This document shows, piece after piece, positions 1 through 64,000 of a stretch of 64,000 nt of DNA. Numbering within the stretch: position 1 is the stretch's first letter; each line of letters begins with the position of its first letter. This DNA is from a virus. Position numbers and translations under genes: made by a program. The notes below the pieces were generated by a model. The model did not search any database and was not told the origin of the DNA. It saw nothing but the letters and a program-made list of their open reading frames with translations. The DNA lies in the IMG/VR virus record IMGVR_UViG_3300036846_000488, positions 1 through 64,000 of that record, one strand, 5' to 3'.

Positions 1-397
1 CGGTGGGCGCGGTCAGGATGGTCACCTGGTCGTAGCGCTTGATCTCGACCGCGGTGTCCCAGGGGATCGAGAGGTTGGTGTTCATCTGGTAGATATCGGC
101 GTCCCCGACCACCACGGACTGAGCCGACGTGACCTCCCAGATCCGGCAGCGGCCCTCGTAGAGGACGGTGGCCACTCCCTCCGCGGTGTAGACCAGAGAG
201 TCCTCGTCGTAGCCCTCGGGGACTCCGGAGCGCTCGATCCGACAGGTGTACTGCATCACCGCGGTGGCCCGGTTCCGGACCCAGTTCCGCGCGTAGGAGC
301 TGATCGGGCTGTCAGTCGGCTGGGAGGGCGGCGTGGGATCCGGTCCAGGTAGAACCGGAGTGGAGAAGTCGGTGGCGAACCCAGTGTCGAAGCTCAT
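1..397 (-). CDS. head-to-tail stopper-like protein (DUF6093-like), truncated at window edge
   Basis: Not in ORF track; ATG at 397 overlaps upstream stop (TGATG); translates MSFDTGFATD...MQYTCRIER...LYEGRCRIW...LSIPWD, a pattern typical of actinophage head-closure proteins; follows adaptor. Confidence 0.6.
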   Translation of the reverse strand, partial: MSFDTGFATDFSTPVLPGPDPTPPSQPTDSPISSYARNWVRNRATAVMQYTCRIERSGVPEGYDEDSLVYTAEGVATVLYEGRCRIWEVTSAQSVVVGDADIYQMNTNLSIPWDTAVEIKRYDQVTILTAPT

Positions 398-882
398 CAG
401 GACACCGGCACGTAGTCGATCACCATCGCGTCACCCGAGCCTGGCTCTGAGCCCTGGAACGGCACGTTGCTGACAGTGCTCGGAATGGACTCGATGTGGA
501 TCGGCAGGGTGCGCCCGTTGGTGATCAGGGTGGCCGGGCCGGTGATCAGGAACTCCACCGCCACCCCGGGATCGGTCACTCCGCGCAGCCGCCCTCGCAT
601 CCCGGTCGGGTCGCCCTCGGTCCACAGGTCCAGTGGTGGCACCGCCCCGGAGGTCACCGAGTCGGAGACCTGCAGCACGTTGGCGGTATCGACCCAGGCG
701 GGCTGGAGCCCTACCTGACCAGGGGTGAGCCCGAGGGTCTTGGTGTACTTGTAGGCCGCCGAGCGCACCGATGCATCGACGAGGACTTCCCACAGTCCGC
801 TCACGATCTCACGCAGGTCGGACGCGCTGATCTCCCCGGCGGAGTTGTCCGGGAGCAGAGCCAGCATCTCGTCCAGGGTCAT
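397..882 (-). CDS. hypothetical virion protein
   Basis: 161 aa, coupled to neighbours; N-terminal LLPDNSAGEISASDLR. Confidence 0.55.
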   Translation of the reverse strand: MTLDEMLALLPDNSAGEISASDLREIVSGLWEVLVDASVRSAAYKYTKTLGLTPGQVGLQPAWVDTANVLQVSDSVTSGAVPPLDLWTEGDPTGMRGRLRGVTDPGVAVEFLITGPATLITNGRTLPIHIESIPSTVSNVPFQGSEPGSGDAMVIDYVPVS

Positions 883-1382
883 GGCTCCACGATCTTCTCG
901 TAGTCCGGGACGTTCTGGTTCCCGGTGATCGGGATGTCAGGCGGGTAGACCCCGCCGTAGTCCTGAGCGCCGGCCTCCGTGTTGTCGTGCATGCCCTTGC
1001 CGAAGCTGAACGGCTTGGTGTCCGGCTCCAGGGGCTCGTTGGGAGTGATCCCTCCGACATCGGGGATCGTCCCAACGAGCTTGGCCGCGTACTGCTGACG
1101 CAGGTTCGCAGCCAACTGGCGGTACTGGTCACCCACCGGCCCGAGAGAGACGCTCACTCCGTCAGCGGAGTAGGACGCCTCGCGTGCGTAACGCGCTGCG
1201 ATGGTATCAGCCACTGCAGCGGCTACATACTCGTTGGAGTGGTACAGCGGGAACCAGGTGTCGTAGGCCCACTGGATGTCCTCATCCGAGACCTGCCACT
1301 CGCCCGGGATGATGTCCTGGAGCAGGAACCGGATGGTGTCCTTGTCGGTGGTACCAGCACCGTCATAGGTGTAGGTGGCCAT
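879..1382 (-). CDS. head-to-tail adaptor
   Basis: YTY...DKDTIRFLLQD...SDEDI helical pattern; position downstream of capsid gene. Confidence 0.65.
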   Translation of the reverse strand: MATYTYDGAGTTDKDTIRFLLQDIIPGEWQVSDEDIQWAYDTWFPLYHSNEYVAAAVADTIAARYAREASYSADGVSVSLGPVGDQYRQLAANLRQQYAAKLVGTIPDVGGITPNEPLEPDTKPFSFGKGMHDNTEAGAQDYGGVYPPDIPITGNQNVPDYEKIVEP

Positions 1383-1392
1383 CAGTGCCCCT

Positions 1393-1761
1393 TCACTGCC
1401 GCCTACGGTTCATCGCGATGCCTCCAGCGCCAGCAGTCAGACCGCCGGCTGCGATGCCACCGGTCAGCCCGGGACGACCCTGCAAGGCCTGGCCTGCCTT
1501 CTGGAGCTTCCCACCGGCCTTCACGTAGCCAGCACCGATCGTCCGAGCACCCTGGTTGAACCCTGCGCTGGGATGCGGGTTCGCCCGCACCGCACCGAAC
1601 ACCTTGTTGCCCTGGCTCCGTACTCCAGAGCCCAGGTGCTCCACGCCACGACCGATGGCACCCCCAGGCTTGGCCAGCATCCGCCCAGCCGCACCCGCGC
1701 CGGGCAGCTTGAAGGCCTTCTCGATGTCACCGTGGTCGATGCCGAATGCGCTCTCCATCAC
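1393..1761 (-). CDS. Gly/Ala-rich cationic putative internal head protein with SAFGIDHGD leader
   Basis: MMESAFGIDHGDIEK|A leader shared with 2303-2617 and 14235-15212; C-terminal GGIAAGGLTAGAGGIAMNRRRQ. Confidence 0.6.
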   Translation of the reverse strand: MMESAFGIDHGDIEKAFKLPGAGAAGRMLAKPGGAIGRGVEHLGSGVRSQGNKVFGAVRANPHPSAGFNQGARTIGAGYVKAGGKLQKAGQALQGRPGLTGGIAAGGLTAGAGGIAMNRRRQ

Positions 1762-2303
1762 TCCTCCAAGAGTCCCTTGCGTCCACGACCAGCAGCCTCC
1801 ATGGCCAGCACCCGATCGGTCTCCTCGGGGTACTTGGTCAGGTAGCCCTTCACCTCATCCACCGTGTGATCGGCGGGGTCGTACTGCGGCATGTCGCTAC
1901 CCTCCTCGATCGGCTCCTGCTCGGGCTCGACGACCTCGCCATCGTCAGGAGTGGGTGCCAGAGCGTCCTCACCGGGGCCCTCAGGCTCCGGAGTGAGCTC
2001 GGGGTTGGTCAGCACGTCCAGGTCGATCGCGGAGTCAGGCTCGGTGGGCCAGACCAGCTGCACCCGGTCCCGGTTCAGGTACTCCTCGGCCTCCTCGCGA
2101 GTCCGGATGTGAGTGTGCCAGTGCCTGGGCTTCAGGTGACCCTCTTCCAGCACCGGGATCACGAACCGGGCCCGGACCAGGGTCTCGATGTTCCGGGCCT
2201 CCTCCTGCGGGAACTCCTGACCCAGCACGTACTCCTCACCGGCGTAGATGAAGTTCTTGGCCGCCAGGAAACTGATCCCGTCGTTCTTCAGCAGCTGAAC
2301 CAT
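1758..2303 (-). CDS. hypothetical head-associated protein
   Basis: Acidic linker plus C-terminal TVDEVKGYL...VLAMEAAGRGRKGLL mini-domain commonly encoded after actinophage capsid genes. Confidence 0.55.
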   Translation of the reverse strand: MVQLLKNDGISFLAAKNFIYAGEEYVLGQEFPQEEARNIETLVRARFVIPVLEEGHLKPRHWHTHIRTREEAEEYLNRDRVQLVWPTEPDSAIDLDVLTNPELTPEPEGPGEDALAPTPDDGEVVEPEQEPIEEGSDMPQYDPADHTVDEVKGYLTKYPEETDRVLAMEAAGRGRKGLLEE

Positions 2304-2617
2304 CAGCTCTCCTCCGGCTTCTTCTTCTTCAGCTTGATCGCCTTGCTGCCCTTGTAGTAGCCCTTGTTCTGGGCCGCATTCGCGCCCACCGCTCCGCCCA
2401 CGATCGGGACTCCGACCGCGCTACCCGCGAGCGCCGGAGCGAACTCATGGCCGGCGGCCTGCCACTTGTGGCCCTTCTTGCCGGCGATCAGACCGTGCGT
2501 GCCCGGGAACAGACCTGCGGTGATGCCTCGTCCGACGCTCATGTTGGAGCCGGTGGTCCAGTGCTCCGACTTCTTGTAGATGTCCCCGTGCTCGACTCCG
2601 AAGGCTGACTCCATCAT
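2303..2617 (-). CDS. Gly/Ala-rich cationic putative internal head protein with SAFGVEHGD leader
   Basis: MMESAFGVEHGDIYK|K leader, SD AGGAG, basic tail KLKKKK. Confidence 0.6.
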   Translation of the reverse strand: MMESAFGVEHGDIYKKSEHWTTGSNMSVGRGITAGLFPGTHGLIAGKKGHKWQAAGHEFAPALAGSAVGVPIVGGAVGANAAQNKGYYKGSKAIKLKKKKPEES

Positions 2618-2629
2618 GTGCTCCTAACA

Positions 2630-2680
2630 GAGACGGGCCGCGGGGTGGAACTCCTTCGGAGCATCCCCACAGCCCGTCTC
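2630..2680 (-). terminator. long stem-loop downstream of major capsid gene
   Basis: GAGACGGGC...GCCCGTCTC outer stem with further inner pairing; weak U tail. Confidence 0.6.
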
Positions 2681-2693
2681 AGAGTAGAACCTG

Positions 2694-3692
2694 CTACGCC
2701 ACCGCGTTGGCCAGGAAGATGCCCATGTCCTTGGCGACCACGCGCATGTCGTACGTCATCTCGCCCTCGATGCGGTCCGCAGCGATCGGCTCCATCCGGA
2801 AGTTCTTCATCCGGATCCCGAAGCTGTTCCCAGCCAGGTACCCGTTCCAGGTGAAGGTGTAGCCACCAGCCGGAGTCATCAGGGACGGCGAGCTGGGGGT
2901 GTAGACCAGCAGCGCCGACTTGGAGTTGGACATGAACTGGTACGTCGCGGCGGCGTCCTGCGCCTTGGCGTCGTTCAGCTCGGCCACGTTGGTCACCGTC
3001 GCGTAGCTGACCAGGATCCGCTCCACGTCGAACAGCGACGCGAGCAGGTCGGTGGTCACCACACCACGCTGGGTGTACTTGATCCGGTCGATGATGTCCG
3101 GGTGGTTCTTCAGCTGGGTGATCGTCCGAGCACCGAGGACCAGCGTGTTGGCCTTGCGGCCTGACTGCTCCACGAAGTTCGTCTGCAGGTCAGCGAACTG
3201 CACGATCGGGTCCGAGGCCGGGTCGCTCCACTGCAGGAACTGCCCTGCACCGACTGTCCCGGTCACGCCGGTGAGGTCGGTGCCCCACTGGCCGGTGGTG
3301 AAGAACTTGCTGTTCCAGTCCAGGTCCCGCCGGAGCAGGAGCTGGTTGGTCACGAACGTGGTCGCGTCCGAGTCCAGCCGCCAGTTCGAGTCGGCGTTGG
3401 AGCGCACCTGGTCGTCGATGTCCTTGTGGACACCCCAGACCTCGCAGAAGTACTGCCCCGTGTCGATCTTCCAACCGACTCCAGCCGTCTCGGTGCCGGG
3501 CGCGCGTTTCTGCGCGTCGGTCCTGCGCCAGTCGGACTTGGAGTACTTCCAGTACAGATCGCTCTGCTTCTGCACCGGCACCCGCGGGAACACCTTGTCC
3601 GCGATGAACTGCGCCTTGTCCTGCATGTAGGCGACAGAGACGTTGGTGAGCGGAACATTGACGTGGAGATCGCTCTGAGTGGGGTTCGGCAT
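2694..3692 (-). CDS. major capsid protein
   Basis: 332 aa; PLTNVSVAY...FIADKVFPRVPVQKQSD N-terminus of lambda gpE-like HK97-fold capsid proteins; follows scaffold and decoration genes. Confidence 0.88.
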   Translation of the reverse strand: MPNPTQSDLHVNVPLTNVSVAYMQDKAQFIADKVFPRVPVQKQSDLYWKYSKSDWRRTDAQKRAPGTETAGVGWKIDTGQYFCEVWGVHKDIDDQVRSNADSNWRLDSDATTFVTNQLLLRRDLDWNSKFFTTGQWGTDLTGVTGTVGAGQFLQWSDPASDPIVQFADLQTNFVEQSGRKANTLVLGARTITQLKNHPDIIDRIKYTQRGVVTTDLLASLFDVERILVSYATVTNVAELNDAKAQDAAATYQFMSNSKSALLVYTPSSPSLMTPAGGYTFTWNGYLAGNSFGIRMKNFRMEPIAADRIEGEMTYDMRVVAKDMGIFLANAVA

Positions 3693-3705
3693 GGCTTCTC
3701 TCCTC

Positions 3706-4107
3706 TCAGATCGTCAGGAGAACGTTGACGAGTTCTCCGGCGTTGGCGGCGGTGGACAGTGCGATGCCGACGATGGCGGTGGCACCTGCGGACGTGGCCT
3801 GGCCATCTGCACTGACCTGGACCTTGGCACCCGCGACGATCGGCGCATCGGCGACCACCTTGGACACCCCGTGGATGGCGACCGTGGCGGCCTGGCCGGC
3901 ACCCTGGGGCTTGTTCTGCATCACCCCGATGCAGGGACCGGTGCCATCACCCAGTCCCACCTGATGCACCCCGGTCACCTTCACGAAGTGGTACTGCTTC
4001 CCACCATTCGGATCCAGGGAGCCGGGCTGACCCGGGACTCCCGTGTAGATGCCCAGGGACGAGTCCGCGTTCAGCGTGATCGACCGTAGGCTCTCTTCGT
4101 AGGCCAT
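3706..4107 (-). CDS. capsid decoration/cement protein (DUF2190-like)
   Basis: 133 aa; GVMQNKP..GQAATVAIHGVSKV...VGIALSTA pattern; directly upstream of MCP. Confidence 0.75.
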   Translation of the reverse strand: MAYEESLRSITLNADSSLGIYTGVPGQPGSLDPNGGKQYHFVKVTGVHQVGLGDGTGPCIGVMQNKPQGAGQAATVAIHGVSKVVADAPIVAGAKVQVSADGQATSAGATAIVGIALSTAANAGELVNVLLTI

Positions 4108-4121
4108 GAGCTACTTCCCTC

Positions 4122-4946
4122 CTACCGGTTCTGCTGCGAACGCAGGTACTCGTCGTAGGCGTCCGGATTCTGGTCGAACACCGTATTGATGGCTGAGACA
4201 GCGTTGTAGTCCTCGGACTTCCCGAAGGCCTCGTGAGCGTGCGCCTCGACCTGGCTGTAGATGTCGGCGTTGTCGCCGCCACCCTGGTAGCCGGTCTCCT
4301 CGAAGATGATCTCGCCCGCCGTCTCCAGCGCCTTGGCGATCACCTTGCAGTCGTCGAAGCTCATCGTCTCGGCCATCCGGTAGAGCACCGGACCGAGCTC
4401 GTCGGCAGGGATCGGGAGGTTGTACTCCGCGGCCTTGGAGATGTACTCGCGGGTCAGCCGGAGGTCTCGCTCGGACTTCGCGATCCGGCTGTTCTCCTGC
4501 AGCGCGGTCTCCAGCTCCTCGACTCGACCGAGCGCCTTGGCGATCACCGAGTCGCGGTCCTTGTCGCTGAACGCCTTGCTGAGCTCCTCCATCACCGCAG
4601 CTGAGAAGCTGCCGGTCTGCGGAGCAGACTTCTCGAAGAAGGCCGACTTACCGACCCCAGCGAGCTCGGGCACGGGCTGGTCCTCCTCCACCATCACATC
4701 GCCGTCGTCCGCGCCATCGTCCTCGACGTACTCGTAGGCCTGGCCTGCGTCGTCGTACACGATGTCGCCGAACTCCAGCTGGTCCTCATCGAGGGGCTTA
4801 CCCTCCTGGTTGTAGAGCTTGGGCATCTCTTCCTCCTCGGGAGCCCGCTTCGCGATGACGAACCGTGAGTACTGGTTCGCGGCCTTGTCGACTGTGGAGA
4901 TCTCGTCGATCTCCATGTCCGTCAAGTTCTTGATCGGTCGTGGCAT
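4122..4946 (-). CDS. capsid scaffolding protein with N-terminal XkdF/prohead-protease strand
   Basis: Acidic, helical, upstream of decoration/MCP; begins MPRPIKNLTDMEIDEISTVDKAAN; 10 of 15 Lys lie in hydrophobic-x-K-[ASR]. Confidence 0.72.
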   Translation of the reverse strand: MPRPIKNLTDMEIDEISTVDKAANQYSRFVIAKRAPEEEEMPKLYNQEGKPLDEDQLEFGDIVYDDAGQAYEYVEDDGADDGDVMVEEDQPVPELAGVGKSAFFEKSAPQTGSFSAAVMEELSKAFSDKDRDSVIAKALGRVEELETALQENSRIAKSERDLRLTREYISKAAEYNLPIPADELGPVLYRMAETMSFDDCKVIAKALETAGEIIFEETGYQGGGDNADIYSQVEAHAHEAFGKSEDYNAVSAINTVFDQNPDAYDEYLRSQQNR

Positions 4947-4957
4947 CTCATCTACCT

Positions 4958-6337
4958 CTAGTTCTCAGTCTCACGGTGCTGTCCATTCGGGTTGTCGCTG
5001 TGATCGACTCCGAAGGCTGATGTGGTGTCGCGCTTCTCGTAGGACTGCCAGGAGTTCCTCCGGCCATGATGAGCCAGAGCAGCCCCGGCACCAGTCACCG
5101 CAGCCACCCCACCCAGACCAGCAGCGAGCTTCCCGCTCCGGGTTGCCTTGGCATGACGCACCGCCTGAGCCGCCTTCACGTTCGGCAGGTGCCGGGCCTG
5201 GATCTGACCCGCAGTCCGGTTCTTGCTCTCGTTCTTCAGCGCGTGGACTCCAGCCGCTACCGCACCTGTTCCAGTGCCCGCAGCCACGGACGCTCCACCG
5301 ACCTCGTACTTCTTCGCGCGCGCGTGCCGTTTCGCCTCGGGGTCGTAGTTCCGAGCCACCGGCTCCCAGGCCTTGGCGATCTCCTCCTCGATCTGCTCGT
5401 GGGTGATCGCGTGGCCCTCCTCACCGAAGTAGCCCATCTCCATGCCGAGGTCCGATGCTCCTTCAGACTTCTTCACCGGTACTGCCTGCTTCCGCCGGCG
5501 CGACTCCGCCGAGTAGATGCTCGCCTGGTTGAAGCCGCCCACGCCGCCGATGCCACCAGAGACGATCCCGGTGTTGATCGCGGCGTTCTTCATCCCCTCC
5601 GGAGTCGCGTTCCCCAGCTTCGGGACCTTCCGGATCGCCTTCAGGGTGCCGGTGCCCACCCTGCCCTTGCGCGCAGCCACCGCGGCCACGCCGGTGATCC
5701 CGAGCCCGGACAGACCCAGAGTGGAGGTGGTCCGGGCGATCTTGCCCTGGATCTTCTGGCGATGACGGAGCTCGGTGTCGCTCATCGAACGAGCCTTGCT
5801 GACCGGCTTCCGCGCCCTCAGCTTCGTCTGCTGGACGGCCAGCGTCTTCTTCTGCTCCTTCCGCGTCGCCAGTCCGGCGGTGGCAGTCAGTCCGGCTCCG
5901 CCTGCGATCCCAGCCATCCCCCAGCGACCCGGGTGGTGCGCCTTCTCCGCGGCCTTGGTACCGACATCGGTGATCAGATGCACCGACTCTCCCCGGGGGA
6001 TGAACCGCTTCTCCAGCTTCTCCTTGTTCTCAGCGATCTTTCGGTCTCGACGAGTCGTGCCGAGGTAGGCAGGAGAACCTGCTGCGGTGCCGATCACAGA
6101 TCCGGTGAGCACCGCGTTCAAGTTGGTGCCTCGACGGATGGAGCGGTCGTCCTTCATGTCCTGGTTCAGCTGGCCGAACCTGCGACCCTTCGGCTTCCCA
6201 TTCGACTTCAGACGGGTAGCTGGATCGCTGGTGAGGTTCCCGACCCGGGCCTGGGCCCGGGCCTGAGCCCTGCCCCGGACCGCGTGGAAGGCCCCACGCA
6301 CCTTGTCGGTCCTCTTCGGGAGCCTCAGCGTGGTCAT
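4958..6337 (-). CDS. cationic Gly/Ala-rich multi-module putative internal head polyprotein
   Basis: 459 aa, SD GGGAGG; repeated basic + small-residue hydrophobic segments separated by LEK|R, VSK|A, VKK|S, IAK|A, YEK|R; C-terminal SAFGVDHSD. Confidence 0.6.
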   Translation of the reverse strand: MTTLRLPKRTDKVRGAFHAVRGRAQARAQARVGNLTSDPATRLKSNGKPKGRRFGQLNQDMKDDRSIRRGTNLNAVLTGSVIGTAAGSPAYLGTTRRDRKIAENKEKLEKRFIPRGESVHLITDVGTKAAEKAHHPGRWGMAGIAGGAGLTATAGLATRKEQKKTLAVQQTKLRARKPVSKARSMSDTELRHRQKIQGKIARTTSTLGLSGLGITGVAAVAARKGRVGTGTLKAIRKVPKLGNATPEGMKNAAINTGIVSGGIGGVGGFNQASIYSAESRRRKQAVPVKKSEGASDLGMEMGYFGEEGHAITHEQIEEEIAKAWEPVARNYDPEAKRHARAKKYEVGGASVAAGTGTGAVAAGVHALKNESKNRTAGQIQARHLPNVKAAQAVRHAKATRSGKLAAGLGGVAAVTGAGAALAHHGRRNSWQSYEKRDTTSAFGVDHSDNPNGQHRETEN

Positions 6338-6390
6338 AAACGCCTCCCGTGGCCGTTGCAGAAAGACTTTCCGGCCCCTACGCTGAAAGA

Positions 6391-6714
6391 ATGGGATCCA
6401 GCAAGGAGTACATGCGCGAGTGGCGAGCGAAGAACCAGGACAAGATACGCGAGTACAACCGCAAGAGTCGGTACAACAGGTACGGCCCCTCCCGCCAGGC
6501 CGCCATCGACTACCTCGGTGGGCGGTGTCACGGCTGCGGCTTCGATGATGTCCGATGCCTCGATGTCGACCACGTTTTCGGCGGTGGGAGCAAGGAGCGC
6601 GCTCGGCGCGACCGGATTGCCTTCTACAAAGATGTCGTCGCCGGGGACCGCCCAGATGTCCAGCTTCTCTGTCTCAACTGCCATCGGATCAAGACCTCTC
6701 TGGAGCGTCAGTAA
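6391..6714 (+). CDS. HNH endonuclease, free-standing, antisense to the structural operon
   Basis: CHGCG...LDVDHV.GGG...QLLCLNCHRIKT HNH/Zn motif. Confidence 0.85.
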   Translation: MGSSKEYMREWRAKNQDKIREYNRKSRYNRYGPSRQAAIDYLGGRCHGCGFDDVRCLDVDHVFGGGSKERARRDRIAFYKDVVAGDRPDVQLLCLNCHRIKTSLERQ

Positions 6715-7834
6715 CAGGACTCCGACGGCCCGAGCCATGGATGCTGAACCCGGTCCGCTCGCCGGACTTCACCTTCGCCCAGACATCGGGATCCTGGACC
6801 TTGAATCCGACCCACCAACCGGTGGGCACCGAGTCTGGCAGACCCATCGCGTCTCGCTTCTCCGGAGTCACGATGAAGCTCTCGATCATCTCGCTCTTCT
6901 GGACCGGGCTCCAGTCGTCACGCAGGTGCATGTCCCCGCCCTTGCGGGACTTCATCACGTACTCGTAGCCGGCCTTCTCCATCTCGTCGACGGAGATGTA
7001 GTCGCCCTGCAGATCTACCACCGGCTCCCCGTTCACCTCCACCACCGAGGCCCAGCCGAAGATCTGCTGCTTGTCGGCGTCGGCCTTGGAGATCTCGGCG
7101 TTCCAGATCACGTCTACTTCGGTGTCGTCGGCCTTGCTGATCTGAGGTACCGGTTGGACGAACTTCCCCCGTACCTTCCCGTTCGGCTTGGCGGTGCCGG
7201 CTCGCACCCGCTCGTTGTACGCCGCCCGCATCTTCTCCTTGTCGAACCGGAGCGCCTTCTCGACCTGGTTGGTGGTGATCACCTTGTCCGGGAGCTTCTT
7301 CAGCGCCCCAGCGCCCTTCTTGGTGTACTCCAGCCCCTTCTTCCGGACCTTCGGGTTGGAGATCACAGCCATGGTCAGCTGTCCCTTGGTCCGGGGGATG
7401 CCGGCGTTGTTCCGCATGTCGGTGGAGTCCGCCTTGACCACCGGAGTCTTCTTCTTGGTGTCCCCGTGCAGGATCTTGGTGGCCATCAGCTCACCACCCA
7501 GCCCCGCCACCTCCAGTGGCACCAGTCCGGCGGCCAGCTTCTTGGACTTCACCGCGGTCTTCAGCGCCCTGAACTTGGCCCTGGGTGCATGGAACTCGTG
7601 GGCTGCCTGCTGCGCCTCCCGAGCCTTGCGGTACCCGCCATGCGTCTCAGAGGCAGCCAGCCCCAGACCAGCAGCACCAGCGGTGGCTCCGACCGCGCTC
7701 AGCCCGGCGGTGAACGCTCGCTTGCGCTTGTCGTGGGTGGCCAGGTCGGACTGGGCGGGGTTCATCTTCTCGATCAGCTCGTCGCCGCCACCAGCGAGGA
7801 TCAGCTCGGCTACCTCCCGCATCACATCGCTCAT
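6689..7834 (-). CDS. XkdF-like (S78-type) prohead serine protease with long N-terminal cationic extension
   Basis: C-terminal core 6689-7084: IFGWASV...DLQGD...GDMH...ESF...GWWVGFKV...WAKVKSGERTGFSIHG. Confidence 0.82.
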   Translation of the reverse strand: MSDVMREVAELILAGGGDELIEKMNPAQSDLATHDKRKRAFTAGLSAVGATAGAAGLGLAASETHGGYRKAREAQQAAHEFHAPRAKFRALKTAVKSKKLAAGLVPLEVAGLGGELMATKILHGDTKKKTPVVKADSTDMRNNAGIPRTKGQLTMAVISNPKVRKKGLEYTKKGAGALKKLPDKVITTNQVEKALRFDKEKMRAAYNERVRAGTAKPNGKVRGKFVQPVPQISKADDTEVDVIWNAEISKADADKQQIFGWASVVEVNGEPVVDLQGDYISVDEMEKAGYEYVMKSRKGGDMHLRDDWSPVQKSEMIESFIVTPEKRDAMGLPDSVPTGWWVGFKVQDPDVWAKVKSGERTGFSIHGSGRRSPVTDAPERS

Positions 7835-7856
7835 GTGTCCATCGTCCTAGCCTCCG

Positions 7857-10532
7857 CTACTCGTACGGGCGCATCGGGACGACCGGGATCTCCCGGCCCT
7901 CGTCCTCGATGTAGTCGGTGGTCGGTCCCGTCTCCACGTACTGGCCGGACAGTTTGAACATGTGCGGCCCTGCCGTCCGAACCATGTTCTCGTCCCGATG
8001 CCCGTGCTGGACCTCCAGCACCCGGTAGTTGAACTCGTCGGGATGCACCCCGGCCTGCTCCAGCACGTCCTGGTCGTTGACGTAGGAGAAGTCCTCGGAG
8101 ACTCGATGCCCCATGCTGTCGGTCCAGATCACGTCCTCGTAGTTGTCCAGATCGATGTCGTTCCAGGTCTCACTCTGCTGCGTGCTGGTGGCGAACCGGT
8201 GCAGCGCGGCCTCGAAGGACTGTGAGCTAACCACGGCGTACATCGGCTCACCATCCTCATCGACGCTCTGGACCCGAACTGAGCCGTTGTGATGAGATCC
8301 CAACACCGCGTCCAGGATCTCGTCCTCCTTCGCCCGGCGGGCCTCGGTGACCGCCATCCCGACCTGATCCCGGGAGTCGACGAACAGCTTCTGATCCAGG
8401 TACATGTCGGTGTCGTAATCACTCAGGTGCACCACCGCGTAGTAGGAGCGACCATCCGGATGCAGCTGGACCGGCCCGTACGGAGCCAGGTCCGGCTTGC
8501 CCTCGGGCTGCACCGCGGGCTCCACGTTGATCGCCGTGGAAGGTCCCGTCAGGTTGATCTCCGAGGGCGCTCCGGTCAGATTGATCTGCTGCTCTGGTAC
8601 CAGGCTGATCGTGGGCTGAGCGATCGAGATCTCCGCCGGCGCGATGTTGATCTCCTCCTGAGCGATACTGATCTGACGCTTGGGCCGAGGTCGCGGAGCG
8701 ATGTTGATCAGACCGCCGGTGATGTTGATCTCCTTCGGCTCTGGGGTCTCGGACTCAACCATCGGCTCCTCGGGCTCCTCCATCGCCGCTAGCTGCCGCC
8801 AGATATCGGCCCGCGGGCGCTCCTTGGTGGTCACTCGGGAGAAGCGGCCTGGGTTCTCCGGATCGCCCCCGCGCGGGTGCTCCTTGGCATCCCAGTCGGC
8901 CTTGGAGATCCGGTGCGAGGTCTGCTTCAGATGCACGACGGTGAGCCCGTTGTCCTCCCCCACCTGCGTGATCTGGAACTCTCCCCGGGTGATCCACTCC
9001 GCCTGCCGCTCGGAGACCAGCGGAGAAATGTTCAGCGCGTTGGCCTTCGGCTCCAGCATCATCACCAGTGGATGCGCGGAGGTGTCGGTCCGGCCCTCAC
9101 GCTTCGCGTGCGCGCGAGCGATCATCGGGCCCCACTTCCGGGCGAAGTGCTCGGAGAACGACCGATCCTCGGTGAACGAGGAGATCGGCAGGGTGAAGGT
9201 GCTGCCCTGCTTCAGCTCGTCCAGATGCTCGGTGGTCACCGTCATCCCCCGGTACAGCGCTGGAGCGTTCGCCGGCGCGGAATCCACAGCCTTGATCAGT
9301 GCCTTCAGCGACTTCTCGGTCTGGCTCAGCTTCATCTTGCCGGCGTAGTACTCGTTGTCCGGGTCCTCCATCTTCCGCGCCCGCTGGACGTGTGCGGACT
9401 TCCGGGACCAGGCCGCAGCGCCGTGCGCCAGCCGAGCCATCTCCTTGTCCCGGTGCTTCAGTGGGGTGATCAGGTAGCGCGGCTCCTTGACGTAGCCGAC
9501 AGCCTGAGCACTTCGGTGAACGATGGTTCCCTGGATCACCTTGGCTGAGGGGCTCTCCAGGGCGTTCACCTTGTGCCCAAGCTGCCGAGTTCGGGACTGG
9601 CCCCCGGCCCAGCGACCGTCGCCCCCACGCGGCTGATGCGGATCGAACCGCTTCTCCAGCTTGAACCGGTTCTCGATCAGTCGAACCACACACCGACAGT
9701 TCGGGTGCACGCCCGGTGACCAGAAGTCACCTTCCTTGGTCTTGAACTGCTCGTTGACCAGCACCTTCTGCCCGTGCAGCGGGCCGCACACCGGACAGAC
9801 CCGCTCGTCGTGAGCGGTGATCCAGATCTTCTGAGCGCGCTCGGTGAGCCGGCCCTTGTCCTGCATCCACATCCAAGCGAACTGCTTGGCCTGCTCCTCG
9901 ATGTTGTGCTCTTCCTGCTCGCTCAGCTTCTTGACCCGACCGGTGAAGGACTTGTCGATGTAGTCCCTGGACCTGGCCTTCACGTCGAACGACGCCGGAG
10001 ACTCCACCGAGGTGGTCAGCTGCTGGTTGTGTGCGTACCCGCGCATCTGTCGAGGGGTCAGCCCGTAGGCGTCCAGCACCTTGTCCGCTGCCGCCTTGGC
10101 CGGGATCCTCCGGTTCACCATCGTGTTGAAGCCCTCGGCCAGCGCATCCCGAGAGGAGGCGTGGAAGTAGTCCCCGACCTTCTCCGCGTGCTTCTCGGCC
10201 AGGTCGTAGATCACGCTCATCGGCACGTCACCGGCTCCGGCCCGCGTCCACGCGCGCACGTAGGCGTCCGCGATCACCGGAGCTGAGACCTTCCGGTACT
10301 GCGGCAGGAGGATCTGCCAGGTCATGTCTGCCAGCCGCAGCAGCTGACCGTAGGTGGGCTCTACCAACCCCCGCGCCTCGGCCTTCATCTGCGACACCAT
10401 CCGGGCCCGGACCATCGCCAGCGCGGCCTCCAGGGCCTCGGCTGGTGAGGTCAGGAAAGCCCCCGGGGCGGGTAGATCCCGGGGTCGGAGATCGGTGGGG
10501 TTGAAGTGCAGCTCAACCGAGGGAGAGGTCAC
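7857..10532 (-). CDS. MuF-like minor head protein fused to an ADP-ribosyltransferase domain and an unknown C-terminal domain
   Basis: KIWIT..DERVCPVC..LHG...HPNCRC MuF signature; LYRGM...ISSFT...QAEW R-S-E ART motifs at about 8901-9650. Confidence 0.8.
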   Translation of the reverse strand: MTSPSVELHFNPTDLRPRDLPAPGAFLTSPAEALEAALAMVRARMVSQMKAEARGLVEPTYGQLLRLADMTWQILLPQYRKVSAPVIADAYVRAWTRAGAGDVPMSVIYDLAEKHAEKVGDYFHASSRDALAEGFNTMVNRRIPAKAAADKVLDAYGLTPRQMRGYAHNQQLTTSVESPASFDVKARSRDYIDKSFTGRVKKLSEQEEHNIEEQAKQFAWMWMQDKGRLTERAQKIWITAHDERVCPVCGPLHGQKVLVNEQFKTKEGDFWSPGVHPNCRCVVRLIENRFKLEKRFDPHQPRGGDGRWAGGQSRTRQLGHKVNALESPSAKVIQGTIVHRSAQAVGYVKEPRYLITPLKHRDKEMARLAHGAAAWSRKSAHVQRARKMEDPDNEYYAGKMKLSQTEKSLKALIKAVDSAPANAPALYRGMTVTTEHLDELKQGSTFTLPISSFTEDRSFSEHFARKWGPMIARAHAKREGRTDTSAHPLVMMLEPKANALNISPLVSERQAEWITRGEFQITQVGEDNGLTVVHLKQTSHRISKADWDAKEHPRGGDPENPGRFSRVTTKERPRADIWRQLAAMEEPEEPMVESETPEPKEINITGGLINIAPRPRPKRQISIAQEEINIAPAEISIAQPTISLVPEQQINLTGAPSEINLTGPSTAINVEPAVQPEGKPDLAPYGPVQLHPDGRSYYAVVHLSDYDTDMYLDQKLFVDSRDQVGMAVTEARRAKEDEILDAVLGSHHNGSVRVQSVDEDGEPMYAVVSSQSFEAALHRFATSTQQSETWNDIDLDNYEDVIWTDSMGHRVSEDFSYVNDQDVLEQAGVHPDEFNYRVLEVQHGHRDENMVRTAGPHMFKLSGQYVETGPTTDYIEDEGREIPVVPMRPYE

Positions 10533-13500
10533 GCGGTGTTCTTCCGACGCAAGTAGCCCTCGTCATCCTGCTCGAACAACTCCGATCGGGTCTCAGCCAG
10601 ACCACGCTCACCAAGGTCTAGCTTGTTGTGCCGGTCCGGAAGCGTCTCGTACGCATGCTGGGTTTTCGCCAGCATCTCGCCAATCTCCACCTCACTCGGA
10701 GTCTCCCCGCTCTCGATCAGAGTCTGCAGCTCCTCGGCAGCAACCAGCGCCTTGTCACCGGGAGTGACATCGAGGAGCCCGTGACCATACCGCCAACGAC
10801 GCAGCGCCTCGACTCGCTGTCGCACCACTGCCTGCTTCTCGACATCGCTCATCGCCTGGCCCACCGAGTTAGGAGCGCTCGGACGCACCGCGACGCTCCG
10901 ATCCCATGAGCCCTGGTAATGTGCCTTGAGCGCGCGCATCCGGTGCACGTCGGTGATCCGTTCGAGCAGGTCTTCCTTCTTCGCACCCACGATCATGTCG
11001 ATGGCCCGGTTGTCGTAGTGGTCCTTGAAGATCCGCTGAGCCACCTGCCGGCGCATGTCGATGTTGTTCGGGTCCTGGACTGCCGGGTTCCGGTCGACCT
11101 CCTGGTAGACCTGGCGCAACGCACTGAGCTCGTTCTTCATCGCCTCATCGCCCCGCCTCGCCACCTCGGACAGAGGTAGTCCGGTGGTCACCGAACGGGT
11201 CCGGTTGTCGATCGCCTGGATCTGGGTGTCACGCTGAGCGTCGGAGTCGGTGGTCTGGTAGCCCTCGCCCTGGAACGTCATCGGGTCCGTGGTCCAGTAC
11301 AGCGCCATCCGAGGATCGAAGGCCACCGCGTTCAGGTCTCCGCGTGAGGCCGCATAGGCCTGAAGCGCGGACCTCTGACTGGGTGAGGACAGGTGACTCC
11401 GCAGCCTCTCGACCAGCTCGTTGAACCGAGCGTTGTGCTCCGGGTCCTGGATGGCCGTGGCGAAGGCCCCTGGATCTACCTTCGAGTCTGCCAACCCGAT
11501 CACGTCCTCGAACGCGAGCCGAGATGCCGGGTCGAGAGGCAGCTGCTGGATCTCGGTGAACAGATTCACCGCGCTGTCCTGGTACTGAGCCTGACGAGCG
11601 GCCTGGTCGACAGGTGTTGGCGCTCCTGCCGCTGTGGTCTCTGGAGTCGCAGCGGCCTCCTCCGTCGCCTCCGTCTGCGGGTTCGCAGCCCGCTGGTGGG
11701 GCACCCGATCGCCCTGACCAGGACCGATCCGACCACGCTGGTAGTCGGCCTGGGAGGCGGAGAACTTCTCGCTCCCGACCGAGCCACCGGCAACGGCGTT
11801 CGCCTCGGTGCCGAACAGACCCGCGCGCACCGCCGTGGGCCGGTTCCGACCGGGCTCGACGTAGCCCTTGTCCTTCTCTCCGGAGAAGGTCTCGTCCTCC
11901 TTGGTGATCACCGGGTGGGACTTGATGTAGTACGGGAACTGCTCGGCCAGCGCGTCCTGCGCGGCCTCGTAGCCCTTGGCATTCAGCTTGTAGTTCCCGG
12001 CCTTGCCGGCCATCACCATGTTCCGGGCAGCCCGGGACCACTCCACCTCATCCCGAGAGGGGTGATCCTTCATCCCCTGCTCGGCCACCAGACGCATGAT
12101 CTTCTCGTCCTCGGGAGTGAAGTCCGGGTCCTCCTGGTACTCCATGATCCGGGACTGGACCTTGGCCTTGATCGCCGGCCCGCGCTCGCCCGGGTACTCC
12201 TGCGCGACCTCGCGCTGGATCGCCTGCCGGACCGGAGCCGGCACGTCACCGGTGCTGACCTTGTTCGACTGCACCGCATCCAGGAGCTGCTCGTAGCGTC
12301 GGGTCATCCGCAGCGCCTTGTCGTTGTACCGACGCCCGCCCCGGAAGTCCTGCTCGAACTCGATCGAGAAGGTGCCCGAGCGCGAGGTCACCGTGACCCG
12401 ACGCGCACCGGAGATCAGCCCGGTGTAGATGTCCTCGGAGGTCAGCCCGCCCACCGAGCGGGTCCGGACGTACTCCCCACCCTTCAGCGCCTTCAGGTTC
12501 TTCAGGTTGAACGGCAGGTAGTGGTCGTCGCCGTAGCCGACCGCCTGAGTGACGATCTGCCCGTCCTTGTTCAGGATGATTCCCTCCGAGGGCGGCAGGT
12601 TCCCGGACTCGGACTGCAGGTTGTAGAGCTCCCCCTTGGGGAAGTTGGGGGAGCGCCTCAGCTGCTGGACGATCACCTTCCGGCCCTGAGCCAGTTCCGA
12701 ACGAGTCGGCGGGCGATCCATCGCCTTGGCCCGAGCAGCACCCATCTGGGAGATCGAAGGAGCGACCGGTCCGCCACCCTTGGGGTGCACCCGAGTACCC
12801 GACCGACGCATCCCGAGCTCGTCAGCCCGGGGCTTCTCACCGGCCCGAGGGACGTAGAGCTCGGTCTGGTCCGGCACCCCACCGGTGCTCTTGGCGCTCG
12901 CGATCGCGCGCCCGTAGAGCGCCACGATGTGCGCGTCCGGCTTCTTCTCGGTGCCCCGGTACCGATAGGCCGTCTTCCGGGCGGTAGGGCCGATCACGGC
13001 CTCGGCCTCGGCACCATGGCTGCCCACGACCTCCGCGAGCTTCGCCGCAGCCGCCACCTTCGTTCCCGGTGCGATCGCACCGACGTAGGAGCCGGTAGTA
13101 CCCACCCGGTTGTACAGACGCTCGTTGGAGGCCTTCATGTCCGGGGGAGCAGCGCGCCACTGAGCACCGAACGTGGGCATCTGGTCCAGAGCGGTGTTGG
13201 CCATCTCCATCCGCTGGCCGGTCCGGTCACCGGGCTGAGCACCCAGCGCGTGCGCCAGGCTGAACGCAGCCCCGCCGGCGGTCAGTGTGGTGGGCGTGGC
13301 GTCGGCCTCCAGCAGCGTGTAGTGCGGGTTCAGCAGCAGATGGTTGGCGTCGCCGGCCCCGCCCATGTGCCGGACCCGGAACTCGTTCCCCTGCTGGTCC
13401 GCGAACCGCAGGTGCACCTGACGGTCTCCGTCCGCGCCAGTGGACTGGCTGGCCACGTTCAAGAAGCCGGCCAGCTGTCGGTACTCGTCCTGGTACTGGG

Positions 13501-14233
13501 CCTTCTGCTCCTTGGTCAGCCGGGCGTACTGCATCCGCTGGGCGGGGTCGTGGGGCACCAGGCCCATCCCGTTCGCGACCTTGTTCGAGAACGGGGCCTT
13601 CTGGTTGTGCTTGATCTTGGACCGGAACTGACCGGAGTGCGGGTCGCGACGGAAGTCGGACTCCTTGAACTCGTAGAGCCCGGCGATGTAGGGGTTGACC
13701 ACCGCCTTCTCGATCTCCTCCAGGGCAGCCGCAGCCTCCTTCGCGCCCTCGTGGTGGCCCTTCGCGATGGTGGCCATCATCGCCTTCTTGACCAGCTCCA
13801 CCCGCTGGTACAGCACCTCGTCCAGGTGCCGCTGCAGAGTGCGCAGGTTCTTCTCCACGTCGGTCTCGAAGATCTCGCCGGCCACCATGGTGGTGAACAT
13901 CTCGGCGGAGTCGTCGTCCATCTTCATCACCAGGTCGAAGGTCTTCCTGGCGGCCTCGTGGTTGAACTCGGGGTCATCGGAGTGCACATGTTCCTCGTAG
14001 AGGTACTTCTTCACCCGGCCCTTCTTCTTCCGCCGGTGCTCGCGCTCGATGTCCTGGACCCGTGGGAACTGGTTGGCCAGGCCACCGGCCACGGTGCCGG
14101 CGATGACCGGCTTCAGCCAGCCCTCACCCCTGGACTTGGCGATCTTCCCGCCGGTCTCCTTGTCCCACTTCGCCGCGATCTGGGGGTGCTTGGCGTGCAT
14201 GAACTTCCGCTGAGCAACGCTCTTGTAGGGCAT
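10529..14233 (-). CDS. large (1234 aa) putative internal/ejected head protein with degenerate JAB-like domain
   Basis: Start reassigned to MPYKSVAQRKF (14233); lies between portal and MuF; internal EGIILNKDG...GGEYVRTRS..GLTSEDI. Confidence 0.6.
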   Translation of the reverse strand: MPYKSVAQRKFMHAKHPQIAAKWDKETGGKIAKSRGEGWLKPVIAGTVAGGLANQFPRVQDIEREHRRKKKGRVKKYLYEEHVHSDDPEFNHEAARKTFDLVMKMDDDSAEMFTTMVAGEIFETDVEKNLRTLQRHLDEVLYQRVELVKKAMMATIAKGHHEGAKEAAAALEEIEKAVVNPYIAGLYEFKESDFRRDPHSGQFRSKIKHNQKAPFSNKVANGMGLVPHDPAQRMQYARLTKEQKAQYQDEYRQLAGFLNVASQSTGADGDRQVHLRFADQQGNEFRVRHMGGAGDANHLLLNPHYTLLEADATPTTLTAGGAAFSLAHALGAQPGDRTGQRMEMANTALDQMPTFGAQWRAAPPDMKASNERLYNRVGTTGSYVGAIAPGTKVAAAAKLAEVVGSHGAEAEAVIGPTARKTAYRYRGTEKKPDAHIVALYGRAIASAKSTGGVPDQTELYVPRAGEKPRADELGMRRSGTRVHPKGGGPVAPSISQMGAARAKAMDRPPTRSELAQGRKVIVQQLRRSPNFPKGELYNLQSESGNLPPSEGIILNKDGQIVTQAVGYGDDHYLPFNLKNLKALKGGEYVRTRSVGGLTSEDIYTGLISGARRVTVTSRSGTFSIEFEQDFRGGRRYNDKALRMTRRYEQLLDAVQSNKVSTGDVPAPVRQAIQREVAQEYPGERGPAIKAKVQSRIMEYQEDPDFTPEDEKIMRLVAEQGMKDHPSRDEVEWSRAARNMVMAGKAGNYKLNAKGYEAAQDALAEQFPYYIKSHPVITKEDETFSGEKDKGYVEPGRNRPTAVRAGLFGTEANAVAGGSVGSEKFSASQADYQRGRIGPGQGDRVPHQRAANPQTEATEEAAATPETTAAGAPTPVDQAARQAQYQDSAVNLFTEIQQLPLDPASRLAFEDVIGLADSKVDPGAFATAIQDPEHNARFNELVERLRSHLSSPSQRSALQAYAASRGDLNAVAFDPRMALYWTTDPMTFQGEGYQTTDSDAQRDTQIQAIDNRTRSVTTGLPLSEVARRGDEAMKNELSALRQVYQEVDRNPAVQDPNNIDMRRQVAQRIFKDHYDNRAIDMIVGAKKEDLLERITDVHRMRALKAHYQGSWDRSVAVRPSAPNSVGQAMSDVEKQAVVRQRVEALRRWRYGHGLLDVTPGDKALVAAEELQTLIESGETPSEVEIGEMLAKTQHAYETLPDRHNKLDLGERGLAETRSELFEQDDEGYLRRKNTA

Positions 14234-14234
14234 C

Positions 14235-15212
14235 TCAGGATCCCTTCTTCTTGCGACCGGCGAGCAGGCCACCAGCGGCTACCGTACCGACTACCGCCGA
14301 TGGGCCGCGGAACCTGCGCACCACCTTCGCGGTGTCCCCGTACACCTCGGCGAAGTGAGTCGCCTGCGCGGCATCGCCACGGAGCCTGCCGGCCTTCGCC
14401 GCGGTCTCGTGCGAGACACCGTGCAGGTACTTCTTCGGGTCTCGTGCCATCGCCTCATCGGAGTGCACCGGATACCTGGACTTGGGGAACGGCTGGCCCG
14501 GGTGCCTCTTGACCTGCCGCGCGTACTGCTTGTCGGTGACCGTGGGGTCCTTGCGTCCTGCCATGCTCGGGATCAGTCGCCCAGCCTCATCGATGGCGTG
14601 GCTGGCCCGGTTGTTCCACTTCTTCTCCTGACGCCCCAGCACCGCGCCAGCACCGGTGCTGACCGCCGCGCCGGTGGCACCAGCACCCGCGAGGGTGGCG
14701 TTGTACGCCTGGCCTCGACGACGGTCCTTGCGCACCTCGCTCTTGGCCCGGTGCACGCCGTACGCCGTGGCCGCAGAGCCACCGATCAGCGCTGCGCCGG
14801 CGACCTTCTTGGCCCCCGCCATGTGCCGCAGCACCTGCAGCTCCGGCTTGATCTTGCCCTGGTTCCGAGCGCGGGTGAACGTCTGCGAGGGAGTCGGGTT
14901 CTTGATCTTGGACTTCTTATCCTCCACCCGCTGGAACCACTTCACGCCGCCCTCATGGACAGCACTGCGGTAGCCGAGGACACCGCCACCGCCCAGCTTC
15001 GCTCCGGCCCTGGCCTTCCCAGCCAGCCCTGGCTCCTTCAGCCGAGCCACGTCGTGGTAGCTGCCCTTGACCCCGGGGATGCCACCGGCCACCAGTCCGG
15101 TCCCTGCCGTGACCGCGCCAGCACCGGCGATCGCCGAGCCCTGAGCATGGCGCTTGTCGCTGTTCTTCTTGGAGACCACATCGCCATGGTCGATCCCGAA
15201 CCCGCTGATCAT
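14235..15212 (-). CDS. Gly/Ala-rich cationic putative internal head protein with SGFGIDHGD leader
   Basis: MISGFGIDHGDVVSK|K leader; several AGA/GxxxG segments each followed by basic residues. Confidence 0.6.
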   Translation of the reverse strand: MISGFGIDHGDVVSKKNSDKRHAQGSAIAGAGAVTAGTGLVAGGIPGVKGSYHDVARLKEPGLAGKARAGAKLGGGGVLGYRSAVHEGGVKWFQRVEDKKSKIKNPTPSQTFTRARNQGKIKPELQVLRHMAGAKKVAGAALIGGSAATAYGVHRAKSEVRKDRRRGQAYNATLAGAGATGAAVSTGAGAVLGRQEKKWNNRASHAIDEAGRLIPSMAGRKDPTVTDKQYARQVKRHPGQPFPKSRYPVHSDEAMARDPKKYLHGVSHETAAKAGRLRGDAAQATHFAEVYGDTAKVVRRFRGPSAVVGTVAAGGLLAGRKKKGS

Positions 15213-17077
15213 CGCTTCCCCTTCGGTGGGGGCTTCTTCGCGGTCTTCTTCGATGCTCCTACGGACCTGGCCGGCGGCTTCGCGAACCGCTGCTTGTCCT
15301 TCAGCTGCTGGGCGGTCAGCTTGGCGTTCGTGGCAGCGGAGCGGTCCTTCAGCCGCATCTGCTCCTTGGTCCGCTTGTGATCTCGGTTGGCCATCGTGTC
15401 CTGCAGGCGCATCTTCTCCTTCTCGCGCCCGTGCTGGGACTGAGCCACCTTCTCCTGCTGCTGCATCATCTGCAGCTGGCGACCATGCTCCTTGTCGGCG
15501 TTCGGGTCCTCAGGCGGCGGCTGGTTGGCCAGCTGCTGCTGCTGAGCCTGCATCTGCAGGTCCTGCTCCTGGGTGGCCGGGTGCGGAGTCTGGGCGTGCA
15601 TCTCGGCCTGCTCCGGGGTCATCCCCTGCGCCGTCATGTCGGCCTTCTGCTTCAGCCCGAGCAGCTCCATCTGGCCCTGCCCGTACTCCATGGCCTGCTG
15701 CTGCTCCAGCATCACCTTCTTGTAGTCCACGTCCTCGTCGGTCATCTCCGGGAGGCGAGCGATCTCGCGGATGTACTTCTCCAGCTCCGGGTCCGGGAAC
15801 CACTGCATGCCGGCACCAGCGGTCGCCGAGATGAAGGCAGCCAGCTGGTCCAGGGCCGGCGGATCCACATTGGTGGGCTCGAACCTGGGCAGCTCGTCCA
15901 GCTTCCAGCCGTTCACCGCGAACAGCCGGGGCACCGCGTATCGGTTCAGGGTGTCCGCGATGGACTTGGTGATCGCGTTCAGAGCAGCCCGGAAGATGCC
16001 GGTCTTGTCGGTGTGCAGGGAGTAGGAGCCGGTGTCCTGGTGTCCGACCAGGATGAAGTCGGCCAGCACGCTCATCAGGATCCGCTGCTCGTAGCGCTGG
16101 ATGATGCTGTTGGTGTCGAACTGCCGGGTGCCACCGGAACTCATCAACTCGAAGTCGAACAGCGGCTGCTTGGTGTCCGGGTCGTACTGGGTGGGCAGCA
16201 CCAGGCCCTCGTTCTCATCCCGCCTGACCCCGCGGACCATCTTCCGGAAGGCGTCCACGGTCTTCGCCTGCGGGGTGCCCTTGGCCGCAGTCAGGTAATC
16301 GGCAGGTACCCGACCCACCGGCATACCCGCCAGGTCACGCTCGACACCGATCGCCTCGAACTCCTCCAGCCGCTTCTTGAAGTACCAGGACCGGTAGGAG
16401 CTGCGGAGCAGGCTCAGACCCTCGGGGTTGCCCTTGGCGATGGAGGTTCGGAACAGGATGCTCTTCTCGATCGGGATCACCGTGGTGGCGTACCGGGGAG
16501 GTGCCATCTGCACCATCGCCCGGATCCCGCCGGTCTCGTCGAAGGACCAGCGCAGCATCGTCTCCTGCGCGCGGATCGGCATCTTCCGCCAGCCGATCTT
16601 GCCGTCCGTGTACTTCGAGCGCTTCTTGGGATTCTTCTCCCAGGGACCGACCCGCTTCTTGTAGACGATCTCGTGCCAGGACCAGCCGAAGGTGATCATC
16701 GAGAGGATCTCGCCGATCAGGTCGTCCCAGCTGTGGGACATGTCCTCCATGCAGGATTCGAGGAACTCCTGGGCCTCATCACCGTCCGTGCCTGAGTCTG
16801 CCGGCAGCACCTTCCACTCCACCTCGCGGAGCAGCTTGTCGATGCTGAACAGCAGCGCCCCGACCATCGAGTCGTTGGACGCCATCTCCCGGTAGACCCG
16901 GACCGCCTTGCGGCCACGCAGCGCCGGCAGGAACTCCTCGTCGATGTAGCCGGAGACCCGCTTGAGTCCGGTGACACCGAGCTCCTCCATCGGACCCGAC
17001 CGCTGCGGGACCTCATCGCCGGCGTTGTCCTCGTCCCAGGTGGAGATGTCACCCTGAGGGAGCCGCACGTCTGCCAT
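15209..17077 (-). CDS. portal protein (Mu gp29/DUF935-like) with Gln-rich and basic C-terminal extension
   Basis: Follows TerL; FGWSWHEIVY, NPEGLSLLR..Y..W..K, IGVERDLAGMP motifs. Confidence 0.85.
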   Translation of the reverse strand: MADVRLPQGDISTWDEDNAGDEVPQRSGPMEELGVTGLKRVSGYIDEEFLPALRGRKAVRVYREMASNDSMVGALLFSIDKLLREVEWKVLPADSGTDGDEAQEFLESCMEDMSHSWDDLIGEILSMITFGWSWHEIVYKKRVGPWEKNPKKRSKYTDGKIGWRKMPIRAQETMLRWSFDETGGIRAMVQMAPPRYATTVIPIEKSILFRTSIAKGNPEGLSLLRSSYRSWYFKKRLEEFEAIGVERDLAGMPVGRVPADYLTAAKGTPQAKTVDAFRKMVRGVRRDENEGLVLPTQYDPDTKQPLFDFELMSSGGTRQFDTNSIIQRYEQRILMSVLADFILVGHQDTGSYSLHTDKTGIFRAALNAITKSIADTLNRYAVPRLFAVNGWKLDELPRFEPTNVDPPALDQLAAFISATAGAGMQWFPDPELEKYIREIARLPEMTDEDVDYKKVMLEQQQAMEYGQGQMELLGLKQKADMTAQGMTPEQAEMHAQTPHPATQEQDLQMQAQQQQLANQPPPEDPNADKEHGRQLQMMQQQEKVAQSQHGREKEKMRLQDTMANRDHKRTKEQMRLKDRSAATNAKLTAQQLKDKQRFAKPPARSVGASKKTAKKPPPKGKR

Positions 17078-17103
17078 GTCTCCAGTCTCCCGTCATAGGC
17101 CAC

Positions 17104-18606
17104 TCACACCATAAGGTCTAGGTCCTCCGAGACCTGGAGAGACTTGTTCTCGACGCTGCCCACCGTCCAGTTCCCCGGCTTCCGCTTCGCGTCGTTGTTC
17201 TGGCGCATCTCCTCCTCGATCCAGGTCGGACCGTGGTCACCGACCACCACCAGCGGCTGGGCTGGAATCGCCCGCTTGGAGACCAGCCGGTAGCACAGCG
17301 CCATCGAGCAGATCTCGTCCGGGAGGTGGAACTCCTTCCCGCGCGCATAGAGCATGTCCACCGAGGCGTACAGGTGGTTCTTGTAGAAGACCGGCACCCG
17401 CGGGGCCTTCCAGCGGTCGTTCTCGATCGAGCTCACGTACTCACTCAGCATGTTGTCCCGCTGGGCCCCGGTCATCAGGAAGCCCCGAGCCCGCCGGTCG
17501 ATGTAGTCCGCGACCACCGCGCCCAGCCCGGTGGCGTCGTGGATGCCCTCGGCGTTGTACTCCTTCATCAGCTTGTTGAACTCCCCGATCATCACCGGGT
17601 AGGGCAGCCGGCGCATCCGAGACCAGTGCACCACCCGGCACGGGAACCGGGTCACGTCAGCGACCGTGATCACCGTCCAGTCCTGCTCCTTGGCCCAGTC
17701 CGCACCGATCACGTACTCCCGGTCCTGCAGCGAGTTCTCGAACCGGTAGACCTGACGTTCCTTGCTCACGCTCTCTCGGATGCTCTCCTCGGGCAGATCG
17801 AACATCCGCTCCACCGCTGCCGAGTCGATGGCACGAGAGCCGATGCTGGGCTCACCCAGGTCGTACTCCACCCGCCACATCTCGGCGGGGATCTCCCGGC
17901 GCTTCTGGTCGATGGTCTCCTGGTCCAACCAGCCGTCGATCTCGTTACTGGTGTCCTTGTAGCACCAGGTGTAGATCGGCAGGTTCTCCTCCTGGAACCG
18001 CAGGTACTCGTGCGCGAAGGTCTTGTCCGGGTACTGCCAGGTCGAGCTCATCGCAGTCATCGGGCGCACGATGTCGCCCTTCCAGTTCTTCTGGGGCATC
18101 GGCTGGCCCTTGGCCGCGTCGAAGATGGCCTGGTCCATCTCGTCGATCTCATCCAGCAGCAGGGTCGGCGGGTGCGGGCCACGGACCGTCTTCTGGGAGG
18201 CCGTGAGCGGCATGATCGTGGCCCGGTTGGTGAGCTTGATCCGGGTCGCCGACTCCTCCTTGACCAGATAGGAGGGAGCGTTGCTGTGCTCCCAGGCGTC
18301 CCGGATGGTGTTGTGAATGTTGATCGACTGGTTCAGCGAGCCACCGACGATGTTCACATCCGAGCCGGTGATCGCGGCCTTGGTCAGGCCCAGGATGGAG
18401 AGCAGCCGGGACTTCCCGGACAGACCACGAGAGCCGTGGATCAGGATCTGTGGCTCGCGGTTGAAGTAGGCGGTGGCGAAGGCGTCGAACGGAGCGTCGT
18501 GGTCTGAGCAGACCTTGTACCGGGGGATCGTCAAGCCCCAGAGGGCCTTGACTACCTCGTACAGCTCGTCATCCGAACGCGGCGCGCGACCCAGGATGAT
18601 GCTCAC
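17104..18606 (-). CDS. terL: terminase large subunit
   Basis: Walker A GSRGLSGKS, Walker B LLLDEID, RNase H-like IGADWA..DWT and C-terminal PDEICS. Confidence 0.9.
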   Translation of the reverse strand: MSIILGRAPRSDDELYEVVKALWGLTIPRYKVCSDHDAPFDAFATAYFNREPQILIHGSRGLSGKSRLLSILGLTKAAITGSDVNIVGGSLNQSINIHNTIRDAWEHSNAPSYLVKEESATRIKLTNRATIMPLTASQKTVRGPHPPTLLLDEIDEMDQAIFDAAKGQPMPQKNWKGDIVRPMTAMSSTWQYPDKTFAHEYLRFQEENLPIYTWCYKDTSNEIDGWLDQETIDQKRREIPAEMWRVEYDLGEPSIGSRAIDSAAVERMFDLPEESIRESVSKERQVYRFENSLQDREYVIGADWAKEQDWTVITVADVTRFPCRVVHWSRMRRLPYPVMIGEFNKLMKEYNAEGIHDATGLGAVVADYIDRRARGFLMTGAQRDNMLSEYVSSIENDRWKAPRVPVFYKNHLYASVDMLYARGKEFHLPDEICSMALCYRLVSKRAIPAQPLVVVGDHGPTWIEEEMRQNNDAKRKPGNWTVGSVENKSLQVSEDLDLMV

Positions 18607-18895
18607 CGATCAGTCCCTTCAGGGTGTAGCCCGCTGCGTTCTGCGGTACCGAGACCTCCCACCAGCCGGCAGGAGTCTCGATCATGTACCGCCACCACAC
18701 CGGATCGGTGTCGGTGGGTGTGACCTGAACACTGAAGCTACCGTCCGGAGCCAGCTGCGTCTCCGGGGCCAAACAGGCCCAGGTGATGCCATCCCGCACC
18801 ACCCAGAGCCTGTGTGGAGTGAACCGGACCAGGCCCTGGACCGGTCGCTCGTTGCGGTGGAGGAGTCTCCCGGTCACAGTGCAGGTCGGTATCAT
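18569..18895 (-). CDS. hypothetical virion-type beta protein
   Basis: G.V.FTP...DGSFSVQV.PTD pattern resembling N-termini of actinophage minor tail proteins. Confidence 0.5.
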   Translation of the reverse strand: MIPTCTVTGRLLHRNERPVQGLVRFTPHRLWVVRDGITWACLAPETQLAPDGSFSVQVTPTDTDPVWWRYMIETPAGWWEVSVPQNAAGYTLKGLIGEHHPGSRAAFG

Positions 18896-18911
18896 GACTA
18901 CATACTATCCG

Positions 18912-19142
18912 CTACACCTGAGGCTCAGCAGGAGGAGCAACCACGGGTGGCGTCTCGTCCGCGTTGCTCTTGGCCGTCACCACTCCGCCGGTCACGATCA
19001 TCGCGACGATCGCAGTCACCCACTCGCTGGCGGTGATCGTGGCGCCACCGTCCGAGTCACTCAGCACCGCCGAGCCGATGATCACCGCACCTGGCACCAG
19101 GAACCCCAGGATGCCCTTCCAGTAGTGCTGCCAGTTCGCCAT
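18912..19142 (-). CDS. holin
   Basis: 76 aa, two hydrophobic helices, immediately after endolysin. Confidence 0.72.
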   Translation of the reverse strand: MANWQHYWKGILGFLVPGAVIIGSAVLSDSDGGATITASEWVTAIVAMIVTGGVVTAKSNADETPPVVAPPAEPQV

Positions 19143-19149
19143 GACTACC

Positions 19150-19695
19150 TCACTTCTGCTGGGCGAGCTTCTCTAGCTCGGCCTTCTTCGCCTGCAGCTG
19201 CTTGACGAAGGCCTTGTCACCGGCGTTGGACTTGATCGCCTTGTCGATGTCCTTGATCGCGTTCAGGATGTTGGTCCGCGGCTTGGCCTTCTTGGCCGTC
19301 TTCTTGGCCGGCGGCTTCGGGTGCGGGATGGTCTGCTCGTTGACATCCCAGGCCCAGCCCCCGTACTTCAGGTGCCAGTTCCGCTCGATCCAGCCCAGGT
19401 CCACCGTCGCCACTCGACCTCGACCACCGGCGTCGGTGGACCGGATCTTCCCGTTCCCCAGGCTCATCGCGATGTGCCCGTAGCCGTGCGTGCCACCGGT
19501 CCAGTAGACCGGAGCACCACGAGGTGGGTTCCGGTTCCCTGGGTGCCGGTCGTTGGTGTTCCGCCAGGCGGTAGCAGCATCCCCGTACCGGGCGTTGGCC
19601 CCACACCAGAGCCGGACCTGCTGCAGGCAGTACCCGGGGTCGTTGGTCCGGTCGTTCTCTGCGTTCCGCGCGCAGGTCTCAGCGGTGTAGACCAT
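19150..19695 (-). CDS. endolysin (CHAP/NlpC-P60-like peptidase)
   Basis: GYCLQQVR (Cys) ... GYGHIAMSLGNG..RSTD (His) ... YGGW; basic C-terminal tail. Confidence 0.78.
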   Translation of the reverse strand: MVYTAETCARNAENDRTNDPGYCLQQVRLWCGANARYGDAATAWRNTNDRHPGNRNPPRGAPVYWTGGTHGYGHIAMSLGNGKIRSTDAGGRGRVATVDLGWIERNWHLKYGGWAWDVNEQTIPHPKPPAKKTAKKAKPRTNILNAIKDIDKAIKSNAGDKAFVKQLQAKKAELEKLAQQK

Positions 19696-19880
19696 CAGTC
19701 GTCCTCCGGGTGCTTGTCTACCTCGGGTCGCTCGGTGCCTTCGCGGTCCTGAGTCTCCCCCGCCACGTACTCGGCGGAGTCATCCGGATCGTTGTCCGGC
19801 TCGTCCACCAGCTCAGGGACTTCCTCATTGGCCTGGACGGCCTCCGTCGAGTCCCCGAGCGGTGACTCACTCACCATCAT
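19695..19880 (-). CDS. small acidic hypothetical protein
   Basis: MMVSESPLG...HPEDD; stop overlaps lysin start; start uncertain. Confidence 0.45.
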   Translation of the reverse strand: MMVSESPLGDSTEAVQANEEVPELVDEPDNDPDDSAEYVAGETQDREGTERPEVDKHPEDD

Positions 19881-20127
19881 CCTCGTCCTCGTCCTGGACC
19901 TCGGTAGAGCGGTCAGCCGGGTTCTGCCAGCCCACTCGGTCGCCCTCCTCGTCGTCGGGGTAGAGCGAGTCCTCCTTGCCGGCTGCCCAAGCAGCTGCAC
20001 GCTCGGCGTCGACCTCACGGTCCGGGTAGATGATCTGACCCGTGATCCCGTTGACCTCATCCACCTCGTCGGCGAGAGGCTCGGTCTCTTCACTGGTGGT
20101 GTTCGGGTTCGTGCTCTTCGTTGCCAT
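19867..20127 (-). CDS. small acidic hypothetical protein
   Basis: MATKSTNP..., SD GAGGA. Confidence 0.5.
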   Translation of the reverse strand: MATKSTNPNTTSEETEPLADEVDEVNGITGQIIYPDREVDAERAAAWAAGKEDSLYPDDEEGDRVGWQNPADRSTEVQDEDEDDGE

Positions 20128-20153
20128 GTCTTCATCCTCACTCGTTGGGCCAG

Positions 20154-21269
20154 TCACTGCATGGTCTCTTCCCAGACCACGTGAATCTCTCCACACCTCA
20201 GGTTCGTACCCACTGCGACCACCTCGGAAAAGTCGTTGGGCGCAGCATCAGCCTTGATCGGGTCCTTCCAGGCCAGGCCCATGCCCTTGATGTCGCTGCT
20301 CATGTTGTCGTAGAAGCTCTCGGGCAGGTCGAACCACGCACCCTGGTTCTTGGCCAGTTGGCCGATCTTGACGACCTCGTTCCGGTCCAGGTCATTCGTG
20401 ACCGGGTTGGGCAGCGTGCTGGCGTTCCCGTACGCAGTCCAGAACAGGTACATGTTGCAGGTGGCCGATCCGGTGTCGTTCGTGCGCTTGATGTAGATCT
20501 GTGCGCTCTTGATGGCGGCTGGCCCCTTCTCCCCGATCGCGTCGGTGATCTGGTTGCCGTAGAAGAAGAGCCCCTGAGAGCGAGGTGACTTCTGCTGAAT
20601 CAGGTCACCGCTCTGGAAGCCAGCAGTTCGCCAGGAGCCACCCGAGTTGGCCTGGAAACGGGCCTCCTTGGTGATCACGTTGGGCATGTCCACGGAGTTC
20701 TTCGGGATGTGGATGCTGGCCGGCGTGGCCGCGCTCCAGTTCCCCGAGTTGTCCAGTGACCAGCCGGTGAAGTAGTAGGTCTCGTCGCCCTTGATGATGG
20801 TGCCGGGAACAGCGTTCCGTGGCCACTGCTTGCTGATCACCAGCGAGGTGTCGTCGTGCCCGCCGTAGTCGTTGTAGCGCCACTCGCTCCAGGGCTCATT
20901 CGGGTAGCTGTCATCCGAGGCCGAGGTGTAGGTACCCCCGAACTGGGTGGTCGGAGGCTTCCCGTTGTACGTGGAGAGCACTCGGGTGAGTCGCGCGTCG
21001 GGATCGTTGGCAGTGCCTGGGATCCGCACTCCGACCTTGATGAAGCGAGTCTTCAGCGTCTTCTGACCCTTGATCGTGTCGAAGTCCTCGGAGACCTGCA
21101 GCGTGATCTCGGGCGGGTTGGGTGGAGTGACATCGGCGTCGTAGGCGTTGACCCAGGTCCCGGACCGCTTGACCCAGGCCTCCTCAGCCACCTGCCAGAC
21201 ACCGCCGCGCTTGACGTACGGCTTCTGACAGAGCGTCCAGACCCCATTGATGTTCTGGTACAGCGCCAC
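20154..21269 (-). CDS. minor tail protein
   Basis: N-terminal YVKRGGVWQ/WVKRSGTW repeats typical of fibre-associated proteins. Confidence 0.6.
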   Translation of the reverse strand: MALYQNINGVWTLCQKPYVKRGGVWQVAEEAWVKRSGTWVNAYDADVTPPNPPEITLQVSEDFDTIKGQKTLKTRFIKVGVRIPGTANDPDARLTRVLSTYNGKPPTTQFGGTYTSASDDSYPNEPWSEWRYNDYGGHDDTSLVISKQWPRNAVPGTIIKGDETYYFTGWSLDNSGNWSAATPASIHIPKNSVDMPNVITKEARFQANSGGSWRTAGFQSGDLIQQKSPRSQGLFFYGNQITDAIGEKGPAAIKSAQIYIKRTNDTGSATCNMYLFWTAYGNASTLPNPVTNDLDRNEVVKIGQLAKNQGAWFDLPESFYDNMSSDIKGMGLAWKDPIKADAAPNDFSEVVAVGTNLRCGEIHVVWEETMQ

Positions 21270-21272
21270 GGC

Positions 21273-21602
21273 TTAGACCTTAAAGTAGATGTCGCCGTTG
21301 GACCCGCCAGTGGGAGCTGCTGAACCAGAGGTGATCGCCGGCACCGGAGGTGGGAACGACACCCAGGCGGACGCGCTGCGGTACCAGAACGAATCAGTGT
21401 CGGTGGTGAAGGCGAACATCCCCTCCTGGACTCCCGCTGCAGAGGTCTTGGCATCACGGTCAGCCGTCGAGGCGTAGACGCCCACCAGCCGCTTCTCGAT
21501 GGCCTTGGCGATGGCCAGCAGGTCGAAAGCGAGGTTAGGATCCTCGTTCGCGTCCGGCACTACACCGTTGATCTGGCCGCCCGGGGTATTCACGTAACCC
21601 AT
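21273..21602 (-). CDS. minor tail/fibre protein
   Basis: YASTADRDA...EGMFAF and SGSAAPTGGSNGDIYF fibre motifs. Confidence 0.6.
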   Translation of the reverse strand: MGYVNTPGGQINGVVPDANEDPNLAFDLLAIAKAIEKRLVGVYASTADRDAKTSAAGVQEGMFAFTTDTDSFWYRSASAWVSFPPPVPAITSGSAAPTGGSNGDIYFKV

Positions 21603-21653
21603 GTCATTCCTCCTCTACTCAGATGGTCTCATCAACGTCACGGCTAGGTCTGC

Positions 21654-22067
21654 TCACTGGAACGCCTGCCACGAGACGGGGATCGCCTGGGCGGTCGCCG
21701 GGTTCGAGCCGTCGCGTCGGACCGCGAAGATCACGACCGACGTGTTGGTGGGTGCCTGGGTGGAGGCGTACACGGCGGTCGGGGCCGCGTTGGCGGTGGC
21801 GACCACGGAGGGAGCGGTGGCGAACAGCCCGGTGGTGAAGGTGACGGTGACGCTCGCAGAGAACGCCGAGGTGGGGATCGTGATGGTCACCGTCCCGGTC
21901 TGCATCACCGGGCCCCCGGCTCCGGTCCCGACCACGGACTCGACGCCGCTGGAGTCCTTGACGTAGACCTTGTTGTCGCTCTTGACGTACAGCAGCGCGT
22001 ACCCGGCAGCGGGGTTGGCCGGGGTGGCCTGCTGCGGCAGCTGCAGCGCAGCTCCGAGGAGGGGCAT
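21654..22067 (-). CDS. fibre-associated protein with H-type-lectin/gp53-like C-terminus
   Basis: Real start MPLLGAAL at 22067 (coupled); QTGTVTI...VTF...FATAPSVVAT...VSWQAF. Confidence 0.6.
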   Translation of the reverse strand: MPLLGAALQLPQQATPANPAAGYALLYVKSDNKVYVKDSSGVESVVGTGAGGPVMQTGTVTITIPTSAFSASVTVTFTTGLFATAPSVVATANAAPTAVYASTQAPTNTSVVIFAVRRDGSNPATAQAIPVSWQAFQ

Positions 22068-23539
22068 CAGTTCCAGTCCTGCCCGGAGACGCTGTAGGAG
22101 AGCGCGCTCGCCGCGTAGTTGATGCCGGACCGCACCTGCACGTCGGTGTAGGCCGCACCCCCGGTTCCCGGGGTCACGCACCGCACATCCAGGTAGATCT
22201 GTTCGAGGGTGGCGGTGACCCAGAGCGTGATGTCGGTGGGATAGGGACTGCCCTTGTAGGTCTGGATCGTCGTCCAGGCTCCCGCGGTCAGCGCCGGGAC
22301 GACCCCTTGGAAGTTCGAGGGCACGGCCAGGTTGTTCCGGGCGGTCTTGGCGTCGGTGCCGTTGGTGCCGCCCTTGGCGATCGGGATCGAGGTCGCGTTC
22401 CAGGAGCCGGTGGCTATCGCGCCCAGGGTGGTGATCGAGGTCTGCCCGGCGTAGGCGGCGTCGATGTCGATGTTGTCCGCGGAGACGCTGATCCGGCTCG
22501 TGGTGCCCTGGGCGTTGATGGTGGTCCCGGTCTGCGTCAGACCGGTGCCGGCGGTGATCGAGCCGGCCCCGGAGAACTGGGTCCAGTTGATCGCGTCGGT
22601 ACCCGGGGCGGGCGGGGTGTCGTTGGTCATCACCCAGCCGGTGTCGGCCTGGACGGTGCCCTGCTCGACGAACACGAACGAGCCCGGGGACAGGTCGTTG
22701 GTGTTGTCGGCGTCGGTGGCCCGGTTCCAGGCACCAGCGGTGTTGGCGATCCAGATGCCGTTGTTCACCGCGTTGGACTGGTTCTTGACCAGCACCCGGT
22801 CGTTGGTGACCACCGCGATCCCGTCCACGGTCTGAGCTCCGGTGGGCACGCCGCCACTGCTCAGACTGGTCGTGGTCGCCAGCTTCACCGAGCCGTGCAG
22901 GTCCAGGCCCTGGGCCACCGTGTCCACGTAGATCTTGTTCGCCGCATCCGTCGCGGACTGCGGATCGGCCATGGTGGTGATCCGCGACCCGTTCATGCTG
23001 AGCGGGCTGGTGGGCGGGTTCATCGCCGTGATCTTGGTATCGCCCGCGAGGGCCTGCTGAGCGCCGAAGCCCAGGGTCCGCATCGAGTAGGTGCCGACTG
23101 CACCGTCCTTGTTCGCGGTCGCGATCTTGGCATCGGTGATCGCCAGCGCCGCCACCACCGGGTTCGGGTAGGTGGACCCGTTCAGGTCTCCGCCGGCAGC
23201 GCCGTTGGGCGCGCGCGAGTCCGAGAGCCGGGAGTCGCTGGTGATCACCGCGGCCACCCCGTTGATGGTGAACCCGGACTGGGCCTTGACCACGGTCGGG
23301 TTCGGGTAGCTGGAGCCCAGGTCCCCGCCCGCAGCACCGGACGGTGGACCGCCCGCGCCGGCGTTGCCCAAGGTGGTCCAGGCACCCGCCAGGTAGACCT
23401 TGATCACATGGGCGGTGGTGTCGTTCCAGAACAGCCCCTCCACCGGTGACGCGGGTGGAGACGCGGTGGCCGCCTGCTCCGGGATCAGCCCCAGGATCGG
23501 GATCCGGCTGGTGTTGATCTGTGCGCCGAAGTTGGGCAT
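22067..23539 (-). CDS. tail fibre protein
   Basis: DAANKIYVD, DRVLVKNQS..NGIW..WNRATDAD, VFVEQGT motifs; GAAGGDL..YPNP repeats. Confidence 0.75.
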   Translation of the reverse strand: MPNFGAQINTSRIPILGLIPEQAATASPPASPVEGLFWNDTTAHVIKVYLAGAWTTLGNAGAGGPPSGAAGGDLGSSYPNPTVVKAQSGFTINGVAAVITSDSRLSDSRAPNGAAGGDLNGSTYPNPVVAALAITDAKIATANKDGAVGTYSMRTLGFGAQQALAGDTKITAMNPPTSPLSMNGSRITTMADPQSATDAANKIYVDTVAQGLDLHGSVKLATTTSLSSGGVPTGAQTVDGIAVVTNDRVLVKNQSNAVNNGIWIANTAGAWNRATDADNTNDLSPGSFVFVEQGTVQADTGWVMTNDTPPAPGTDAINWTQFSGAGSITAGTGLTQTGTTINAQGTTSRISVSADNIDIDAAYAGQTSITTLGAIATGSWNATSIPIAKGGTNGTDAKTARNNLAVPSNFQGVVPALTAGAWTTIQTYKGSPYPTDITLWVTATLEQIYLDVRCVTPGTGGAAYTDVQVRSGINYAASALSYSVSGQDWN

Positions 23540-23548
23540 GAGCGTCTC

Positions 23549-25612
23549 CTACTTGCTGATCCGGACCAGGCCGGTCATCGGGTTGTACCAGCGGATCTCC
23601 ACCAGGTTGGCGTTGACCCTGGTCACATCGCCGAACTGCTCGACGTTGCTGTTGTCCTGGGTGTAGACCAGGACCTCCTGCTTGCCCAGGTTGTGCGGGC
23701 ACGACCACAGCGTGCTGGCCGTGGCGAAGCTGAAGGTGGCGCTCGCGATCAAGGGGTTCGGGTAGGAGCCGATCAGATCTCCGCCCGCAGCGCCAGTGGG
23801 TGCACCGCCCGTCCCTCCACCCCCACCGCCGGTGGAGACCGTGACCAGCGGGGCGATCTGCAGGTCGTGGCCGGGGTTGCCCAGCAGATTGCTCGCAGCA
23901 CCGTTTTGGAAGGCCCACAGTCCGATCGTGTCGTTCAGGGCCGCCTCGACCAGCGTCGAGACCGTCACCGTGGCGGGGTTGGAGGCGATGGTGGCGCTAC
24001 CGACATCCTGGCGGCGTACCTCGGTTCCGTTGACGACGATCGCCGCGAGCCGGCGTCCGGCGGTGTTGGCGGCGAAGGTGACCGAGCCGGTGACCAGATA
24101 GGTGCCCGCCTTGTCGATCACGACGTTGCTCCCGCTCAGGTGCCCCCAGGTCGGAGCCGCACCCACCAGCGCCAGCCCGGTGACCTGACTGATGCCTCCG
24201 CCGTTCGCGATCGGCTGGGACGAGGACGAGTACCAGTCCGCGGCATCCGCGGTCGGACCTGGCAGGCCCTGGGAGTCGGCCTCGATCTGGCCGGTGATGA
24301 TGTCCATGAACAGCGGGTACTTGGTGATCGTCGTGGTCACCGTGACCTGGGTGAAGAAGGTGGCCGAGGCCGAGAAAGCGCTCATCGTGCCGCTGGCACC
24401 CGCGGTCTGGACCTGCCACTCGACCCGCTTGTCCTTGGCGTAGGTGTTAGCCGGGAGGCTGTACGTCTTCCCCGCTGAGTTGACCTGGGTCACAGTCACC
24501 CAGGTCGCAGCTCCCACCTCCCGGTGTCGCACGATGTAGGCGGTCTGAGCACTGGCGTCGGTGGGGTTGTAGGTCCAGCTGAGCACGATCGGCGCGGCCT
24601 CGTTGACCGTGACATCGCTGGCCGGGCTCAGGTTGGTCGGTGGGTTCGGAGTCGAGACCGCAGCCGCGGGATCGGACTCCGTGCTGACCGCGGAGTAGTC
24701 GGAGAACAGGTTCTGGCCGGAGGTGGTCTTGGCCCGGACCCGGTACTTGTGCCGCCGGGTCGGGTCCGGAGCGACATGGGTGTAGGCAGACCCGTTCACG
24801 GCGTCCAGCGGGCCGTTGTCCCAGACCCCATCGACGGCGTGCCAGACCTGGGTCTCGAACTCGGAGTAGTCGCAGTTGTTGGTCCAGGTGATCCTCTGGT
24901 TGGCTCCGGAGGCAGTCCGGGTGCAGCCGCTGGGCGCGGCAGGCGTGGTCCAGACGATCCCGGCCCGGTCGTAGGCCGACTCGCCCACCGAGTTGTGCGC
25001 CTGGACCCGGTAGGTGTACTTCCGGTTCCCGCCCGCACCAGCATCGGTGTAGCCGACGATTGAGCCGCTGATGTTCCCGATCCGGGTCCAGTCCGAGTGC
25101 CCGTAGACGAAGCGCTCGATGTAGATGTTGCCGTACGGCTCGCCCACCGTGTCGTGGTTGATCCAGCCCACCCGCACCGTGTTGTCGCTGTTGCGGTCCG
25201 CCGAGGTCTGGGTCGGCGGAGCAGGCAGGCCGACCGGCCTGGCCGGAATGGCCTGGGTGTGGCTGTTCGAGGGCGTGATCCCGTTGAAGGCCCCGACCAG
25301 GGTGGCGGAGAACGTCTTGGTCCCGGGCGAGGAGCCGTACTCGTCCCAGGCGTAGTTGTAGGTGTAGGTCCGGGTGCCGCGCTTGACCACGGCCCCGTCG
25401 CCGCCGTTGTTGGGGAAGCTGATCGAGCCGCCGATCGCACCGCCCAGGTTCAGCTGCTGGGAGTCGCTCCAGGAGTGCTGGTTCTGGGTGTAGTAGTCCA
25501 CCGTGAAGGTGGCCCCGGTCTCGTTGTGGCTGATCGCCTCCACCGACACGTCGATCCCGACCCGGATCCCCAGTCCGCCGGACGACTCGTATGGCCCCCA
25601 GTCGATCGCCAT
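23549..25612 (-). CDS. tail protein with fibronectin-III-like repeats and C1q-like domain
   Basis: Start MAIDWG (25612); YTYRVQAHNSVGES, YRVRAK, EWQVQT FN3-like strands. Confidence 0.68.
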   Translation of the reverse strand: MAIDWGPYESSGGLGIRVGIDVSVEAISHNETGATFTVDYYTQNQHSWSDSQQLNLGGAIGGSISFPNNGGDGAVVKRGTRTYTYNYAWDEYGSSPGTKTFSATLVGAFNGITPSNSHTQAIPARPVGLPAPPTQTSADRNSDNTVRVGWINHDTVGEPYGNIYIERFVYGHSDWTRIGNISGSIVGYTDAGAGGNRKYTYRVQAHNSVGESAYDRAGIVWTTPAAPSGCTRTASGANQRITWTNNCDYSEFETQVWHAVDGVWDNGPLDAVNGSAYTHVAPDPTRRHKYRVRAKTTSGQNLFSDYSAVSTESDPAAAVSTPNPPTNLSPASDVTVNEAAPIVLSWTYNPTDASAQTAYIVRHREVGAATWVTVTQVNSAGKTYSLPANTYAKDKRVEWQVQTAGASGTMSAFSASATFFTQVTVTTTITKYPLFMDIITGQIEADSQGLPGPTADAADWYSSSSQPIANGGGISQVTGLALVGAAPTWGHLSGSNVVIDKAGTYLVTGSVTFAANTAGRRLAAIVVNGTEVRRQDVGSATIASNPATVTVSTLVEAALNDTIGLWAFQNGAASNLLGNPGHDLQIAPLVTVSTGGGGGGTGGAPTGAAGGDLIGSYPNPLIASATFSFATASTLWSCPHNLGKQEVLVYTQDNSNVEQFGDVTRVNANLVEIRWYNPMTGLVRISK

Positions 25613-27522
25613 CAGGTGATCCTGACCGAGACCGTGGGATGGAACTGCAGGCTGGTGCTGGTCACGCCCACCCCGACCCGCTGCACCAGGTAGCCGATCG
25701 TGGTCGGTGGCCGACTGACCACCTGCCCGGCGTTGCCCAGCCACTGGGTACCGGGGGACAGGTTGCTCATCAGGGCGTTGTCACCGACGTGGTACACGCT
25801 CACCAGAGCCCCGCTGGACACCGTGTCCAGGACGAACCCACTGGCTCCCTGGCGCAGGCTGGCCGAGGCCTGGCGGACGGCGTAGACCCCGTTGTTGTTC
25901 CAGACGTTCACGATGTTGCCGGCGGTCAGGTTCTCGGTGGCGGTCAGGACGGTGGTCTGCCACTTGTCGGTGGCGATCGTGTTGTCCTGGATCGACACCT
26001 CGGCGTCCAGCTGTCCGATCAGCTTGGCCACGTCGATGAAGTACAGGGTGTCCTCGGTGAAGTACTTCCGGATCCAGGTCCCGTTGCGCAGCTCCCAGAT
26101 CTCCTGGATCTTGTCGCCGACCAGCTGTGAGGTGGAGTTCTCCGGGTCCCCGTCCCAGGAGCCGTCGAAGGAGTCGCCGTCGAAGTACCGGCCCAGGTCC
26201 GGCTCCCGCTCGACCAGCAGCGCTCCGGTGTGCCAGACATCTCCGGCGTTGGGGTTGGTCTCGCGCACGTAGAAGGAGACCGCTCCGGGCGGGGCGGTCC
26301 CGGTCACCAACAGCCGGGGCTCCGCGATGGTGCCCAGGACGCTGGGATCGAAGGCGTTGAGCACCATCTGGTAGGGATCGCTGGTGCTAGTTCCGATCTG
26401 GGTGCCGGTGCCGTCGAACCAGTAGATCTCCAGGATCAGCCCGGCTCCGCTGCCACTGATCAGCTCGGCGTAGACCGAGGCGGTCCAGACATCGCCCTCC
26501 GCGCAGGCGGCCTGCACGTTCTGTCCCCAGGCCGCCCAGTACGGCGCAGTGCCCGAGGCGGTCACCTTCAGGGTCCAGTCCCCGGACGGCACGTACAGGG
26601 CGGAGTCCCGGACCGCCACCACCCCGGGTGCGTAGGTCCAGTCGGCATCGTTGACCTCGAACGAGGGGTTGGTGCAGACGTTGTTGCGAGGTCGGGTCCG
26701 GGTGAACCAGATCGAGCCGTTCACCCGTGGGATCAGGGTCTCGGTGGTCTCCCCGGTGATCGGGTCGATCCGGTCCGCCAGGTAGGTCAGGTCGTCGTCG
26801 CCGGGCTCGTAGTCGCTCATCGAGACCCGACCATCGGCGGTGTCCGCGGAGTTGTTGGCGCTCTGGGCCAGGTAGGACAGCTGGCTCACCGTGACATTCA
26901 TGGCGTCGAGCGCGAGCGCGTTGTTGCCGATCGCATCGGCGTTGTTGTCCGCGGTGTTCTGCGCCCTGACCACGCCCAGGTCCTGGACCAGCACCCAGCC
27001 GGTGTCCCCGATATCCGAGGAGCCCGCCACCGCGGACCGGTACATCGTGTTGGCCGGGTTGGAGGTGTCGGAGTCGGCGTCGTAGATCAACTCGGTGTTG
27101 TACCAGATGTCCCCGATCGAGCTCGAAACCGGAGGGGTGTCCTGGTGGAAGGTCTTGATCCCGCCCGCCGAGGGCTGCCAGCTCGTACCGTCCCAGACGT
27201 AGGGCTTGAAGTCGTCGTCGTCGTCGAACCAGATGTCGCCCTCGGAGAAGACCACAGCGGGTGGGTTCTCGACCGGCTCGTCCGGACCGACGTAGGTGAG
27301 CTTGCCGGCCACTCCGCCAGCCACGTCCTGCCAGGCGTCGGCCACGCCGTTGAAGATCTGCAGGATGCCGATGTCCATCCGGAAGATCAGCTGTCCAGGC
27401 CAGGCCGCCTCCACCAGATCTGCGGTGGGTGTGCTCGGGTCTACATCGAAGATCTGGACATAGGTGGACTCGACCGGCACCCGCTGACCCATACGTGGCG
27501 ACTGGGCCTGGTCGAACACCAT
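25612..27522 (-). CDS. tail/fibre protein with carbohydrate-binding-like domain
   Basis: GDIWFD/GDIWYN repeats, NVCTNPSFE...YFDGD. Confidence 0.65.
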   Translation of the reverse strand: MVFDQAQSPRMGQRVPVESTYVQIFDVDPSTPTADLVEAAWPGQLIFRMDIGILQIFNGVADAWQDVAGGVAGKLTYVGPDEPVENPPAVVFSEGDIWFDDDDDFKPYVWDGTSWQPSAGGIKTFHQDTPPVSSSIGDIWYNTELIYDADSDTSNPANTMYRSAVAGSSDIGDTGWVLVQDLGVVRAQNTADNNADAIGNNALALDAMNVTVSQLSYLAQSANNSADTADGRVSMSDYEPGDDDLTYLADRIDPITGETTETLIPRVNGSIWFTRTRPRNNVCTNPSFEVNDADWTYAPGVVAVRDSALYVPSGDWTLKVTASGTAPYWAAWGQNVQAACAEGDVWTASVYAELISGSGAGLILEIYWFDGTGTQIGTSTSDPYQMVLNAFDPSVLGTIAEPRLLVTGTAPPGAVSFYVRETNPNAGDVWHTGALLVEREPDLGRYFDGDSFDGSWDGDPENSTSQLVGDKIQEIWELRNGTWIRKYFTEDTLYFIDVAKLIGQLDAEVSIQDNTIATDKWQTTVLTATENLTAGNIVNVWNNNGVYAVRQASASLRQGASGFVLDTVSSGALVSVYHVGDNALMSNLSPGTQWLGNAGQVVSRPPTTIGYLVQRVGVGVTSTSLQFHPTVSVRIT

Positions 27523-27531
27523 GTGCTGAGA

Positions 27532-28212
27532 CTAGTGGGGTAGCAGGTCGCCGTACTTGGTGAAGCCGCTGTTCGCGGTCCCCGAAGGTCCGGGAGGCCC
27601 AGCCGCACCGGTAGCACCGATCGACCCCTGCGGACCGGTCAGACCGACTGGTCCGGGCGGACCGGAGCCGACCCGGGTCACGTTCAGCGCACCCAGACTG
27701 ATCGCCGTGGCCGCGCCCGCGCGCACGAACACGTTGACCACCTCGCCACCGACAGCACGGTAGGGATAGGCCAGGTCGATGTAGAAGGGCGCACCAGGCA
27801 CCGACTGCCGAGTGGAGCGCACGATGGTCACTCCACCGGTGGCGAACCAGAGCTCCCGAGAGCCGGCAGCAGCATCGTCGAACCGTAGCCAGCACGACAG
27901 CAGGTAGTCACCAGCCGCGGTCAGAGTGATGTTCGATGTCGATGTGAAGCAGCTCAGATCGTCATAGGAGACAGAGCCGAAGGCCATCGTGGTGTCCGTG
28001 GTGGCCGCGATCGGGTTGTTCGTGCCCACCGTGGTCTTGCCCATCAGCTGCAGGATCTGCCCCATCTCGCCCTGCTCACCGACCGGACCCTGAGGACCGT
28101 CGATGCCCTGGGGGCCAGCGACACCGGTCGGGCCCTGAGGTCCGATCCCCTGCAGCACTCCGGTGCGAACCTGGATCGCACCACCGTTGACCAGCCGAAC
28201 CACGTTGCTCAT
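27532..28212 (-). CDS. collagen-repeat fibre protein
   Basis: Two Gly-X-Y tracts flanking a beta domain; ATGA-coupled start. Confidence 0.7.
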   Translation of the reverse strand: MSNVVRLVNGGAIQVRTGVLQGIGPQGPTGVAGPQGIDGPQGPVGEQGEMGQILQLMGKTTVGTNNPIAATTDTTMAFGSVSYDDLSCFTSTSNITLTAAGDYLLSCWLRFDDAAAGSRELWFATGGVTIVRSTRQSVPGAPFYIDLAYPYRAVGGEVVNVFVRAGAATAISLGALNVTRVGSGPPGPVGLTGPQGSIGATGAAGPPGPSGTANSGFTKYGDLLPH

Positions 28213-28595
28213 AGCACTGTCACTCTCTGGTTGACCGTGCACTCGCCACGGATCAGCCGTTGGACCTGGTTGCCGGCGTACTCGTTGCCGTCGTTGACGG
28301 TGATGAACAGGTCGTACTTGTAGACCCCGGGCACCAGCGCACCGGTCACGTCGTCCTCGATGTGCAGTTGGATCAGCCCCTCCTCCGAGGACAGAGAGAT
28401 CTCCGGGATCGTGCCATCGGGTACCTCGGTGTCCGGTGTCTGCAGGGAGAGCTGGGTACCACCGGTGGCGCTCTTGATGTCTAGTCGACAGGGCGCGATC
28501 ACGTTGTAGGGCTGGTCCAGGTCATCGGTGTAGATGATCGTGGTGGTCCAGTCCTCGCCCTGGTCGATGTCCAGCGGAACGTACGCAGCTCCCAT
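28209..28595 (-). CDS. BppU/LtfC-like fibre attachment protein
   Basis: LDIDQGEDW...YKYDLFI...LIRG. Confidence 0.6.
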   Translation of the reverse strand: MGAAYVPLDIDQGEDWTTTIIYTDDLDQPYNVIAPCRLDIKSATGGTQLSLQTPDTEVPDGTIPEISLSSEEGLIQLHIEDDVTGALVPGVYKYDLFITVNDGNEYAGNQVQRLIRGECTVNQRVTVL

Positions 28596-28607
28596 GCCCT
28601 CAGTCTC

Positions 28608-29093
28608 CTAGTCCTGTCCCGTCGCCGTTGCGCCAGTGGCCTTCAGGGCCGCGATGTAGTCCTCTTCCCGCTCCCCCATCACCAGCACCAGGTTCTTCTG
28701 CACGATCGGGTCGACCTGCTCCAGGCCGGCGATCTTGGCCCGGGCCGAGATGATCTTGACCGCTGAGTCCACGCTCTTCGGGTCGCCCATCATCGCCGAG
28801 GGCCAGACCGCGCTCTGCAGGGCATCGAGCCGAGTGATCTCCAGGAACAGCATCGACTGCCGGTCCAGGCTGCTCAGGTAGCTGGCGTCGTAGGCGTAGC
28901 GCTCCATGATCATCCGGATCACTTCGTCGGAGCCGCCGATCCCCAGCTCCTTGCCGATCTCAGTTGGCGACATCCCGCCGATCCGCAGCTGGTAGGCCTT
29001 GTTCGCTAGCTCCCACGTCTCGGCCTTGGATGGGGATCGCTTCCCGCGCCTGACCACCGCCTTGCGGGAGTCGATAGGTGTCACCTCGTCCAT
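28608..29093 (-). CDS. probable terminase small subunit (HTH)
   Basis: AYQLRIGGMSPTEIGKELG HTH + LEITRLDAL...W...GD...RAKIAGL. Confidence 0.6.
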   Translation of the reverse strand: MDEVTPIDSRKAVVRRGKRSPSKAETWELANKAYQLRIGGMSPTEIGKELGIGGSDEVIRMIMERYAYDASYLSSLDRQSMLFLEITRLDALQSAVWPSAMMGDPKSVDSAVKIISARAKIAGLEQVDPIVQKNLVLVMGEREEDYIAALKATGATATGQD

Positions 29094-29547
29094 GACGGAA
29101 GTCCTCCACTACCTCTGAGACCGTGGTCTCGCCATTGTCCACCATCTTGAAGATCCGCCGTCGCACCCGCCCGCTGGTGCTGGCCCAGACCCCGTACTCC
29201 TCGCGCGTGGACAGCGCCCAGGTCAGGCACTCGATGTAGACCGGACAGACATCGCAGAGCTTCGAGGCGGCGCGCACCTGTCGGATCGACATGGTGGGCT
29301 GCTCGTCCTCATCCCCGAAGTAGTAGTTGACCCCTACCCCGGCGCAGTGTGCTTGACGCTGCCACTCGGGATAGAGGTCGTCGATACCGTACGAAACCCA
29401 GCGCTCTGAGTCTTCATCCTTCAGGACCTGGCCGGTCGCACTCAGCCAGGCGTCCAGGCTGAAGGCCCGTTCCTCACGGCTCCAGCTGGAGGTTCCTGGC
29501 TCGCTCGGAGATCTGGCGTCCGTAGAGGGAGATGCAGCAGGCGTCAT
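28960..29547 (-). CDS. whiB: WhiB-family transcription factor
   Basis: WQRQAHC...LCDVCPV..ECL.WAL...EYGVWAS four-Cys motif; start uncertain. Confidence 0.85.
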   Translation of the reverse strand: MTPAASPSTDARSPSEPGTSSWSREERAFSLDAWLSATGQVLKDEDSERWVSYGIDDLYPEWQRQAHCAGVGVNYYFGDEDEQPTMSIRQVRAASKLCDVCPVYIECLTWALSTREEYGVWASTSGRVRRRIFKMVDNGETTVSEVVEDFRHGRGDTYRLPQGGGQAREAIPIQGRDVGASEQGLPAADRRDVAN

Positions 29548-29965
29548 AGAGGTCCTGGTCATCCCCACACAGCGGAGCATACGCACCGTGAGTCACATGG
29601 ATGTAGTCCCTGACCGAATCTTTGGTCGCGTTCCCGTTCCCGACGACCTCGCGCTTCCAGGTCTTGTTGTTCACCAGACGCACGTCGCTGTACAGGGCCA
29701 GCGCGGCCATCACCGCGCCACGCACCTCGGTCAGCTGCAGGGAGTACTTCTGGTTGTTGCCCACCACGGTGTCCTCGATCCACACCTGGTCGACCTTGTG
29801 CATGAGCGCCACATCGTGCACGTAGGAGCTGATCTCCAGCAGCTGCAGTGCCCTCCCTGCGACCGACTTCTCCAGATTGAGCACATGGGTAAGGCCGCGA
29901 TCCTCGCCATCCAGCACGAAGACCGCGGCCTTGCGGATGCCGAGATCGACACCCATCACGCTCAT
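29474..29965 (-). CDS. ruvC: RuvC-like Holliday junction resolvase
   Basis: VMGVDLG, VWIED, WK..V.GNGNATKD, DLYDA. Confidence 0.85.
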   Translation of the reverse strand: MSVMGVDLGIRKAAVFVLDGEDRGLTHVLNLEKSVAGRALQLLEISSYVHDVALMHKVDQVWIEDTVVGNNQKYSLQLTEVRGAVMAALALYSDVRLVNNKTWKREVVGNGNATKDSVRDYIHVTHGAYAPLCGDDQDLYDACCISLYGRQISERARNLQLEP

Positions 29966-29974
29966 GCCATGAGC

Positions 29975-30427
29975 CTACGACAGCGGGTTCACCTGAGGCT
30001 CGTCGCTGGGCAGGTCGCCGGGCAGCGTGTTGTCCACATGCGGGTCGTTCGGGTCAGCCGGCACCTCGACCACGGGCGGGTCGACCGGCGGAGCGTCGGG
30101 GTCGACCGGTGTGCTCGGGTCAGTGCCGAGAGCGTTGAGGCGGTCCACCTCAGCCCGGATGTTGGCGACCGCGGTGTTGGCATCGGCAGCAGCTGCAGCC
30201 GCGTCCGCGTCGTCAGCCTGGGCAGCTGCGAGGGCATCCTCCAGAGCTGCGATCTCCGGGAGCAGACGCTGGGCCACCCCGTCGACTGCGCCCCGCAGCT
30301 CGTCTACTGATGCACTGAGATCCGACATCTTCTTCTCCATCGTGGTGAGTTTGGGTAGGACGACGTACAACAGCAGCTGGCGTTCGGTGAGCTCATCCAG
30401 TGGGATCGAGACCTTCTTGACTGCCAT
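29975..30427 (-). CDS. hypothetical coiled-coil protein with Pro/Asp-rich tail
   Basis: ORF track; typical codon bias. Confidence 0.55.
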   Translation of the reverse strand: MAVKKVSIPLDELTERQLLLYVVLPKLTTMEKKMSDLSASVDELRGAVDGVAQRLLPEIAALEDALAAAQADDADAAAAAADANTAVANIRAEVDRLNALGTDPSTPVDPDAPPVDPPVVEVPADPNDPHVDNTLPGDLPSDEPQVNPLS

Positions 30428-30460
30428 GACTCCATCATGCGGGTGGCGGCTAGTCGGTCC

Positions 30461-30574
30461 TCACTTCTTCCTGTTCGCTTCCTTCAGCTCGTCGGCGATC
30501 TCCTCCAGCGCCTGGATCAGATGATCGAACCGCTCCAGGAACAGGTTCACCGCCTCGCTGATGTAGTCGCTCAT
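30461..30574 (-). CDS. 37-aa amphipathic microprotein
   Basis: MSDYISEAVNLFLERFDHLIQALEEIADELKEANRKK; ATGA-coupled. Confidence 0.5.
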   Translation of the reverse strand: MSDYISEAVNLFLERFDHLIQALEEIADELKEANRKK

Positions 30575-30651
30575 CTACGGGTCCGACTTGTCAGCACCCA
30601 GACCAGCAGGGCCACCACCAGCAGGATCACGATGATCCACAACGGGCTCAT
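30571..30651 (-). CDS. 26-aa single-TM microprotein
   Basis: MSPLWIIVILLVVALLVWVLTSRTRR; ATGA-coupled both ends. Confidence 0.55.
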   Translation of the reverse strand: MSPLWIIVILLVVALLVWVLTSRTRR

Positions 30652-30740
30652 CTGACGCGCCCCCGCAGGGGCAGCGCCAGCAGCAGGATGATGATCAGCA
30701 GCTCGATCACGACGATCCACTGGAACACGTCTCTACTCAT
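30648..30740 (-). CDS. 30-aa single-TM microprotein
   Basis: MSRDVFQWIVVIELLIIILLLALPLRGRVR. Confidence 0.55.
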   Translation of the reverse strand: MSRDVFQWIVVIELLIIILLLALPLRGRVR

Positions 30741-30758
30741 GAGCGCACCGTACCCCGA

Positions 30759-30857
30759 TCAGGACATGGCCAGCACGATGCACACGCTCACGATGGCAGC
30801 AGTCACTGTCCCCACAACGACTGCTGCGAACAGGATCAGCCAGTCCGTCCGGTCCAC
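30759..30857 (-). CDS. 32-aa single-TM microprotein
   Basis: GTG directly after upstream stop; MDRTDWLILFAAVVVGTVTAAIVSVCIVLAMS. Confidence 0.45.
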   Translation of the reverse strand: MDRTDWLILFAAVVVGTVTAAIVSVCIVLAMS

Positions 30858-31823
30858 TCAGAGCACTTCCCCGCCGGCAGTGCCCGTGACCCTGGTCAGG
30901 TCGTAGAGCTCGTCGTCCATGTAGTCCCCGAACCCCCACCACTCGGGGCCACTGAAGCTGTCTCCACTGGCCTTGCCGTCGTTGTCCGTGTCGGGCTTCT
31001 CCGCAACGTCACTGAACCGGAAGGTCTCGTTGTAGGGCCGGTGATCGCTGCTCACCACTCGGCTCATCAGGTTGGGACCATCGGTGAGCTTCACACCGCG
31101 GTACAGCGTCCCGTCGATGATCCGATCGTGGTAGCCCTTCCCCGGACTCCCAGCAGGCGCTGTGGGCCCGCCATGGAGGCTTCCTCCAGCGGTGGGCATC
31201 TTCCGCCAGGCGATGATGTACTGCTTGCCCCAGCGCTGCTTCAGCAGGTCTCGGAACCACTGGTCCTTCAGGTTCACGTTCCAGTCCGCCACGATCAGCG
31301 TGGCATCCACATGCTGCTTGCGCTCCATGTCCGCCACATGGGTGTGCCAGTTGGTCAGTGCAGTCAGGTAGGCGTTCTTCCGGGCCGCCCAGCCCTCACC
31401 TGTGGTGCGGAACCCGCCCACGCCCTCGATGTGGGCAGGAGGGTGACTCACACTCACCAGCAGCTTGTGGCCCGAGCTCTTGTGCACCAGCACCACCGTG
31501 GCTGCCCAGATGTAGAGGTTCTGCCGTCCGTTCAGCCGGTCGAAGGTGTTCGAGCTCAGCCTCAGCACCAGACCGTTCTTGCGCTTCCAGGTATCGGTAC
31601 GCCAGCAGATCCCGGTGTTGTCTGCATCCCGACTCTTCTTGGCGTTGTAGTAGGCCCAGCCCTTCTCGGCCATCGTGGCAGCCCGGTTGTCGTTGGTGAT
31701 CTCGGTCAGGGTGATCAGCGAGCTCTGATCCATCCAGTCATCGAGGTCGGCCTCCAGGGACGCTGCTGAGCGGTCGAACCGCGACGAGCAGTGGATGTGG
31801 TGGAACGTGGGCAGGTTGGCCAT
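30858..31823 (-). CDS. endonuclease/exonuclease/phosphatase (EEP) family protein
   Basis: ITLTE, VSH, ADWN, IIDG, SSDH motifs. Confidence 0.7.
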   Translation of the reverse strand: MANLPTFHHIHCSSRFDRSAASLEADLDDWMDQSSLITLTEITNDNRAATMAEKGWAYYNAKKSRDADNTGICWRTDTWKRKNGLVLRLSSNTFDRLNGRQNLYIWAATVVLVHKSSGHKLLVSVSHPPAHIEGVGGFRTTGEGWAARKNAYLTALTNWHTHVADMERKQHVDATLIVADWNVNLKDQWFRDLLKQRWGKQYIIAWRKMPTAGGSLHGGPTAPAGSPGKGYHDRIIDGTLYRGVKLTDGPNLMSRVVSSDHRPYNETFRFSDVAEKPDTDNDGKASGDSFSGPEWWGFGDYMDDELYDLTRVTGTAGGEVL

Positions 31824-31845
31824 GAGCTCATCGTTCCACCATGCG

Positions 31846-32670
31846 CTACGCGGGCATCACAATCGGCGATGGATCCGGCGGGATGATCGCACCAGTAGCA
31901 GGACCGGTGTCGGGTAGCCCGTACTTCGTCATCAGGTAGCCGTTGACCTGGGCCAGCTCGGGATCGGTCAGCTCACGGTCGTAGATCACCAGCTCGGCCA
32001 CCTCGCCGTCCACGGTCTCGGAGGAGTTCACCGGGTCGTAGCCACTCAGCGCATAGGTGCCACCTACCCCGCCGCCATTGGCGAAGGTGCCCTTCACCAC
32101 CCCGTCCACCAGCGCGGTGGTGAGAAAACCGGGAGTCGAGTGACCGGTCATCCCATAGACCTTCCACGGCGACGGCATGGTCCAGGTCACCGAGTCCTGG
32201 AACACCCAGCCGTTGTCGTAGAACAGATCGGCGTCGGCAGACTCGTGAATGCCGACCAGGAAGTTCGGTGGTGGGTAGATCGAGGTGAACAGCCGACCAG
32301 TGTTGGTGGTGCCGGACAGATGCCCGACGTAGAGGATCGTGTAGTCGAAGGTGAGCCCGGTGCCAGTAGCCCGAGTTCTTCCCTGGCTGACCACGTAGCG
32401 AACCACTGGATGCCCGTTCAAGACGTTCGGCACCATCACTGGGGAGGGTGCTCCAGCCGTCCAACCCACCGTCAGCCCATGGTTCCCGGCTCCCGACAGA
32501 TCGTTCCACTGGACAGTCAGATCCCCTGCGTGAGCAGGATCCAGCCAGACCACCAGCCCAGGGATCTTGTCCGGGCCGAAGGGTGAGTAGATCTTGTCTC
32601 CATCCAGGTAGACAGCATCCACCGCCTGGTCGCCCAGATAGACCGCATCGGCGGTGTTCAGCAGTGGCAT
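31846..32670 (-). CDS. virion protein with LamG/concanavalin-like domain
   Basis: GLVVWLD...WNDLSGAGNH...GEVAELVIYDREL...YLMTKYG. Confidence 0.65.
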   Translation of the reverse strand: MPLLNTADAVYLGDQAVDAVYLDGDKIYSPFGPDKIPGLVVWLDPAHAGDLTVQWNDLSGAGNHGLTVGWTAGAPSPVMVPNVLNGHPVVRYVVSQGRTRATGTGLTFDYTILYVGHLSGTTNTGRLFTSIYPPPNFLVGIHESADADLFYDNGWVFQDSVTWTMPSPWKVYGMTGHSTPGFLTTALVDGVVKGTFANGGGVGGTYALSGYDPVNSSETVDGEVAELVIYDRELTDPELAQVNGYLMTKYGLPDTGPATGAIIPPDPSPIVMPA

Positions 32671-32951
32671 CAGCCGACGACCACGTAGAGCACCGTTGGA
32701 TCGGGTGGAGCGAGCGCGTCGTACTCGGCCTGAGTGAGCTGAGTCCACTGCCCCTCAGGACCAACAGGCCCTGGCGGTCCAACCGGCCCCGGTCGCCCAG
32801 GCACACCCACTGAGACCGCCGGCGGATCAGCATTCACCGTCAGCAGTGGAGCAGCGGTGTTCACCTCGATCGTGATCCCAGCATCACTGATCGAGACCGG
32901 TGGAGCCTGAGTACCCAGATCCACGGTCACCGTCTGGGCGTAGCTAGGCAT
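32670..32951 (-). CDS. short collagen/fibre protein
   Basis: GPVGPPGPVGPEG + LTQAEYDAL..PDPTVLYVV. Confidence 0.6.
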   Translation of the reverse strand: MPSYAQTVTVDLGTQAPPVSISDAGITIEVNTAAPLLTVNADPPAVSVGVPGRPGPVGPPGPVGPEGQWTQLTQAEYDALAPPDPTVLYVVVG

Positions 32952-33312
32952 GGGTGATGTCCTGCTCGGCCATGAAGGTGCCCTCGATGATGGTCCAGGG
33001 ATCTGCTCCCGACCCATCATCGATCTCCAGGTCCCAGACGCCCTTCTGATCCACGTTCCCAGCCAACCAGGTCTCCACGTCAGCTCCTGGCCAACGCACA
33101 TCGACCTTCCCCGCGGTGGCATCGGTGATCGTGCACACCGCATCCAGAGCGGTCGTGTCCTCGGCAGTGACCCTGGCCTCGGCAGCGATCGTGTAGCCGG
33201 TCAGGTCCATCGGCTGGCCCGAGGCCCTCAGCACCAGGGAGAACAGGTTCCGATCCCCTGATCGCACTCCGGAGAGGTTGACAACGGCTGGGCCCAGATC
33301 GATATCTGCCAT
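32944..33312 (-). CDS. second BppU/LtfC-like fibre attachment protein
   Basis: SGD...DLTGYT...VWDLEI...IEG. Confidence 0.6.
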   Translation of the reverse strand: MADIDLGPAVVNLSGVRSGDRNLFSLVLRASGQPMDLTGYTIAAEARVTAEDTTALDAVCTITDATAGKVDVRWPGADVETWLAGNVDQKGVWDLEIDDGSGADPWTIIEGTFMAEQDITHA

Positions 33313-33339
33313 GAACTGATCATCTCAGGTCTGGCCAGA

Positions 33340-33516
33340 CTAGGGCTGGCCACCTTTCTTCTTGATCGTGTAGGTGTTCTTCGGATCCACCACCCAGCGC
33401 GTCATGTTGGTGAACCACTCGTTGCGACTGATCCCGAGGCTGTCAGCCCGAGCGTCTACCTGCTTCAAGAGGTCCTCGGGGAGCCTGAGGTTGAACGCGG
33501 TCTTGGTATCACTCAT
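33340..33516 (-). CDS. ribbon-helix-helix (Arc/CopG-like) DNA-binding protein, 58 aa
   Basis: Not in ORF track; MSDTKTAFNLRLPEDLLKQVDARADSLGISRNEW. Confidence 0.75.
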   Translation of the reverse strand: MSDTKTAFNLRLPEDLLKQVDARADSLGISRNEWFTNMTRWVVDPKNTYTIKKKGGQP

Positions 33517-33543
33517 GTGGTATCAGTACCACAAGTGGTATCA
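33517..33543. promoter_or_regulatory. putative RHH operator (GTGGTATCA x2 plus inverted GTACCAC)
   Basis: Repeats abut the RHH start codon. Confidence 0.55.
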
Positions 33544-34335
33544 CTTCGGAGCAGCCTTCTTGGCAGGAGCTCGCTCGGTGATCTCGTAGACCGCATCCAG
33601 CAGGTAGTGGTCGGAGTTCAGGAAGAACTCCTTGTCGTCCAGCACGTTGTAGCTCTTCGCCTTGACCCGCCCGTCGTGGTCATAGGAAGCGATCACGTCG
33701 ATGTACGTGGTGGTCCCCACCGTGGCCGGCCACTTCTTCAGCTCGTCCGCGATCGTGGTCAGGGGCTTGGTGTTGAACACGTCCGAGCGCCTGTCGTTGG
33801 TGTTGGTGTCAGCGCCCAGGAACACGATGGAGTTCCCCTTGCCCTTGGCCTGCGCCCAGTTCGCGATCCCGTTGATCAAGGGCTGGTTCGAGCCTGAGAC
33901 CGCCATCGAGCGCTTGGTCAGGTAGTGCGCCGAGCCGATCGTGATCCTGCCCAGGCGGTGCTCCTTGGCCGTCCCTGAGGCCCAGGCCACGCCTCGTGGA
34001 GCGTGTGCCCCACCCGCGACTCCCACTCCCGTCGTGCCCTTGATGAACGGTCCTGCATAGCCCTTCGCGAAGCTCCCGAGGAACTTCTTGTTGAGCGCTA
34101 CCCACTCCCCCAGCGTGCTGGCGTTGATGTAGAACCCATGCTCTCCCGCCTCCTTGATCAGAGCATCACGCAGGTCATGGTTCTTCTTCCCGCCGCCCGC
34201 CTCGGTCCCCGACATCAGCCAGACATCCTTGTCCTGGGCCCGATCGAAGATCTTCTTCGCGTCCCGCTGGTGCTGCAGCACACTGTCGCTGAACTGCATC
34301 GAGGTGTGCTGGATCCGGACGTTGATCCTGGCCAT
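33541..34335 (-). CDS. second EEP-family protein
   Basis: GTEA, SAHY, GADTN, YIDV, NSDH motifs. Confidence 0.68.
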   Translation of the reverse strand: MARINVRIQHTSMQFSDSVLQHQRDAKKIFDRAQDKDVWLMSGTEAGGGKKNHDLRDALIKEAGEHGFYINASTLGEWVALNKKFLGSFAKGYAGPFIKGTTGVGVAGGAHAPRGVAWASGTAKEHRLGRITIGSAHYLTKRSMAVSGSNQPLINGIANWAQAKGKGNSIVFLGADTNTNDRRSDVFNTKPLTTIADELKKWPATVGTTTYIDVIASYDHDGRVKAKSYNVLDDKEFFLNSDHYLLDAVYEITERAPAKKAAPK

Positions 34336-34617
34336 CTAGCTCGCCTCGGGAATGGTATGGATCAGTTGGTGCACGCCATCAACCATCGAGAGGTCGTGCA
34401 CCAGCCAGGGGTGACGCTTCCAGTACAGGCGTACCGCAGCCTCACTCACCCCTAGCGCTCGGGCGATCTGGGAGTTGTTCCAGCCCTCTGCCCGCGCCTT
34501 CATCAGCGCTGCCTCGTACCGGGCCTTGGCCACTGCCCGAGCCTGGTTGGCCGAGTGCAGGTCGTCTCTGACCTCTGCCCGAGACTCCTCAGCCCGCTCC
34601 AGTATCTGTGCGGTCAT
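34336..34617 (-). CDS. HTH DNA-binding protein
   Basis: GWNNSQIARALGVSEAAVR. Confidence 0.7.
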   Translation of the reverse strand: MTAQILERAEESRAEVRDDLHSANQARAVAKARYEAALMKARAEGWNNSQIARALGVSEAAVRLYWKRHPWLVHDLSMVDGVHQLIHTIPEAS

Positions 34618-34621
34618 CTCC

Positions 34622-35086
34622 TCACCTTCCCATCAGCTCGTGGTAGTCGAACCTGTTCTTCAGGGCATCCACGATCGAGACCGGCTCCCCGTGCAGGCGC
34701 AGGGTCCGGTTGTTGTACACCCGTGCGTACTTCGGTACCCGAATCTGGTTCAGCACGAACCTCGCCCCGAGTGGGGTGATCCTCCAGTTCCCCTTGTCTC
34801 CACCGTCATCACGCTTCTCTCCGCTCTTCTCGATCAGTCCCCAGTGCCGCAGTCGAGCGTGGTCGTGTGAGCGCCACCGATGCTCGATGTCGACCATATG
34901 GAACCAGCCCTGGCTGGCGTGCTTGTACATCTCGATCAGAGCATGCGCCTGACTGGCGTTGATCGTGTACTTGTAGACCTTCACGAACTGTTGGCAGCAA
35001 GGGCACGTTGTCCCCTTCTCCGCCTCATCCCGAGTCTTCTGCCTGGCCACGCCGAGTAGCTCGCTGTCCGGAAGTTCCTCCATCAC
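34622..35086 (-). CDS. hypothetical protein (CPCC, winged-helix-like)
   Basis: CPCCQQ; LRHWGLIE...WRITPLG. Confidence 0.55.
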   Translation of the reverse strand: MMEELPDSELLGVARQKTRDEAEKGTTCPCCQQFVKVYKYTINASQAHALIEMYKHASQGWFHMVDIEHRWRSHDHARLRHWGLIEKSGEKRDDGGDKGNWRITPLGARFVLNQIRVPKYARVYNNRTLRLHGEPVSIVDALKNRFDYHELMGR

Positions 35087-35523
35087 CCATCACCATTCCC
35101 GGCGTCGTAGCGCTGGTCGTTCAGCAGTCGTTCCTGGGTCAGTCTCCTGCTCCCGAGATCCGCCATCATCTTGGCCATCTCCATGAAGCTCCTCAGCTGT
35201 CCGGTCCGGAACTTGTAGTACACGCTGCCTCTGATCACTCGTCGGTTCTGCTCCTCCCAGTGGATCAGCATGTCGATCTCCTTGGCCCGCGCGTAGTAGA
35301 CCGCGGCAACCTCCATCAGATCGAGATAGAAACCATCAAGCTGCAGTGGAGGGTCAGCCCTGCCCAGTATCACATTCGCGTAGCCCAGGAGCTCGTCGTG
35401 CAGCTCGTCCACGCTCGGCAGTCCCTCCAGCGTCACCACATCGGTCAGCCGGTGCCCGAAACGCACCGCGTCACCGGTCTGCATCGGGGCTCTGACCTCT
35501 CGCGCCGTTGGAATCACTCTCAC
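35083..35523 (-). CDS. hypothetical helical protein
   Basis: Coupled ORF. Confidence 0.55.
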   Translation of the reverse strand: MRVIPTAREVRAPMQTGDAVRFGHRLTDVVTLEGLPSVDELHDELLGYANVILGRADPPLQLDGFYLDLMEVAAVYYARAKEIDMLIHWEEQNRRVIRGSVYYKFRTGQLRSFMEMAKMMADLGSRRLTQERLLNDQRYDAGNGDG

Positions 35524-35912
35524 CGGCTCTCTCCCGCCTTCACCCGGGTATCGGCGTAGTCACCCACGAACCAGGTCCGGTACGGGTCCTCACCGTTGCC
35601 GTGGTGCGGGGCGAACACTCGCAGCCCCTCCACCTTGAAGAACTCGCCGGCCTCGTGGGACTCCACATCCCGGATCCGGTCGAACAGCCAGGCCAGCCAG
35701 GTGACCTCGTTGTAGGTGGCCATCGGCACCAGGAACGAGTGGTTCACCCGCACCACCCGACTCGGGTCGTAGGCGTCCTGGGTCTCGCTCACGATGTGCA
35801 GGGTGAGCCAGCGATCCTCCTCGTTGTCGGTGCCCAGGTAGATCATCCAGCGCGGCTTGTAGCTCAGCCGCTTGACCAGCTCCCGCAGCCCCGGTGGCTC
35901 CCAGTCGCTCAT
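35520..35912 (-). CDS. hypothetical protein (HE..E motif)
   Basis: LSYKPRW...VESHEAGEFF...FAPHH. Confidence 0.55.
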   Translation of the reverse strand: MSDWEPPGLRELVKRLSYKPRWMIYLGTDNEEDRWLTLHIVSETQDAYDPSRVVRVNHSFLVPMATYNEVTWLAWLFDRIRDVESHEAGEFFKVEGLRVFAPHHGNGEDPYRTWFVGDYADTRVKAGESR

Positions 35913-36061
35913 CTCTCCGTCTCCTCCCACCTGGCACTGAACACCTGAGCACTGGGGGAGTACTCATCGAAGGCTGTTAGCAGCATGTGAGCCACCGTCT
36001 CCGGAGGATCCTTCAAGAGGTAGTCATCCACGACCAGCTCCAAGATCAGCCGCTTACTCAT
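35909..36061 (-). CDS. small hypothetical protein
   Basis: MSKRLILEL...; ATGA-coupled. Confidence 0.45.
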   Translation of the reverse strand: MSKRLILELVVDDYLLKDPPETVAHMLLTAFDEYSPSAQVFSARWEETER

Positions 36062-36813
36062 CTCCCCGCCTCCGCCCAGTCGTAGACGAACAGGCAGCGG
36101 TCCCGGAACGGGCAGGAGGCGTACTTCCAGCCCTTCTTGTCCATGCAGTCGTTGAGGGGTTCTGACAGCACCTGGCGCTGCGTGCTCTCCCACATCTTCT
36201 CCGCCTTGATCAGTGCCTCGGTCATCGGCAGATCCTCGGGATCCACCACGATCTCGGTGTATTCCTGGGTGTCCTTGTTCTCGTAGAGGAACACCCCCTT
36301 CTCTCTGCCCGAGCACAACATATAGGTGGCCATCTGATACAGGTGCGGAATCAGTGGGCCGAAGGTGCTGACCCGACTGAATCCGTTGGCGTTGATGCTC
36401 TTCAGCTCCAGGATGGAGCCGTCGTAGTTGATCCCATCCATCGTACCTATCAGATGGTATGCATCGCTGTGTACCGCTACCTCGGCGAGTCGCAGCCAGC
36501 CCTCGGTCAGGCCCTCCATCTGCCAGCGCAGGTGCATGAACATCCCGTTCTGCATCTTGGCCGCGTTCTTCGCGTCCGGTGCCAGCTTCGGCATTCCGAT
36601 GTACACGAACTGCTGGTACCGCTCGCACTCACCCAGACTGGATGCGCTCAGCGTGCCCTGGCGTTTCCTGTCCACCTTGCCCAGCTGTGACTGAGCCAGG
36701 TCAATCGCACGCTGTGAGTAGACCGGGTGGTCGTTCTCCACCATCCACGCCTCATGCCGGCGGCTGATCACCAGGTCGTCGGCTACATGCTTGATCGTCT
36801 CGGAGAAGCGCAT
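36058..36813 (-). CDS. Cas4-like PD-(D/E)XK exonuclease
   Basis: SASSLGEC.R, GTMDG..ILELKS, Q..TYM, C-terminal C..CPF..RC (Fe-S pattern). Confidence 0.8.
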   Translation of the reverse strand: MRFSETIKHVADDLVISRRHEAWMVENDHPVYSQRAIDLAQSQLGKVDRKRQGTLSASSLGECERYQQFVYIGMPKLAPDAKNAAKMQNGMFMHLRWQMEGLTEGWLRLAEVAVHSDAYHLIGTMDGINYDGSILELKSINANGFSRVSTFGPLIPHLYQMATYMLCSGREKGVFLYENKDTQEYTEIVVDPEDLPMTEALIKAEKMWESTQRQVLSEPLNDCMDKKGWKYASCPFRDRCLFVYDWAEAGR

Positions 36814-36823
36814 GGTCACTCCC

Positions 36824-37024
36824 TCATCCCGGGTACACCCGCACGTTCGCGTCGTACGCCTCGTCAAGGATCTCTATCTCCATGTACCGGCCCTGCTTGG
36901 CGAACCTCAGTGCCACCACACCATGCTTGGCCTTCTGCACCTTCCTGATCGCGCGCTGGATCTCGGCGTCCTTGATCTTCATCCCGCGCGCCATCCGCAG
37001 CGCCTGGTCGTAGTCCAGACTCAT
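36824..37024 (-). CDS. small hypothetical protein
   Basis: Coupled ORF. Confidence 0.5.
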   Translation of the reverse strand: MSLDYDQALRMARGMKIKDAEIQRAIRKVQKAKHGVVALRFAKQGRYMEIEILDEAYDANVRVYPG

Positions 37025-37194
37025 TCCGGCATCACCCCGGCCAGTTGGGCGTGCACGCCGGCGGCAGCCACCATGATGGACGCGAGCCCGAGCCCCTGCT
37101 TGGTGATGCCGTTCTCTTCGATCAACACGACCAGCTGCTCGACCGCTGCGAGCAGCTCCTCAGACCGCTTGATGTGCTCGTACGAACTGCTCAT
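37021..37194 (-). CDS. small hypothetical protein
   Basis: MSSSYEHIKR..., coupled. Confidence 0.5.
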   Translation of the reverse strand: MSSSYEHIKRSEELLAAVEQLVVLIEENGITKQGLGLASIMVAAAGVHAQLAGVMPE

Positions 37195-37526
37195 CACGCC
37201 TCCGCCCGCTCGCGCCCGTAGCGCTCCAGCAAGTACTCGTCGGGGCCGGTGTACAGCGGCCTCGCGTCCGGTCCGGTGATCACCGAGCCGGCGATCAGCA
37301 GCCCACGCGCGAAGGCGTTGCCCTCGTCGTGCGCCATGTTGTGGTGCTCGCGGCACAGATAGATCTGGTGGTAGGTCTCGCCGGCGATGTCTAGCAGGAC
37401 CCCACCACGCGCCCTGGTCAGCTTGTGGTGCAGCTCGGCGTTCTCTGCACCACACGGCACGAACATCACCTGGTAGTACTTCCTGCCCATCTTCTGCTGA
37501 GACACCATCGCCTCACACCTATGCAC
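37194..37526 (-). CDS. HNH-like endonuclease
   Basis: RCE...C...LHHKLTRARGG...LCREHH..H. Confidence 0.65.
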   Translation of the reverse strand: MHRCEAMVSQQKMGRKYYQVMFVPCGAENAELHHKLTRARGGVLLDIAGETYHQIYLCREHHNMAHDEGNAFARGLLIAGSVITGPDARPLYTGPDEYLLERYGRERAEA

Positions 37527-40272
37527 GGATCCTCCTGATGTTGGTCAGACTGCTCAGGGCTCCGGAGATCCAGAGCTTCCCCAGGACACCAGTGAGTGAC
37601 TCGCCGGTGCCGTCGTACTCCTTGTGTCCAGAAACGCTCGCGGTGGCGGCACGCTGCACAAGATCGTCCAAGGACTCGAAGGGTTGGAGGGTTTCGAGCT
37701 TGGCCGCACTGATGGATCCCACTCCATCGATGGACTGGAGTCCCTTGCGAATGGCTCCTCGACGCTTGTCGATGGTGTAGGTAGCCCCTGAGACGTTGAT
37801 GTCTGGAGCCAGTACCCGAACCGCTCGGCGTCGAGTGACCTGGAGGTATCGGTTCTCCTTCTTGGAGTCCCCCTGGCTGGCGACGCCCAGGAGCGCCGTG
37901 TGGTACTCCAGTGAGTGACGAGCTGCCAGATAGCTCGCGCGGTACGCCGTGATGCCGTAGACAGTCGCGTGAGCGCGGTTGAAGCCATACTCAGCGAAGC
38001 CATGAATCGCCTCAGTGAGGTAGTCGATGTCACCCTGGCTCATCCCTCTCTCGGCGCACTCTTCGATGATCCAGGTGGTGTAGGAGTCGATCACGTCGCC
38101 GGCGCTGCCGATGTCCTTGTTCGAGGCCTTCACCGCCTTCAGGAACGCGGTCAGGTTGTCGGCATCCATCCCCAGCCCGCGCAGCAGGTCGATCACCTGC
38201 TCCTGGTAGAGCATGATCCCGTTGGTGTCCTTGGTGACCCGCATGATCAGCTCATGCCGCATCGGCAACGCCTGCTCGTTGTGCTTGCGAGCGATGAACG
38301 CGCGGGTGGCACCGGTGTTCATGGTCGCCGGACGGAACAGCGCCATCGCCGCGATCACGTCCTTGATCGAGGTCGGCTTCAGGTCCCGCAGTCCCCACTG
38401 GGTGCTCCGGCCCTCCAGCTGGAACAGTCCATCGGTGTTCCCACTCCTGATCAGCTGGTAGGTGGGTGCGTCCGTGTACTCGATGTCACCGAGCCGGGAG
38501 ATCGGCAGTCCCAGCAGCCGCATGGTGCGATCCAGCACCGTGAGCGTCTTGCTCCCCAGCGCGTCCAGCTTCACCAATCCCAGTGCCTCGATCTGGTCCT
38601 TGGAGTACTGGGTGACGTACCCGCCCTTGTTGTTGCTGCGCTTCATCCAGGCCATCGGCACCAGTCGCTGGAACTCTTCCAAGGTCGAGGTGAGCACCAC
38701 GCCCGCGGCGTTCGTACCCATGCCCTTGTACAGGTGGCGATCGCTCAGAGACTGCAGCATCGCTCGGTCGGCTTCTGGCACCTCGGCCCAGGAGGTGGCA
38801 CCGTCGTCCTTCTTCCCGGACACGGCGTAGTACTTCACCCGCAGGGACCCACGCTGGTTCTCCTCCTCCATGTCCAAGCTCTCGTTGAGGGAGTAGGTGG
38901 CCCACGACCCGATCTGGTGCGCGGTGAACCGCGTGTTCAGCATCGCGATCAGGTCATCGCGCCGATCGTGGGCCACGTCCAGGTCGATGTCCGGGGGCTT
39001 GGTCCGGTCCTTGCTCAGGAACCGCTCGAAGCGCAGGTTCCACTTGATCGGGTCCACGTTCGAGATCCCCAGCGTCCAGCACACCAGAGAGCCAGCCGCG
39101 CTGCCCCTGGTCTGGAACATCACGTCGTTCAACCTGAGCCAGTCGGTCACCTGAGAGACCAACATCATGTACCCGGCCATCCCGGAGGCCTCGATCACGC
39201 TGAACTCTTCGAGGAGCTGCTGGGCGTACCTGGGGGGCACGCTCTTCGGAGCGAACATCCCCTCCAGGCTGGCCACGCATCTGGCCTGCATGGCCTTCTG
39301 CGGGCTCTCGACTACTTCGGGGACCGAGTACGAGTAAGAGTCAAGGACAGGGATCGTGAGTGTGTGACGACCGAGGAGATCTCCCAGTCCTTCCACTCCT
39401 CGCGCAAGACGACGTTCGCTGTGACGATCTGCAATCCAGGTCGTGTCCGCAAGGTGGAAGCCATCGCCGGGGAAAACAGCGTCATCGGGGTCGTCTCCCC
39501 AGGAGACGAGTCGCTTGAGCCCTTCATGATCTGCTCGATCTTCGGGTTCGAGGTAGTGGCTGTCCTGAGTGATGACCACGGGGAGGCCAACTCGGTCAGC
39601 CAGTACCACCAACCCGTCCGCCAGTTCGTCGTCATTCGTTCCCTCGTCGTGTTCGATGTTGTGGTTCTGAATCTCGACGTACACCGAGTCTGGGAACCAG
39701 GAGGCCAGGGTATGCAGGAACTGAGTGGCCCGGTCCTCGCCCTCGTGCAGCAGGGTCTGGGCCAGATACCCGTAGTAGCAGCCGGTGTTGATCGCCAGAC
39801 CAGCTGTCTTCCCATCCTCGGCCAACTGGGCCAGCATCTGGTAGTCCACCAGCGGCTTGTGGAAGAAGTTGTGGTAGGACAGCGTGCTCAGGTTCACCAG
39901 GTGCTCGTAGCCCTCGGTCGTGTAGGCCGACACACCCAGGTGGAAGTTCTGCGCCTTCTCGCGCCCCTCACGCTTGCTGTTGCGCAACGCGCGGTAGGCA
40001 GCGGTCTCAGGCACGAAGTACAGCTCGGAGCCCGGGAACGGTGCGATCCCGGCCTTCATGCAGGCCTGGTACAACTCCACGCTGCCCGCCATGTTGCCGT
40101 GGTCCTGCAGACCCACTGCCCTCTGGCCCATCGCGGCTACCTTCGCCACGATCGCCTGCACCGTAGGCATCGCGTCGTTCACCGAGTACCGGGAGTGGGT
40201 GTGCAGGGACCACCACGCAGGTGGCGGACTGGGAACGATCCGCCACCTACGAGGCGTAGGGATGACCCTCAT
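37519..40272 (-). CDS. dnaE: DNA polymerase III alpha subunit (DnaE-like), lacking C-terminal OB region
   Basis: PHP LHTHSRYS/DHGN/DSHY, RGSAAGSLV, PDIDLD, GLVKLDAL, YQEQ, YGFNRAHA. Confidence 0.93.
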   Translation of the reverse strand: MRVIPTPRRWRIVPSPPPAWWSLHTHSRYSVNDAMPTVQAIVAKVAAMGQRAVGLQDHGNMAGSVELYQACMKAGIAPFPGSELYFVPETAAYRALRNSKREGREKAQNFHLGVSAYTTEGYEHLVNLSTLSYHNFFHKPLVDYQMLAQLAEDGKTAGLAINTGCYYGYLAQTLLHEGEDRATQFLHTLASWFPDSVYVEIQNHNIEHDEGTNDDELADGLVVLADRVGLPVVITQDSHYLEPEDRADHEGLKRLVSWGDDPDDAVFPGDGFHLADTTWIADRHSERRLARGVEGLGDLLGRHTLTIPVLDSYSYSVPEVVESPQKAMQARCVASLEGMFAPKSVPPRYAQQLLEEFSVIEASGMAGYMMLVSQVTDWLRLNDVMFQTRGSAAGSLVCWTLGISNVDPIKWNLRFERFLSKDRTKPPDIDLDVAHDRRDDLIAMLNTRFTAHQIGSWATYSLNESLDMEEENQRGSLRVKYYAVSGKKDDGATSWAEVPEADRAMLQSLSDRHLYKGMGTNAAGVVLTSTLEEFQRLVPMAWMKRSNNKGGYVTQYSKDQIEALGLVKLDALGSKTLTVLDRTMRLLGLPISRLGDIEYTDAPTYQLIRSGNTDGLFQLEGRSTQWGLRDLKPTSIKDVIAAMALFRPATMNTGATRAFIARKHNEQALPMRHELIMRVTKDTNGIMLYQEQVIDLLRGLGMDADNLTAFLKAVKASNKDIGSAGDVIDSYTTWIIEECAERGMSQGDIDYLTEAIHGFAEYGFNRAHATVYGITAYRASYLAARHSLEYHTALLGVASQGDSKKENRYLQVTRRRAVRVLAPDINVSGATYTIDKRRGAIRKGLQSIDGVGSISAAKLETLQPFESLDDLVQRAATASVSGHKEYDGTGESLTGVLGKLWISGALSSLTNIRRIRA

Positions 40273-41073
40273 CTAGGACTGCAGCTCCATCAACCAGTCG
40301 ACGATCGCGTCAGAGGTCCGCAGAGTGCTCGGCGCGACCATCTTCATGTCGGTCTGGATCAGGTTGACCAGGGTGTCGCGGTCCATCGCTCTCAGGTCAG
40401 ACTCCTGGTAGGTCTGCTCAAAAGGGGGCTCCTCCTGCTTCGGGGCCGGCGCGATGGTCGGGCGCTTCGGAGAGGAGTTCACCTCCTGGGTGGTTGCGAC
40501 CGGCTGGTTGGACGCCCGCAGGTTGGCCTGGGCCTGGCTCGGGTCGCCCCAGGCGTCGTCGTAGGACTGCGCGAGCAGCGCCTCGATGTCCTTCCACTCC
40601 TCCTTGCGCAGGTCCACCGGCGTGGGCGTGTCGCCCTCAACGTCGAAGTCCCAACGGTCCTGGCTGGTCTTGTACTTGGTGATCGTGTAGTTCCGATCGG
40701 TGAGCGTGCCGAGGCGCTTGAACCTGTTCTCCAGCTTCTCCCCGACCATCGGCCCGATCTTGAACCCGTTCACGTACTCGGTGCCGTTGAACGAGGTGAG
40801 CACGTTGAACGCGATCTTGCGCGAGACCTTGCTCATCTTCTCGTTGTCGCTGGAGCACCCGGGGCAATCGTCCTTCGGGTCGTCCACGCCCCGTGGGCAC
40901 GGGAACGAGAACCCACCCGGAGAGAAGTGCTCCCAGTAGTAGAGCCACTCCTCGGGCTCCTGCAGGATGCGCAGCGTGGTGCTGCCCTCCTTCAGGTAGC
41001 GGATGAAGTCGCCACTCCCACCGCTGCGTGACGGCTCCTGCGCCGCCTCCTGTGCACTGCGTCCGAACTTCAT
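40273..41073 (-). CDS. single-stranded DNA-binding protein (gp32-like, Zn)
   Basis: YWEH...FPC...CPGC; adjacent to polymerase. Confidence 0.65.
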   Translation of the reverse strand: MKFGRSAQEAAQEPSRSGGSGDFIRYLKEGSTTLRILQEPEEWLYYWEHFSPGGFSFPCPRGVDDPKDDCPGCSSDNEKMSKVSRKIAFNVLTSFNGTEYVNGFKIGPMVGEKLENRFKRLGTLTDRNYTITKYKTSQDRWDFDVEGDTPTPVDLRKEEWKDIEALLAQSYDDAWGDPSQAQANLRASNQPVATTQEVNSSPKRPTIAPAPKQEEPPFEQTYQESDLRAMDRDTLVNLIQTDMKMVAPSTLRTSDAIVDWLMELQS

Positions 41074-41318
41074 GCGGTGAACCTCCGTACAGTCTCGACT
41101 GTCTGTGCTACTGCTCTCATGGAGCTCTCATTGACGTGGCCGATGGCCCTGGTCCTGGCTCCTGCTGCTGTCTCACCGGGGCGGACCTTGGTGACCGCCT
41201 CGTACTTCACCCACGACTTGTCGTAGCCGACCTTGATCTCGTGGGTCATCCCCACCGTGATCTGGTCGCCCTCATACAGCTCGTAGGACTCCGTTCCCTG
41301 CTTGACCGGTTCGTTCAT
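41070..41318 (-). CDS. hypothetical protein
   Basis: Coupled ORF. Confidence 0.55.
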   Translation of the reverse strand: MNEPVKQGTESYELYEGDQITVGMTHEIKVGYDKSWVKYEAVTKVRPGETAAGARTRAIGHVNESSMRAVAQTVETVRRFTA

Positions 41319-41620
41319 ACCTTCCCTCTCCCCTTCGGGATCTTCTTCCCGAAGTACGCCGCGAGCTCCTCCACGTCCTCTGGGGTGTACACCCAGATGA
41401 TCAGCTCACCCTGCTTCGCCGCCTTGGACGGAGCCTTGAACTTCGGCTCGCCATCGGCATTCTTCGCACGCGCCAGCCGGCGGATGGTCTCGATGTTCAC
41501 GTCGAACTTCGCCGCGAGAGTGCGCGCGGTGTACATCCCCTCCGGGATCTTCTCGATCATCCGGGTGGCCGGGGCCTTCTTCGGGTACTGCTTGATCTCA
41601 GCAGCGTCCACGATCTCCAT
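41315..41620 (-). CDS. MerR-like HTH protein
   Basis: YTARTLAAKFDVNIETIRRL...YTPEDV. Confidence 0.6.
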   Translation of the reverse strand: MEIVDAAEIKQYPKKAPATRMIEKIPEGMYTARTLAAKFDVNIETIRRLARAKNADGEPKFKAPSKAAKQGELIIWVYTPEDVEELAAYFGKKIPKGRGKV

Positions 41621-41874
41621 CAGTCCTTCTCCTCGTTCTCGGTGATGACACACGGCCAGTGCCAGGTCCCGGGGCGCTGCGCCTCGTCGTGCCGAACCTG
41701 TCGGTCGAAGAAGATCCCGGTCGGGTTGATCGCAGCCAGACCTATCTCCTCGGGGTCCTCGCGCTGGTCGCTGACCTCGGTCACGATCGCAGCCCGGCAG
41801 GTCTTCGGGTACTTCCCGCCGGCGGAGCCGTACGAGGTGTAGTGCACCACTCGCCCAACAGTCGGCGCGGTCAC
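41620..41874 (-). CDS. conserved-type phage protein (PTVGRVVHY...GTWHWP)
   Basis: Recognisable motif. Confidence 0.6.
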   Translation of the reverse strand: MTAPTVGRVVHYTSYGSAGGKYPKTCRAAIVTEVSDQREDPEEIGLAAINPTGIFFDRQVRHDEAQRPGTWHWPCVITENEEKD

Positions 41875-42053
41875 AGCGTCATCACCTTGTCCCACTTGAT
41901 CGCGGTCTCGGGCACCTCGATCACCACCTGCTGGACGTTGCTCGCGATCTTGGCCTCATCCGGGAAGTCCAGGAAGTCGGCCAGTGCCACCAGTCGACGC
42001 AGACTCTCCAGATCCATGGACCCGCCGACCATCCCGACGGTCAGTGCTGCCAT
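41871..42053 (-). CDS. small hypothetical protein
   Basis: Coupled ORF with SD. Confidence 0.5.
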   Translation of the reverse strand: MAALTVGMVGGSMDLESLRRLVALADFLDFPDEAKIASNVQQVVIEVPETAIKWDKVMTL

Positions 42054-42460
42054 TACTCCTGGACCTCCTTCTCGGCCACGGCCAGGTGCGGCTTGTTGGG
42101 CTTCAGGGTGACGAAGCGGGAGACCGTCACCGGGTCGATGAGACCAGCGTCCATCGCGGCCTCCATCGCCTTCCGGTCCAGCACCTTCTTCGTGTACCTG
42201 TCGAAGGTCGGAGCCCGCAGTGCGCGACGCAGGCCCTTCTCGTCGATCACGGTGGTGTGGGCCTGCACGTAGGTGACCGCGAACGCGCGACCGTCGTGCT
42301 GCCAGCGGTAGCTCTTCCTCTGGTCTGCCTCCATCTGCTTCATCAACCGGTCGGCGAACTCGTCGAGCAGTGCCTGAGCGCGGTCGCGCTCGTGTCTAGC
42401 CTGCAGGTAGCAGGACACCAGTTCATCGGGTGCATTATCCATGGCGCTCATCCTATTCAC
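42053..42460 (-). CDS. hypothetical protein
   Basis: Coupled ORF. Confidence 0.55.
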   Translation of the reverse strand: MNRMSAMDNAPDELVSCYLQARHERDRAQALLDEFADRLMKQMEADQRKSYRWQHDGRAFAVTYVQAHTTVIDEKGLRRALRAPTFDRYTKKVLDRKAMEAAMDAGLIDPVTVSRFVTLKPNKPHLAVAEKEVQE

Positions 42461-43272
42461 ACGGCGTGTGTGGATACAAGCCCATCGACTACTTTTCTGC
42501 GACGAATCTCATCGATCTCGTCGATGTCCTTGCCCCAGGCCTTGGGCCAGGTCAGTCGTGTCACCAGCCGGTGCTTGAACAGCCGCTCGGTCGTCCGATA
42601 GGCCTCCCAGCCGGCGTCGTCCGTGTCGTAGCAGGTGTAGACGTACTCGGGATCGATCTTGTCGATCAGTCTGACCTGATCCACCGACAGTCGAGAGCCG
42701 TAGATCGCGAACGCATCGACTCCCACGTTCCACAATGCGATCGCATCCAACGCGCCCTCGACCAGAGCGACAGCCTCTCGATGATCTGTGGTGTAGTTGA
42801 AGAGCAGCCGACCCACGTCTACCCCATGTGGGTACTTGTACTTGGGCCCCTCCCCCAGGGTCCTACGCACCACTCCAAGTACCCGACTAGCTGGGTCGCG
42901 CAGCGGGTAGGTGCAGGCAGCGGTCTCCGGATCGAACCCGAGTCTGAACCGGCGGGCCGCGGCCTCGCCTACTCGGTCCGACCAGTACGGATGGACCGGG
43001 CCGGCGTCGTACCGGTTGAGCCAGGTCTCCGGGTAGACCGTACCTTCGGCCAGCTTGTTGTCCAGCCAGAGCCGCATCTGCTGGTAGTCCGGCTCGACCA
43101 GCAACGCCTCTCCGCTCAGGTCGCCGTGCGCGTGGCAGGTGTAGCAGTACCACTTCCGCTTGATGATGTTCACAGAGGCGCTGGGACGGCTGTCACCGTG
43201 CTCGGGGCAGAGGAACGACCTTTCCACCCCCCGACCCCAACGCAGGGCCTCAGCGAGGGTCAGCGGGCGCAT
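42457..43272 (-). CDS. DNA primase (CHC2 zinc finger + TOPRIM)
   Basis: CPEHGD..PS...WYCYTC; PKY; LVEGALDA; YDTDDAG. Confidence 0.88.
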   Translation of the reverse strand: MRPLTLAEALRWGRGVERSFLCPEHGDSRPSASVNIIKRKWYCYTCHAHGDLSGEALLVEPDYQQMRLWLDNKLAEGTVYPETWLNRYDAGPVHPYWSDRVGEAAARRFRLGFDPETAACTYPLRDPASRVLGVVRRTLGEGPKYKYPHGVDVGRLLFNYTTDHREAVALVEGALDAIALWNVGVDAFAIYGSRLSVDQVRLIDKIDPEYVYTCYDTDDAGWEAYRTTERLFKHRLVTRLTWPKAWGKDIDEIDEIRRRKVVDGLVSTHAV

Positions 43273-43390
43273 GAGACATAGACATGGTGCGAGCCATCGC
43301 AGTACGGGTGGACGCAGACCCAGGTGCTCCTCCCCCAGCTGATCTTGTGCGTGATCGGGCGCGTCTCTGACTTGATCGCAACAGCAGTAC

Positions 43391-44686
43391 TCATAGCTCG
43401 TCCTTGGTCTTGATGACCCGCAGCTTCGGCGGGGTCGGGTTGTCGGCCAGAGCCTCGGCGTTGATCACCAGGTCCTCCGCGTGGTCGGCGGAGATCTCGG
43501 TGAACACCCCGGCGTTCGGGTCGAAGGTGGTGTAGAAGCGGACCCCGGAGGATCCATGACGGTTCTTCTCCAGCGAGAAGTCCGTGGCCACGTCGTGCGG
43601 CTTGCTGCGCATCGTGAGCACCACATCCCCGTCCTGCCCGAGCGCGTCGGACTGGGCCAGGTTCTTCACCTTCGGTGGTGCACTGCCGGTCTCACCGTCC
43701 CGGTTGATCTGGGCAGCGCAGACCAGGGCTGTCTTCTGGGCCAGAGCGATCGTCTTCAACGAGTTGCTGATCGAGGCCATCACCCGCCAGTCGTCGATCG
43801 CGTGCCCACCTCCGTCCTGGGACATCAGCCCCACGTAGTCGATGTTGGTCATCTGGTACTCACCGCATCGCGCGGCCACGACTGAGGGAGACACCGGTCC
43901 GTCTGCCGGGGTGTGCACATCCAGCGCTCCACCAGCGTCGGCGAGCCGGTCCCTGAGCTCACCGACGAACCTCTTGTACGTCTCCCGGTCCACGTTCCGG
44001 TCCCGCAGGTTGGTCAGGGTGATCGCGGGGTAGCCCATCGAGGTGGCCAGACATGCGTGGAACCGGGCCACTACCTCCTCCTCGCTCATCTCCAGCGAGT
44101 AGAAGAGGACCCGGTTCCCGGCCAGCATCGCGTGCGCGCTCATCTTGACCTGGTGTGCGGACTTCCCCTGGCCTGGGCGTCCGGCTACGTACCAGAGGTT
44201 CCCCGACCTGATCCCGCCGGTGAACCGCTGCAGGGTGGGGTAGGGCACCTCCACGTAGTACGGCTTCTCGCCCCAGGCGCTGATCCGAGCGGTGTCGGTG
44301 ATCAGGGCCCGCGGCGGCAGCAGCGCGTGCTTGGGCTTGGCATCGGTGAGGATCTCGTACGCCGCACCGGCATCACCCAGGTGCAGCTGGTCCGAGGCCT
44401 CGGTCATCGCGGTCATGATCCGCCGGCGGTTCGCGGACTGGTGCACCATCTCCGCCGCCGAGCGCACCTCACGGTGCTCGGAGATGACGAAGTTCGGGAA
44501 CTTGTGGCGGAAGATGTCCCGGGTCGGCTGGCAGTCGTAGGTCTCGACGTAGTTGTGGAGCCAGTTGAACTCGTCGCGGTAGCCATCGAAGTCCGCACCC
44601 GTGATCCCGAACGGCACCTCGCTCCCGACGCTCTCGGTGTTCAGCAGCGCTGAGATCAGCAACGCCTCGGCGGATGGTGTGGGCAT
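43391..44686 (-). CDS. dnaB: DnaB-like replicative helicase
   Basis: AGRPGQGKS, YSLEMS, IDYVGL, AQINR, SDALGQD, EKNRHG. Confidence 0.9.
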   Translation of the reverse strand: MPTPSAEALLISALLNTESVGSEVPFGITGADFDGYRDEFNWLHNYVETYDCQPTRDIFRHKFPNFVISEHREVRSAAEMVHQSANRRRIMTAMTEASDQLHLGDAGAAYEILTDAKPKHALLPPRALITDTARISAWGEKPYYVEVPYPTLQRFTGGIRSGNLWYVAGRPGQGKSAHQVKMSAHAMLAGNRVLFYSLEMSEEEVVARFHACLATSMGYPAITLTNLRDRNVDRETYKRFVGELRDRLADAGGALDVHTPADGPVSPSVVAARCGEYQMTNIDYVGLMSQDGGGHAIDDWRVMASISNSLKTIALAQKTALVCAAQINRDGETGSAPPKVKNLAQSDALGQDGDVVLTMRSKPHDVATDFSLEKNRHGSSGVRFYTTFDPNAGVFTEISADHAEDLVINAEALADNPTPPKLRVIKTKDEL

Positions 44687-44714
44687 GCGGTAGCTCCTGT
44701 CGTGTATGCGCTAC

Positions 44715-44743
44715 ACCATATGTAGTGCATGGGTGTAGTGCAA
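44715..44743 (-). promoter_or_regulatory. sigma70-type promoter for replication operon
   Basis: TTGCAC-N17-TATGGT upstream of helicase; overlapped by TGCACTACA repeats. Confidence 0.65.
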
Positions 44744-44750
44744 GAGAGGA

Positions 44751-45092
44751 TCAGCTGTATTCGCGGTAGTACGGCATCTGGTTGCAGTCCGGCCAGACCC
44801 AGCGCCGCTGCCAGAAGGAAGTGGTGACCAGCACCGCGCCGTTGTGCTCACAGGGGTGGCGTGAGTCGCACACAGGGCAGTAGGTGTGGAGCACCTCGGT
44901 CCGAGGGGCGTCCGGGTAGCAGATCTGACAGGGCCGGACATAGACCTCACTCAGGTCCACCGCGAAGAGCTCGTGGCCAGGTCCCCGAGCGGGTCCCTTG
45001 GTCAGCTGGTAGCAGGTCGGAGTCCGGTGGAAGCGGGTCCTGTACCTCGGGTCCCCCCGCAACCAGACAGTCGGCATCTGAGCAACGTACAC
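44751..45092 (-). CDS. Cys/His-rich hypothetical protein
   Basis: FH..PTC, CQIC, CPVC, CEH; start uncertain. Confidence 0.5.
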   Translation of the reverse strand: MYVAQMPTVWLRGDPRYRTRFHRTPTCYQLTKGPARGPGHELFAVDLSEVYVRPCQICYPDAPRTEVLHTYCPVCDSRHPCEHNGAVLVTTSFWQRRWVWPDCNQMPYYREYS

Positions 45093-45102
45093 CTGTTCGG
45101 GG

Positions 45103-45204
45103 TCAGGTCAACAGGCGTGCGACCAGCTCGGTGAACCCGTACACCGCACCCAGGATCACGGCCAGTGAGAGCAGCCCCAGCAGGATGTCCCGAGCCAGCC
45201 TCAT
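45103..45204 (-). CDS. 33-aa membrane microprotein
   Basis: SD GGAGGG; MRLARDILLGLLSLAVILGAVYGFTELVARLLT. Confidence 0.5.
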   Translation of the reverse strand: MRLARDILLGLLSLAVILGAVYGFTELVARLLT

Positions 45205-45260
45205 CGTCCCTCCTGGACATGGAGAAGCCCCCGGCATGCACCTCCGGGGGCCTCTCATGC

Positions 45261-45290
45261 TTGACCGGGGTCGTGGGCCAGGTCTAGCGT
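45261..45290 (+). promoter_or_regulatory. putative rightward promoter
   Basis: TTGACC-N18-TAGCGT. Confidence 0.45.
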
Positions 45291-45296
45291 GCCATC

Positions 45297-45593
45297 TGAC
45301 TAGAACAGCGAGGTCATCGTAGCCCGATCCCTCGCGAGAATGCGAGGTTGATCATGGACGACACCGGCTAGCTCTTCGAGTGGGCGGCGTAGGCCCCGCG
45401 CCCGTAGATACAAGTTGGAGCCACCGGTTGACCAGAATGACGGAGGTAGCACTGGCCCCGGAGAGCGAGTTTCACGCGCGCGAGGTGGTCTGTGCTGGTT
45501 GGGTGGGATGTGGCCAACAGGACAGCGCGTAGCTCGGAGGCTCCGGAGGAGCCATTCACCTTGGGTCCTCTAGATCATTCCGCGTGGTGAACC
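45297..45593 (+). ncRNA. candidate ~300-nt structured non-coding RNA
   Basis: Intergenic, no credible ORF, multiple nested stems, upstream promoter-like motif. Confidence 0.35.
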
Positions 45594-46217
45594 CTACTGA
45601 CCCACCCCTACACAGACCGAGACCACCAGGTTCCGATCGACTGGCACACGCTCATGGAGACTGACCGTGGTCAGTACGAACCCCGCTGGACACAGTGGTC
45701 CAGGAGGGCCCGTAGGGCCTACCTCCCCAGGAACACCAGGGATACCCGGTGGACCTTGCTCACCACGTTGTCCTTGGACTCCGGGTACACCGGGTTCACC
45801 CTTGGCTCCTTGCTCACCTCTCAGGCCAGTAGCACCTGGTAGTCCTCTGGGGCCTACTGCACCTGGTGAACCCGGTGTACCCGAGGTCCCTCTTAGACCG
45901 GGTGTGCCTACTCCGTCCGTACCATCGGCACCATTCAGTCCAGGAAGACCTTGGGGACCGACAGGTCCTACTGGACCTCTGGCTCCTGTGGGTCCCACAG
46001 GTCCTTGGGGTCCAAGAGGCCCTGGGACGGTAGTAGCAGGGCCTGATGTAGTAGGAGCGTGGGTGGGACTCGGTAGAGGACTCGGTGGAGGACTCTTCGA
46101 GTCGGCATGGACGAAGTGCGTCAGCTCAGTGGGTGTGGCCAGAGCTATGCCCACTCCCACCACGCTCAAGGCCAGAGCAGTTCCGTAGCCCGCTGCTTCG
46201 ATCAGGATCGTCTTCAC
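45594..46217 (-). CDS. membrane-anchored collagen-like protein
   Basis: N-terminal hydrophobic helix, Pro/Thr linker, 36 Gly-X-Y triplets with one interruption, C-terminal Cys pair. Confidence 0.75.
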   Translation of the reverse strand: MKTILIEAAGYGTALALSVVGVGIALATPTELTHFVHADSKSPPPSPLPSPTHAPTTSGPATTVPGPLGPQGPVGPTGARGPVGPVGPQGLPGLNGADGTDGVGTPGLRGTSGTPGSPGAVGPRGLPGATGLRGEQGAKGEPGVPGVQGQRGEQGPPGIPGVPGEVGPTGPPGPLCPAGFVLTTVSLHERVPVDRNLVVSVCVGVGQ

Positions 46218-46471
46218 TCCTCTTGGTCTTCTCTCTCCCCCGTCTTCTTGGTCTTCGCGATGGTTACATCGGTTCTGCCGGCTAGAAACCCAGCCAGCAG
46301 ACCGATCATGGTGTTGATCACATCGGCGATATTCCTGGCTGCTGCACTGACATCTCGGTCGGTGAAGAAGGCCAGCAACACCACCAAGATCCCAGTGCCG
46401 AGCACGTAGGTACAGACGGTGAAGGTGATGGCCATCACCAGGATCTCGCCGGTACTGCGTCCCTTGAACAT
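46214..46471 (-). CDS. two-TM membrane protein
   Basis: Two hydrophobic helices, charged tail. Confidence 0.6.
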   Translation of the reverse strand: MFKGRSTGEILVMAITFTVCTYVLGTGILVVLLAFFTDRDVSAAARNIADVINTMIGLLAGFLAGRTDVTIAKTKKTGEREDQEE

Positions 46472-46526
46472 CCCCCGGCCTCCTTACTCACACGGTAAGT
46501 CCACTGTCTCCTGGCACAGCTATGTC

Positions 46527-46555
46527 TTGTGCGCATGTGGTGTATGGGCTATACT
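46527..46555 (+). promoter_or_regulatory. early promoter P1
   Basis: TTGTGC-N17-TATACT. Confidence 0.7.
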
Positions 46556-46653
46556 GGAGTCATCCAGTTAACTGGATCGGAGTCACCTGGTTAAGTCTCC
46601 TGCTGAGGAGCACCAGCACTCCCGAACAGGCCGGACCCTCTGGGGTCTGGCCC

Positions 46654-46682
46654 TTGTGCGTTTGTAGTGTTTTTGATATACT
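46654..46682 (+). promoter_or_regulatory. early promoter P2
   Basis: TTGTGC-N17-TATACT, same hexamers as P1. Confidence 0.7.
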
Positions 46683-46755
46683 GGACACAGTGCTTCAGAG
46701 CCCCACGCCCTGAGCACGACCCGATCCTTCGGCCCCATGCGGGGGGATCGGGGGT

Positions 46756-46805
46756 AGGCCCGGTGTCGGTGAGTATTCGTACTCTTCGACACTGGGCCTT
46801 TTTTC
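46756..46805 (+). terminator. intrinsic terminator in leader
   Basis: AGGCCCGGTGTCG...CGACACTGGGCCT + T run. Confidence 0.7.
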
Positions 46806-46834
46806 ATGTCCGGATACCCATGAAAGGACAACAG

Positions 46835-47059
46835 ATGACCCAACAGATCACCTGCGTGAAGTGTGGCTCAGACAGATTCCGTGCAGGAGAGATCGAGCTC
46901 AGTGAAGACGGCGGGTTCATCGTCGTCATGCCATGTACCGAGTGCGGTACCCCCAACAAGCTCATCCAGAGCGACGACACGGAGTTCGCCCAGCTGCTGC
47001 TGGAGTTCTTCCAGATCGCAGGCCCGGGGAAGTTCGAGCACAAGCTGGGGCCGTCGTGA
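46835..47059 (+). CDS. zinc-ribbon protein
   Basis: CVKC...CTEC; SD GAAAGGA. Confidence 0.6.
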   Translation: MTQQITCVKCGSDRFRAGEIELSEDGGFIVVMPCTECGTPNKLIQSDDTEFAQLLLEFFQIAGPGKFEHKLGPS

Positions 47060-47400
47060 GGACCTGGGTGTTGTGGACCCACTACGACTGTGAGGTCAGC
47101 GTCTGGCTCTTCGCCACTCAGGACGAGTGCTACCAGCAGCTGAAGAACAACTGGCTCGACGACTGCGACGAGGAATGCGGTCACAACCCGGATGAGGAGA
47201 TGTCGAACTCGGAGATCTCCGAGGCGGTGGGGTGGCACTACGACGAGCTGAGCTGGGACATCTGTCCGACCGAGGTGCCGGAGGAGGAGTTCACGGTGCC
47301 AGCTCCGGTCGCAGAGGCTCCGCCAGCTCCGGTCAGCATCACCGCCGCCCAGGCCGGAGATCTGCTCAGTCGTCTGCAGAGCTTCCAGGAGCGGTCATGA
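47056..47400 (+). CDS. hypothetical protein
   Basis: GTGA-coupled. Confidence 0.55.
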   Translation: MRTWVLWTHYDCEVSVWLFATQDECYQQLKNNWLDDCDEECGHNPDEEMSNSEISEAVGWHYDELSWDICPTEVPEEEFTVPAPVAEAPPAPVSITAAQAGDLLSRLQSFQERS

Positions 47401-47717
47401 AGGAACCACCTTGGCTCACGGCCAAGGTCGATCAACGTCTGGCCGAGATCAGAGCCGGCGGGGCGTTAGAGCTCGCTCGTGATCAGCACCCGTTGATCAT
47501 GACCTTCCTGGACGAGGGTGATCCCGAGATGTCCGAGGAAGAACGAGAGAAGTGGGAGCGGACCTGCGATAGCTGTGGTCGGTACTGCTCACCCGATGGA
47601 GACCTGGCCTTTTACACCGGTCATGCCCAACGAATTATCGATGGCCATCAGGTCATCTTGGCCTATGGAGTCTGCAATGACTGCAGGCTCGCTGATTCGG
47701 AAAGAGGAACCGAGTAA
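47397..47717 (+). CDS. hypothetical Zn-binding protein
   Basis: CDSC...CNDC. Confidence 0.55.
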   Translation: MKEPPWLTAKVDQRLAEIRAGGALELARDQHPLIMTFLDEGDPEMSEEEREKWERTCDSCGRYCSPDGDLAFYTGHAQRIIDGHQVILAYGVCNDCRLADSERGTE

Positions 47718-48178
47718 TGAGAGGGAACACGATGAAGTACGACATCCACGAGATGACCCCCGATGAGATCGCAGCATCCTGCGAGGACGCTGCCGACCTG
47801 CTCGAAGGTCACTGGACCTCGGGCAGCTGGTTCAGGTACGACGAGGACGACGAGGGCAGGGAGACTGGCATCTCCTACTGCATCGAGGGCGGTCTGGCCG
47901 CTGCGCTCGGTCTGGACAAGATCGAAGACGGTGATGACATCGCCCGCTTGACGCTGCTCAGCTGCCCGGTCTACGACGCGGTGCTGGAGACCCTGAACCA
48001 CCAGGTCTTCGCTCAGCAGGTCGATGCCGGTCTCCGTCAACCGGATGCGGAGTACACCCCGTCCTTCGGCGAGGGTGACCTGCCGAACTGGAACGACTCC
48101 GGTGGGCGCACTGAGCAGGAGGTGGTCGATCTGCTCCGGAAGACCGCGAAGCGGGTCCTCACGGAGGAGACGGCATGA
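47717..48178 (+). CDS. DUF6197-like protein
   Basis: W..G...C..GGL...WND..GRT..EVV. Confidence 0.6.
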   Translation: MRGNTMKYDIHEMTPDEIAASCEDAADLLEGHWTSGSWFRYDEDDEGRETGISYCIEGGLAAALGLDKIEDGDDIARLTLLSCPVYDAVLETLNHQVFAQQVDAGLRQPDAEYTPSFGEGDLPNWNDSGGRTEQEVVDLLRKTAKRVLTEETA

Positions 48179-48525
48179 GTGAGGAGACAGCAGATGTCCT
48201 GGCCGCCGGTCGGGAGTACATCGAGCAGAACGGCTGGTGGCGTGGGCACCTGATCGGTCCCAACGGACAGCAGGCCTGCGCAGTCGGTGGGCTGATGAGA
48301 GGTCTGCATCTGGCGGCTACGAGCGTGGAGAAGGACCCCAGGGTGCTGAACGCTTGCTTCGCGTTGGCCAACGTGCTCGGTGCAGAGCGGGCCTACCCGC
48401 TCCAGACCAACATCGGCTACGTGGAGTACTGGAACGACCACTACGCCAAGGACAAGCAGGCGGTCCTGGACGCCTTCGCGAAGGCCGAGAAGATCGAGCG
48501 TGCTGGGTTCGATCCCGATGCCTGA
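48175..48525 (+). CDS. DUF6197-like protein
   Basis: GWWRG...CAVGGL...YWND...VLDAF. Confidence 0.6.
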   Translation: MSEETADVLAAGREYIEQNGWWRGHLIGPNGQQACAVGGLMRGLHLAATSVEKDPRVLNACFALANVLGAERAYPLQTNIGYVEYWNDHYAKDKQAVLDAFAKAEKIERAGFDPDA

Positions 48526-48730
48526 GCCGGAGCGGTTCATCACCGCGGACGAGGCCTTGTTCGAGACCGAGCGAGCTGTCGCTGGTCTCGGTGGTGAGGG
48601 CGGGATGCTCGGAAAAATGGAGCAGCCCGAGGCCCTGAAGCTAGCCGAGGCGCTGTTCGGCGAGGACATGCCCGATGACATCCGGCAGTTCTTCACTCAA
48701 CCACCATCATCAGAGAGGGATGTCGACTGA
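48518..48730 (+). CDS. hypothetical protein
   Basis: Coupled ORF. Confidence 0.45.
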   Translation: MPEPERFITADEALFETERAVAGLGGEGGMLGKMEQPEALKLAEALFGEDMPDDIRQFFTQPPSSERDVD

Positions 48731-49044
48731 TGGAGTCCTACTTCGGAGAGCCCTGGCCCTCTGGCGTCTGCGACAACGGCATCCAGGTCCCGACTCCGGT
48801 GGGGGTGAACTGCATCCTCTGCCAGACCCCGGTCCAGGAGGGAGACCAGGGAAGCTTCATGCACGGCTCCGACGAGGAAGGTGTAATCCCTGCCCACAAG
48901 GAGTGCTCACTGCGCTCGGTGCTGGGTGGGATGGGGCACCACGAGGACCACCAGCTCTGGTGCATGGAGCGCGGTGACCCAGACGGTGGTCGCACCTACC
49001 GACAGTCGGCTCTGGAGGTCTGGAAGGTGGTGATCCAGAAGTGA
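48730..49044 (+). CDS. hypothetical Zn-binding protein
   Basis: CILC...HKEC. Confidence 0.55.
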   Translation: MESYFGEPWPSGVCDNGIQVPTPVGVNCILCQTPVQEGDQGSFMHGSDEEGVIPAHKECSLRSVLGGMGHHEDHQLWCMERGDPDGGRTYRQSALEVWKVVIQK

Positions 49045-49226
49045 CCTGGACCCAGCCGGTCTGCCTGAACAAGTGGAGGGAGCTGTACGGCAACCAGATG
49101 CCGCACATGCTGAAGCTCCCGAAGTCCGAGTGGGACCCCTGCTGCTACTGCCGGGAGCCCACCAACATCTACGTGCGGCTCGATCCCGCGACCGTGCCGT
49201 ACCCGAGGAAGGAGCAGGAGGAGTGA
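49041..49226 (+). CDS. small Cys-rich protein
   Basis: Coupled; CCYC. Confidence 0.5.
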   Translation: MTWTQPVCLNKWRELYGNQMPHMLKLPKSEWDPCCYCREPTNIYVRLDPATVPYPRKEQEE

Positions 49227-49462
49227 GGGCGATCAAGCACATCGACCAGATGTACGCCTTCGTCCAGACCGACCCCAAGGATCAGACCGAGGGAGTGATC
49301 GGCTTCCACACCGGCCAGGGCTGGATGCCGATGGTCGGTGCCGACATGGACCGGGTGGAGTACCTGAGGCCGATGGCTCAGAAAATCGCTGACGCCACCG
49401 ATACCGAGATCCGACTGATCAGGTTCACCCTCCGTGAGGAGATCGAGGTGATCAAGCCATGA
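49223..49462 (+). CDS. hypothetical protein
   Basis: SD GGAG; MPMVGAD. Confidence 0.55.
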   Translation: MRAIKHIDQMYAFVQTDPKDQTEGVIGFHTGQGWMPMVGADMDRVEYLRPMAQKIADATDTEIRLIRFTLREEIEVIKP

Positions 49463-49683
49463 ATGATGTGTCCAAGACCCACATCATCGAGCTCGATCAG
49501 ATGTCTCTGATGATGCTCCGGCATCTGCGGGAGCACGGCGCTGAGGAGCCAGCGGTACCCGAGGACGGACGCTACGAGCACGAGGAGATGTCCGCTCTGC
49601 ACTACGAGTGGTCGCGTACTCACCAGGCGATCCGACTGCTCCTCGGAGTACAGCTGGTCAATCAGGCTCTCGAACAGCTATGA
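49459..49683 (+). CDS. hypothetical protein
   Basis: Coupled ORF. Confidence 0.5.
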   Translation: MNDVSKTHIIELDQMSLMMLRHLREHGAEEPAVPEDGRYEHEEMSALHYEWSRTHQAIRLLLGVQLVNQALEQL

Positions 49684-49825
49684 GATGCCGCCACACCATG
49701 GAATCCCTGGCGATTCCAACGCATACCCACACCTGCTCTGGCAACCACGACGCCGGCTACCACTGGTGTCCTGGGTGTCAGCAGTGGTGGTGGAAGAAGG
49801 AAGAAACCAACCCGAAAGGAACCAA

Positions 49826-50242
49826 GTGAGCACACTCACCGCACTCAAGCCGTTGAAGAGCTTGGGCGAGAAGATCCGCATCCTGCCAAGCCCGGACGTG
49901 CCGCCGATCGACACGCCGACCCATTCCGACACCGCCAGCGTGAAGGTGCTGGTCAAGGCCCGCCAGATCGTAGCCAGGGGCTGGATCCAGGGCGCGGCCC
50001 AGAACGACCGCGGCACCAAGTTCTGCGCTCAGCAGGCCATCAACGAGGCCACTCACGAGCTGAGGTACGCGGAGAAATTCGGGTACCGCTGCCAGTCGAT
50101 GATGATGCGTACGATCAGCGTCGAGACCGGCACGTCCTGGGGCACCATCCCGAACTGGAACGACGCACCGGGTCGGACCCAGCAGCAGGTTCTGACCATG
50201 TTCGACAAGACCATCGAGACCGCTCGGAAGGTAGGCGCATGA
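49826..50242 (+). CDS. DUF6197-like protein
   Basis: GWIQG...FCAQQAI...WNDAPGRT..QVL; SD GAAAGGA. Confidence 0.6.
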   Translation: MSTLTALKPLKSLGEKIRILPSPDVPPIDTPTHSDTASVKVLVKARQIVARGWIQGAAQNDRGTKFCAQQAINEATHELRYAEKFGYRCQSMMMRTISVETGTSWGTIPNWNDAPGRTQQQVLTMFDKTIETARKVGA

Positions 50243-50673
50243 GCACTCCCAACATCCCGCTGTTGCGGAAGGCCGTGGAGTGGGTCGAGTGGCAGGACAC
50301 GATGCCCGAGATCGACCGGGAGTGGGACCAGGCCGAGTTCCGGAACGCGACCAACGAGCACGCCTACCGACTGGCCTACTTCGCGCTGCTGGCCGCTGGG
50401 GTTCGTAGCACGAACCGTCGAGCGCAGACCATTGGGCTCAGCCAGTACCTGGAGCCGTACTGCGGCACCTCGTTCTGCGTGGCCGGCTACATCGGACAGC
50501 TGCTCAACCGCGAGTACGCCACCCAGGACAAGGTGAACGGGGTGTTCGTCGCGGAGTACGCGACCAAGCAGCTCGGGCTGACTCTGGACCAGGCCGAGGA
50601 ACTGTTCGACGGCTGCAACACCGCCGCCGACATCCGCCGGATCTGCGAGCGGATCGCGGGAGAGAAGCTGTAG
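50239..50673 (+). CDS. hypothetical protein (WDQ...CGT..C.AG)
   Basis: Motif familiar from actinophage early genes. Confidence 0.55.
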   Translation: MSTPNIPLLRKAVEWVEWQDTMPEIDREWDQAEFRNATNEHAYRLAYFALLAAGVRSTNRRAQTIGLSQYLEPYCGTSFCVAGYIGQLLNREYATQDKVNGVFVAEYATKQLGLTLDQAEELFDGCNTAADIRRICERIAGEKL

Positions 50674-50676
50674 CTC

Positions 50677-51105
50677 GTGATCGAGTACTACGACCGCGAT
50701 GGCCGACCTCTCGATCGGGAGTCAGCGTGGGCTCTGCTGGTGGACTATGACTACAAACGGGTCGATCTCACCGAGGTCGGCCCGTACGTAGTCTCCACGG
50801 TCTGGTTGGGGTTGGACCATCGCTACATGGGCGAGGGTCCACCCCTGATCTTCGAGACCATGGTCTTCACCAACTCGGCCTGGAATGCCGATCGGGCGGA
50901 CGAGAACCGGGAACTGCTCCTGGAACTGGACTGCCAGCGGTACAGCACCCTCCAGCAGGCCCAGGAGGGCCATCGGGCGATGGTTCTGCTGGTAGAGGCC
51001 ACATTGGACGAGGAGGTGCCGACCGAGGCCTCAGAGGGCGTTTTAGGCCCTCAGGAGCTGAAAAGTAGTGTTTTGAGTTGTATGTGGTGCCTAAATACCC
51101 TATAA
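50677..51105 (+). CDS. hypothetical protein (VSTVWLGLDH...FETMVF)
   Basis: Recognisable phage motif. Confidence 0.55.
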   Translation: MIEYYDRDGRPLDRESAWALLVDYDYKRVDLTEVGPYVVSTVWLGLDHRYMGEGPPLIFETMVFTNSAWNADRADENRELLLELDCQRYSTLQQAQEGHRAMVLLVEATLDEEVPTEASEGVLGPQELKSSVLSCMWCLNTL

Positions 51106-51106
51106 T
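51078..51106 (+). promoter_or_regulatory. early promoter P3
   Basis: TTGTAT-N17-TATAAT in AT-rich patch. Confidence 0.75.
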
Positions 51107-51161
51107 TAAGGGGTCAGGGCGACTGCATACCCTGATATCGGTCCTCCCAGACCGACACGGA

Positions 51162-51195
51162 GAACCCCCGTCAGATACCTCTGGCGGGGGTTTTC
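51162..51195 (+). terminator. intrinsic terminator in leader
   Basis: AACCCCCGTCAGA...TCTGGCGGGGGTTTT. Confidence 0.65.
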
Positions 51196-51236
51196 GTGTG
51201 TTTGAACCTCAACCAGAACGCCCGAAAGGGGTAGCT

Positions 51237-51737
51237 ATGAAGACCAACATCACGGAGATCTACCGGATCGAGACCATGAACTCGACCTACGAGATCAAAG
51301 TCGTGGAGAAGGACGGAAAGATCGCCTCGCTCTGCAAGAAGATGGGCCTGGACCAGGAGAAGCACCAGGTCAAGGCGAACGGCACCGAGTACCTAGACCG
51401 GCTCTTCATCGGAGCCTCGTTCAAGGTGCCCGGCGTGGTCACCACCTCTGTGGTGACCGACTACAGCCACTTCGTCCTCTCCACGAAGCCGAAGGCCAGG
51501 GTCACCGGTCCCGATGAGCACCTGCTCACCCCGGTGGTCGAGGCCATCAAGGAGCAGCTCAACCCGACCGCTGTGATGCTCGACGACCGAGCGGCGGTCG
51601 AGATCTGCGGGATCGACGGCTGTCAGGTCGAGCGTGTCCCCGGTCTCCCTCGGCACGAGGGGTTTCCGGGGTGCAAGTCCGGCAGCATCGCCTCCGGTGG
51701 GGCTCGTTCCCACTGCTCCTGCGACTACTGCTACTGA
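51237..51737 (+). CDS. hypothetical protein with C-terminal HCSCDYCY
   Basis: SD GAAAGGGG. Confidence 0.55.
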   Translation: MKTNITEIYRIETMNSTYEIKVVEKDGKIASLCKKMGLDQEKHQVKANGTEYLDRLFIGASFKVPGVVTTSVVTDYSHFVLSTKPKARVTGPDEHLLTPVVEAIKEQLNPTAVMLDDRAAVEICGIDGCQVERVPGLPRHEGFPGCKSGSIASGGARSHCSCDYCY

Positions 51738-51844
51738 GGCATCAGCGTGATCACCACCACGGGGGTGGTGATCTGCGCCGGTTCCTCAGAACCGGCCTCC
51801 AGTCCAGATGGCTGGAGGCAGCATCCAGAAGGGAAGTGAAAGAG

Positions 51845-51994
51845 ATGGTTCTCGCCATCGTTTCTTGGATCACCGGTCTCACCGAGGTCGCCATCGCGGC
51901 GCTCCTCGGTCTCAAGGAGATCGCCATCGCCGCACTAGGTCTTGCCGTCGTCATGCAGCAGCTGGCGGCGCTGTGGGACGGTGAACTGGCGTAA
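51845..51994 (+). CDS. small hydrophobic protein with tandem E[VI]AIAA repeat
   Basis: GLTEVAIAALL / GLKEIAIAALG. Confidence 0.45.
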   Translation: MVLAIVSWITGLTEVAIAALLGLKEIAIAALGLAVVMQQLAALWDGELA

Positions 51995-52017
51995 CGAACG
52001 CTTGACCAGCACCACCC

Positions 52018-52048
52018 GGCCCCACAGCAACCGTGCTGTGGGGCTTTC
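52018..52048 (+). terminator. terminator-like hairpin
   Basis: GCCCCACAGCA-ACCG-TGCTGTGGGGC TTTC. Confidence 0.65.
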
Positions 52049-52075
52049 GTGTTTCACCACAGAAAAGGAACCATC

Positions 52076-52573
52076 ATGTCCCACCTCAACACCCTCGACC
52101 AGCTCGACTTCACCCCGGAGCCGGTCGTCGTCAAGCCCACACACCGCAAGGCGCTGATCGCAGTGGTCATCGCCTCGGTGCTGGTGCTGCTCGGCTGCGC
52201 CGGCTACGCCGTCCACGAGCACCAGAGCCTGGGTACCTCCCGGGCGCACGCTGCCTCGCTCAGCCACCAGCTGAAGGGCACCCAGGCCGACCTCAAGGAC
52301 TCCAAGTCCGCGGTCAGCAGCCTCCGCACCGAGAACGGCACGCTCAAGGCCACCGCCGAGAAGTGCTCGGTGTACGTGCCGATCGGCAACCACATGGTGA
52401 ACGCCCTGCGCTACGAGCTGAAGGCCGTCCAGGGCGGCACCTTCGGGGCCATCATCTGGCTGCCCAAGGCCAGCACCGAAATGCACGCGGTCAGCCGTCT
52501 GCTCGACTCTCACCAGTCCTACGACGGTGAGCTGAACGACGTGTGTGGCCCGTCCAGCACCACCAACTCCTGA
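52076..52573 (+). CDS. membrane-anchored coiled-coil protein
   Basis: TM helix then heptads. Confidence 0.6.
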   Translation: MSHLNTLDQLDFTPEPVVVKPTHRKALIAVVIASVLVLLGCAGYAVHEHQSLGTSRAHAASLSHQLKGTQADLKDSKSAVSSLRTENGTLKATAEKCSVYVPIGNHMVNALRYELKAVQGGTFGAIIWLPKASTEMHAVSRLLDSHQSYDGELNDVCGPSSTTNS

Positions 52574-52599
52574 ACCATCCAGACCCTGAAGGGGGAGCA

Positions 52600-52719
52600 A
52601 TGAGCAAGAAGCACAAGAAGATCAAGCGCAAGGCCAAGAAGGCGGCGCGCTGGACCTGGAAGAACGGTGGCAAGGAGGCGACCATCATCGCCATCCGGAA
52701 GACACTGGTGCGCGCATGA
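52600..52719 (+). CDS. 39-aa highly basic protein
   Basis: SD GGGGGAG; MSKKHKKIKRKAKKAARW. Confidence 0.5.
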   Translation: MSKKHKKIKRKAKKAARWTWKNGGKEATIIAIRKTLVRA

Positions 52720-53141
52720 ACAACGTCACCACCCTGTTCCCGGATCTCGTCTTCGAGATCCTCCGCTACGACGCGGACCAGCGGGTCCCGCACGACACCT
52801 ACCGGTTCTTCTACCTGGAGCCGCACGCGGTGGACACCACCCGGTCCAACTACAAGCCCTTCGCGAAGGGGAAGCACCCGTTCGTCGAGGGCTACGAGCC
52901 CGGTCCGAACTACTGCGAGTCCGAGCGGCACCAGGTCTCTGAGGCGTACGCGCGGCTGATGCGCTACGGCCTGGAGAAGGACGGCTACGTGCCGATGTCG
53001 TACGAGTCGGTGCCGACAGAGCTGGCCCACTTCGCGGCACACAGCCAGGCCCCGATCGAGTTCCACAAGGGTCTGGACTCCTACAACCCCAAGGTCACTC
53101 GACGGGTCGTGGTCTGGGTCCGTGGGGAGCTGCCGGCATGA
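52716..53141 (+). CDS. hypothetical protein
   Basis: Coupled ORF. Confidence 0.55.
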   Translation: MNNVTTLFPDLVFEILRYDADQRVPHDTYRFFYLEPHAVDTTRSNYKPFAKGKHPFVEGYEPGPNYCESERHQVSEAYARLMRYGLEKDGYVPMSYESVPTELAHFAAHSQAPIEFHKGLDSYNPKVTRRVVVWVRGELPA

Positions 53142-53365
53142 AGAAGTGGCTGCTTCTGGGCATCGGGTTCTACGCAGTGATGATCCCGCTGGCCGGCTTG
53201 CTCTGGCCCCGGACACTGGTCCAGCTGGTTCGGGGTGAGGAGTTCGACCAGGATGCTCTCGACTTCTGGGAGTCCATCGAGCCTCGTCCGGACCTGGACG
53301 AGCCCACCAGGCGGGCTCGCTTCCTGAAGCGCGTCCGGTCACTGAGGAAAGAGGAGTCGGCATGA
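53138..53365 (+). CDS. membrane protein
   Basis: N-terminal TM. Confidence 0.55.
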   Translation: MKKWLLLGIGFYAVMIPLAGLLWPRTLVQLVRGEEFDQDALDFWESIEPRPDLDEPTRRARFLKRVRSLRKEESA

Positions 53366-53625
53366 CCACCTCGTTGGACGAGCCGAGGCACCTGGAACGT
53401 CCGAGACCCGGCTGGACCCAGCTCGGGATCATGCTCGGCGTAGTGCTGATCGGGATCATCGCAGTGGTGACTCTGGTGAGCATGATGGTCGAGGTCCACA
53501 ACGACCAGTACGACCCGAGCACGGCCCCGAAGTCTGGTACCTGTGACTGGACGATCCACTCGTACCGAACCGGGGACGCGGAGATCAAGCAGAGACTGGA
53601 GCAGCAGTACCAGGACTGCCGGTAG
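53362..53625 (+). CDS. membrane protein
   Basis: TM plus Cys pair. Confidence 0.55.
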   Translation: MTTSLDEPRHLERPRPGWTQLGIMLGVVLIGIIAVVTLVSMMVEVHNDQYDPSTAPKSGTCDWTIHSYRTGDAEIKQRLEQQYQDCR

Positions 53626-53792
53626 ACCAGTGAGCGGTGGGCGGCCCCACTCCCCCTAGGGCCGCATGGGCCCACCGTTCACGTTCGTTATGACAGGGGG
53701 TCATAGCCCGTCGTTCACGACACCTCCGGGGGGTGGAGTCGTGGGCGGTGGAGGGTGACCCCACTTCACCCCCAACCAGGGAAAGAGGAACC

Positions 53793-54053
53793 ATGATCGA
53801 CAGCTACAAGGTCTTCACCGTGTTCTGCGACGGCCAGTCCCAGGATCACGATCACGACGAGGTAGGCGCGGCGGCCAAGGAGTACGCCCTCAAGGTGGCC
53901 GAAGCCGTCGCTCCGGAGACGGGAGAGTCCGGGCACCCCGACGTACGCCACGTCAGGCGCGTGGAGTTCCTGGCGTTCGACGAGAAGGGCGAGCGGGTGC
54001 AGTACACCAGCCAGGGACCGTTCCCGTGCGCGGACACCACGGGGAACGCATGA
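53793..54053 (+). CDS. hypothetical protein
   Basis: SD GAAAGAGGA. Confidence 0.55.
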   Translation: MIDSYKVFTVFCDGQSQDHDHDEVGAAAKEYALKVAEAVAPETGESGHPDVRHVRRVEFLAFDEKGERVQYTSQGPFPCADTTGNA

Positions 54054-54301
54054 CCAAGGTCTACATACAGCCGCTCCCGGAACTGCCCGAGCCACCGATG
54101 TCCGTCTCGCATCTGGAGCTTCTGGCAGAGCTGCCTCAGGCGACCCTGCTCCGGATCACCCGCGGCGGGTCCGGGCTCCTCCTGGAGATATCCGGGCAGC
54201 AACTCATCTGCCTAGCCGACGACGAGTCGGCGCTGTGGATCATCAAGACCCTGAACTATCTCGGGATACCGGTCGCAGCCTCGCTGAACACTGCGTCCTA
54301 G
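54050..54301 (+). CDS. hypothetical protein
   Basis: Coupled ORF. Confidence 0.5.
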   Translation: MTKVYIQPLPELPEPPMSVSHLELLAELPQATLLRITRGGSGLLLEISGQQLICLADDESALWIIKTLNYLGIPVAASLNTAS

Positions 54302-54562
54302 CGTCAGACACAGAACAGGACCCCTGGGGGAACGGAAGAAAGCCCAAGGGTCCTGCTCAACCAATCGAAAGGAACACCTCAGTATGGCAGATTCACTGCT
54401 CCGGCTGCTGGCCGGAGTCATCAGGCTCCTGGAACTGGTTCACAACGTGATCACCACCAGGCGACAGGAGGACCTGCTGTTCGCTGCCTGAACGCAGTGG
54501 CAGCCCCTCCTGACCACTGCGCTGGAGGGGCTGCCTCAGGCAGCCCGGTCCAACCACAAACA

Positions 54563-54603
54563 GGGGGAGCACCTTCATCGGGGATGGGGTGCTCCTCCTT
54601 TCT
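54563..54603 (+). terminator. terminator-like hairpin
   Basis: GGGGGAGCACC...GGTGCTCCTCC TTT. Confidence 0.6.
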
Positions 54604-54621
54604 GGCCCAGAAAGGAAGTAG

Positions 54622-54894
54622 ATGGGCTTCGAGAACGAGATCATCGACGGGAACGAGTTCCTGCTGAAGACGACCCAACCGCCCAAACGAGCGGAGCCGA
54701 TATCGCATCAGTGCGTCTGTCTGCTGGTGCGTCCGACCGAGGTCGAAGGAGTGATGATCAGGGACAAGTGCTCCCAGGAGGTCAGCAGTCCAGACCAGGC
54801 GTTCTGCGACGACTGCGAGAGCAACGAGCACCACCTCCTGCCCACCCAGCAGGGCGAGGCTCGACACATCCACCGCAACAACAAGGAGTTCTGA
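54622..54894 (+). CDS. hypothetical Cys-containing protein
   Basis: SD GAAAGGA. Confidence 0.55.
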   Translation: MGFENEIIDGNEFLLKTTQPPKRAEPISHQCVCLLVRPTEVEGVMIRDKCSQEVSSPDQAFCDDCESNEHHLLPTQQGEARHIHRNNKEF

Positions 54895-55169
54895 TGAGCG
54901 AACCGATCATCACCAAGTTCTGGATCGAGGAGACCGAGTTCTCCGATGTAGACAACGGCTGGGCCAAGTACAGCGATGGCACCGAGCAGTTCGAAATCGA
55001 CGTGATGAAGGACCCCGAAGTGATCAACGAGGTCCAGCGGCTGTTCCTGAACGCCAAGCTCTCCGAGCTGACGATCGGTCTGACCAGCGAGCAGCTGCGC
55101 TTCCTCTACATCGGTCTGTTCGACGAGATCATCGGCACCAACTGGGTAGAGCTGGAGACGGGAGCATGA
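54894..55169 (+). CDS. hypothetical protein
   Basis: SD AAGGAG, coupled. Confidence 0.55.
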   Translation: MSEPIITKFWIEETEFSDVDNGWAKYSDGTEQFEIDVMKDPEVINEVQRLFLNAKLSELTIGLTSEQLRFLYIGLFDEIIGTNWVELETGA

Positions 55170-55357
55170 GCACCCTCAGCTGGATGGAGATCCTGCTCTT
55201 CGTCTCCGTCATTGTCGGTACCGGCTTCTACTATCTTGGCCATGCCATGGGTAGAGAGCAGCAGAAGCACGATCACGAGGCCCGTCTGGCCTCGATGCGC
55301 AACCACCCGTCCTACGCCCTGCGCATCCAGCAGTGGCAACAGGACAAGAGCGACTGA
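55166..55357 (+). CDS. small membrane protein
   Basis: TM helix. Confidence 0.55.
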   Translation: MSTLSWMEILLFVSVIVGTGFYYLGHAMGREQQKHDHEARLASMRNHPSYALRIQQWQQDKSD

Positions 55358-55394
55358 GCAGACGCTCAGTTGCACCGCCAAGAAAGGTTCGACT

Positions 55395-55643
55395 ATGCCA
55401 ACCACCCGCGACAAGCGAGTACAGGACACCGCCAGCCTCCACGAGAGCGCCGTTCAGGCGATCGCGAAGGGCGAGGTGGGACCTATCCCCAAGAAGGTCC
55501 GGAAGAAGGCTGAGAGACGCAACCAGGCCGTCCACACACACGTTGTGGTCGACCCGCAGGTGATGCAGGCGGCCAAGGAGCTGCTGCTCGGCTCCTACAC
55601 CCGGATCGAGATCATCGACGCTGACACAGTGATCGTGCGATGA
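55395..55643 (+). CDS. hypothetical protein
   Basis: SD GAAAGG. Confidence 0.55.
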   Translation: MPTTRDKRVQDTASLHESAVQAIAKGEVGPIPKKVRKKAERRNQAVHTHVVVDPQVMQAAKELLLGSYTRIEIIDADTVIVR

Positions 55644-56887
55644 GTCAGACACCAGACGACGAGGAGGAGAAGGACATAGGTGCCGTGACTCGCAAGGCTT
55701 GGTTCGCCGGCCATCTCGATGCCGCTGACTCCGAAGGCGGCTTTGGTTCTGGGTTCCGCGGCGTACCTGGTGTACGTCATGGCGGATCCAAGACCGTCAC
55801 TCGCGACCAGATCAGCGGGTCCATGGATCTGTGCTGGTGTGGTCAGCCGTTCGATCACGACTGGGCCGGCAAGTCCGACGGTCGTTCACATCCCCGTGTC
55901 GAAGACCCATACAAGGGAGCTGAAGTGTCCCCAACAACGCAACCCGCACCGACCGAAGAGCAGCCCCGCATCGAGAGACGCGCCTTGCGCGCCTACAACG
56001 CGGATCTGGCCGACATGGTTCTGACAGCGGTCAACGAGTACCACGTCAAGTACCGGATCACCGCACACAGCGTGATCCTGTTCCCGCCTGACGGAACCCA
56101 GCCGTACGCCGTCAACGCCCGCAACGGTGACCGTCAGGTCAAGGCAGCGCGGGCTTGGTTCGTCCGGCACTGCATCCCCGAGGACCTGTCTATCAAGCAG
56201 GCCGCGAAGCCAGCCCCCTCTACCAAGCCCGTCGACACCGACGCGATCAGGGAGCTGGCCGAGACGATCGACTCCGAGGAGCACCTGCCCAAGCTGGAGG
56301 AGCCAGCGAAGGCGGAGAAGCCAGAGAAACCGGTGAAGCCAGCAATGGCAGCGGAGAAGGCAGCACCGGCTCCCGCGCAACCGGAGCCGGCGACCCCTCA
56401 GCCGGATTCAAAGGGATGGGTGCCGTACCTGCTGGACCAGGGCAAGCCGCACCAGAAGACGCACCCGTTCTACCTGTTCAACACCAAGACCGGTCAGGTC
56501 AAGTGCACCATCGACGGTGAGATCCTGGCCGGGACGCGGAGCACCGGTGGGCACACCCGGACCCATCACACCGACACCACCACGCTGTGGGGCGCGAAGG
56601 CCAAGGAGAAGGGCATCCAGACCTACTTCACCAACAAGGCCCGTGGCCAGGTGGAGGAGGCGATCGGTCTGCTCCACACTGCGATGGGTATCCAGCCCAA
56701 AGGTGATGACGCCGAGCTGATCGCGGAGCGCGACAAGCTCGCCTCGGAGAAGACCGTTCTCCAGACCGAGAGCAAGCAACTGAAGGATGCGAACAAGCAG
56801 CTCACCGACGAGCTCGCTGCGCTGAAGACCAAGTTCGCAGACATGGAGGCCAAGGTCGCTCTAGCCAGAGAGGCGTTCGGTCTCTAG
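55640..56887 (+). CDS. hypothetical protein with degenerate C2H2-like motif and C-terminal coiled coil; probable internal start 55925
   Basis: CTID...GGHTRTHH; heptad tail; SD AAGGGAG before GTG 55925. Confidence 0.6.
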   Translation: MSQTPDDEEEKDIGAVTRKAWFAGHLDAADSEGGFGSGFRGVPGVRHGGSKTVTRDQISGSMDLCWCGQPFDHDWAGKSDGRSHPRVEDPYKGAEVSPTTQPAPTEEQPRIERRALRAYNADLADMVLTAVNEYHVKYRITAHSVILFPPDGTQPYAVNARNGDRQVKAARAWFVRHCIPEDLSIKQAAKPAPSTKPVDTDAIRELAETIDSEEHLPKLEEPAKAEKPEKPVKPAMAAEKAAPAPAQPEPATPQPDSKGWVPYLLDQGKPHQKTHPFYLFNTKTGQVKCTIDGEILAGTRSTGGHTRTHHTDTTTLWGAKAKEKGIQTYFTNKARGQVEEAIGLLHTAMGIQPKGDDAELIAERDKLASEKTVLQTESKQLKDANKQLTDELAALKTKFADMEAKVALAREAFGL

Positions 56888-56898
56888 ACCATCAAGGG

Positions 56899-56929
56899 AG
56901 GCCCCACATCATCAGGTGTGGGGCCTTTC
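56899..56929 (+). terminator. terminator-like hairpin
   Basis: AGGCCCCACA...TGTGGGGCCT TTC. Confidence 0.65.
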
Positions 56930-56954
56930 GCATATCCACATGAAGGGAAGACGC

Positions 56955-57221
56955 ATGAACGAGTTCGAGGAGAATGAAGGAAACGAGGAGGAGTACGGGC
57001 TCATCACCGAGTTCAACGACTCCGACTTCCCGGAAGGAACACCGGACCACTACCACGGTTGCGACTTCTGCGCCGGAGCCACCTGGGGTGAGTTCGTCCT
57101 GCACACCGACGACTGCCCGGGAGTCCAGACCCACATTGAGATCGACGCCATGGTGAAGGGCATCGACCCCTCCGAGGTCATGACTGACAAGGACCCAGAT
57201 TGGAAGGACACCGATGTCTGA
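56955..57221 (+). CDS. acidic hypothetical protein
   Basis: CDFC..H..DC. Confidence 0.5.
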   Translation: MNEFEENEGNEEEYGLITEFNDSDFPEGTPDHYHGCDFCAGATWGEFVLHTDDCPGVQTHIEIDAMVKGIDPSEVMTDKDPDWKDTDV

Positions 57222-57498
57222 GAACCCGCACACCCAGCCCTGGAAGATCGACTGTCCGTTCTGCTACGCCAAGGCCGGCTACAAGTGCCGGTCCGGCGTC
57301 GGTAAGACCGGGTGGGGCATCGCGAACCGCGATGTGAGCTACTACCACAGGGGTCGAATCACTGCTCAGTGGTCTGCGCAGCTGGCCTGGGACGCCGGCT
57401 ATGCCGCCGGCTACCTGGAGGGCACCAACGACCTCGGTGCGCTGGTCGTGAAGACCGTCACCGAGGTCACCACACCTCCGCTGCAGGAAGTGAGCTGA
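57214..57498 (+). CDS. zinc-finger protein
   Basis: CPFC.A..G..C...H..R. Confidence 0.55.
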   Translation: MSENPHTQPWKIDCPFCYAKAGYKCRSGVGKTGWGIANRDVSYYHRGRITAQWSAQLAWDAGYAAGYLEGTNDLGALVVKTVTEVTTPPLQEVS

Positions 57499-57794
57499 TG
57501 GGGATCACGATCATCGAGCAGCAGACCATGCACGCCATCCAGCAGATTCCGCAGCAGCTGAAGCGAATCGCAGACGCGCTGGAGAAGCAGAAGCCACAGG
57601 TCGATCCCAACTCGCTGGGCGCGTACGCGATCTGGAAGGACGAGGTAGCCCGGAGTGGCTGTCTGGTCGGGTTCGCCGACTGGCAGGCCTGGCACGACCA
57701 GCCCACCCCAGAGCAGGTGGGGGAGGCGATCCAGGCGGTCAAGCGTGGCTTCGACGAGATCGAAGAGCAGGTGAGAGGGGATGCTGCAGAGTAA
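57498..57794 (+). CDS. hypothetical protein
   Basis: Coupled ORF. Confidence 0.5.
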   Translation: MGITIIEQQTMHAIQQIPQQLKRIADALEKQKPQVDPNSLGAYAIWKDEVARSGCLVGFADWQAWHDQPTPEQVGEAIQAVKRGFDEIEEQVRGDAAE

Positions 57795-58032
57795 CGGTGC
57801 TCCCCACCTGACCTTCATCGACGAGTCGTCCCAGCTCAGCTTCGTCTGGGATGGCAAGTCCCCGGTGATCGAGGTCACCGGCGGTGCAGAGCCCGACACC
57901 ATCCCGATCCACGGTCGGGTCGGCATCAACAACGCGACGATCCAGCGCTGGATGGACTGGTTCGAGCTGGTCTGTCGCAACTACATCCGGATCAAGATCG
58001 GAGAGAACGGAGATAAGAATGACCTGGAGTGA
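57781..58032 (+). CDS. hypothetical protein
   Basis: SD GAGGGG. Confidence 0.5.
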   Translation: MLQSNGAPHLTFIDESSQLSFVWDGKSPVIEVTGGAEPDTIPIHGRVGINNATIQRWMDWFELVCRNYIRIKIGENGDKNDLE

Positions 58033-58378
58033 CTTCCTGAAGTACAGCAAGTACGTCGCCGTGTTCTACGCGGCGGCGTTTCTCGTCGGGATCGTCGGGA
58101 TCTGGGCGCAGCCCCACTCACAGTGGATCTGGACCGCAGTGATGTTCTTCGGTGCGGCCATGGCCGGGAACGTGGCGCTGGCTTGCTACCACTACAACCA
58201 CAAGGGCTCGATGCTGCTGGCCAAGAACGACTATCTGGCCGCGCAGGACGAAGCCCAGGTGATCACCGGGACGACCAGCAAGAGCATGGAGCTCCGGCAG
58301 GCCGGTCTGCGCGCGGACATGGAGGAGTTCATGACCGACAAGATCAAGGAAGAGATGCGGAATCGGGGCTACCGGTGA
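58019..58378 (+). CDS. two-TM membrane protein
   Basis: Hydrophobic helices. Confidence 0.55.
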   Translation: MTWSDFLKYSKYVAVFYAAAFLVGIVGIWAQPHSQWIWTAVMFFGAAMAGNVALACYHYNHKGSMLLAKNDYLAAQDEAQVITGTTSKSMELRQAGLRADMEEFMTDKIKEEMRNRGYR

Positions 58379-58698
58379 AGCGGCTCCTGTACCTGTCCAT
58401 CGGGTTGACCGTGATCTCCTGGATCGCGTTCATGGTCAGCTTCTGGCTGCCCCATCCCGTAGGCGCAGCCCTGCAGGCCACCGCGCTCAGCCTGGGGATC
58501 CCGGGCGTGGCCGCGGTGTGTTTCCTCGGTGTCTGCTGGGACGAGATCGAGACCTACCTGCACCGGTCCAAGACCCGCACCCTGCGCTGCACCGACTGTG
58601 GGTCGAAGATCCTCAACCCCGCCGGCACCACCATCGGTGACCAACTGGAGGGCGAACTGATGTTGGAGAACCCGCGCGACAAGGGGAGATGGCCATGA
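58375..58698 (+). CDS. two-TM protein with CxxC
   Basis: GTGA-coupled. Confidence 0.55.
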   Translation: MKRLLYLSIGLTVISWIAFMVSFWLPHPVGAALQATALSLGIPGVAAVCFLGVCWDEIETYLHRSKTRTLRCTDCGSKILNPAGTTIGDQLEGELMLENPRDKGRWP

Positions 58699-59426
58699 TC
58701 GGTGATCCCGATGTCGTCCCGCTCACCCTGCGTCGGAAGGAGTACATCCTGAAGATGCTGGCCTGGGAACGGAATAACGGTGAGAACTGGATCCGGATCT
58801 CAGAGCAGGAGCTCACCGACTTCGGCGGTCGGGCCTTCTTCAGTGGCTGCGAGGTGCTCTACATCAACGAGAACATCTTCACCACCTCGCACAGGCGGGG
58901 CTGGGACCGAGAGGGCGAGAAGGTCCGGCTCCAGTACCGGATCCTGGTTCCCGGCGGCGAGCCCTGGACCCCAGCCGGCTCTCAGTACTACCTGTCCACC
59001 AACACCACCACCGCAACCAACACCACCATCACGCTCAACACCACCTATGAAGGGAAGACACCCGTGGAGCACCACATCGACCGCGAGAAGCTGATCGAGG
59101 TCGTCACCGATAACAAGGAGGCCTACGAGCTCATCCGAGACGAGGCCCACATCCTCTACCGCACCCAGATGGAGCGCCTGACCGAGCGTCACCTGGCCGG
59201 CGAGATCTCCACCGCCTCCCTGGTCGTCAAGGACAAGGACGGCAACCGGATCGACCTGGCCGCCGACCAGAGCGAGCTGCACGACCGCAAGCTCCGGGCC
59301 CTGGAGCTGGACTCCCGAGAGGTGGTCATCCTCGACCACGGCGAGTACCTGGTCTGGGTCGAGGACGCCGACACCAACCTCCAGGCCAGCGCCACCATCC
59401 TGAAGCGGCTGGAGGAGCTGTCATGA
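58689..59426 (+). CDS. two-domain hypothetical protein; probable internal start 59064
   Basis: Thr/Asn linker then SD GAAGGGAAG before GTG. Confidence 0.55.
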   Translation: MAMIGDPDVVPLTLRRKEYILKMLAWERNNGENWIRISEQELTDFGGRAFFSGCEVLYINENIFTTSHRRGWDREGEKVRLQYRILVPGGEPWTPAGSQYYLSTNTTTATNTTITLNTTYEGKTPVEHHIDREKLIEVVTDNKEAYELIRDEAHILYRTQMERLTERHLAGEISTASLVVKDKDGNRIDLAADQSELHDRKLRALELDSREVVILDHGEYLVWVEDADTNLQASATILKRLEELS

Positions 59427-59953
59427 CCAAGCTCGCGCACATCACCAGCCGACCGCAGTACGAGCTCGGTGACCGAGTTCTCGGGCTCTGCGGCAAGGAG
59501 TTCAAGGTCAAGGTCCTCTGGAAGGACCTGCCCATCGACAAGCCGATCTGCCGGTTCTGCGTGGACGCTGCCATGAAGGCGCTCACCGAGGCCGACGTGG
59601 TGATCGGGGAGATGCGTCGGTCGGCGCGTCGGCTCTCGGTCCTCTCCATGGTCCTCTCGGAGATCGCGGATAAGGAGATCGACCTCGACACGATCGCGAA
59701 GCAGGACGCCTACTTCAAGAAGGAGCAGGAGGAGCTGCTGGTCCTGAAGGCTGCTGAGGATCGTCTGAAGACCATGTGCACCTGCACCTGGACCTCTCCG
59801 GAGATGTTCACCGAGGACCCGGACTGCCCGATCCACGGCGGGGAGGACCAGCCGATCCGGGAAATCGAGGATGTTCCGCTGCCCACGGCGTCTGACTTCT
59901 CCGGAGTCCAGGGCGTGCAGGAATCCGACATCCAGGAGCCCACCGATGGATGA
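59423..59953 (+). CDS. DUF3039-like Zn-binding protein
   Basis: H...GLCGK...PICRFC; C-terminal CTC...CPIHG. Confidence 0.55.
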   Translation: MTKLAHITSRPQYELGDRVLGLCGKEFKVKVLWKDLPIDKPICRFCVDAAMKALTEADVVIGEMRRSARRLSVLSMVLSEIADKEIDLDTIAKQDAYFKKEQEELLVLKAAEDRLKTMCTCTWTSPEMFTEDPDCPIHGGEDQPIREIEDVPLPTASDFSGVQGVQESDIQEPTDG

Positions 59954-60302
59954 CATCGAGGTCGACAAGGAGAAGCTGATCAAGACCCTGAAGAAGAACC
60001 GGAAGGCGCATCGGGCGATCTTCCTGAAGGGTCAGGAGGTCTACCGCCAGCAGATGATCAAGGAGATCGAGCAAGCGCTGGCAGATGCTCGCAACGGCGG
60101 CAAGATCACCCGGGGCTTCTCACTCCCGGTGCCCGAGGACCACACCGAGGACTTCGACACCGTGATCGGGATGCTCCAGTGGCACCAGGGCGAGAAGATC
60201 ATGCTCAGCTACCGCGAGTACCAGACCTACATCGAGAACAAGTGGGGCTGGCAGCAGTCCTTCGGGGCCACCACCATGGCCTACGCCGGGATGGCCCCGT
60301 GA
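59946..60302 (+). CDS. hypothetical protein, paralogue of 59064-59426 domain
   Basis: VDKEKLI...N...H...Y...P.DH. Confidence 0.6.
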   Translation: MDDIEVDKEKLIKTLKKNRKAHRAIFLKGQEVYRQQMIKEIEQALADARNGGKITRGFSLPVPEDHTEDFDTVIGMLQWHQGEKIMLSYREYQTYIENKWGWQQSFGATTMAYAGMAP

Positions 60303-60505
60303 GCATCCCGATCCCCAAGATCGACACGGTGATGCACTTCACCGACGAGATCGGGGTGGTCGAGATCTCCACCTGCCGAGACGAGCTCACCCTCGTCATC
60401 GGCGCGCCGTACACCAACGTTCTGACCACCCACCACGAGGGTCAGACGATCATCAGGATCGGAAAGGATCCGACACACATGAACAGACTGAGGGACCGAC
60501 GATGA
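60299..60505 (+). CDS. hypothetical protein
   Basis: Coupled ORF. Confidence 0.45.
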   Translation: MSIPIPKIDTVMHFTDEIGVVEISTCRDELTLVIGAPYTNVLTTHHEGQTIIRIGKDPTHMNRLRDRR

Positions 60506-60729
60506 CTGAGGGAATGCAGGCCGTCGAGCCCGACGCCTGTCCGGAGTGCGCCTATGTGGCGTACCTCGGCTACGAGGTACAGGGCGTCTACGACGGCGTT
60601 CTGTACTGGGTGTGCCCAGCCTGTGGGCACGCCTGGCCGCGCTGGGTCGGTGACTCCAGCCAGCGGATGGCTCAGCTCTCCCAGCAGTACGCCGACGAAC
60701 ACAACGAGAAGCAGAAGGAGAGGACATGA
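60502..60729 (+). CDS. zinc-ribbon protein
   Basis: CPEC...YDGVLYWVCPAC. Confidence 0.55.
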   Translation: MTEGMQAVEPDACPECAYVAYLGYEVQGVYDGVLYWVCPACGHAWPRWVGDSSQRMAQLSQQYADEHNEKQKERT

Positions 60730-60983
60730 GCGATCAAGGCGATGTGATCTTCAGAGCTCCCATGGACAACAACACCTGGTTGGTCCTGGTGACCGGGATC
60801 ACCGAGTCCCAGGGAGAGCTGACCATCACCAAGATCGGCGATGGCGAGGTGATTCTCACCGAGCGGGTCGGGCTGATGTACGGCGCGATCTTCGGGCCTG
60901 ACATCGACGATGTTCGGACGTGGGAGCGCATGGCAGTCGAAGCCGTTGACAGCTACAACGCGAAGAAGGAGGAGGTCACATGA
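60726..60983 (+). CDS. hypothetical protein
   Basis: YGAIFGPD.DDV..W. Confidence 0.55.
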   Translation: MSDQGDVIFRAPMDNNTWLVLVTGITESQGELTITKIGDGEVILTERVGLMYGAIFGPDIDDVRTWERMAVEAVDSYNAKKEEVT

Positions 60984-61348
60984 CCAGCGCATTCGACGAC
61001 CAGTCCAGCCCGATGATGACCAGCGCGAACAACGTGGGCGACGGCTGGCACCCCATCCTCCGCGAGCTGGAGGAGAAGCTCAACGCGATCGACCCGGACT
61101 TCGAGCTCCAGCAGGTCAAGGAGAAGTTCGGCGCGCTGCGGTACTACGCGCGGACCACGAAGGACGCAGACCAGTATCGGAAGTTCCACCTTGCGATCTC
61201 GGTGGCCGAAACGCAGTCCTCGAAGACCTGTGAGGTATGCGGGGAGCCGGGCCGCACCTGTAGACCCGGGCTGCACTGGATCAAGACCCTCTGTGATGAG
61301 CACTTCGCGGAGGCCAAGAAGGAACACGAGAAGGAGTTCAACAGATGA
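60980..61348 (+). CDS. conserved-type phage protein (QVKEKFG.LR.Y...CE.CG)
   Basis: Recognisable motif. Confidence 0.6.
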   Translation: MTSAFDDQSSPMMTSANNVGDGWHPILRELEEKLNAIDPDFELQQVKEKFGALRYYARTTKDADQYRKFHLAISVAETQSSKTCEVCGEPGRTCRPGLHWIKTLCDEHFAEAKKEHEKEFNR

Positions 61349-61469
61349 TGCACTGGATCACCAGCATCCTGGCCGGCGGAGGTGCCGGCGTGATCACCGC
61401 CGCGTTCATGGAGGCGTACTACCAGCGCCGCGCGCAGGAAGAAGTCGGCCAGTACGACCAGGAGACGCC

Positions 61470-62162
61470 ATGAGTGAAGCCAACCCGTTCATGGTGATGA
61501 TCCTGGAGCACAACAACTTCGTCTCCGAGGCCCAGGAGGTGGAAGCGCAGATCACACCGCTCGACGATCAACTCAATTTCGGTGTCGGGGATGTGGCCAT
61601 CCTGGCTTCGTCCAACGCTCCGCTGGAGGCGGACTTCACCGTGGTCAAGGGTCTCGACCCGGCCAACTACGCGGAGACCTTCCCCGACTGGGAGGAGCGG
61701 ATGACGTTCAACGCGCACGTCCTCTGCGAGATCTTCTCCCGTGCCGACACCGAGCTGAGCATCGGCTGGGTACACCGACTGAAGCTGCTGCCGATCAAGC
61801 AGTACCGGTACAAGGAGCTGAAGACCTGGCGGAAGAAGGGGTTCCCCGAAGACCCGCCGGAGTGGGTGATGAAGATCTTCCGGAACTACACCGACCAGCT
61901 CGCCGAGCGCGCGCCGGACAAGGTGCCGGTGGCTGTCACCTGCTCGGCCTGCGGCAAGCGCAATGTCGAACTGGTCGTCGTCCGGAGGCTGGAGTACCGG
62001 GGTCGGGCCGGCCTGATGAGACAAGGCGAGGACGAGCGTCATGTCACGCTCCATGATCCGGAGACGACCTCAACGCACCAGGCCAAACTGGTCTGCTCGG
62101 ACTGCCTGGTGGAGACCCGACTCGGCGACGACTCGTGGGTGCTGCCGAACGTCAGTAACTGA
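61470..62162 (+). CDS. hypothetical protein with C-terminal Zn ribbon
   Basis: CSAC...CSDC; SD AGGAG. Confidence 0.55.
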   Translation: MSEANPFMVMILEHNNFVSEAQEVEAQITPLDDQLNFGVGDVAILASSNAPLEADFTVVKGLDPANYAETFPDWEERMTFNAHVLCEIFSRADTELSIGWVHRLKLLPIKQYRYKELKTWRKKGFPEDPPEWVMKIFRNYTDQLAERAPDKVPVAVTCSACGKRNVELVVVRRLEYRGRAGLMRQGEDERHVTLHDPETTSTHQAKLVCSDCLVETRLGDDSWVLPNVSN

Positions 62163-62171
62163 TTCCAAGTC

Positions 62172-62200
62172 TTCCTGTTGTGTCGTGTTTGTGATACAAT
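62172..62200 (+). promoter_or_regulatory. promoter P4 (extended -10)
   Basis: TGnTACAAT in AT-rich patch; TTCCTG 17 nt upstream. Confidence 0.6.
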
Positions 62201-62241
62201 AGGAGCGTGCCTTAGTAAGACCTGGGCACATGCAGGATCCA

Positions 62242-62364
62242 CACCTCGACGAGGTGGGAGCGACGCTCTGCGAGATCCTGTTGAAGTACGGCCCTCACCG
62301 CTCAGATAGCGGTGGGGGCTTTTCTCATGTCCGCACCTCGACGAGGTGGGAGCGACGCTCTGCG
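62242..62364 (+). repeat. 31-bp direct repeat x2 flanking a terminator
   Basis: CACCTCGACGAGGTGGGAGCGACGCTCTGCG at 62242-62272 and 62334-62364. Confidence 0.9.
62290..62326 (+). terminator. intrinsic terminator in leader
   Basis: GCCCTCACCGCT...AGCGGTGGGGGC TTTT. Confidence 0.65.
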
Positions 62365-62406
62365 CGACGTGTGAGATCTACAACAACCCTGAAGGGAAGT
62401 ACGACA

Positions 62407-63414
62407 GTGAGTACTGTCACCGCTACACCCGCCGGCCCGTCCATCCGGACCCGCGTCGGCGAAGTCCTCAAGAACTGGGGCAAGAAGGTGCCGCCCATCG
62501 TCAAGAAGGCCGGTAACTGGTTCACGACCGCGCTCAAGAAGAGCGGCGGTTTCCTCAAGAAGGCCGGCAAGTGGGCCCTCGAAGCCAAGGCCACGCAGTG
62601 GGTCATGGACAAGGCCAAGCCCGCCTGGAACAAGGCATGGCCCATCATCAAGGGTCCGATCCTCTGGGTCGCGACGCCAGTGCTGGTCGTGCTGGCCCTG
62701 CCGAAGGTCGTGCTCATCTGCCTCGGCGCACTCCTGGTCGGGCTGATCTTCGCCATGTGGCGTATCTCTAGGTCTCGGAAGAAGAACGCCAAGACCTACA
62801 CCGATGCCGAGTGGGACGCGATCACCGATGTCATCGGTCACTCCAAGACCGCCTACACGTCCACGGTCAACGGCCAGTCCAAGACCGAGTTCGGCGAGAT
62901 GAAGATCACCGGGAACGCCAAGGGTCGGATCAAGGTCTACTGGCGCGCTGTCCCGGATGTGGTCACCACCACTCCGACATCTCGGTTCCGGACCACACAC
63001 CACACCGAGAGCGAGGACCAGCTGCAGGAGCGGCTGAACACCGCACTCGGCGAGGCCGGAAACGTCAATGGGCTGACCCTCACCGGTGAGCCCACGGCGG
63101 GCGAGACCATCGCCTTGCGGTACAGGTTCCTCGACCAGCAGGCCAAGCTGGCCGGCCAGAACATGGACACTGACCTGCTGTCCGAGGTCATGGGCCGGAT
63201 GAACTTGATCGAGGTCCGAACCGGGATGACCCAAGGGAAGATCAAAGCGGATGCCAAGGCTCAGCTGATCCATGGCGATCTCCGTCAGTGGCTCACCGAG
63301 ACCTTCCCGAAGACGGACTGGAAGTGGGATCTGATGTACAAGGCGGCGGTCAACGAGAGCACTCGGCTCAAGAAGCTCGCCGAGATGCAGGAGGAGTTGG
63401 CTCCCGCCAGCTGA
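62407..63414 (+). CDS. membrane protein with amphipathic Lys/Trp repeats
   Basis: KKAGNW/KKSGGF/KKAGKW 11-mer periodicity then long TM hairpin; SD GAAGGG. Confidence 0.6.
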   Translation: MSTVTATPAGPSIRTRVGEVLKNWGKKVPPIVKKAGNWFTTALKKSGGFLKKAGKWALEAKATQWVMDKAKPAWNKAWPIIKGPILWVATPVLVVLALPKVVLICLGALLVGLIFAMWRISRSRKKNAKTYTDAEWDAITDVIGHSKTAYTSTVNGQSKTEFGEMKITGNAKGRIKVYWRAVPDVVTTTPTSRFRTTHHTESEDQLQERLNTALGEAGNVNGLTLTGEPTAGETIALRYRFLDQQAKLAGQNMDTDLLSEVMGRMNLIEVRTGMTQGKIKADAKAQLIHGDLRQWLTETFPKTDWKWDLMYKAAVNESTRLKKLAEMQEELAPAS

Positions 63415-63422
63415 TCCTCACG

Positions 63423-63452
63423 AGGGGAGGGGCTCGGGCCCCTCCCCTTTTC
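63423..63452 (+). terminator. terminator-like hairpin
   Basis: AGGGGAGGGGC-TCGG-GCCCCTCCCCT TTT. Confidence 0.7.
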
Positions 63453-63478
63453 CATGTCACAACCAGAAAGGAGTCGTA

Positions 63479-63742
63479 ATGGCTCAGAGACAAGCAGCAC
63501 GAGAGATGAGGTTCGTCTGGGAAGCCGAGAACGGGGGAAGTTTCAACCACCTCGACTTCCAGATGATGGACGACATCGCGAAAGCACTCGGCAGAGTGCG
63601 GGGCGTCCACATCGCCTTCGCGTTCTTCGATGTGTCCACCGGACGACGGATCCGTTCCTACGGTCCGTTCGGCCCAGCAAGCCCGGAGCTCCAGAAGCTC
63701 ATCGACGTAGAACTCGCAGAGAACGAGGACGTACCCGCATGA
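63479..63742 (+). CDS. hypothetical protein
   Basis: SD GAAAGGAG. Confidence 0.55.
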   Translation: MAQRQAAREMRFVWEAENGGSFNHLDFQMMDDIAKALGRVRGVHIAFAFFDVSTGRRIRSYGPFGPASPELQKLIDVELAENEDVPA

Positions 63743-64000
63743 GGTATACCCCTGACGATCCGGCTTTCAACACAGTGGTCAACCACGAGATCGAAGGCTC
63801 CTATCCCGACGAACGCATGATCTTCCTGGACACCGACAACCGCGTCCGCGAGGTCGTCTACGCCAGTGAGTTCGGCAGTGGCGCGATTCAGCAAGTTCGG
63901 TCTCGGCTGGAGAAGTCAGGGGTGCTCAAGGGGATCGTGCACGTCGCGGCCTCGGTTCCTCTCGGCACGCGCGATGGTCACGGGCCTCGGTACTCCTCCG
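63739..64000 (+). CDS. hypothetical protein, truncated at window edge
   Basis: ATGA-coupled, open to end. Confidence 0.45.
   Translation, partial: MRYTPDDPAFNTVVNHEIEGSYPDERMIFLDTDNRVREVVYASEFGSGAIQQVRSRLEKSGVLKGIVHVAASVPLGTRDGHGPRYSS

Follow-up and report, generated by a model that had tools for sequence, protein, structure and literature searches.

A Lys-bounded SAFG[VI][DE]H tag on unrelated basic head-operon proteins of uncultured tailed phages: a candidate capsid-loading signal

Capsid-directed peptides in other systems and the tagged genes of the window

To our knowledge, experimental proof of capsid-targeting signals is limited to a few myoviruses (T4 and P1). The T4 capsid-targeting sequence (CTS) is known only from N-termini, and the T4 protease gp21 cuts after Glu; the propeptides of the giant phages SPN3US and phiKZ are long and dissimilar, their only common feature being a cleavage motif that ends in Glu. 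Encapsulin cargo-loading peptides, which are N- or C-terminal, dock cargo inside an HK97-fold shell; these systems are not known to have a portal, terminase or protease, and their tag has another consensus and is not removed. In Staphylococcus phage 80-alpha, capsid and scaffold proteins share an identical L27-like N-terminal leader, which copies a host ribosomal protein and is clipped by Prp, a protease of the host. Nested genes with long common C-termini give the scaffold and protease of herpesviruses (UL26/UL26.5) and phage lambda (C/Nu3) shared capsid-binding tails. Accounts of T4 describe the CTS as a short leader common to the diverse basic internal proteins IPI–III and Alt, adjoining a prohead-protease site, with the cargo thought to be injected together with the DNA (PMC3012670; Mullaney and Black 1996 as cited in PMC9024508). 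The N-terminal signal of P1 DarB was sufficient to direct a reporter to the capsid, and the study detected no consensus shared by the Dar N-termini (PMC9024508). In SPN3US and phiKZ, the prohead protease is described as trimming many head and ejection proteins during maturation (PMC5694885, PMC7411985, PMC10052503).

We analyzed a window of 64,000 nucleotides (positions 1 to 64,000 of IMG/VR record IMGVR_UViG_3300036846_000488) from a viral genome of 81,256 bp. The initial annotation had proposed that four otherwise unrelated proteins of the head region carry a shared capsid-targeting tag, and a check of the sequence located all four tags as proposed, on the minus strand, which also encodes every feature given by coordinates below. 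The N-terminal tags are (M)MESAFGIDHGD with an I-E-K boundary (1717..1761) in gp122 (122 aa, 1393..1761, pI 11.5), (M)MESAFGVEHGD with an I-Y-K boundary (2573..2617) in gp104 (104 aa, 2303..2617, pI 9.8) and MISGFGIDHGD with a V-S-K boundary (15168..15212) in gp325 (325 aa, 14235..15212, pI 10.7, net charge +35), which is directly downstream of the gene for the Mu-type portal (15209..17077, PF06074). The fourth tag lies at the C-terminus of gp459, a multi-module basic protein of 459 aa (4958..6337, pI 10.9, net charge +44) encoded immediately upstream of the scaffold gene; this tag region (4994..5041) consists of Y-E-K (5033-5041), RDTT and SAFGVDHSD (4994-5020) and is followed by 11 more residues before the stop. 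In relatives, proteins at the gp459 position terminate in ..YAK-RDxx-SAFG[VI]DH... The assignment of three N-terminal leaders and one C-terminal tag thus stood, but in the two "MMESAFG" genes the second Met is the favored start (1758 and 2614, giving M-E-S-A-F-G), as suggested by the Shine-Dalgarno spacing and the M-x-S-A-F-G rule in relatives.

Six-frame translation of the whole genome yielded exactly 4 matches to FG[IV][DE]H, and all 4 were located at the termini of head-operon proteins, in agreement with the annotation. This count is far above the chance expectation of 0.02-0.04 (residue frequencies predict 0.04, and 60 Markov simulations gave 0.017). The four bodies were also, as had been claimed, basic and Gly/Ala-rich, with a pI of 9.8-11.5, a net charge of +7 to +44 and a G+A content of 27-40%. 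Interspersed with or flanking the tagged genes are those for the major capsid protein (2694..3692, phrog_1005), a cement or decoration protein (3706..4107, PF09956), the scaffold protein (274 aa, 4122..4946, assigned by synteny and PHROG matches), an XkdF-type prohead protease (6689..7834, PF14550 at residues 247-370, with a 240-aa basic N-terminal extension), and, between tagged genes, a MuF-like 891-aa protein (PF04233) and a 1247-aa protein (together 7857..14272), both untagged. No Pfam or PHROG function was found for the 1247-aa protein or for the head-operon proteins gp181, gp167 and gp161.

On a slight balance of probability, we read the tag as a position-independent capsid-loading signal that would be removed by the XkdF-type prohead protease, in the manner of the T4 CTS. 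Like the CTS, it is a short leader on otherwise unrelated basic proteins encoded in the head region and adjoins a candidate protease site, here recognized from sequence alone. Unlike in T4, it occurs at either end or internally, has a Lys boundary and belongs to an ~80-kb siphovirus with a Mu-type portal and an XkdF-type protease; the two are not known to resemble each other in sequence. Homology with the T4 system was rejected on the basis of the protease (PF14550), the Mu-type portal and the capsid protein (phrog_1005), and the analogy is functional. In contrast to the P1 Dar N-termini and the SPN3US and phiKZ propeptides, a single invariant heptad, a shared address, is common to hundreds of proteins here. 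Presence at either end, seen on orthologues, recalls the encapsulin peptides; an encapsulin shell was rejected because the portal, large terminase subunit, tail and tape-measure genes encoded in this genome mark a true phage head. The tag also resembles the 80-alpha leader as a short N-terminal peptide common to different head proteins, with its clipping here putative. A Sec/Tat signal peptide was rejected because the tag is acidic, has no hydrophobic run and is also found at C-terminal and internal positions.

Distribution, encoding and position of the tag

We collected 113 distinct tag contexts in related viral contigs, comprising 90 N-terminal, 15 C-terminal and 8 internal or unclear cases. 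Their comparison establishes a core of seven residues, S-A-F-G-[VI]-[DE]-H. In the N-terminal tags (n=90), F, G and H were invariant, S was present in 88/90 and A in 89/90, and the start codon lay exactly 2 or 3 codons ahead of Ser in 90/90. A profile search returned 593 protein clusters at 50% identity (among 1.84 billion), and all those sampled were metagenomic. As anticipated by the initial annotation, the motif search across viral contigs placed the tag exclusively in head regions of one lineage with an XkdF-type protease, uncultured tailed phages with ~80-kb genomes known from metagenomes only; because all tag-bearing contigs belong to this lineage, co-occurrence of tag and XkdF is confounded by descent. 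The major capsid protein of the window shared 50-96% identity with those of tag-bearing relatives. Five near-complete relatives carried 6, 6, 7, 1 and 2 tags, on one strand within each genome, and in the three with at least six, the tags fell inside a stretch of 11-18 kb; a backwards-read control pattern gave zero matches.

Searching 185,579 bacterial and archaeal species genomes with the tag pattern produced 11 chance-like matches, none of them N-terminal with a Lys boundary, and a host-mimicking leader of the L27/Prp type was rejected because the N-terminal form is absent from these genomes. A short search of 50,697 deposited phage records found no tag, and we found no paper containing SAFG[VI][DE]H. 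By major capsid protein, the nearest cultured phages, whose hosts are Arthrobacter, Rhizobium, Pseudomonas and Roseobacter, were at most 47% identical. The sole protein with best matches in actinophages was a DnaE-like polymerase (~35%); the actinophage assignment of the initial annotation is at best tentative. The most divergent member of the lineage (L023) has Asp in place of His in five tags (SAFGV[ED]D); such a concerted change within one genome counts in favor of a capsid-loading tag but could reflect gene conversion instead of co-evolution with a receptor.

Selection on the tag acts on the peptide and not on the DNA, since Ser was encoded by both AGY and TCN and every third position varied. 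We also confirmed the reported 17-nt identity between 2592-2608 and 5004-5020 (TCAGCCTTCGGAGTCGA). This identity, seen in two window tags, would be expected if the peptide had no function and had merely arisen through repeated duplication or recombination, or alongside a DNA- or RNA-level signal. The other two window tags use different synonymous codons, synonymous codons vary freely across the lineage, and RNA folding around the tag starts did not exceed that of shuffled controls (z +1.0, +0.4 and -0.15); moreover, the motif is kept down to 50% capsid-protein identity while the bodies diverge past recognition. The comparative data already contradict this explanation, which we consider extremely improbable.

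The portability put forward in the initial annotation was strongly supported, as the tag was found internally, N-terminally and C-terminally, where it often supplies the final residues of the protein, and the tagged end was swapped among orthologues of a single cargo family. Orthologues of gp325 aligned over their full length with 29-44% identity; three phages carry the tag at the N-terminus of this protein, and four (three aligned and L061) carry it at the C-terminus with no N-terminal tag. Position independence is thereby established by sequence comparison. Polyproteins contained a full tag at each joint, with up to 4 per protein. In line with a modular organization, residues 185-459 of gp459 correspond to a gene of their own in two relatives (L017 and L025), starting just past the V-S-K181 joint of the window protein.

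The Lys boundary and its candidate protease

A hydrophobic-x-Lys sequence separated tag and body in 90/90 N-terminal cases and in 21/21 interpretable C-terminal or internal cases, in which it was read by eye from the contexts 0-6 residues upstream of the tag; in these sequences, the boundary is obligatory. For N-terminal tags, the first Lys followed 2-7 residues beyond His in 88/90, P3 was I, V or F in 90/90, and P2 was S, E or A in 82/90. Hydrophobic-[SAETY]-K sites within the bodies occurred at merely 0.32 per 100 aa. Among profile matches with true internal tags, Lys immediately preceded Ser in 26/29, and at internal joints Lys sites were present on both flanks of the tag. Cleavage of the tag at the hydrophobic-x-Lys site is indirectly supported and may be carried out by the XkdF-type protease, the candidate tag-removing enzyme, which itself contains I-S-K sites at K234 and K250. 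We found no paper on the cleavage specificity of XkdF-type proteases and no solved relative.

The same arrangement could be explained if the tag were solely a docking site (exosite) recruiting XkdF to the flanking Lys sites, with the cargo entering by other means, such as attraction of its charge to the acidic scaffold. The complete tag at every polyprotein joint, with Lys sites on both of its sides, fits such a role, as does the charge difference between the scaffold (pI 4.2, net charge -34) and the cargo (+7 to +44). In one relative (L039), moreover, the portal reading frame runs on into a tag and a 75-aa module; this tag behind the portal C-terminus fits an exosite and calls a loading signal into question because targeting seems unnecessary there. 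However, a cut at a terminal tag removes the tag alone, and recruitment by itself would give no reason for the tag to be there unless it had a prior role. We regard docking of the protease alone as rather unlikely; if the protease itself were the receptor inside the procapsid, this explanation would merge with that of a capsid-loading signal.

Cargo bodies and the scaffold island

The 90 N-tagged bodies fell into 51 BLASTP clusters, and none of the 27 larger tagged proteins matched Pfam at the curated cut-off, with three weak sub-threshold matches. That the motif is invariant although the bodies are unrelated points to a single receptor acting in trans. A body pI above 9 was found in 240/240 examined (median 11.4-11.6), establishing the basic character of these small cargo proteins at the sequence level; the bodies often contained uncharged Gly/Ala stretches of 15-22 residues, and the tag was mildly acidic (mean net charge -1.2). 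Homologues of gp104 (P0001-P0005) came from metagenomes only. In the gp122 family, for which 9 orthologues were aligned, no block was better conserved than the tag; the AlphaFold2 model of gp122, which has a Gly-zipper-like C-terminal segment, was of low confidence.

The pairing of an acidic tag with very basic bodies, often with uncharged Gly/Ala stretches, could also point to inhibition by the tag as a pro-peptide, or to a handle of the chaperone or degron type, either of which would keep membrane-active or DNA-binding basic proteins harmless until head processing. Degrons are typically terminal, as most of these tags are. An invariant 7-residue core shared by over 50 unrelated bodies is nevertheless hard to square with intramolecular inhibition, a charge of +7 to +44 is too high to be balanced by one to four acidic residues, and internal tags with flanking Lys sites do not fit a signal acting at a free end, making this possibility improbable. 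We attach about as little, or slightly less, weight to the tag being an enzyme recognition or modification site similar to a RiPP leader, or to the excised peptides of 7-24 residues being the functional product (for example, a signal or acidic peptides that are packaged). Both would predict what is seen, a tag that is better conserved than the rest of each gene and forms a small Lys-bounded fragment, but no modifying-enzyme domain was recognized in the head operon (Pfam, PHROGs), where several large proteins are without known function, and the bodies are conserved as families and uniformly basic, hence not mere carriers.

For the preferred capsid-loading signal, we infer a sequence of steps in which the tag would dock the basic precursors on one shared receptor within the assembling procapsid, the XkdF-type protease would next cut at the hydrophobic-x-Lys site between tag and body, and the basic cargo would remain in the head with the DNA, probably exiting with it at infection as T4 internal proteins do. 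The receptor could be the XkdF protease or the portal, the capsid protein with its inner face, or whatever partner binds a K-SAF[FG] island in the scaffold. If this reading is correct, the tag would be a sharply defined capsid-targeting signal in a different head type, with a Mu-type portal, an XkdF protease and a separate scaffold. It would have features not reported for T4, namely, placement at internal joints as well as at either terminus, excision by a simple rule with Lys at the boundary, and a half-motif in the scaffold. It would also assign a role to hundreds of metagenomic proteins without known function and, if confirmed, offer a compact module of two parts, the heptad and a Lys site, with which proteins could be packaged into phage heads; the tag is defined precisely enough for direct experimental testing.

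The scaffold island, V-G-K-S-A-F-F in the window (4635..4655), matches the cargo tag over its first half. K-SAF[FG] is invariant within a hypervariable acidic linker, which AlphaFold2 predicted to be disordered, and it reads K-SAFG in two relatives (L023 and L035). An element common to the scaffold and internal components, with docking putative here, recalls UL26/UL26.5 and C/Nu3, from which the tag differs in being a portable heptad. One tentative extension, which we think is possible yet doubtful, is that the heptad is an orientation-independent address label copying the K-SAF[FG] docking motif, so that a single procapsid receptor site would serve scaffold and cargo. A tag at either end together with hydrophobic-x-Lys would then give loading and scarless release, a natural programmable protein packaging in a siphovirus, and the basic Gly/Ala-rich cargo would be DNA-condensing or envelope-crossing ejection proteins. 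Of 6 hydrophobic-[SAE]-K sites in the scaffold, 5 are conserved, and AlphaFold2 modeled the C-terminal half of the protein as helical; the I-A-K and I-S-K sites lend weak support to the cleavage motif because four of the conserved ones are inside predicted helices, where conservation may be structural. Across 15 head-operon proteins, [ST][AG]F was confined to the four tags, the scaffold island and TGFSIHG of the protease.

Tagged proteins of the head operon

The record is 81,256 bp long, the window being its first 64 kb, and all of the finding lies within a (−)-strand head operon. This operon encodes the large terminase subunit (17104–18606), a Mu-type portal (15209–17077; PF06074), the tagged protein gp325 (14235–15212), a 1247-aa protein with no known domain, an 891-aa MuF-like protein (PF04233), an XkdF-type prohead protease (6689–7834; PF14550, E = 2e-20), tagged gp459 (4958–6337), an acidic scaffold (4122–4946), a cement protein (PF09956) and the major capsid protein (2694–3692; phrog_1005, E = 2e-87), after which gp104, gp181, gp122 and gp167 follow in that order. 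The phage is a siphovirus, as follows from genes outside the operon for a major tail protein and for a tape measure of 1981 aa that has both peptidase and transglycosylase domains.

The initial annotation had placed a SAFG[IV][DE]HGD tag at the N-termini of gp122 (1717–1761), gp104 (2573–2617) and gp325 (15168–15212) and at the C-terminus of gp459 (4994–5020). All four were found at these positions on the (−) strand, as was the 17-nt identity reported between 2592–2608 and 5004–5020. Six-frame translation of the whole genome contained four copies of FG[IV][DE]H, against expectations of 0.04 (residue frequencies) and 0.017 (Markov simulations). For both "MMESAFG" genes, Shine–Dalgarno spacing and comparison with the relatives point to the second Met as the true start.

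The bodies (the proteins minus the tag) were cationic and Gly/Ala-rich, as had been described: the four had a pI of 9.8–11.5, a net charge of +7 to +44 and a Gly+Ala content of 27–40%, and three of them, gp104 being the one without, carried uncharged Gly/Ala stretches of 15–22 residues. All 240 bodies examined across the tagged proteins had a pI above 9 (median ~11.5). The 90 N-tagged bodies formed 51 BLASTP clusters. For 27 larger tagged proteins, no Pfam family passed its curated cut-off (three of them gave weak sub-threshold matches), PHROGs gave no function for the tagged cargo, and ESM Atlas searches with the cargo returned only unnamed viral clusters, below 0.85. The homologue search for gp104 yielded five proteins only, all metagenomic. 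AlphaFold2 modeled the gp122 family with low confidence (pLDDT 51) and left the tag unstructured.

Several neighboring features were also recorded. The product of gp181 (1758–2303, (−)) is strongly acidic (net −25) and lineage-conserved, always lies among the tagged basic genes, and could conceivably be a partner of the tagged cargo. An HNH endonuclease gene (6349–6714, (+); PHROG E = 5e-12) lies antisense within the head operon, overlapping the 3′ end of the protease gene; tagged cargo genes occupy this slot in relatives. The record is broken within a gene: the frame leaving the window start (2–397, (−)) appears to resume where the 81-kb record ends (L074:16525–17256, (−)), and the record would therefore be circularly permuted; direct terminal repeats were present in one relative.

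Anatomy and portability of the tag

Over 113 distinct contexts, the core read S-A-F-G-[VI]-[DE]-H, the sixth position being altered in rarer variants. All 90 N-terminal tags had their start codon exactly two or three codons upstream of Ser, and in 88 of them the first Lys came 2–7 residues past His. The boundary at this Lys had I, V or F at P3 in every case and S, E or A at P2 in 82; inside the bodies, boundary-type Lys sites occurred at only 0.32 per 100 residues. The frame often ended exactly at His (..SAFGVEH-stop) in the 15 C-terminal cases. By eye, a hydrophobic-x-Lys lay 0–6 residues upstream of Ser in all 21 interpretable C-terminal and internal cases, and among independent profile matches Lys directly preceded Ser in 26 of 29 true internal tags; single polyproteins held up to four tag-plus-module units. 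As read from these sequences, the Lys site is always between tag and body, and its variable spacing from the tag points to two separate elements, a putative binding core and a putative excision site.

The proposal that the tag is portable between termini was borne out by the gp325 orthologues, which align over their full length (29–44% identity) and are tagged at either end: at the N-terminus in the window and in the loci L059 and L060, and at the C-terminus, with no N-terminal tag, in L030, L054, L056 and L061. Because codons of the tag vary freely, with both Ser codon families used, and RNA at the tag was unstructured, folding no better than shuffled controls, selection acts on the peptide; an RNA or DNA signal was rejected on the same grounds. 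The most divergent member is L023 (50% capsid-protein identity): of its tags at 2300–4300 (+), five read SAFGV[ED]D, with Asp for His, and one keeps His. Such a concerted change within a single genome is expected if all tags serve one partner; it could also stem from gene conversion.

Fusions and shared modules were seen at several points. At L039:1–1400 (+), the portal frame of this related locus runs into ..KVKK-SDTT-SAFGVDHGDISK-G.. and a 75-aa module, giving a portal–tag–cargo fusion; the locus has seven tags, six of which (the fusion tag and five tagged genes) are flanked by the portal on one side and the 1247-aa-protein homologue on the other. In the window, gp459 resembles a fusion of modules joined at V-S-K181 (residues 179–181; 5795–5803, (−)), and its residues 185–459 are encoded in L017 and L025 by a gene of their own, starting just past the position of V-S-K181. 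The N-terminal part of the 1247-aa protein (residues 14–47; 14132–14233, (−)) recurs with 69% identity at 1825–1929 of L035 (head-gene orientation), where this copy of ~35 residues opens a different, gp459-like gene; from its sequence, it may be a second portable N-terminal module.

Distribution across phages and other genomes

A degenerate DNA pattern for [AG]FG[VI][DE]HGD matched 52 IMG/VR stretches. About two-thirds opened a reading frame with M-x-SAFG..HGD..K; the others were scattered internal matches, without Met, preceding Ser or following Lys, and act as a built-in chance control. The motif had been expected to stay with XkdF-type head operons, and all N-terminal-type matches did adjoin syntenic homologues of the window's head genes, with three exceptions: short L022, L024, and L041, the contig of which is tied in via L056. 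Where the gene was covered, the major capsid protein of tag-bearing relatives was 50–96% identical to that of the window, and these loci also yielded the scaffold, the cement protein, gp167 and XkdF. Common descent is a confounder of the association between tag and XkdF. Five near-complete relatives (76–81 kb) had 6, 6, 7, 1 and 2 heptad copies, on one strand within each genome and, in the three with at least six, confined to a stretch of 11–18 kb; a backwards-read control pattern had no match in these five.

A profile of 89 N-terminal tags matched 593 representative proteins (E ≤ 0.001) among 1.84 billion, and the tag lay at residues 1–5 in 143 of the best 150. Ten sampled profile clusters all came from metagenomes and none was named; for three, the longest contigs were 69–81 kb. 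The placing of the 593 matches in the same lineage is based on the viral-contig loci, these ten clusters and the longest contigs of the three. Bacterial and archaeal genomes (185,579) gave 11 matches to the N-terminal form, all chance-like, and host-protein mimicry or a prophage origin of the tag was rejected on this basis. Searches by tblastn with whole tagged proteins or with a 20-residue tag (E up to 10; a low-sensitivity short query) recovered no copy of the tag from 50,697 deposited phage records, a set from which close relatives of the window may be missing. The tag was absent from the outgroups L062 and Arthrobacter phage Kharcho, whose major capsid proteins are 39–44% identical, and no other shared leader was seen in the stretches of these two that were retrieved. 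Judged by this distribution, the tag is a property of the whole phage lineage. We found no paper with this motif. The closest cultured phages, from four host groups, have at most 47% capsid-protein identity, and the DnaE-like polymerase alone points, weakly, to actinophages.

Scaffold, protease and a putative loading signal

We lean slightly toward the tag being a capsid-loading signal later excised by the XkdF-type protease, and infer loading, cleavage and ejection. Cargo precursors would dock via the heptad onto a common receptor within the procapsid, the protease would next cut at the Lys site, and the basic cargo would stay with the DNA. In this proposal the tag would work as the T4 capsid-targeting sequence does. 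It is not a member of that system: motif, protease family and head type differ, and the tag is not restricted to the N-terminus. The main rival, that the tag merely recruits the protease, seems rather improbable to us. At terminal tags, the cut would take off nothing except the tag, and the tag must therefore act before its removal; if the receptor is the protease, the recruitment and loading readings merge. That the heptad stays invariant while the bodies are unrelated favors a putative receptor in trans over intramolecular inhibition. A modifying enzyme was sought in the head operon with Pfam and PHROGs, and none was recognized.

The scaffold contains an invariant island, [VIM]-[GA]-K-S-A-F-[FGL], which reads V-G-K-S-A-F-F in the window (residues 98–104; 4635–4655, (−)) and lies in an otherwise hypervariable acidic linker predicted to be disordered (AlphaFold2 pLDDT < 50 at residues 75–112). 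In L023 and L035, the two most divergent scaffolds, the island is K-SAFG, the same as the first half of the cargo tag. A check of 15 head-operon proteins for [ST][AG]F gave the four tags, the scaffold island and TGFSIHG of the protease, and no other occurrence. Possibly, the scaffold and the cargo tags use a common docking site; alternatively, SAF may be preferred by the protease on the primed side of some cuts. Hydrophobic-[SAE]-K sites were densest in the scaffold (2.2 per 100 aa), and five of its six were kept in 19–23 of 23 homologues. Four of the conserved Lys sites fall inside predicted helices; their conservation may be structural, and they therefore weigh little as evidence of cleavage.

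For XkdF, we found no paper on cleavage and no solved relative. Its residues 361–367 (T-G-F-S-I-H-G; 6734–6754, (−)) resemble the gp325 tag, S-G-F-G-I-D-H-G, with one gap, which may be coincidence. Residues 1–240 form an untagged, basic N-terminal extension, of which residues 40–62 are an uncharged Gly/Ala stretch like those in the cargo, and the I-S-K sites at K234 and K250 mark the edge of the protease domain.

Follow-up and report, generated by a model that had tools for sequence, protein, structure and literature searches.

The window analysed here, a stretch of 64,000 nucleotides, belongs to the IMG/VR record of an uncultured virus with a high-GC genome of 81 kb. All features for which coordinates are given below are located on its minus strand. 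Its head genes encode an acidic scaffold candidate of 274 residues (4122..4946), which has the protease block on one side and the cement and major capsid genes on the other, a Gly/Ala- and Lys-rich protein of 459 residues (4958..6337), a prohead protease of 381 residues (6689..7834), a MuF-family protein of 891 residues (7857..10532) and a protein of 1247 residues (10529..14272; 1234 if counted from the second Met). The capsid protein of 332 residues aligned end to end with phrog_1005, and the scaffold is encoded separately. A first-pass annotation had proposed that an operon-wide code, in which Lys is preceded by a hydrophobic residue at the second position upstream and followed by Ala, Ser or Arg, marks cleavage sites of the prohead protease. 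All tetrapeptides quoted there were found on the minus strand. We counted this original motif, [ILVFY]-x-K-[ASR], in the window proteins against composition-preserving shuffles and used a simpler form, hydrophobic-x-K, across families.

The prohead protease

The N-terminal 240 residues of the protease comprise Gly/Ala-rich hydrophobic segments and linkers and are followed by an XkdF/S78_2 domain (residues 247-370). This domain scored 73.6 bits with Pfam PF14550 (Peptidase_S78_2), whose gathering cut-off is 24, and was aligned to profile positions 4-123 of 126 (E=1.8e-20); the match was reproduced with the whole genome record as query. The Pfam profile search gave no match to PF04586 (Pfam S78), of which XkdF/S78_2, judged by its name, appears to be a sister family. 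H303 (GDMH) and S364 (GFSIHG) were invariant in 25 sequences, and we infer that they are the catalytic pair of the assemblin-like clan; HK97 gp4 carries GMSVGFS, which is analogous to the GFSIHG around S364. A profile search of PDB sequences with the protease found nothing. When the model of the catalytic domain was compared with 48,161 PDB representatives, T4 gp21 (5jbl_A) ranked first with a Z score of 7.3, which is below 8, and an rmsd of 3.9; the alignment of 116 residues over model residues 236-377 covered the whole domain.

The protease contains seven copies of the motif where 2.0 were expected (p=0.002, shuffles). Three of the annotated sites were conserved. IEK/M (K23; 7763..7774; the slash marks the predicted cut) ends a conserved N-terminal leader, and [IV]-x-K was present at this position in 27 of 28 homologues with a freely varying P2. 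For VVK/A (K134; 7430..7441), hydrophobic-x-K was found at most four alignment columns away in 24/28 homologues. VEK/A (K193; 7253..7264) lies in the variable linker directly upstream of the catalytic domain and was present in 22/28 homologues despite a local identity of only 0.15. This did not hold for ISKA at K234 (7130..7141), which is part of an insertion that most homologues lack and was present in 6/28. A further ISKA (K250; 7082..7093) had been described as lying just before the catalytic core; the Pfam match begins at residue 247, so that K250 is inside the protease domain, in modelled strand E239-252. It was found in 28/28 homologues. As part of the first S78_2 strand, K250 is probably structural rather than cleaved. 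K250 and the conserved YSKS of the capsid protein are kept simply as parts of folded domains, and conservation alone therefore proves no site.

Lysine context in the scaffold candidate

As the first-pass annotation had reported, 10 of the 15 Lys of the scaffold candidate lie in the [ILVFY]-x-K-[ASR] context, compared to 0.83 expected from shuffles; the corresponding binomial P of 6e-10 has to be read with the caveat that the motif was set only after the sequence had been inspected. The same context was found for 0/34 Glu, 1/27 Asp and 1/12 Arg and is thus specific to Lys. Over 46 unique homologous sequences (43-85% identity), 499 of 597 Lys (84%) were in the hydrophobic-x-K context, with 27% expected. 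The five Lys outside the motif in the window scaffold are all variable, and 8-9 motif Lys were kept down to 43% identity.

According to an AF2 model (md1aca617d741), residues 1-41 and 75-111 are predicted to be disordered and residues 114-273 helical. In the disordered N-terminus, VDK/A (K21; 4881..4892) was represented by 33 Lys and 9 Arg among 45 homologues, and IAK/R (K33; 4845..4856) by Lys in 42/42 aligned homologues and by no Arg. VGK/S (K100; 4644..4655), followed by SAFF/SAFG, has an invariant Lys (44/44), although the acidic linker around it is variable and disordered (local identity 0.46), and the nearby FEKS (K106; 4626..4637) was not conserved (11/45). Lys was retained in 45/45 homologues at LSK/A (K124; 4572..4583; helix end), IAK/A (K137; 4533..4544; mid-helix), ISK/A (K171; 4431..4442) and FGK/S (K243; 4215..4226), the last in a loop with a local identity of 0.48. 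At IAK/A (K205; 4329..4340) it was kept in 44/45, with Cys as P1' in most homologues, and at IAK/S (K157; 4473..4484) the homologues carry Lys (38), Gln (6) or Met (1). Motif copies stand out as conserved islands where the linker around them is variable or disordered, examples being K100 and K243 of the scaffold and K193 of the protease.

The motif could instead be an uncleaved structural or binding element. In that case the few Lys of the very acidic, helical scaffold and the Lys behind each tag would touch the inner face of the capsid, the portal or DNA, with the hydrophobic P3 and small P1' residues as helix-packing neighbours. Scaffold-coat contacts are classically electrostatic, and half of the scaffold sites lie within helices or at helix ends in the AF2 model; three of the conserved sites are predicted in mid-helix, which counts against cleavage. 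Moreover, hydrophobic residues are also slightly over-represented at -2 of Glu in the window scaffold (15/34 vs 9.4 expected, p=0.02). However, a generic charge contact should accept Arg, and not one Lys-to-Arg change was observed at eight conserved sites among 45 homologues, even though Arg (6.6%) is commoner than Lys (4.9%) in the proteome. The form of the motif is also unchanged in disordered linkers, and P22 gp8, a scaffold without a protease that binds coat and is never cleaved, showed no bias as our negative control. We therefore regard a binding role without cleavage as unlikely.

As a positive control we analyzed T4 gp22, in which hydrophobic-x-E was found for 23/47 Glu versus 13.5 expected (p=0.0014) and Lys was flat; the same counting method hence recovers the known Glu specificity of gp21. 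Similar results to those for our scaffold candidate were obtained for the scaffold-position proteins of four distant cultured phages, RDJL Phi1, CRP-6, RHEph19 and Kovu, where 52-60% of Lys are in the hydrophobic-x-K context (p from 5e-5 to 1e-3) and the Arg, Glu and Asp controls are flat. Three of these are phages of Alphaproteobacteria and one is an Arthrobacter (Actinobacteria) phage. An XkdF-type protease gene adjoining the scaffold-position gene was confirmed in RDJL Phi1, CRP-6 and RHEph19; in Kovu it was not confirmed, and the annotated capsid maturation protease looked MuF-like.

The distribution of the bias also bears on whether another enzyme cuts the sites, be it a Lys-specific or trypsin-like protease of the host or a further peptidase encoded by the phage. 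Capsid and scaffold proteins of S. aureus phage 80alpha are matured by host proteases (PMC8569155), and the motif and the XkdF domain are linked by co-occurrence only. [quoted passage not shown] Since proteases of the HK97 clan are, in addition, documented with a basic P1, we consider a different enzyme improbable.

Other head proteins and SAFG tags

The enrichment was not confirmed operon-wide. In the head families other than the scaffold, hydrophobic-x-K accounts for only 13-37% of Lys, with a ratio of observed to expected of 0.6-1.3. The count of the motif per Lys that had been suggested as a check did favour the head block over the rest (odds ratio 2.25, p=0.002), but with the scaffold removed the odds ratio fell to 1.6 (p=0.13).

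The 459-residue protein has homologues that differ in length and fusion state (family mean identity 28%). The window protein holds six motifs versus 2.0 expected (p=0.011, shuffles), and the hydrophobic-x-K count across the homologues was not enriched. Of the sites said to mark its module boundaries, IAK/A (K322; 5369..5380) was conserved in 25/26 homologues and YEK/R (K435; 5030..5041) in 26/26, whereas LEKR (110) and VKKS (290) were not conserved. The YEK/R site lies four residues upstream of the SAFGVDH tag (5000-5020) with which the protein ends.

The MuF protein (Pfam Phage_Mu_F at residues 228-283) has an ADP-ribosyltransferase-like cassette inserted at about residues 295-545, for which ADPrib_exo_Tox was the best ESM Atlas cluster (score 0.96); searches with the cassette in Pfam and PDB sequences found nothing. 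The motif had been reported to bracket this cassette. Indeed, LEK/R (K294; 9648..9659) lies where the MuF domain ends, ahead of the FDPHQPRGGDGRW motif, and ISK/A (K544; 8898..8909) is followed by DWDAKEHPRGGDPENPGRF, but the overall count was not enriched (4 vs 2.4 expected, shuffles). The extra junction at K294 is carried only by the window and one related locus (L001). The HPR..GRF motif was matched in frame 21 times in MuF homologues and related head proteins, and in 20 of these cases hydrophobic-x-K stands 6-13 residues upstream.

A cassette of this kind in the head block would suit a scheme in which the Lys residues are targets of covalent modification, for instance acylation, cross-linking or, through the MuF-borne transferase, ADP-ribosylation, and no proteolysis takes place; strict retention of Lys fits a modifying enzyme equally well. 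However, the cassette is missing from most of the relatives in which every site is kept, a Lys-modifying enzyme was not detected in the head block, and a placement of modified Lys where tag meets cargo or where domains end would have no obvious rationale. Modification is accordingly a very remote explanation.

In the 1247-residue protein, overall enrichment was absent (4 vs 3.8 expected, shuffles). Partial conservation was seen for IAK/S (K46; 14132-14143) in 15/24 homologues, IAK/G (K171; 13757-13768) in 19/24 and IEK/A (K189; 13703-13714) in 16/24, all of which had been annotated, and for VKK/Y (K89; 14003-14014) in 18/24, each against a background of 0.08. The annotated VKKA was not conserved. 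Chance is the default reading for most sites of this protein past residue 200 and for LPKR, LEKR-110 and VKKS-290 of the 459-residue protein.

Short SAFG tags recur on further proteins. We surveyed the window and 63 related loci and found that the first Lys downstream of an N-terminal or internal SAFG[IV][DE]H tag has Ile, Val or Phe as P3 in 101/101 distinct tags, with a spacer of 0-9 residues. The earlier statement that the motif ends every tag leader therefore extends well beyond the window. Its restriction of P1' to Ala, Ser or Arg was too strict, as the residues found after the Lys were Ala (41), Gly (16), Leu (10), Phe (9) and others. For C-terminal or junction tags, hydrophobic-x-K was located 0-8 residues upstream in 39/40. 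The site is downstream of N-terminal and internal tags and upstream of C-terminal or junction ones and hence always lies between tag and cargo; it behaves like a discrete recognition element set at boundaries. This switching of sides and the variable distance of 0-9 residues are ill-suited to a fixed bipartite epitope and argue further against an uncleaved binding element.

The 74 unique N-terminally tagged proteins have leaders of 13-21 residues and cargo from 40 unrelated clusters; the tag leader had no match in Pfam. One module is joined to its fusion partner through K/tag/K in one locus (L003) and occurs as a free-standing protein with an N-terminal tag in another (L004). The conservation of the leader, including I-S-K, could reflect the common descent of one leader and not 101 independent events. 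In the window, a tagged 122-residue protein (1393..1761) has the leader M(M)ESAFGIDHGD, which ends with IEK/A at 1714-1725, and contains three motifs versus 0.37 expected (p=0.004, shuffles). The leader of a 104-residue protein (2303..2617) ends with IYK/K (2570-2581). A 325-residue protein (14235..15212) carries the leader MISGFGIDHGDV, ending with VSK/K at 15165-15176, and showed no enrichment (1 vs 1.8 expected, shuffles).

The counts at expectation in the MuF, 1247-residue and 325-residue proteins, together with the definition of the motif after inspection, are what an artefact of an Ala-rich, high-GC proteome would produce. For the scaffold and the tags this reading is already refuted: the shuffle and binomial tests of the scaffold speak against it, the simpler motif was replicated in 46 homologues, 134 tags and four unrelated cultured phages, and the Glu, Asp and Arg controls are flat. 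As a general explanation, chance is hardly credible.

Predicted processing and known systems

An intact-looking protease gene accompanies a motif that is Lys-specific, conserved and placed at boundaries. With a probability of about 0.6, we interpret [I/V/F/L/Y]-x-Lys as the predicted site at which the XkdF-type (S78_2) prohead protease would cut, much as T4 gp21 does with its capsid-targeting sequences but with specificity for Lys. Both the binding of the motif by this protease and the very occurrence of cleavage we infer from the sequences. The predicted recognition comprises Ile, Val, Phe, Leu or Tyr as P3, a usually small P2 (Ser, Ala, Glu or Gly), Lys as P1 with the cut after it, and often a small residue (Ala, Ser or Gly) or Arg as P1'. 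The first-pass annotation pointed to phages of the SPO1/A511 type, whose related proteases would cleave capsid precursors at Lys/Ser; documented examples of a basic P1 come from HK97 and phi12 instead. In the assembled procapsid, the protease would first free its own catalytic domain at K23, about K134 and K193. Cuts at the 8-9 conserved sites of the acidic scaffold would then leave peptides of 6 to about 67 residues and so clear the head for DNA. Subsequently, the SAFG[IV][DE]HG N-terminal leaders of 13-21 residues and the C-terminal tag copies would be cut off the variable small internal proteins, and finally the MuF modules and the N-terminal modules of the 1247-residue protein would be separated. 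The proposal that a single protease matures the head proteins is consistent with the boundary-placed motif and the XkdF gene, but the motif does not run through all head proteins. The predicted cuts would be invisible to tryptic proteomics because trypsin also cuts after Lys.

A comparable system was described for T4, where the head protease gp21 cleaves at (L/I)-x-Glu, reduces the gp22/gp67/gp68 core to small peptides and removes a short leader from the N-termini of diverse internal proteins, among them an ADP-ribosyltransferase (PMC9958956). This leader closes with the consensus of the protease and is known as the capsid-targeting sequence (CTS) of the internal proteins and gpAlt. The catalytic fold may be similar. 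The hydrophobic P3, the free P2 and the scaffold bias seen by the same count are shared with our system, as are a short common leader on otherwise unrelated, predicted internal proteins and the over-representation of the leader-ending motif in the scaffold (101/101 leaders; 84% of Lys). In contrast, P1 is Glu in T4 and Lys here, the leader sequences are unrelated, and in the 81-kb, high-GC uncultured genome the tag is also found C-terminally and where modules join internally, its site facing the cargo. Neither for T4 gp21 nor for the T4 CTS was homology found, as the sole Pfam match of the protease is S78_2 and not the T4 family and the leader is without a Pfam match. The system would work like that of T4 without being a member of the T4 type.

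In HK97 the Pfam S78 protease gp4 removes the delta domain of gp5. This scaffolding domain has 103 residues, and its boundary to the mature capsid protein, F-N-K103/S104, fits the motif exactly (boundary from PMC10275583). In the HK97 delta domain 6/13 Lys are in the hydrophobic-x-K context. Here, however, the scaffold is a separate protein, the capsid protein lacks a delta domain and PF04586 is absent; moreover, HK97 is not known to carry tagged internal cargo. For the giant-phage prohead proteases phiKZ gp175 and SPN3US gp245, mass spectrometry revealed a consensus motif that is repeated across the propeptides of numerous head and ejection proteins, and single propeptides hold several copies (PMC10052503). 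These enzymes cut after Glu and nearly always remove N-terminal propeptides, whereas our sites are predicted only. The capsid protein of S. aureus phi12 and Ccm of SaPIbov5 are cleaved at R128/L129 and K87/Q88, respectively, as measured (PMC8569155). Both belong to HK97-like, herpesvirus-type protease systems that cut after basic residues, but the delta domain is cut just once in each, the sites have little context in common, and neither dicing of a scaffold nor tags are involved.

We found no paper giving cleavage sites or specificity for S78_2 proteases. If true, our interpretation would provide the first substrate specificity (hydrophobic P3, Lys as P1) for the widespread XkdF/S78_2 prohead proteases. 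It would also describe a second, independently evolved packaging system with leader and consensus site that resembles the capsid-targeting sequence of T4, with a leader of 13-21 residues that can sit at either terminus of the cargo and is shared by at least 40 unrelated families of cargo. These leaders may be of practical use for filling capsids with foreign proteins and help to annotate internal or ejected proteins of metagenomic phages, including the putative ADP-ribosyltransferase.

A doubtful extension is that the tags are copies of the N-terminal segment of the scaffold which dock strand-wise on the protease and gate cleavage, instead of plain scanning for the consensus. The scaffold segment E-I-S-x-V-D-x-A-N ... 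I-A-K/R would be the source of the SAFG-V-D-H-G tags, and scaffold and tagged cargo would supply a strand absent from the protease gene itself. Docking would bring both jointly into the procapsid and present the neighbouring hydrophobic-x-Lys to the active site. The segment resembles the post-Ser strand of HK97 gp4, L-R-E-I-S-V-C-T-F-P-A-N ... A-M-K-S, and the scaffold N-terminus aligns weakly with HK97 gp4 residues 139-168. Each XkdF-type phage that we examined encodes this segment at the beginning of its scaffold gene.

The scaffold candidate and its lysines

The source record, whose first 64 kb are the window, comprises 81,256 bp with a GC content of about 64% and is complete according to CheckV. 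Its head genes are encoded on the minus strand and include the major capsid protein (2694-3692, phrog_1005), a cement protein (3706-4107), a Mu-type portal (15209-17077) and the large terminase (17104-18606). Neither the DNA from the protease to the scaffold gene nor the scaffold protein matched any of 50,697 GenBank phage records. Close relatives were IMG/VR contigs only, and the capsid proteins of the nearest cultured phages reached only about 46% identity. For comparison, 63 related IMG/VR loci were used, which yielded 46 unique scaffold homologues with 43-85% identity.

The first-pass annotation had described an operon-wide motif, [ILVFY]-x-K-[ASR], as the putative site of a prohead protease. 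All tetrapeptides quoted there were found in the sequence, and in the 274-aa acidic scaffold candidate (4122-4946, minus strand) the reported 10 of 15 Lys are indeed in this context, where shuffles expect 0.83 (binomial P 6e-10). The context is specific to Lys, as it surrounds 0/34 Glu, 1/27 Asp and 1/12 Arg. Across the scaffold homologues, 499 of 597 Lys (84%) are in hydrophobic-x-K compared to 27% expected.

The same count was applied to scaffolds of known fate. In T4 gp22, the positive control, hydrophobic-x-E was found for 23/47 Glu (13.5 expected, p=0.0014) and Lys showed no bias; the count therefore recovers the known specificity of gp21. T4 gp68 showed the same Glu bias, and in P22 gp8, a scaffold which is never cleaved, K, R, E and D were all flat. 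A Lys-specific bias with flat R, E and D controls was also observed in the scaffold-position proteins of Roseobacter RDJL Phi1 (gp72, 18/30 Lys, 6.2 expected, p 5e-5), Roseobacter CRP-6 (gp54, 18/30, 8.3 expected, p 1e-4), Rhizobium RHEph19 (363-aa protein, 21/36, 9.0 expected, p 5e-5) and Arthrobacter Kovu (gp27, 12/23, 4.9 expected, p 1e-3), to none of which the window scaffold showed BLAST similarity at E <= 1e-3. The window protease matches an XkdF-type protease gene in the first three phages; it has no XkdF-type match in Kovu, where the gene product annotated as a capsid maturation protease looks MuF-like.

When the scaffolds are aligned, none of the five Lys outside the motif is conserved, and 8-9 motif Lys are retained down to 43% identity. 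K100 (VGK/S; slash, predicted cut) and K243 (FGK/S) form invariant islands amid variable stretches. In an AF2 model, residues 1-41 and 75-111 are disordered and 114-273 helical; K100 falls within a disordered linker and K243 within a loop. At eight scaffold sites not a single Lys-to-Arg change occurred in 45 homologues, although Arg (6.6%) is commoner than Lys (4.9%) in the proteome, which argues for recognition of Lys itself and not of positive charge. That this Lys is modified is a very improbable explanation of the motif.

Tags, leaders and cargo

Tags of the form SAFG[IV][DE]H are found in the 325-aa protein (14235-15212, minus strand) and in small proteins at 2303-2617 and 1393-1761 (both minus strand). 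The window and the related loci together contain 134 distinct tags, with 87 at N-termini, 33 at C-termini and 14 in internal or other positions. Many apparent 'internal' tags are due to ORF calls running upstream of the true Met, and true junctions are few (L003/L021, L008, L009, L037, L049, L053, L058). In the 101 N-terminal and internal tags the first Lys follows the tag His by 2-11 residues, and 101/101 have a hydrophobic P3 (I in 49, V in 47, F in 5) against a background of 16%. The claim that the motif ends every tag leader thus held; its P1' of A, S or R was too strict, since A (41), G (16), L (10), F (9) and others occur there. P2 is mainly S, E or A. Leaders are 13-21 residues long and the sequences past the leader Lys diverge immediately, with 74 unique tagged proteins falling into 40 cargo clusters of undetectable mutual similarity. 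Pfam searches with E up to 10 gave no match for the tag proteins.

For the 40 C-terminal and junction tags, hydrophobic-x-K-[R/S/N] was found 0-8 residues upstream of the tag in 39. The site always lies between tag and cargo, at whichever end the tag sits, which fits a processing site and not a fixed bipartite binding epitope. We consider it unlikely that the motif is a binding or structural element that is never cleaved, in view of the absent Lys-to-Arg changes, the switch of side around tags, the variable tag-to-site spacing and the flat P22 control. In locus L003 (12327-13805) the homologue of the 459-aa protein runs on via VSK/SAFGVDHEVSK/A into a 121-aa module. L004 (10567-11052) encodes this module (44% identity, E=1e-15) on its own, with the tag at the N-terminus and the gene placed downstream of that for the capsid protein. 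The two arrangements differ by a fusion or split of genes at a tag.

Particular sites in the other head proteins

Outside the scaffold, the stricter motif was modestly enriched in the 381-aa protease (7 observed, 2.0 expected, p=0.002), the 459-aa Gly/Ala/Lys-rich protein (4958-6337, minus strand; 6 vs 2.0, p=0.011) and a 122-aa protein (3 vs 0.37, p=0.004), and not enriched by count in the MuF-family protein (7857-10532, minus strand), the 1247-aa protein (10529-14272, minus strand) or the 325-aa protein. In all other head families hydrophobic-x-K accounts for 13-37% of Lys, 0.6-1.3 times expectation; 'operon-wide' enrichment was therefore an overstatement and is rejected. Beyond the scaffold, the motif is relevant at individual sites and not as a general excess.

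Conservation of these sites was scored as hydrophobic-x-K within 4 alignment columns, because strict column-wise scoring understated Gly/Ala-rich proteins through misalignment. With this tolerance of +/-4 columns, sites were kept at protease K23 (27/28 homologues), K134 (24/28) and K193 (22/28), the last directly ahead of the catalytic domain at a local identity of 0.15, at K322 (25/26) and K435 (26/26) of the 459-aa protein, at K46 (15/24), K89 (18/24), K171 (19/24) and K189 (16/24) of the 1247-aa protein, and at MuF K544 (14/25). Other sites named in the first-pass annotation were not conserved, namely ISKA-234 of the protease (6/28), LEKR-110 (4/24) and VKKS-290 (7/26) of the 459-aa protein, and VKKA-163 of the 1247-aa protein (10/24). 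Chance is excluded for scaffold and tags and is hardly credible for the motif as a whole, but it is still the default for non-conserved sites. Protease K250 is invariant, but as it falls within the Pfam domain, in the first strand of the model, it is probably structural.

MuF homologues carry hydrophobic-x-K past the end of the MuF domain, and a conserved W-D-P-x-E-HPRGGDPENxGRF comes after it (20/21 in-frame matches). Two such junctions are found in the window MuF, on either side of a cassette of some 250 aa (residues 295-545, window 8898-9650) that is inserted after the MuF domain and, apart from the window, occurs only in L001, a related locus. The ESM Atlas, a language-model protein atlas, places this cassette with ADP-ribosyltransferase exoenzyme domains (ADPrib_exo_Tox cluster, score 0.96); Pfam and PDB sequence searches detected no such domain, and we regard it as putatively ADP-ribosyltransferase-like. 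Besides the K site, a second motif recurs, aromatic...[H/Q]-P-R-..-D-..-G-[R/Q]-[F/W], which lies at 9609-9647 and 8841-8897 in MuF and at 13616-13654 in the 1247-aa protein. Its position is 6-13 residues downstream of K sites, and it is shared by homologues of MuF, the 1247-aa family (as R-R-D-P-x-S-G-x-F) and one tagged protein of L025, another related locus.

Most 1247-aa homologues share the opening M-P-Y-K-S-x-A-Q-R-x-F-M-H-A-x-H-P-x-I-A (14180-14272), followed by a K site and the hydrophobic segment GWLKPV-IAGTVAGGLANQFP. The protein is therefore predicted to start with a small detachable module. Gly/Ala-rich hydrophobic stretches with flanking Lys/Arg clusters occur in the tagged proteins and the 459-aa protein, in the protease's N-terminal part and at the start of the 1247-aa protein (1393-1761, 2303-2617, 4958-6337, 14235-15212, 7100-7834 and 14000-14150). 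They resemble glycine-zipper, membrane-active segments, which suggests ejected, membrane-targeting cargo. Among the related loci, hydrophobic-x-K is below simple expectation in the 1247-aa (0.77), MuF (0.73), 325-aa (0.62) and 181-aa (0.62) families. As ratios to that expectation only, these values might reflect avoidance of accidental cleavage sites in putative cargo or internal proteins, or Lys might merely favour hydrophilic stretches.

The protease and a predicted head maturation

Residues 247-370 of the protease (6689-7834, minus strand) match Pfam Peptidase_S78_2 (XkdF) strongly, with 73.6 bits at a cut-off of 24, and neither His303 nor Ser364 (GFSIHG) varies among 25 homologues. Among 48,161 PDB representatives, T4 gp21 was the best match to the modelled catalytic domain, with a modest Z of 7.3 and 116 aligned residues covering the whole domain. 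In the literature on XkdF/S78_2 specificity and Lys-specific prohead proteases we found no specificity for an S78_2 enzyme. The 351-nt gap between the protease and 459-aa genes holds a 121-aa ORF on the opposite strand (6349-6714, plus). This ORF shows a CxxC...DH...CxxCH pattern, its Pfam HNH match is weak and below threshold (E=0.031), and it may be a homing endonuclease inserted in the head operon.

In T4, gp21 reduces gp22, gp67 and gp68 to small peptides and also trims short N-terminal leaders from internal proteins and the ADP-ribosyltransferase Alt (PMC9958956). The best-supported reading, with a probability of roughly 0.6, is a Lys-specific analogue of this system. The XkdF-type protease would liberate its own catalytic domain, take off the tags, separate the modules of MuF and those at the N-terminus of the 1247-aa protein and, given use of all ten window sites, cut the scaffold into fragments of 21, 12, 67, 6, 18, 13, 20, 14, 34, 38 and 31 residues. 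The motif itself, with its preference for Lys, its positions and its conservation, is observed, and cleavage as such is inferred. Cleavage of the same sites by another protease appears quite improbable. Although the system would work like T4 gp21 with its capsid-targeting sequence, it is not a member of that family; the protease is S78_2, different from T4-family and S78-family enzymes, and the leader is new, with its tag at either terminus or at junctions. The site also resembles that of HK97, whose 103-residue scaffolding domain (PMC10275583) ends in F-N-K103 before S104, with hydrophobic-x-K in 6/13 domain Lys. In the HK97-like phi12 system, cuts were measured after R128 and K87 (PMC8569155). 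However, the window system does not belong to the HK97 family and its capsid protein is without a delta domain.

The scaffold N-terminus reads E-I-S-x-V-D-x-A-N ... I-A-K/R, with I13, D14, E15, S17, V19, D20 and A23 invariant. Its general form, E-I-S-x-V-D-x-[A/P]-A-N with hydrophobic-x-K-[R/S] about 10 residues on, is found at 4842-4916 of the window (residues 11-35) and also in other loci (L066:1753-1860; L067:4549-4650; L065:5500-5598, minus strand; L064:12799-12900). It resembles HK97 gp4 residues 139-160, past the catalytic Ser, in a weak hhalign match (E=0.17). Pfam searches with E up to 10 matched neither the scaffold, its first 50 residues nor Kovu gp27, so that the idea of a protease strand at the scaffold N-terminus draws on this match and the motif resemblance. 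In RDJL Phi1, CRP-6, RHEph19 and Kovu alike, the scaffold-position protein opens with this motif, and the Kovu version, T-S-G-V-D-H-P-A-H, is strongly tag-like. The tags may thus be mimics of a protease-docking strand. SAFG-V-D-H-G tags also resemble a shortened copy of the scaffold N-terminal motif.

Follow-up and report, generated by a model that had tools for sequence, protein, structure and literature searches.

The window analysed here – 64,000 nucleotides, positions 1 to 64,000 of IMG/VR record IMGVR_UViG_3300036846_000488 – derives from an uncultured 81-kb phage. According to the ORF list, its minus strand carries genes for a prohead protease, a 459-aa protein, a scaffold-like protein, a cement protein and the major capsid protein; an HNH gene lies on the plus strand. 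The protease gene (6689..7834, minus strand, 381 aa) was recognised from the ORF list, Pfam family PF14550 and an AlphaFold model. The free-standing HNH endonuclease gene (6349..6714, plus strand) matches PHROG HNH families with a best E of 4.7e-12, and its 3′ end overlaps that of the protease by 26 nt. Next comes the gene for the 459-aa protein (4958..6337, minus strand), which is rich in Gly, Ala and Lys, is without a family in Pfam and PHROG searches, and sits between protease and scaffold in most relatives. The scaffold-like gene (4122..4946, minus strand; long form 274 aa), assigned from gene order, 717 homologues and their alignment, is directly upstream of the cement/decoration protein gene (3706..4107, minus strand; PF09956, E 3e-8) and the major capsid protein gene (2694..3692, minus strand; phrog_1005, E 1.5e-87). 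This gene order is retained in some 80 related loci. A tblastn search of isolated phages with the scaffold gave no match, and megablast of the region returned nothing beyond a 49-nt capsid match; comparison of the protease N-terminal region, the 459-aa protein and two small SAFG proteins revealed nothing common beyond a short motif.

The protease is built of an N-terminal helical region of 240 aa, rich in Gly, Ala and Lys, whose function is not known, and a C-terminal XkdF core. PF14550 (XkdF, Peptidase_S78_2) matches aa 247–370 (6725..7096, minus strand) at 73.6 bits, against a curated cut-off of 24 bits, over profile positions 4–123 of 126; a 110-sequence alignment, AlphaFold and a structural match to T4 gp21 delimit the same core. 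His303 (6926–6928) and the catalytic Ser364 (6743–6745) are both invariant in that alignment and correspond, via the Bacillus core, to H65 and S114 of HK97. The first-pass annotation had seen the ORF halt shortly after the Ser motif TGFSIHG (aa 361–367), and so it does: the chain finishes 17 residues past Ser364. This early stop is conserved, for among 120 close relatives with a located motif, 117 likewise have chains that run only 9–20 residues past the start of the GFS motif. What remains after the Ser is a short basic tail, IHGSGRRSPVTDAPERS (6692..6742, minus strand), defined by comparison with the tails of relatives; its IHGxG[RK]R part is conserved across them, and AlphaFold models it with low confidence (pLDDT 55–64). 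Judged by the end of the ORF, the protease has no helical scaffold tail after the core, unlike the single-chain architecture of the PBSX type.

The scaffold-like gene lies 1,742 nt beyond the protease stop and its product opens with MPRPIKNLTDMEIDEISTVDKAANQYSRFVIAKR. The earlier suggestion that a protease-like peptide stands at this position was borne out by profile comparison. Against an alignment of S78 proteases, the profile of the peptide (KNLTDMEIDEISTVDKAANQYSRFVIAKRA, scaffold aa 6–35; 4842..4931, minus strand) matched with 90.5% probability and an E of 1.4e-6, placing scaffold aa 6–35 on HK97 gp4 131–161, the last conserved block of HK97-type (S78) proteases. The S78 alignment was built from nine annotated phage proteases, the relatives of HK97 gp4 from viral contigs being near-identical and unusable. 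Three of the five residues invariant in it – E141, S143 and N150 – fall within this block, and E15, S17 and N24 of the scaffold retain their spacing. The peptide also matches the N-terminus of single-chain Bacillus XkdF (E 1e-4, 41% identity, profile comparison). Two background statements of the annotation proved correct: HK97 gp4 does contain ...LREISVCTFPANEQAGIAAMKS inside its Pfam S78 domain, and Bacillus XkdF proteins do open with MPRELxNAKITHVSYVDKAANQKQFFFMKS, the peptide standing at the beginning of 120 out of 120. Within the scaffold the peptide region is the best-conserved part (mean column conservation 0.90 for aa 8–42 versus 0.65–0.86 elsewhere), and the Lys33-Arg34 pair after the strand is invariant in the scaffold alignment. 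Comparison of the scaffold tail with the XkdF C-terminus detected no similarity. These matches support homology of the scaffold N-terminus with the final conserved block in the S78 domain as well as with the N-terminal peptide of single-chain XkdF.

A central issue is whether the protease chain carries a peptide of its own. The XkdF core aligns with gp4 22–116 only, from the first strand through the Ser; the third S78 block (E-x-S ... N) is missing from the protease chain, and its homologue is scaffold aa 6–35. Searching 262 proteases of the clade with a peptide HMM gave nothing below an E of 0.5, while the scaffolds do match. From a whole-library search that recovered 5,136 cluster representatives of the protease core, the best 150 were all without the peptide. 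In the window, including the N-terminal 240 residues of the protease, the peptide exists as a single copy. Clade proteins with long extensions after the core were considered as possible core-peptide fusions and rejected, the peptide being found in none, and an ISKAD repeat before the core, considered as a hidden peptide, is the first strand that the Pfam core normally has. Fourteen other phages were compared, five of them independent of HMM building: peptide and core co-occur in all 14, the peptide lying in the protease chain in four and at the start of a downstream gene in ten. These ten two-gene phages span different host phyla, and the peptide is always accompanied by a peptide-less core and never, among the 14, found where the core is absent. 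In a small tree the one-chain and two-chain forms are intermixed in one of the two main clades. Judged from these comparisons, a prohead protease of HK97/XkdF type is encoded here in two pieces, with the peptide absent from the protease chain. A search of the literature on XkdF, split proteases and the catalytic residues of prohead proteases found no paper describing such a split, and database records leave the scaffold partner unnamed or mislabelled.

The nearest known systems show how the parts have been rearranged. Single-chain XkdF (PF14550; Bacillus PBSX XkdF and gp09 of Bacillus phage vB_BtS_B83) shares with the window phage the core and its His and Ser blocks, an N-terminal peptide that agrees even in the opening MPR and in VDKAANQ, and a place just upstream of the capsid gene; there, however, the peptide (VSxVDxxAN), the core and a helical scaffold tail form one chain, whereas the window phage has its core at the end of a 381-aa protein of its own and joins the peptide straight to a scaffold encoded 1.7 kb away. 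HK97 gp4 (PF04586, Peptidase_S78) belongs to the same clan as the window protease, and its residues 131–161 resemble the scaffold peptide in E141, S143, N150 and a hydrophobic-x-Lys-Ser ending before the C-terminal part of gp4. In HK97 this segment follows the Ser strand within one chain, while in the window phage a gene boundary and two other genes intervene. The two-gene XkdF arrangement recurs in Rhodobacter phage RcZahn (gp17/gp18), Roseobacter phage CRP-6 (gp55/gp54), Stenotrophomonas phage DLP5 and Arthrobacter phage Kharcho (gp87/gp98): in all four, as in the window, the core is peptide-less and the peptide opens a downstream scaffold-like gene. The paired genes touch or overlap in most of these phages, but are separated by other genes in Kharcho, as in the window phage. 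The relationship of the two genes is annotated in none of the four records.

Could the split be a recent accident, the result of an HNH homing endonuclease inserting into a continuous protease-scaffold gene? Such cases exist: nrdA of Aeromonas phage Aeh1 is split by the homing endonuclease mobE, and there, as here, the two genes that encode the enzyme flank an HNH gene. The position of the window HNH gene, between the two parts and overlapping the protease 3′ end, fits the idea. But the HNH gene is missing from each of 80 related loci; those that include the protease region all share the short protease and the scaffold peptide, 0.8–5 kb apart, and the conserved early stop also tells against the idea. 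Unlike the endonuclease in splits of the Aeh1 type, the window HNH gene is missing from all relatives that share the split and is therefore not its cause. We give this origin practically no credence; the HNH gene itself is, by the same comparison of loci, a recent insertion.

The scaffold gene contains a further signal. The annotation had pointed to a strong Shine-Dalgarno sequence before an internal ATG, and comparison with relatives bears this out. The ATG (4826–4824; Met41) is preceded by GAGGAGGAAGAG (4838–4827), with GGAGG at 4836–4832 and a spacer of 5 nt, so that the putative ribosome-binding site and start codon together occupy 4824..4838 on the minus strand. GGAGG stands exactly 5 nt before an ATG (53) or GTG (10) in all 63 distinct relatives. 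Where the start site encodes Val the codon is always GTG, versus 40% GTG elsewhere in the scaffold gene, and codon -4 ends in G whether it encodes E, Q, P, S or T. The first scaffold start in this subclade has AGAGG only, at a longer spacing. With its signals kept through amino-acid changes, the in-frame putative internal start is well supported; it would yield a 234-aa scaffold (4122–4826) that lacks the peptide, the long form adding only 40 residues.

Such an arrangement recalls the nested protease/scaffold genes of lambda (C/Nu3), Mu (I/Z) and the herpesviruses (UL26/UL26.5). There, as apparently in the window, two starts in one frame give a long protease-linked form and a shorter scaffold with the same C-terminus. 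The long form of the nested pairs carries the whole protease covalently, whereas that of the window phage carries only a 35-residue strand.

Structure prediction bears on what the peptide might do. It had been supposed that the strand completes the protease fold, and prediction of the core without the peptide had been named as a check; the core alone is predicted to fold with high confidence (pLDDT 85–96) and with no obvious need of the strand, so that the peptide resembles an extra strand at the edge of the fold more than a part of its interior. AlphaFold models the peptide of single-chain XkdF as a confident strand, residues 3–16 (pLDDT 92/77), next to a disordered linker that scores under 50. 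Confidence is moderate to low for the best-conserved stretch of the motif, VDKAAN plus the F..K after it, and the underlying alignment has just 30 fairly similar Bacillus sequences across the peptide. The Bacillus model also has a long strand of 12 residues after the Ser, which corresponds to a segment of the window protease tail. For both AlphaFold models the top structural match is T4 gp21. Against 5jbl_A the core scores a Z of 8.0 (rmsd 3.1 over 109 residues), a value near the background of the tool, although gp21 stands clear of the next match at 5.6. Model residues 236–369 align with residues 2–144 of the 165-residue gp21 chain, ending four residues past Ser140, which with H85 is catalytic in gp21 (PMC12991175). 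A Foldseek search of the PDB produced no match at an E of 0.001 or better and placed T4 gp21 only 12th, and sequence searches of solved structures with the window protease and with B83 gp09 returned nothing. Across 12 related phages the charge of the protease tail opposes that of the peptide (Spearman -0.65, p 0.02), and we regard this short basic tail as a candidate partner of the scaffold peptide.

Our preferred explanation, to which we assign a probability of roughly 0.6, is a protease made in two pieces, in which a strand on the long scaffold docks onto the core and the internal start yields a strand-less form. The core with its catalytic His and Ser would be the C-terminal third of the 381-aa protein, ending just past the Ser strand; the missing segment, E-x-S-x-V-D-x-A-A-N ... 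hydrophobic-x-K, would be supplied by the first 35 residues of the scaffold. The long scaffold form would bring the strand to the core, where it would dock, probably on the short basic tail. The protease would thus be tied to the scaffold together with the 240-aa passenger region at its N-terminus, and both would be incorporated in the procapsid; the active site, too, may be completed by docking. Initiation at Met41 would make the second scaffold form without the strand, probably the more abundant, in which case only a fraction of scaffold molecules would carry protease. With the strand at the opening of the scaffold gene and an internal start behind it, a minority of scaffold molecules probably hold the enzyme and perhaps complete it. 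Lys33-Arg34 is a candidate cleavage site, at which the body of the scaffold would be released later. What is inferred here is docking in trans, any influence it has on activity, the proportion of long to short scaffold, and the cleavage.

The peptide might instead be a substrate-like or pro-peptide segment, lying in the substrate groove and outside the fold, which marks the scaffold for cutting after Lys33 and recruits the enzyme as any substrate would. A precedent is T4 gp21, the N-terminal region of which blocks the catalytic centre until removed by cutting (PMC9958956). A hydrophobic-x-Lys followed by Arg, Ser or Ala after the peptide, invariant or almost so in every lineage, would suit this reading, as would a core that is predicted to fold alone. 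Yet what the peptide shares homology with is an invariant stretch inside the S78 catalytic domain, within the Pfam domain boundaries, and not known substrates, and we think this account unlikely; it does not exclude strand docking, with which it is compatible. Less likely again is that the peptide survives as a relic of a fused protease-scaffold ancestor, the core having been lost or moved, and is retained for some other job, such as portal or capsid binding, that involves no contact with the protease. Single-chain XkdF has the peptide and the scaffold tail on the same chain as the core; a gene of this kind that lost the core would be left with just such a peptide and scaffold, and the mixing of one-chain and two-chain forms in the small tree is what one might expect. 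A relic, however, should hardly be the best-conserved part of the scaffold, retain the S78 invariant residues, or accompany a peptide-less core in all ten two-gene phages and never appear in a core-less one.

Whether docking extends to chemistry is a separate question. We consider it doubtful that Glu15 of the scaffold peptide, which aligns with HK97 Glu141, acts in trans as a catalytic residue of the protease. Glu15 is invariant in this clade, as is Glu141 in S78 proteases, and its position would approximate that of the acidic third triad member of T4-like proteases, about 25 residues after the Ser. In several lineages, however, the motif Glu is replaced by His, Phe, Ile or Leu, and a catalytic role is therefore not general. 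Were Glu15 catalytic, the protease would be chemically incomplete until it met the long scaffold form in the growing procapsid: an assembly-gated switch built from a gene split.

How prohead proteases enter the capsid, and are kept harmless beforehand, is known for only a few model phages. The docking explanation suggests a simple answer for a large group – large by the measure of the 5,136 core representatives, the best 150 of which lack the peptide – in which a scaffold-borne last strand delivers the enzyme and may switch it on. If this idea is right, the core would be a general hook by which proteins are loaded into heads, and the varied passenger domains that precede it in different phages would be explained: in Kharcho a 2H phosphoesterase stands before the core, and in the window phage the unknown helical region occupies that place.

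The prohead protease of the window (6689-7834, minus strand; 381 aa) carries an XkdF-type catalytic core (Pfam PF14550, 73.6 bits, aa 247-370) and, as the first-pass annotation had noticed, stops shortly after the catalytic serine: its last residue lies 17 past Ser364. The Ser motif was located in 120 close relatives; 117 of these end 9-20 residues past the start of GFS, and the IHGxG[RK]R tail that follows the Ser is conserved. Alignment of the XkdF core with HK97 gp4 covers only gp4 22-116 (first strand through Ser) – a weak match (E 0.03), albeit in the expected register.

The last conserved segment of the family is found on another protein. The scaffold-like protein (4122-4946, minus strand; 274 aa) begins MPRPIKNLTDMEIDEISTVDKAANQYSRFVIAKR, and residues 8-42 are its best conserved part (717 homologues were found; mean column conservation in an alignment of 29 is 0.90, versus 0.65-0.86 elsewhere). 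A profile built from 17 such peptides of different phages matches a block of HK97 gp4 (scaffold 6-35 on gp4 131-161; probability 90.5%, E 1.4e-6) that includes LREISVCTFPANEQAGIAAMKS (gp4 139-160) and lies within the Pfam S78 domain. When gp4 is aligned with eight diverse S78 proteases from phages, the invariant residues are the catalytic His65 and Ser114, together with E141, S143 and N150 of this block; scaffold Glu15, Ser17 and Asn24 are spaced as the latter three. Profile comparison also aligns scaffold 6-35 with residues 3-31 of Bacillus XkdF (E 1e-4, 41% identity), a single chain of peptide, core and scaffold tail, all members of which start MPRELxNAKITHVSYVDKAANQKQFFFMKS. These matches bear out both the homology proposed for the peptide and the features of HK97 and XkdF on which that proposal drew. 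Relative to gp4, the last segment has been relocated to the N-terminus in XkdF, whereas in the window phage it sits on a separate protein. Domain borders repeatedly show a hydrophobic-x-Lys motif, with Ala/Ser/Arg and acidic residues next (4842-4946 and 6692-7160, minus strand): VIAK|RAPEE after the peptide, QISK|ADD and EISK|ADA just ahead of the core; in HK97 gp4 the equivalent place holds IAAMK|S. From their sequence these are possible protease cutting sites.

An HMM of the peptide detects the scaffolds as well as every Bacillus XkdF protein and gives no match below E 0.5 among 262 proteases of the window clade; within the window the peptide occurs once. Of 14 isolated or deposited phages whose core is similar (five of them outside the HMM training set), four have the peptide within the chain of the protease (B83, Dulem virus 37, HHTV-2 and, weakly, HSTV-1), and in the other ten a downstream gene begins with it (RcZahn, CRP-6, RHph_Y1_11, RDJL6, RHEph19, DLP5, Mulvp2, Proteus 2207-N35, MT835491 and Kharcho). 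One-chain and two-chain forms fall together in one of the two well-supported clades of a small core tree, indicating that the state has changed more than once. We found no paper describing the split of protease and scaffold peptide; the variant of a known protease family to which the window locus belongs is widespread and apparently undescribed.

A free-standing HNH endonuclease gene (6349-6714, plus strand) covers with its 3′ end the last 26 nt of the protease gene. None of 80 related viral loci has it, which marks it as a recent mobile insertion. As the cause of the split it can be rejected: every one of these loci that spans the protease region has the short protease and the scaffold peptide as in the window, 0.8-5 kb apart.

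The scaffold gene contains a second set of start signals. A GGAGG lies 5 nt ahead of the Met41 codon (ATG, 4826-4824, minus strand). All 63 distinct scaffold genes compared within the clade, with protein identities as low as about 31%, keep GGAGG at exactly this distance from the start codon, which is ATG in 53 and GTG in 10. Where the residue is Val the codon is always GTG, a codon used for just 40% of Val residues elsewhere in the gene; the codon providing the first G of GGAGG may encode E, Q, P, S or T, its third base always being G. At the nucleotide level, conservation here exceeds what the protein requires, which argues for a real second start yielding a 234-aa scaffold without the peptide, as suggested from the strong Shine-Dalgarno sequence. 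The first scaffold start in the window subclade has only AGAGG, at longer spacing.

Predicted structures bear on how the two parts might meet. In the model of single-chain Bacillus XkdF P0466, a confident N-terminal strand (3-16, pLDDT 92/77) adjoins a disordered linker (20-46, below pLDDT 50), implying that, in the model, the strand packs somewhere on the core; past the Ser, residues 145-156 are modelled as a long strand. The window protease model has a confident core (245-366, pLDDT 85-96) and a conserved post-Ser tail without a strand (pLDDT 55-64). T4 gp21 is the best structural match of both (Bacillus 20-159 on chain 10-152, Z 8.8; window 236-369 on chain 2-144, Z 8.0), and both matches stop 4-12 residues past catalytic Ser140 of the 165-residue gp21 chain. 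The catalytic residues of gp21 are H85/S140 (PMC12991175), and the third triad residue of T4-like proteases is acidic, about 25 residues past the Ser (PMC5694885). HK97 Glu141 occupies the matching position. In a small sample of 12 related phages, net charge over the 12 post-Ser residues falls as the charge of the peptide strand rises (Spearman -0.65, p 0.02), consistent with mutual pairing.

We infer that the N-terminal strand of the long scaffold form docks onto the protease core. The enzyme, together with its N-terminal region of 240 aa, would in this way be tethered to the scaffold, and both would enter the procapsid. Docking may also complete the active site; the bulk of the scaffold would be built from the short form, and the invariant Lys33-Arg34 may be cut later. 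Lambda, Mu and herpesviruses have comparable nested protease/scaffold genes, but there the link is covalent, whereas a docking strand would take its place here. The peptide might instead be mainly a substrate-like pro-peptide, as is the N-terminus of T4 gp21, or a relic retained for a different function. Both readings are less likely than docking, because the peptide retains the residues that are invariant in the catalytic domain, and it is always found together with a core from which it is missing.

Protease/scaffold gene overlaps of 1-23 nt in several two-gene phages (L090:5590-5612; L092:5366-5369; L089:5549) leave room for translational coupling or occasional frameshift fusion of both parts. 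Kharcho, an Arthrobacter phage, has no protease or scaffold gene annotated in the stretch examined; its gp87 (L001:9517-10656), labelled 'RNA ligase', joins a 2H-phosphoesterase/LigT-like domain to an XkdF core, and the peptide stands at the start of the scaffold-like gp98, ten genes away. In other phages, two annotations are likely misleading: the 212-aa 'DNA methyltransferase/prohead protease' of a Rhizobium phage (L090:4974-5612) is XkdF core from its very start, with no space for a methyltransferase domain, and a Proteus phage 'SICAR synthase' gene (L184:4410-5369) begins with the scaffold peptide.

In the best 150 representatives of 5,136 core matches (whole-library search, E 0.001 or better) the core mostly lies at the extreme C-terminus behind variable N-terminal regions. 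Aa 1-225 of the window protease (7160-7834, minus strand) match no family, include a Gly/Ala-rich hydrophobic segment and are predicted as long helices (aa 51-100 confidently, pLDDT 82-95); differing widely in length and sequence among relatives, the region ahead of the core resembles a passenger domain.

In the window, which takes up 64 kb of a viral contig of 81 kb, the head genes run from a MuF-like gene (7857-10532, minus strand) through the protease, the HNH gene, a 459-aa Gly/Ala/Lys-rich protein (4958-6337, minus strand) and the scaffold to the cement (3706-4107) and, last, major capsid (2694-3692) genes, both on the minus strand. The 459-aa protein bears SAFG[VI][DE]H near its C-terminus (4994-5020, minus strand). 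Two small proteins (2303-2617 and 1393-1761; motif 2573-2617 and 1717-1761, minus strand) carry the motif near their N-termini. By BLAST the three proteins show no other relationship; the motif could be a common targeting or cleavage tag.
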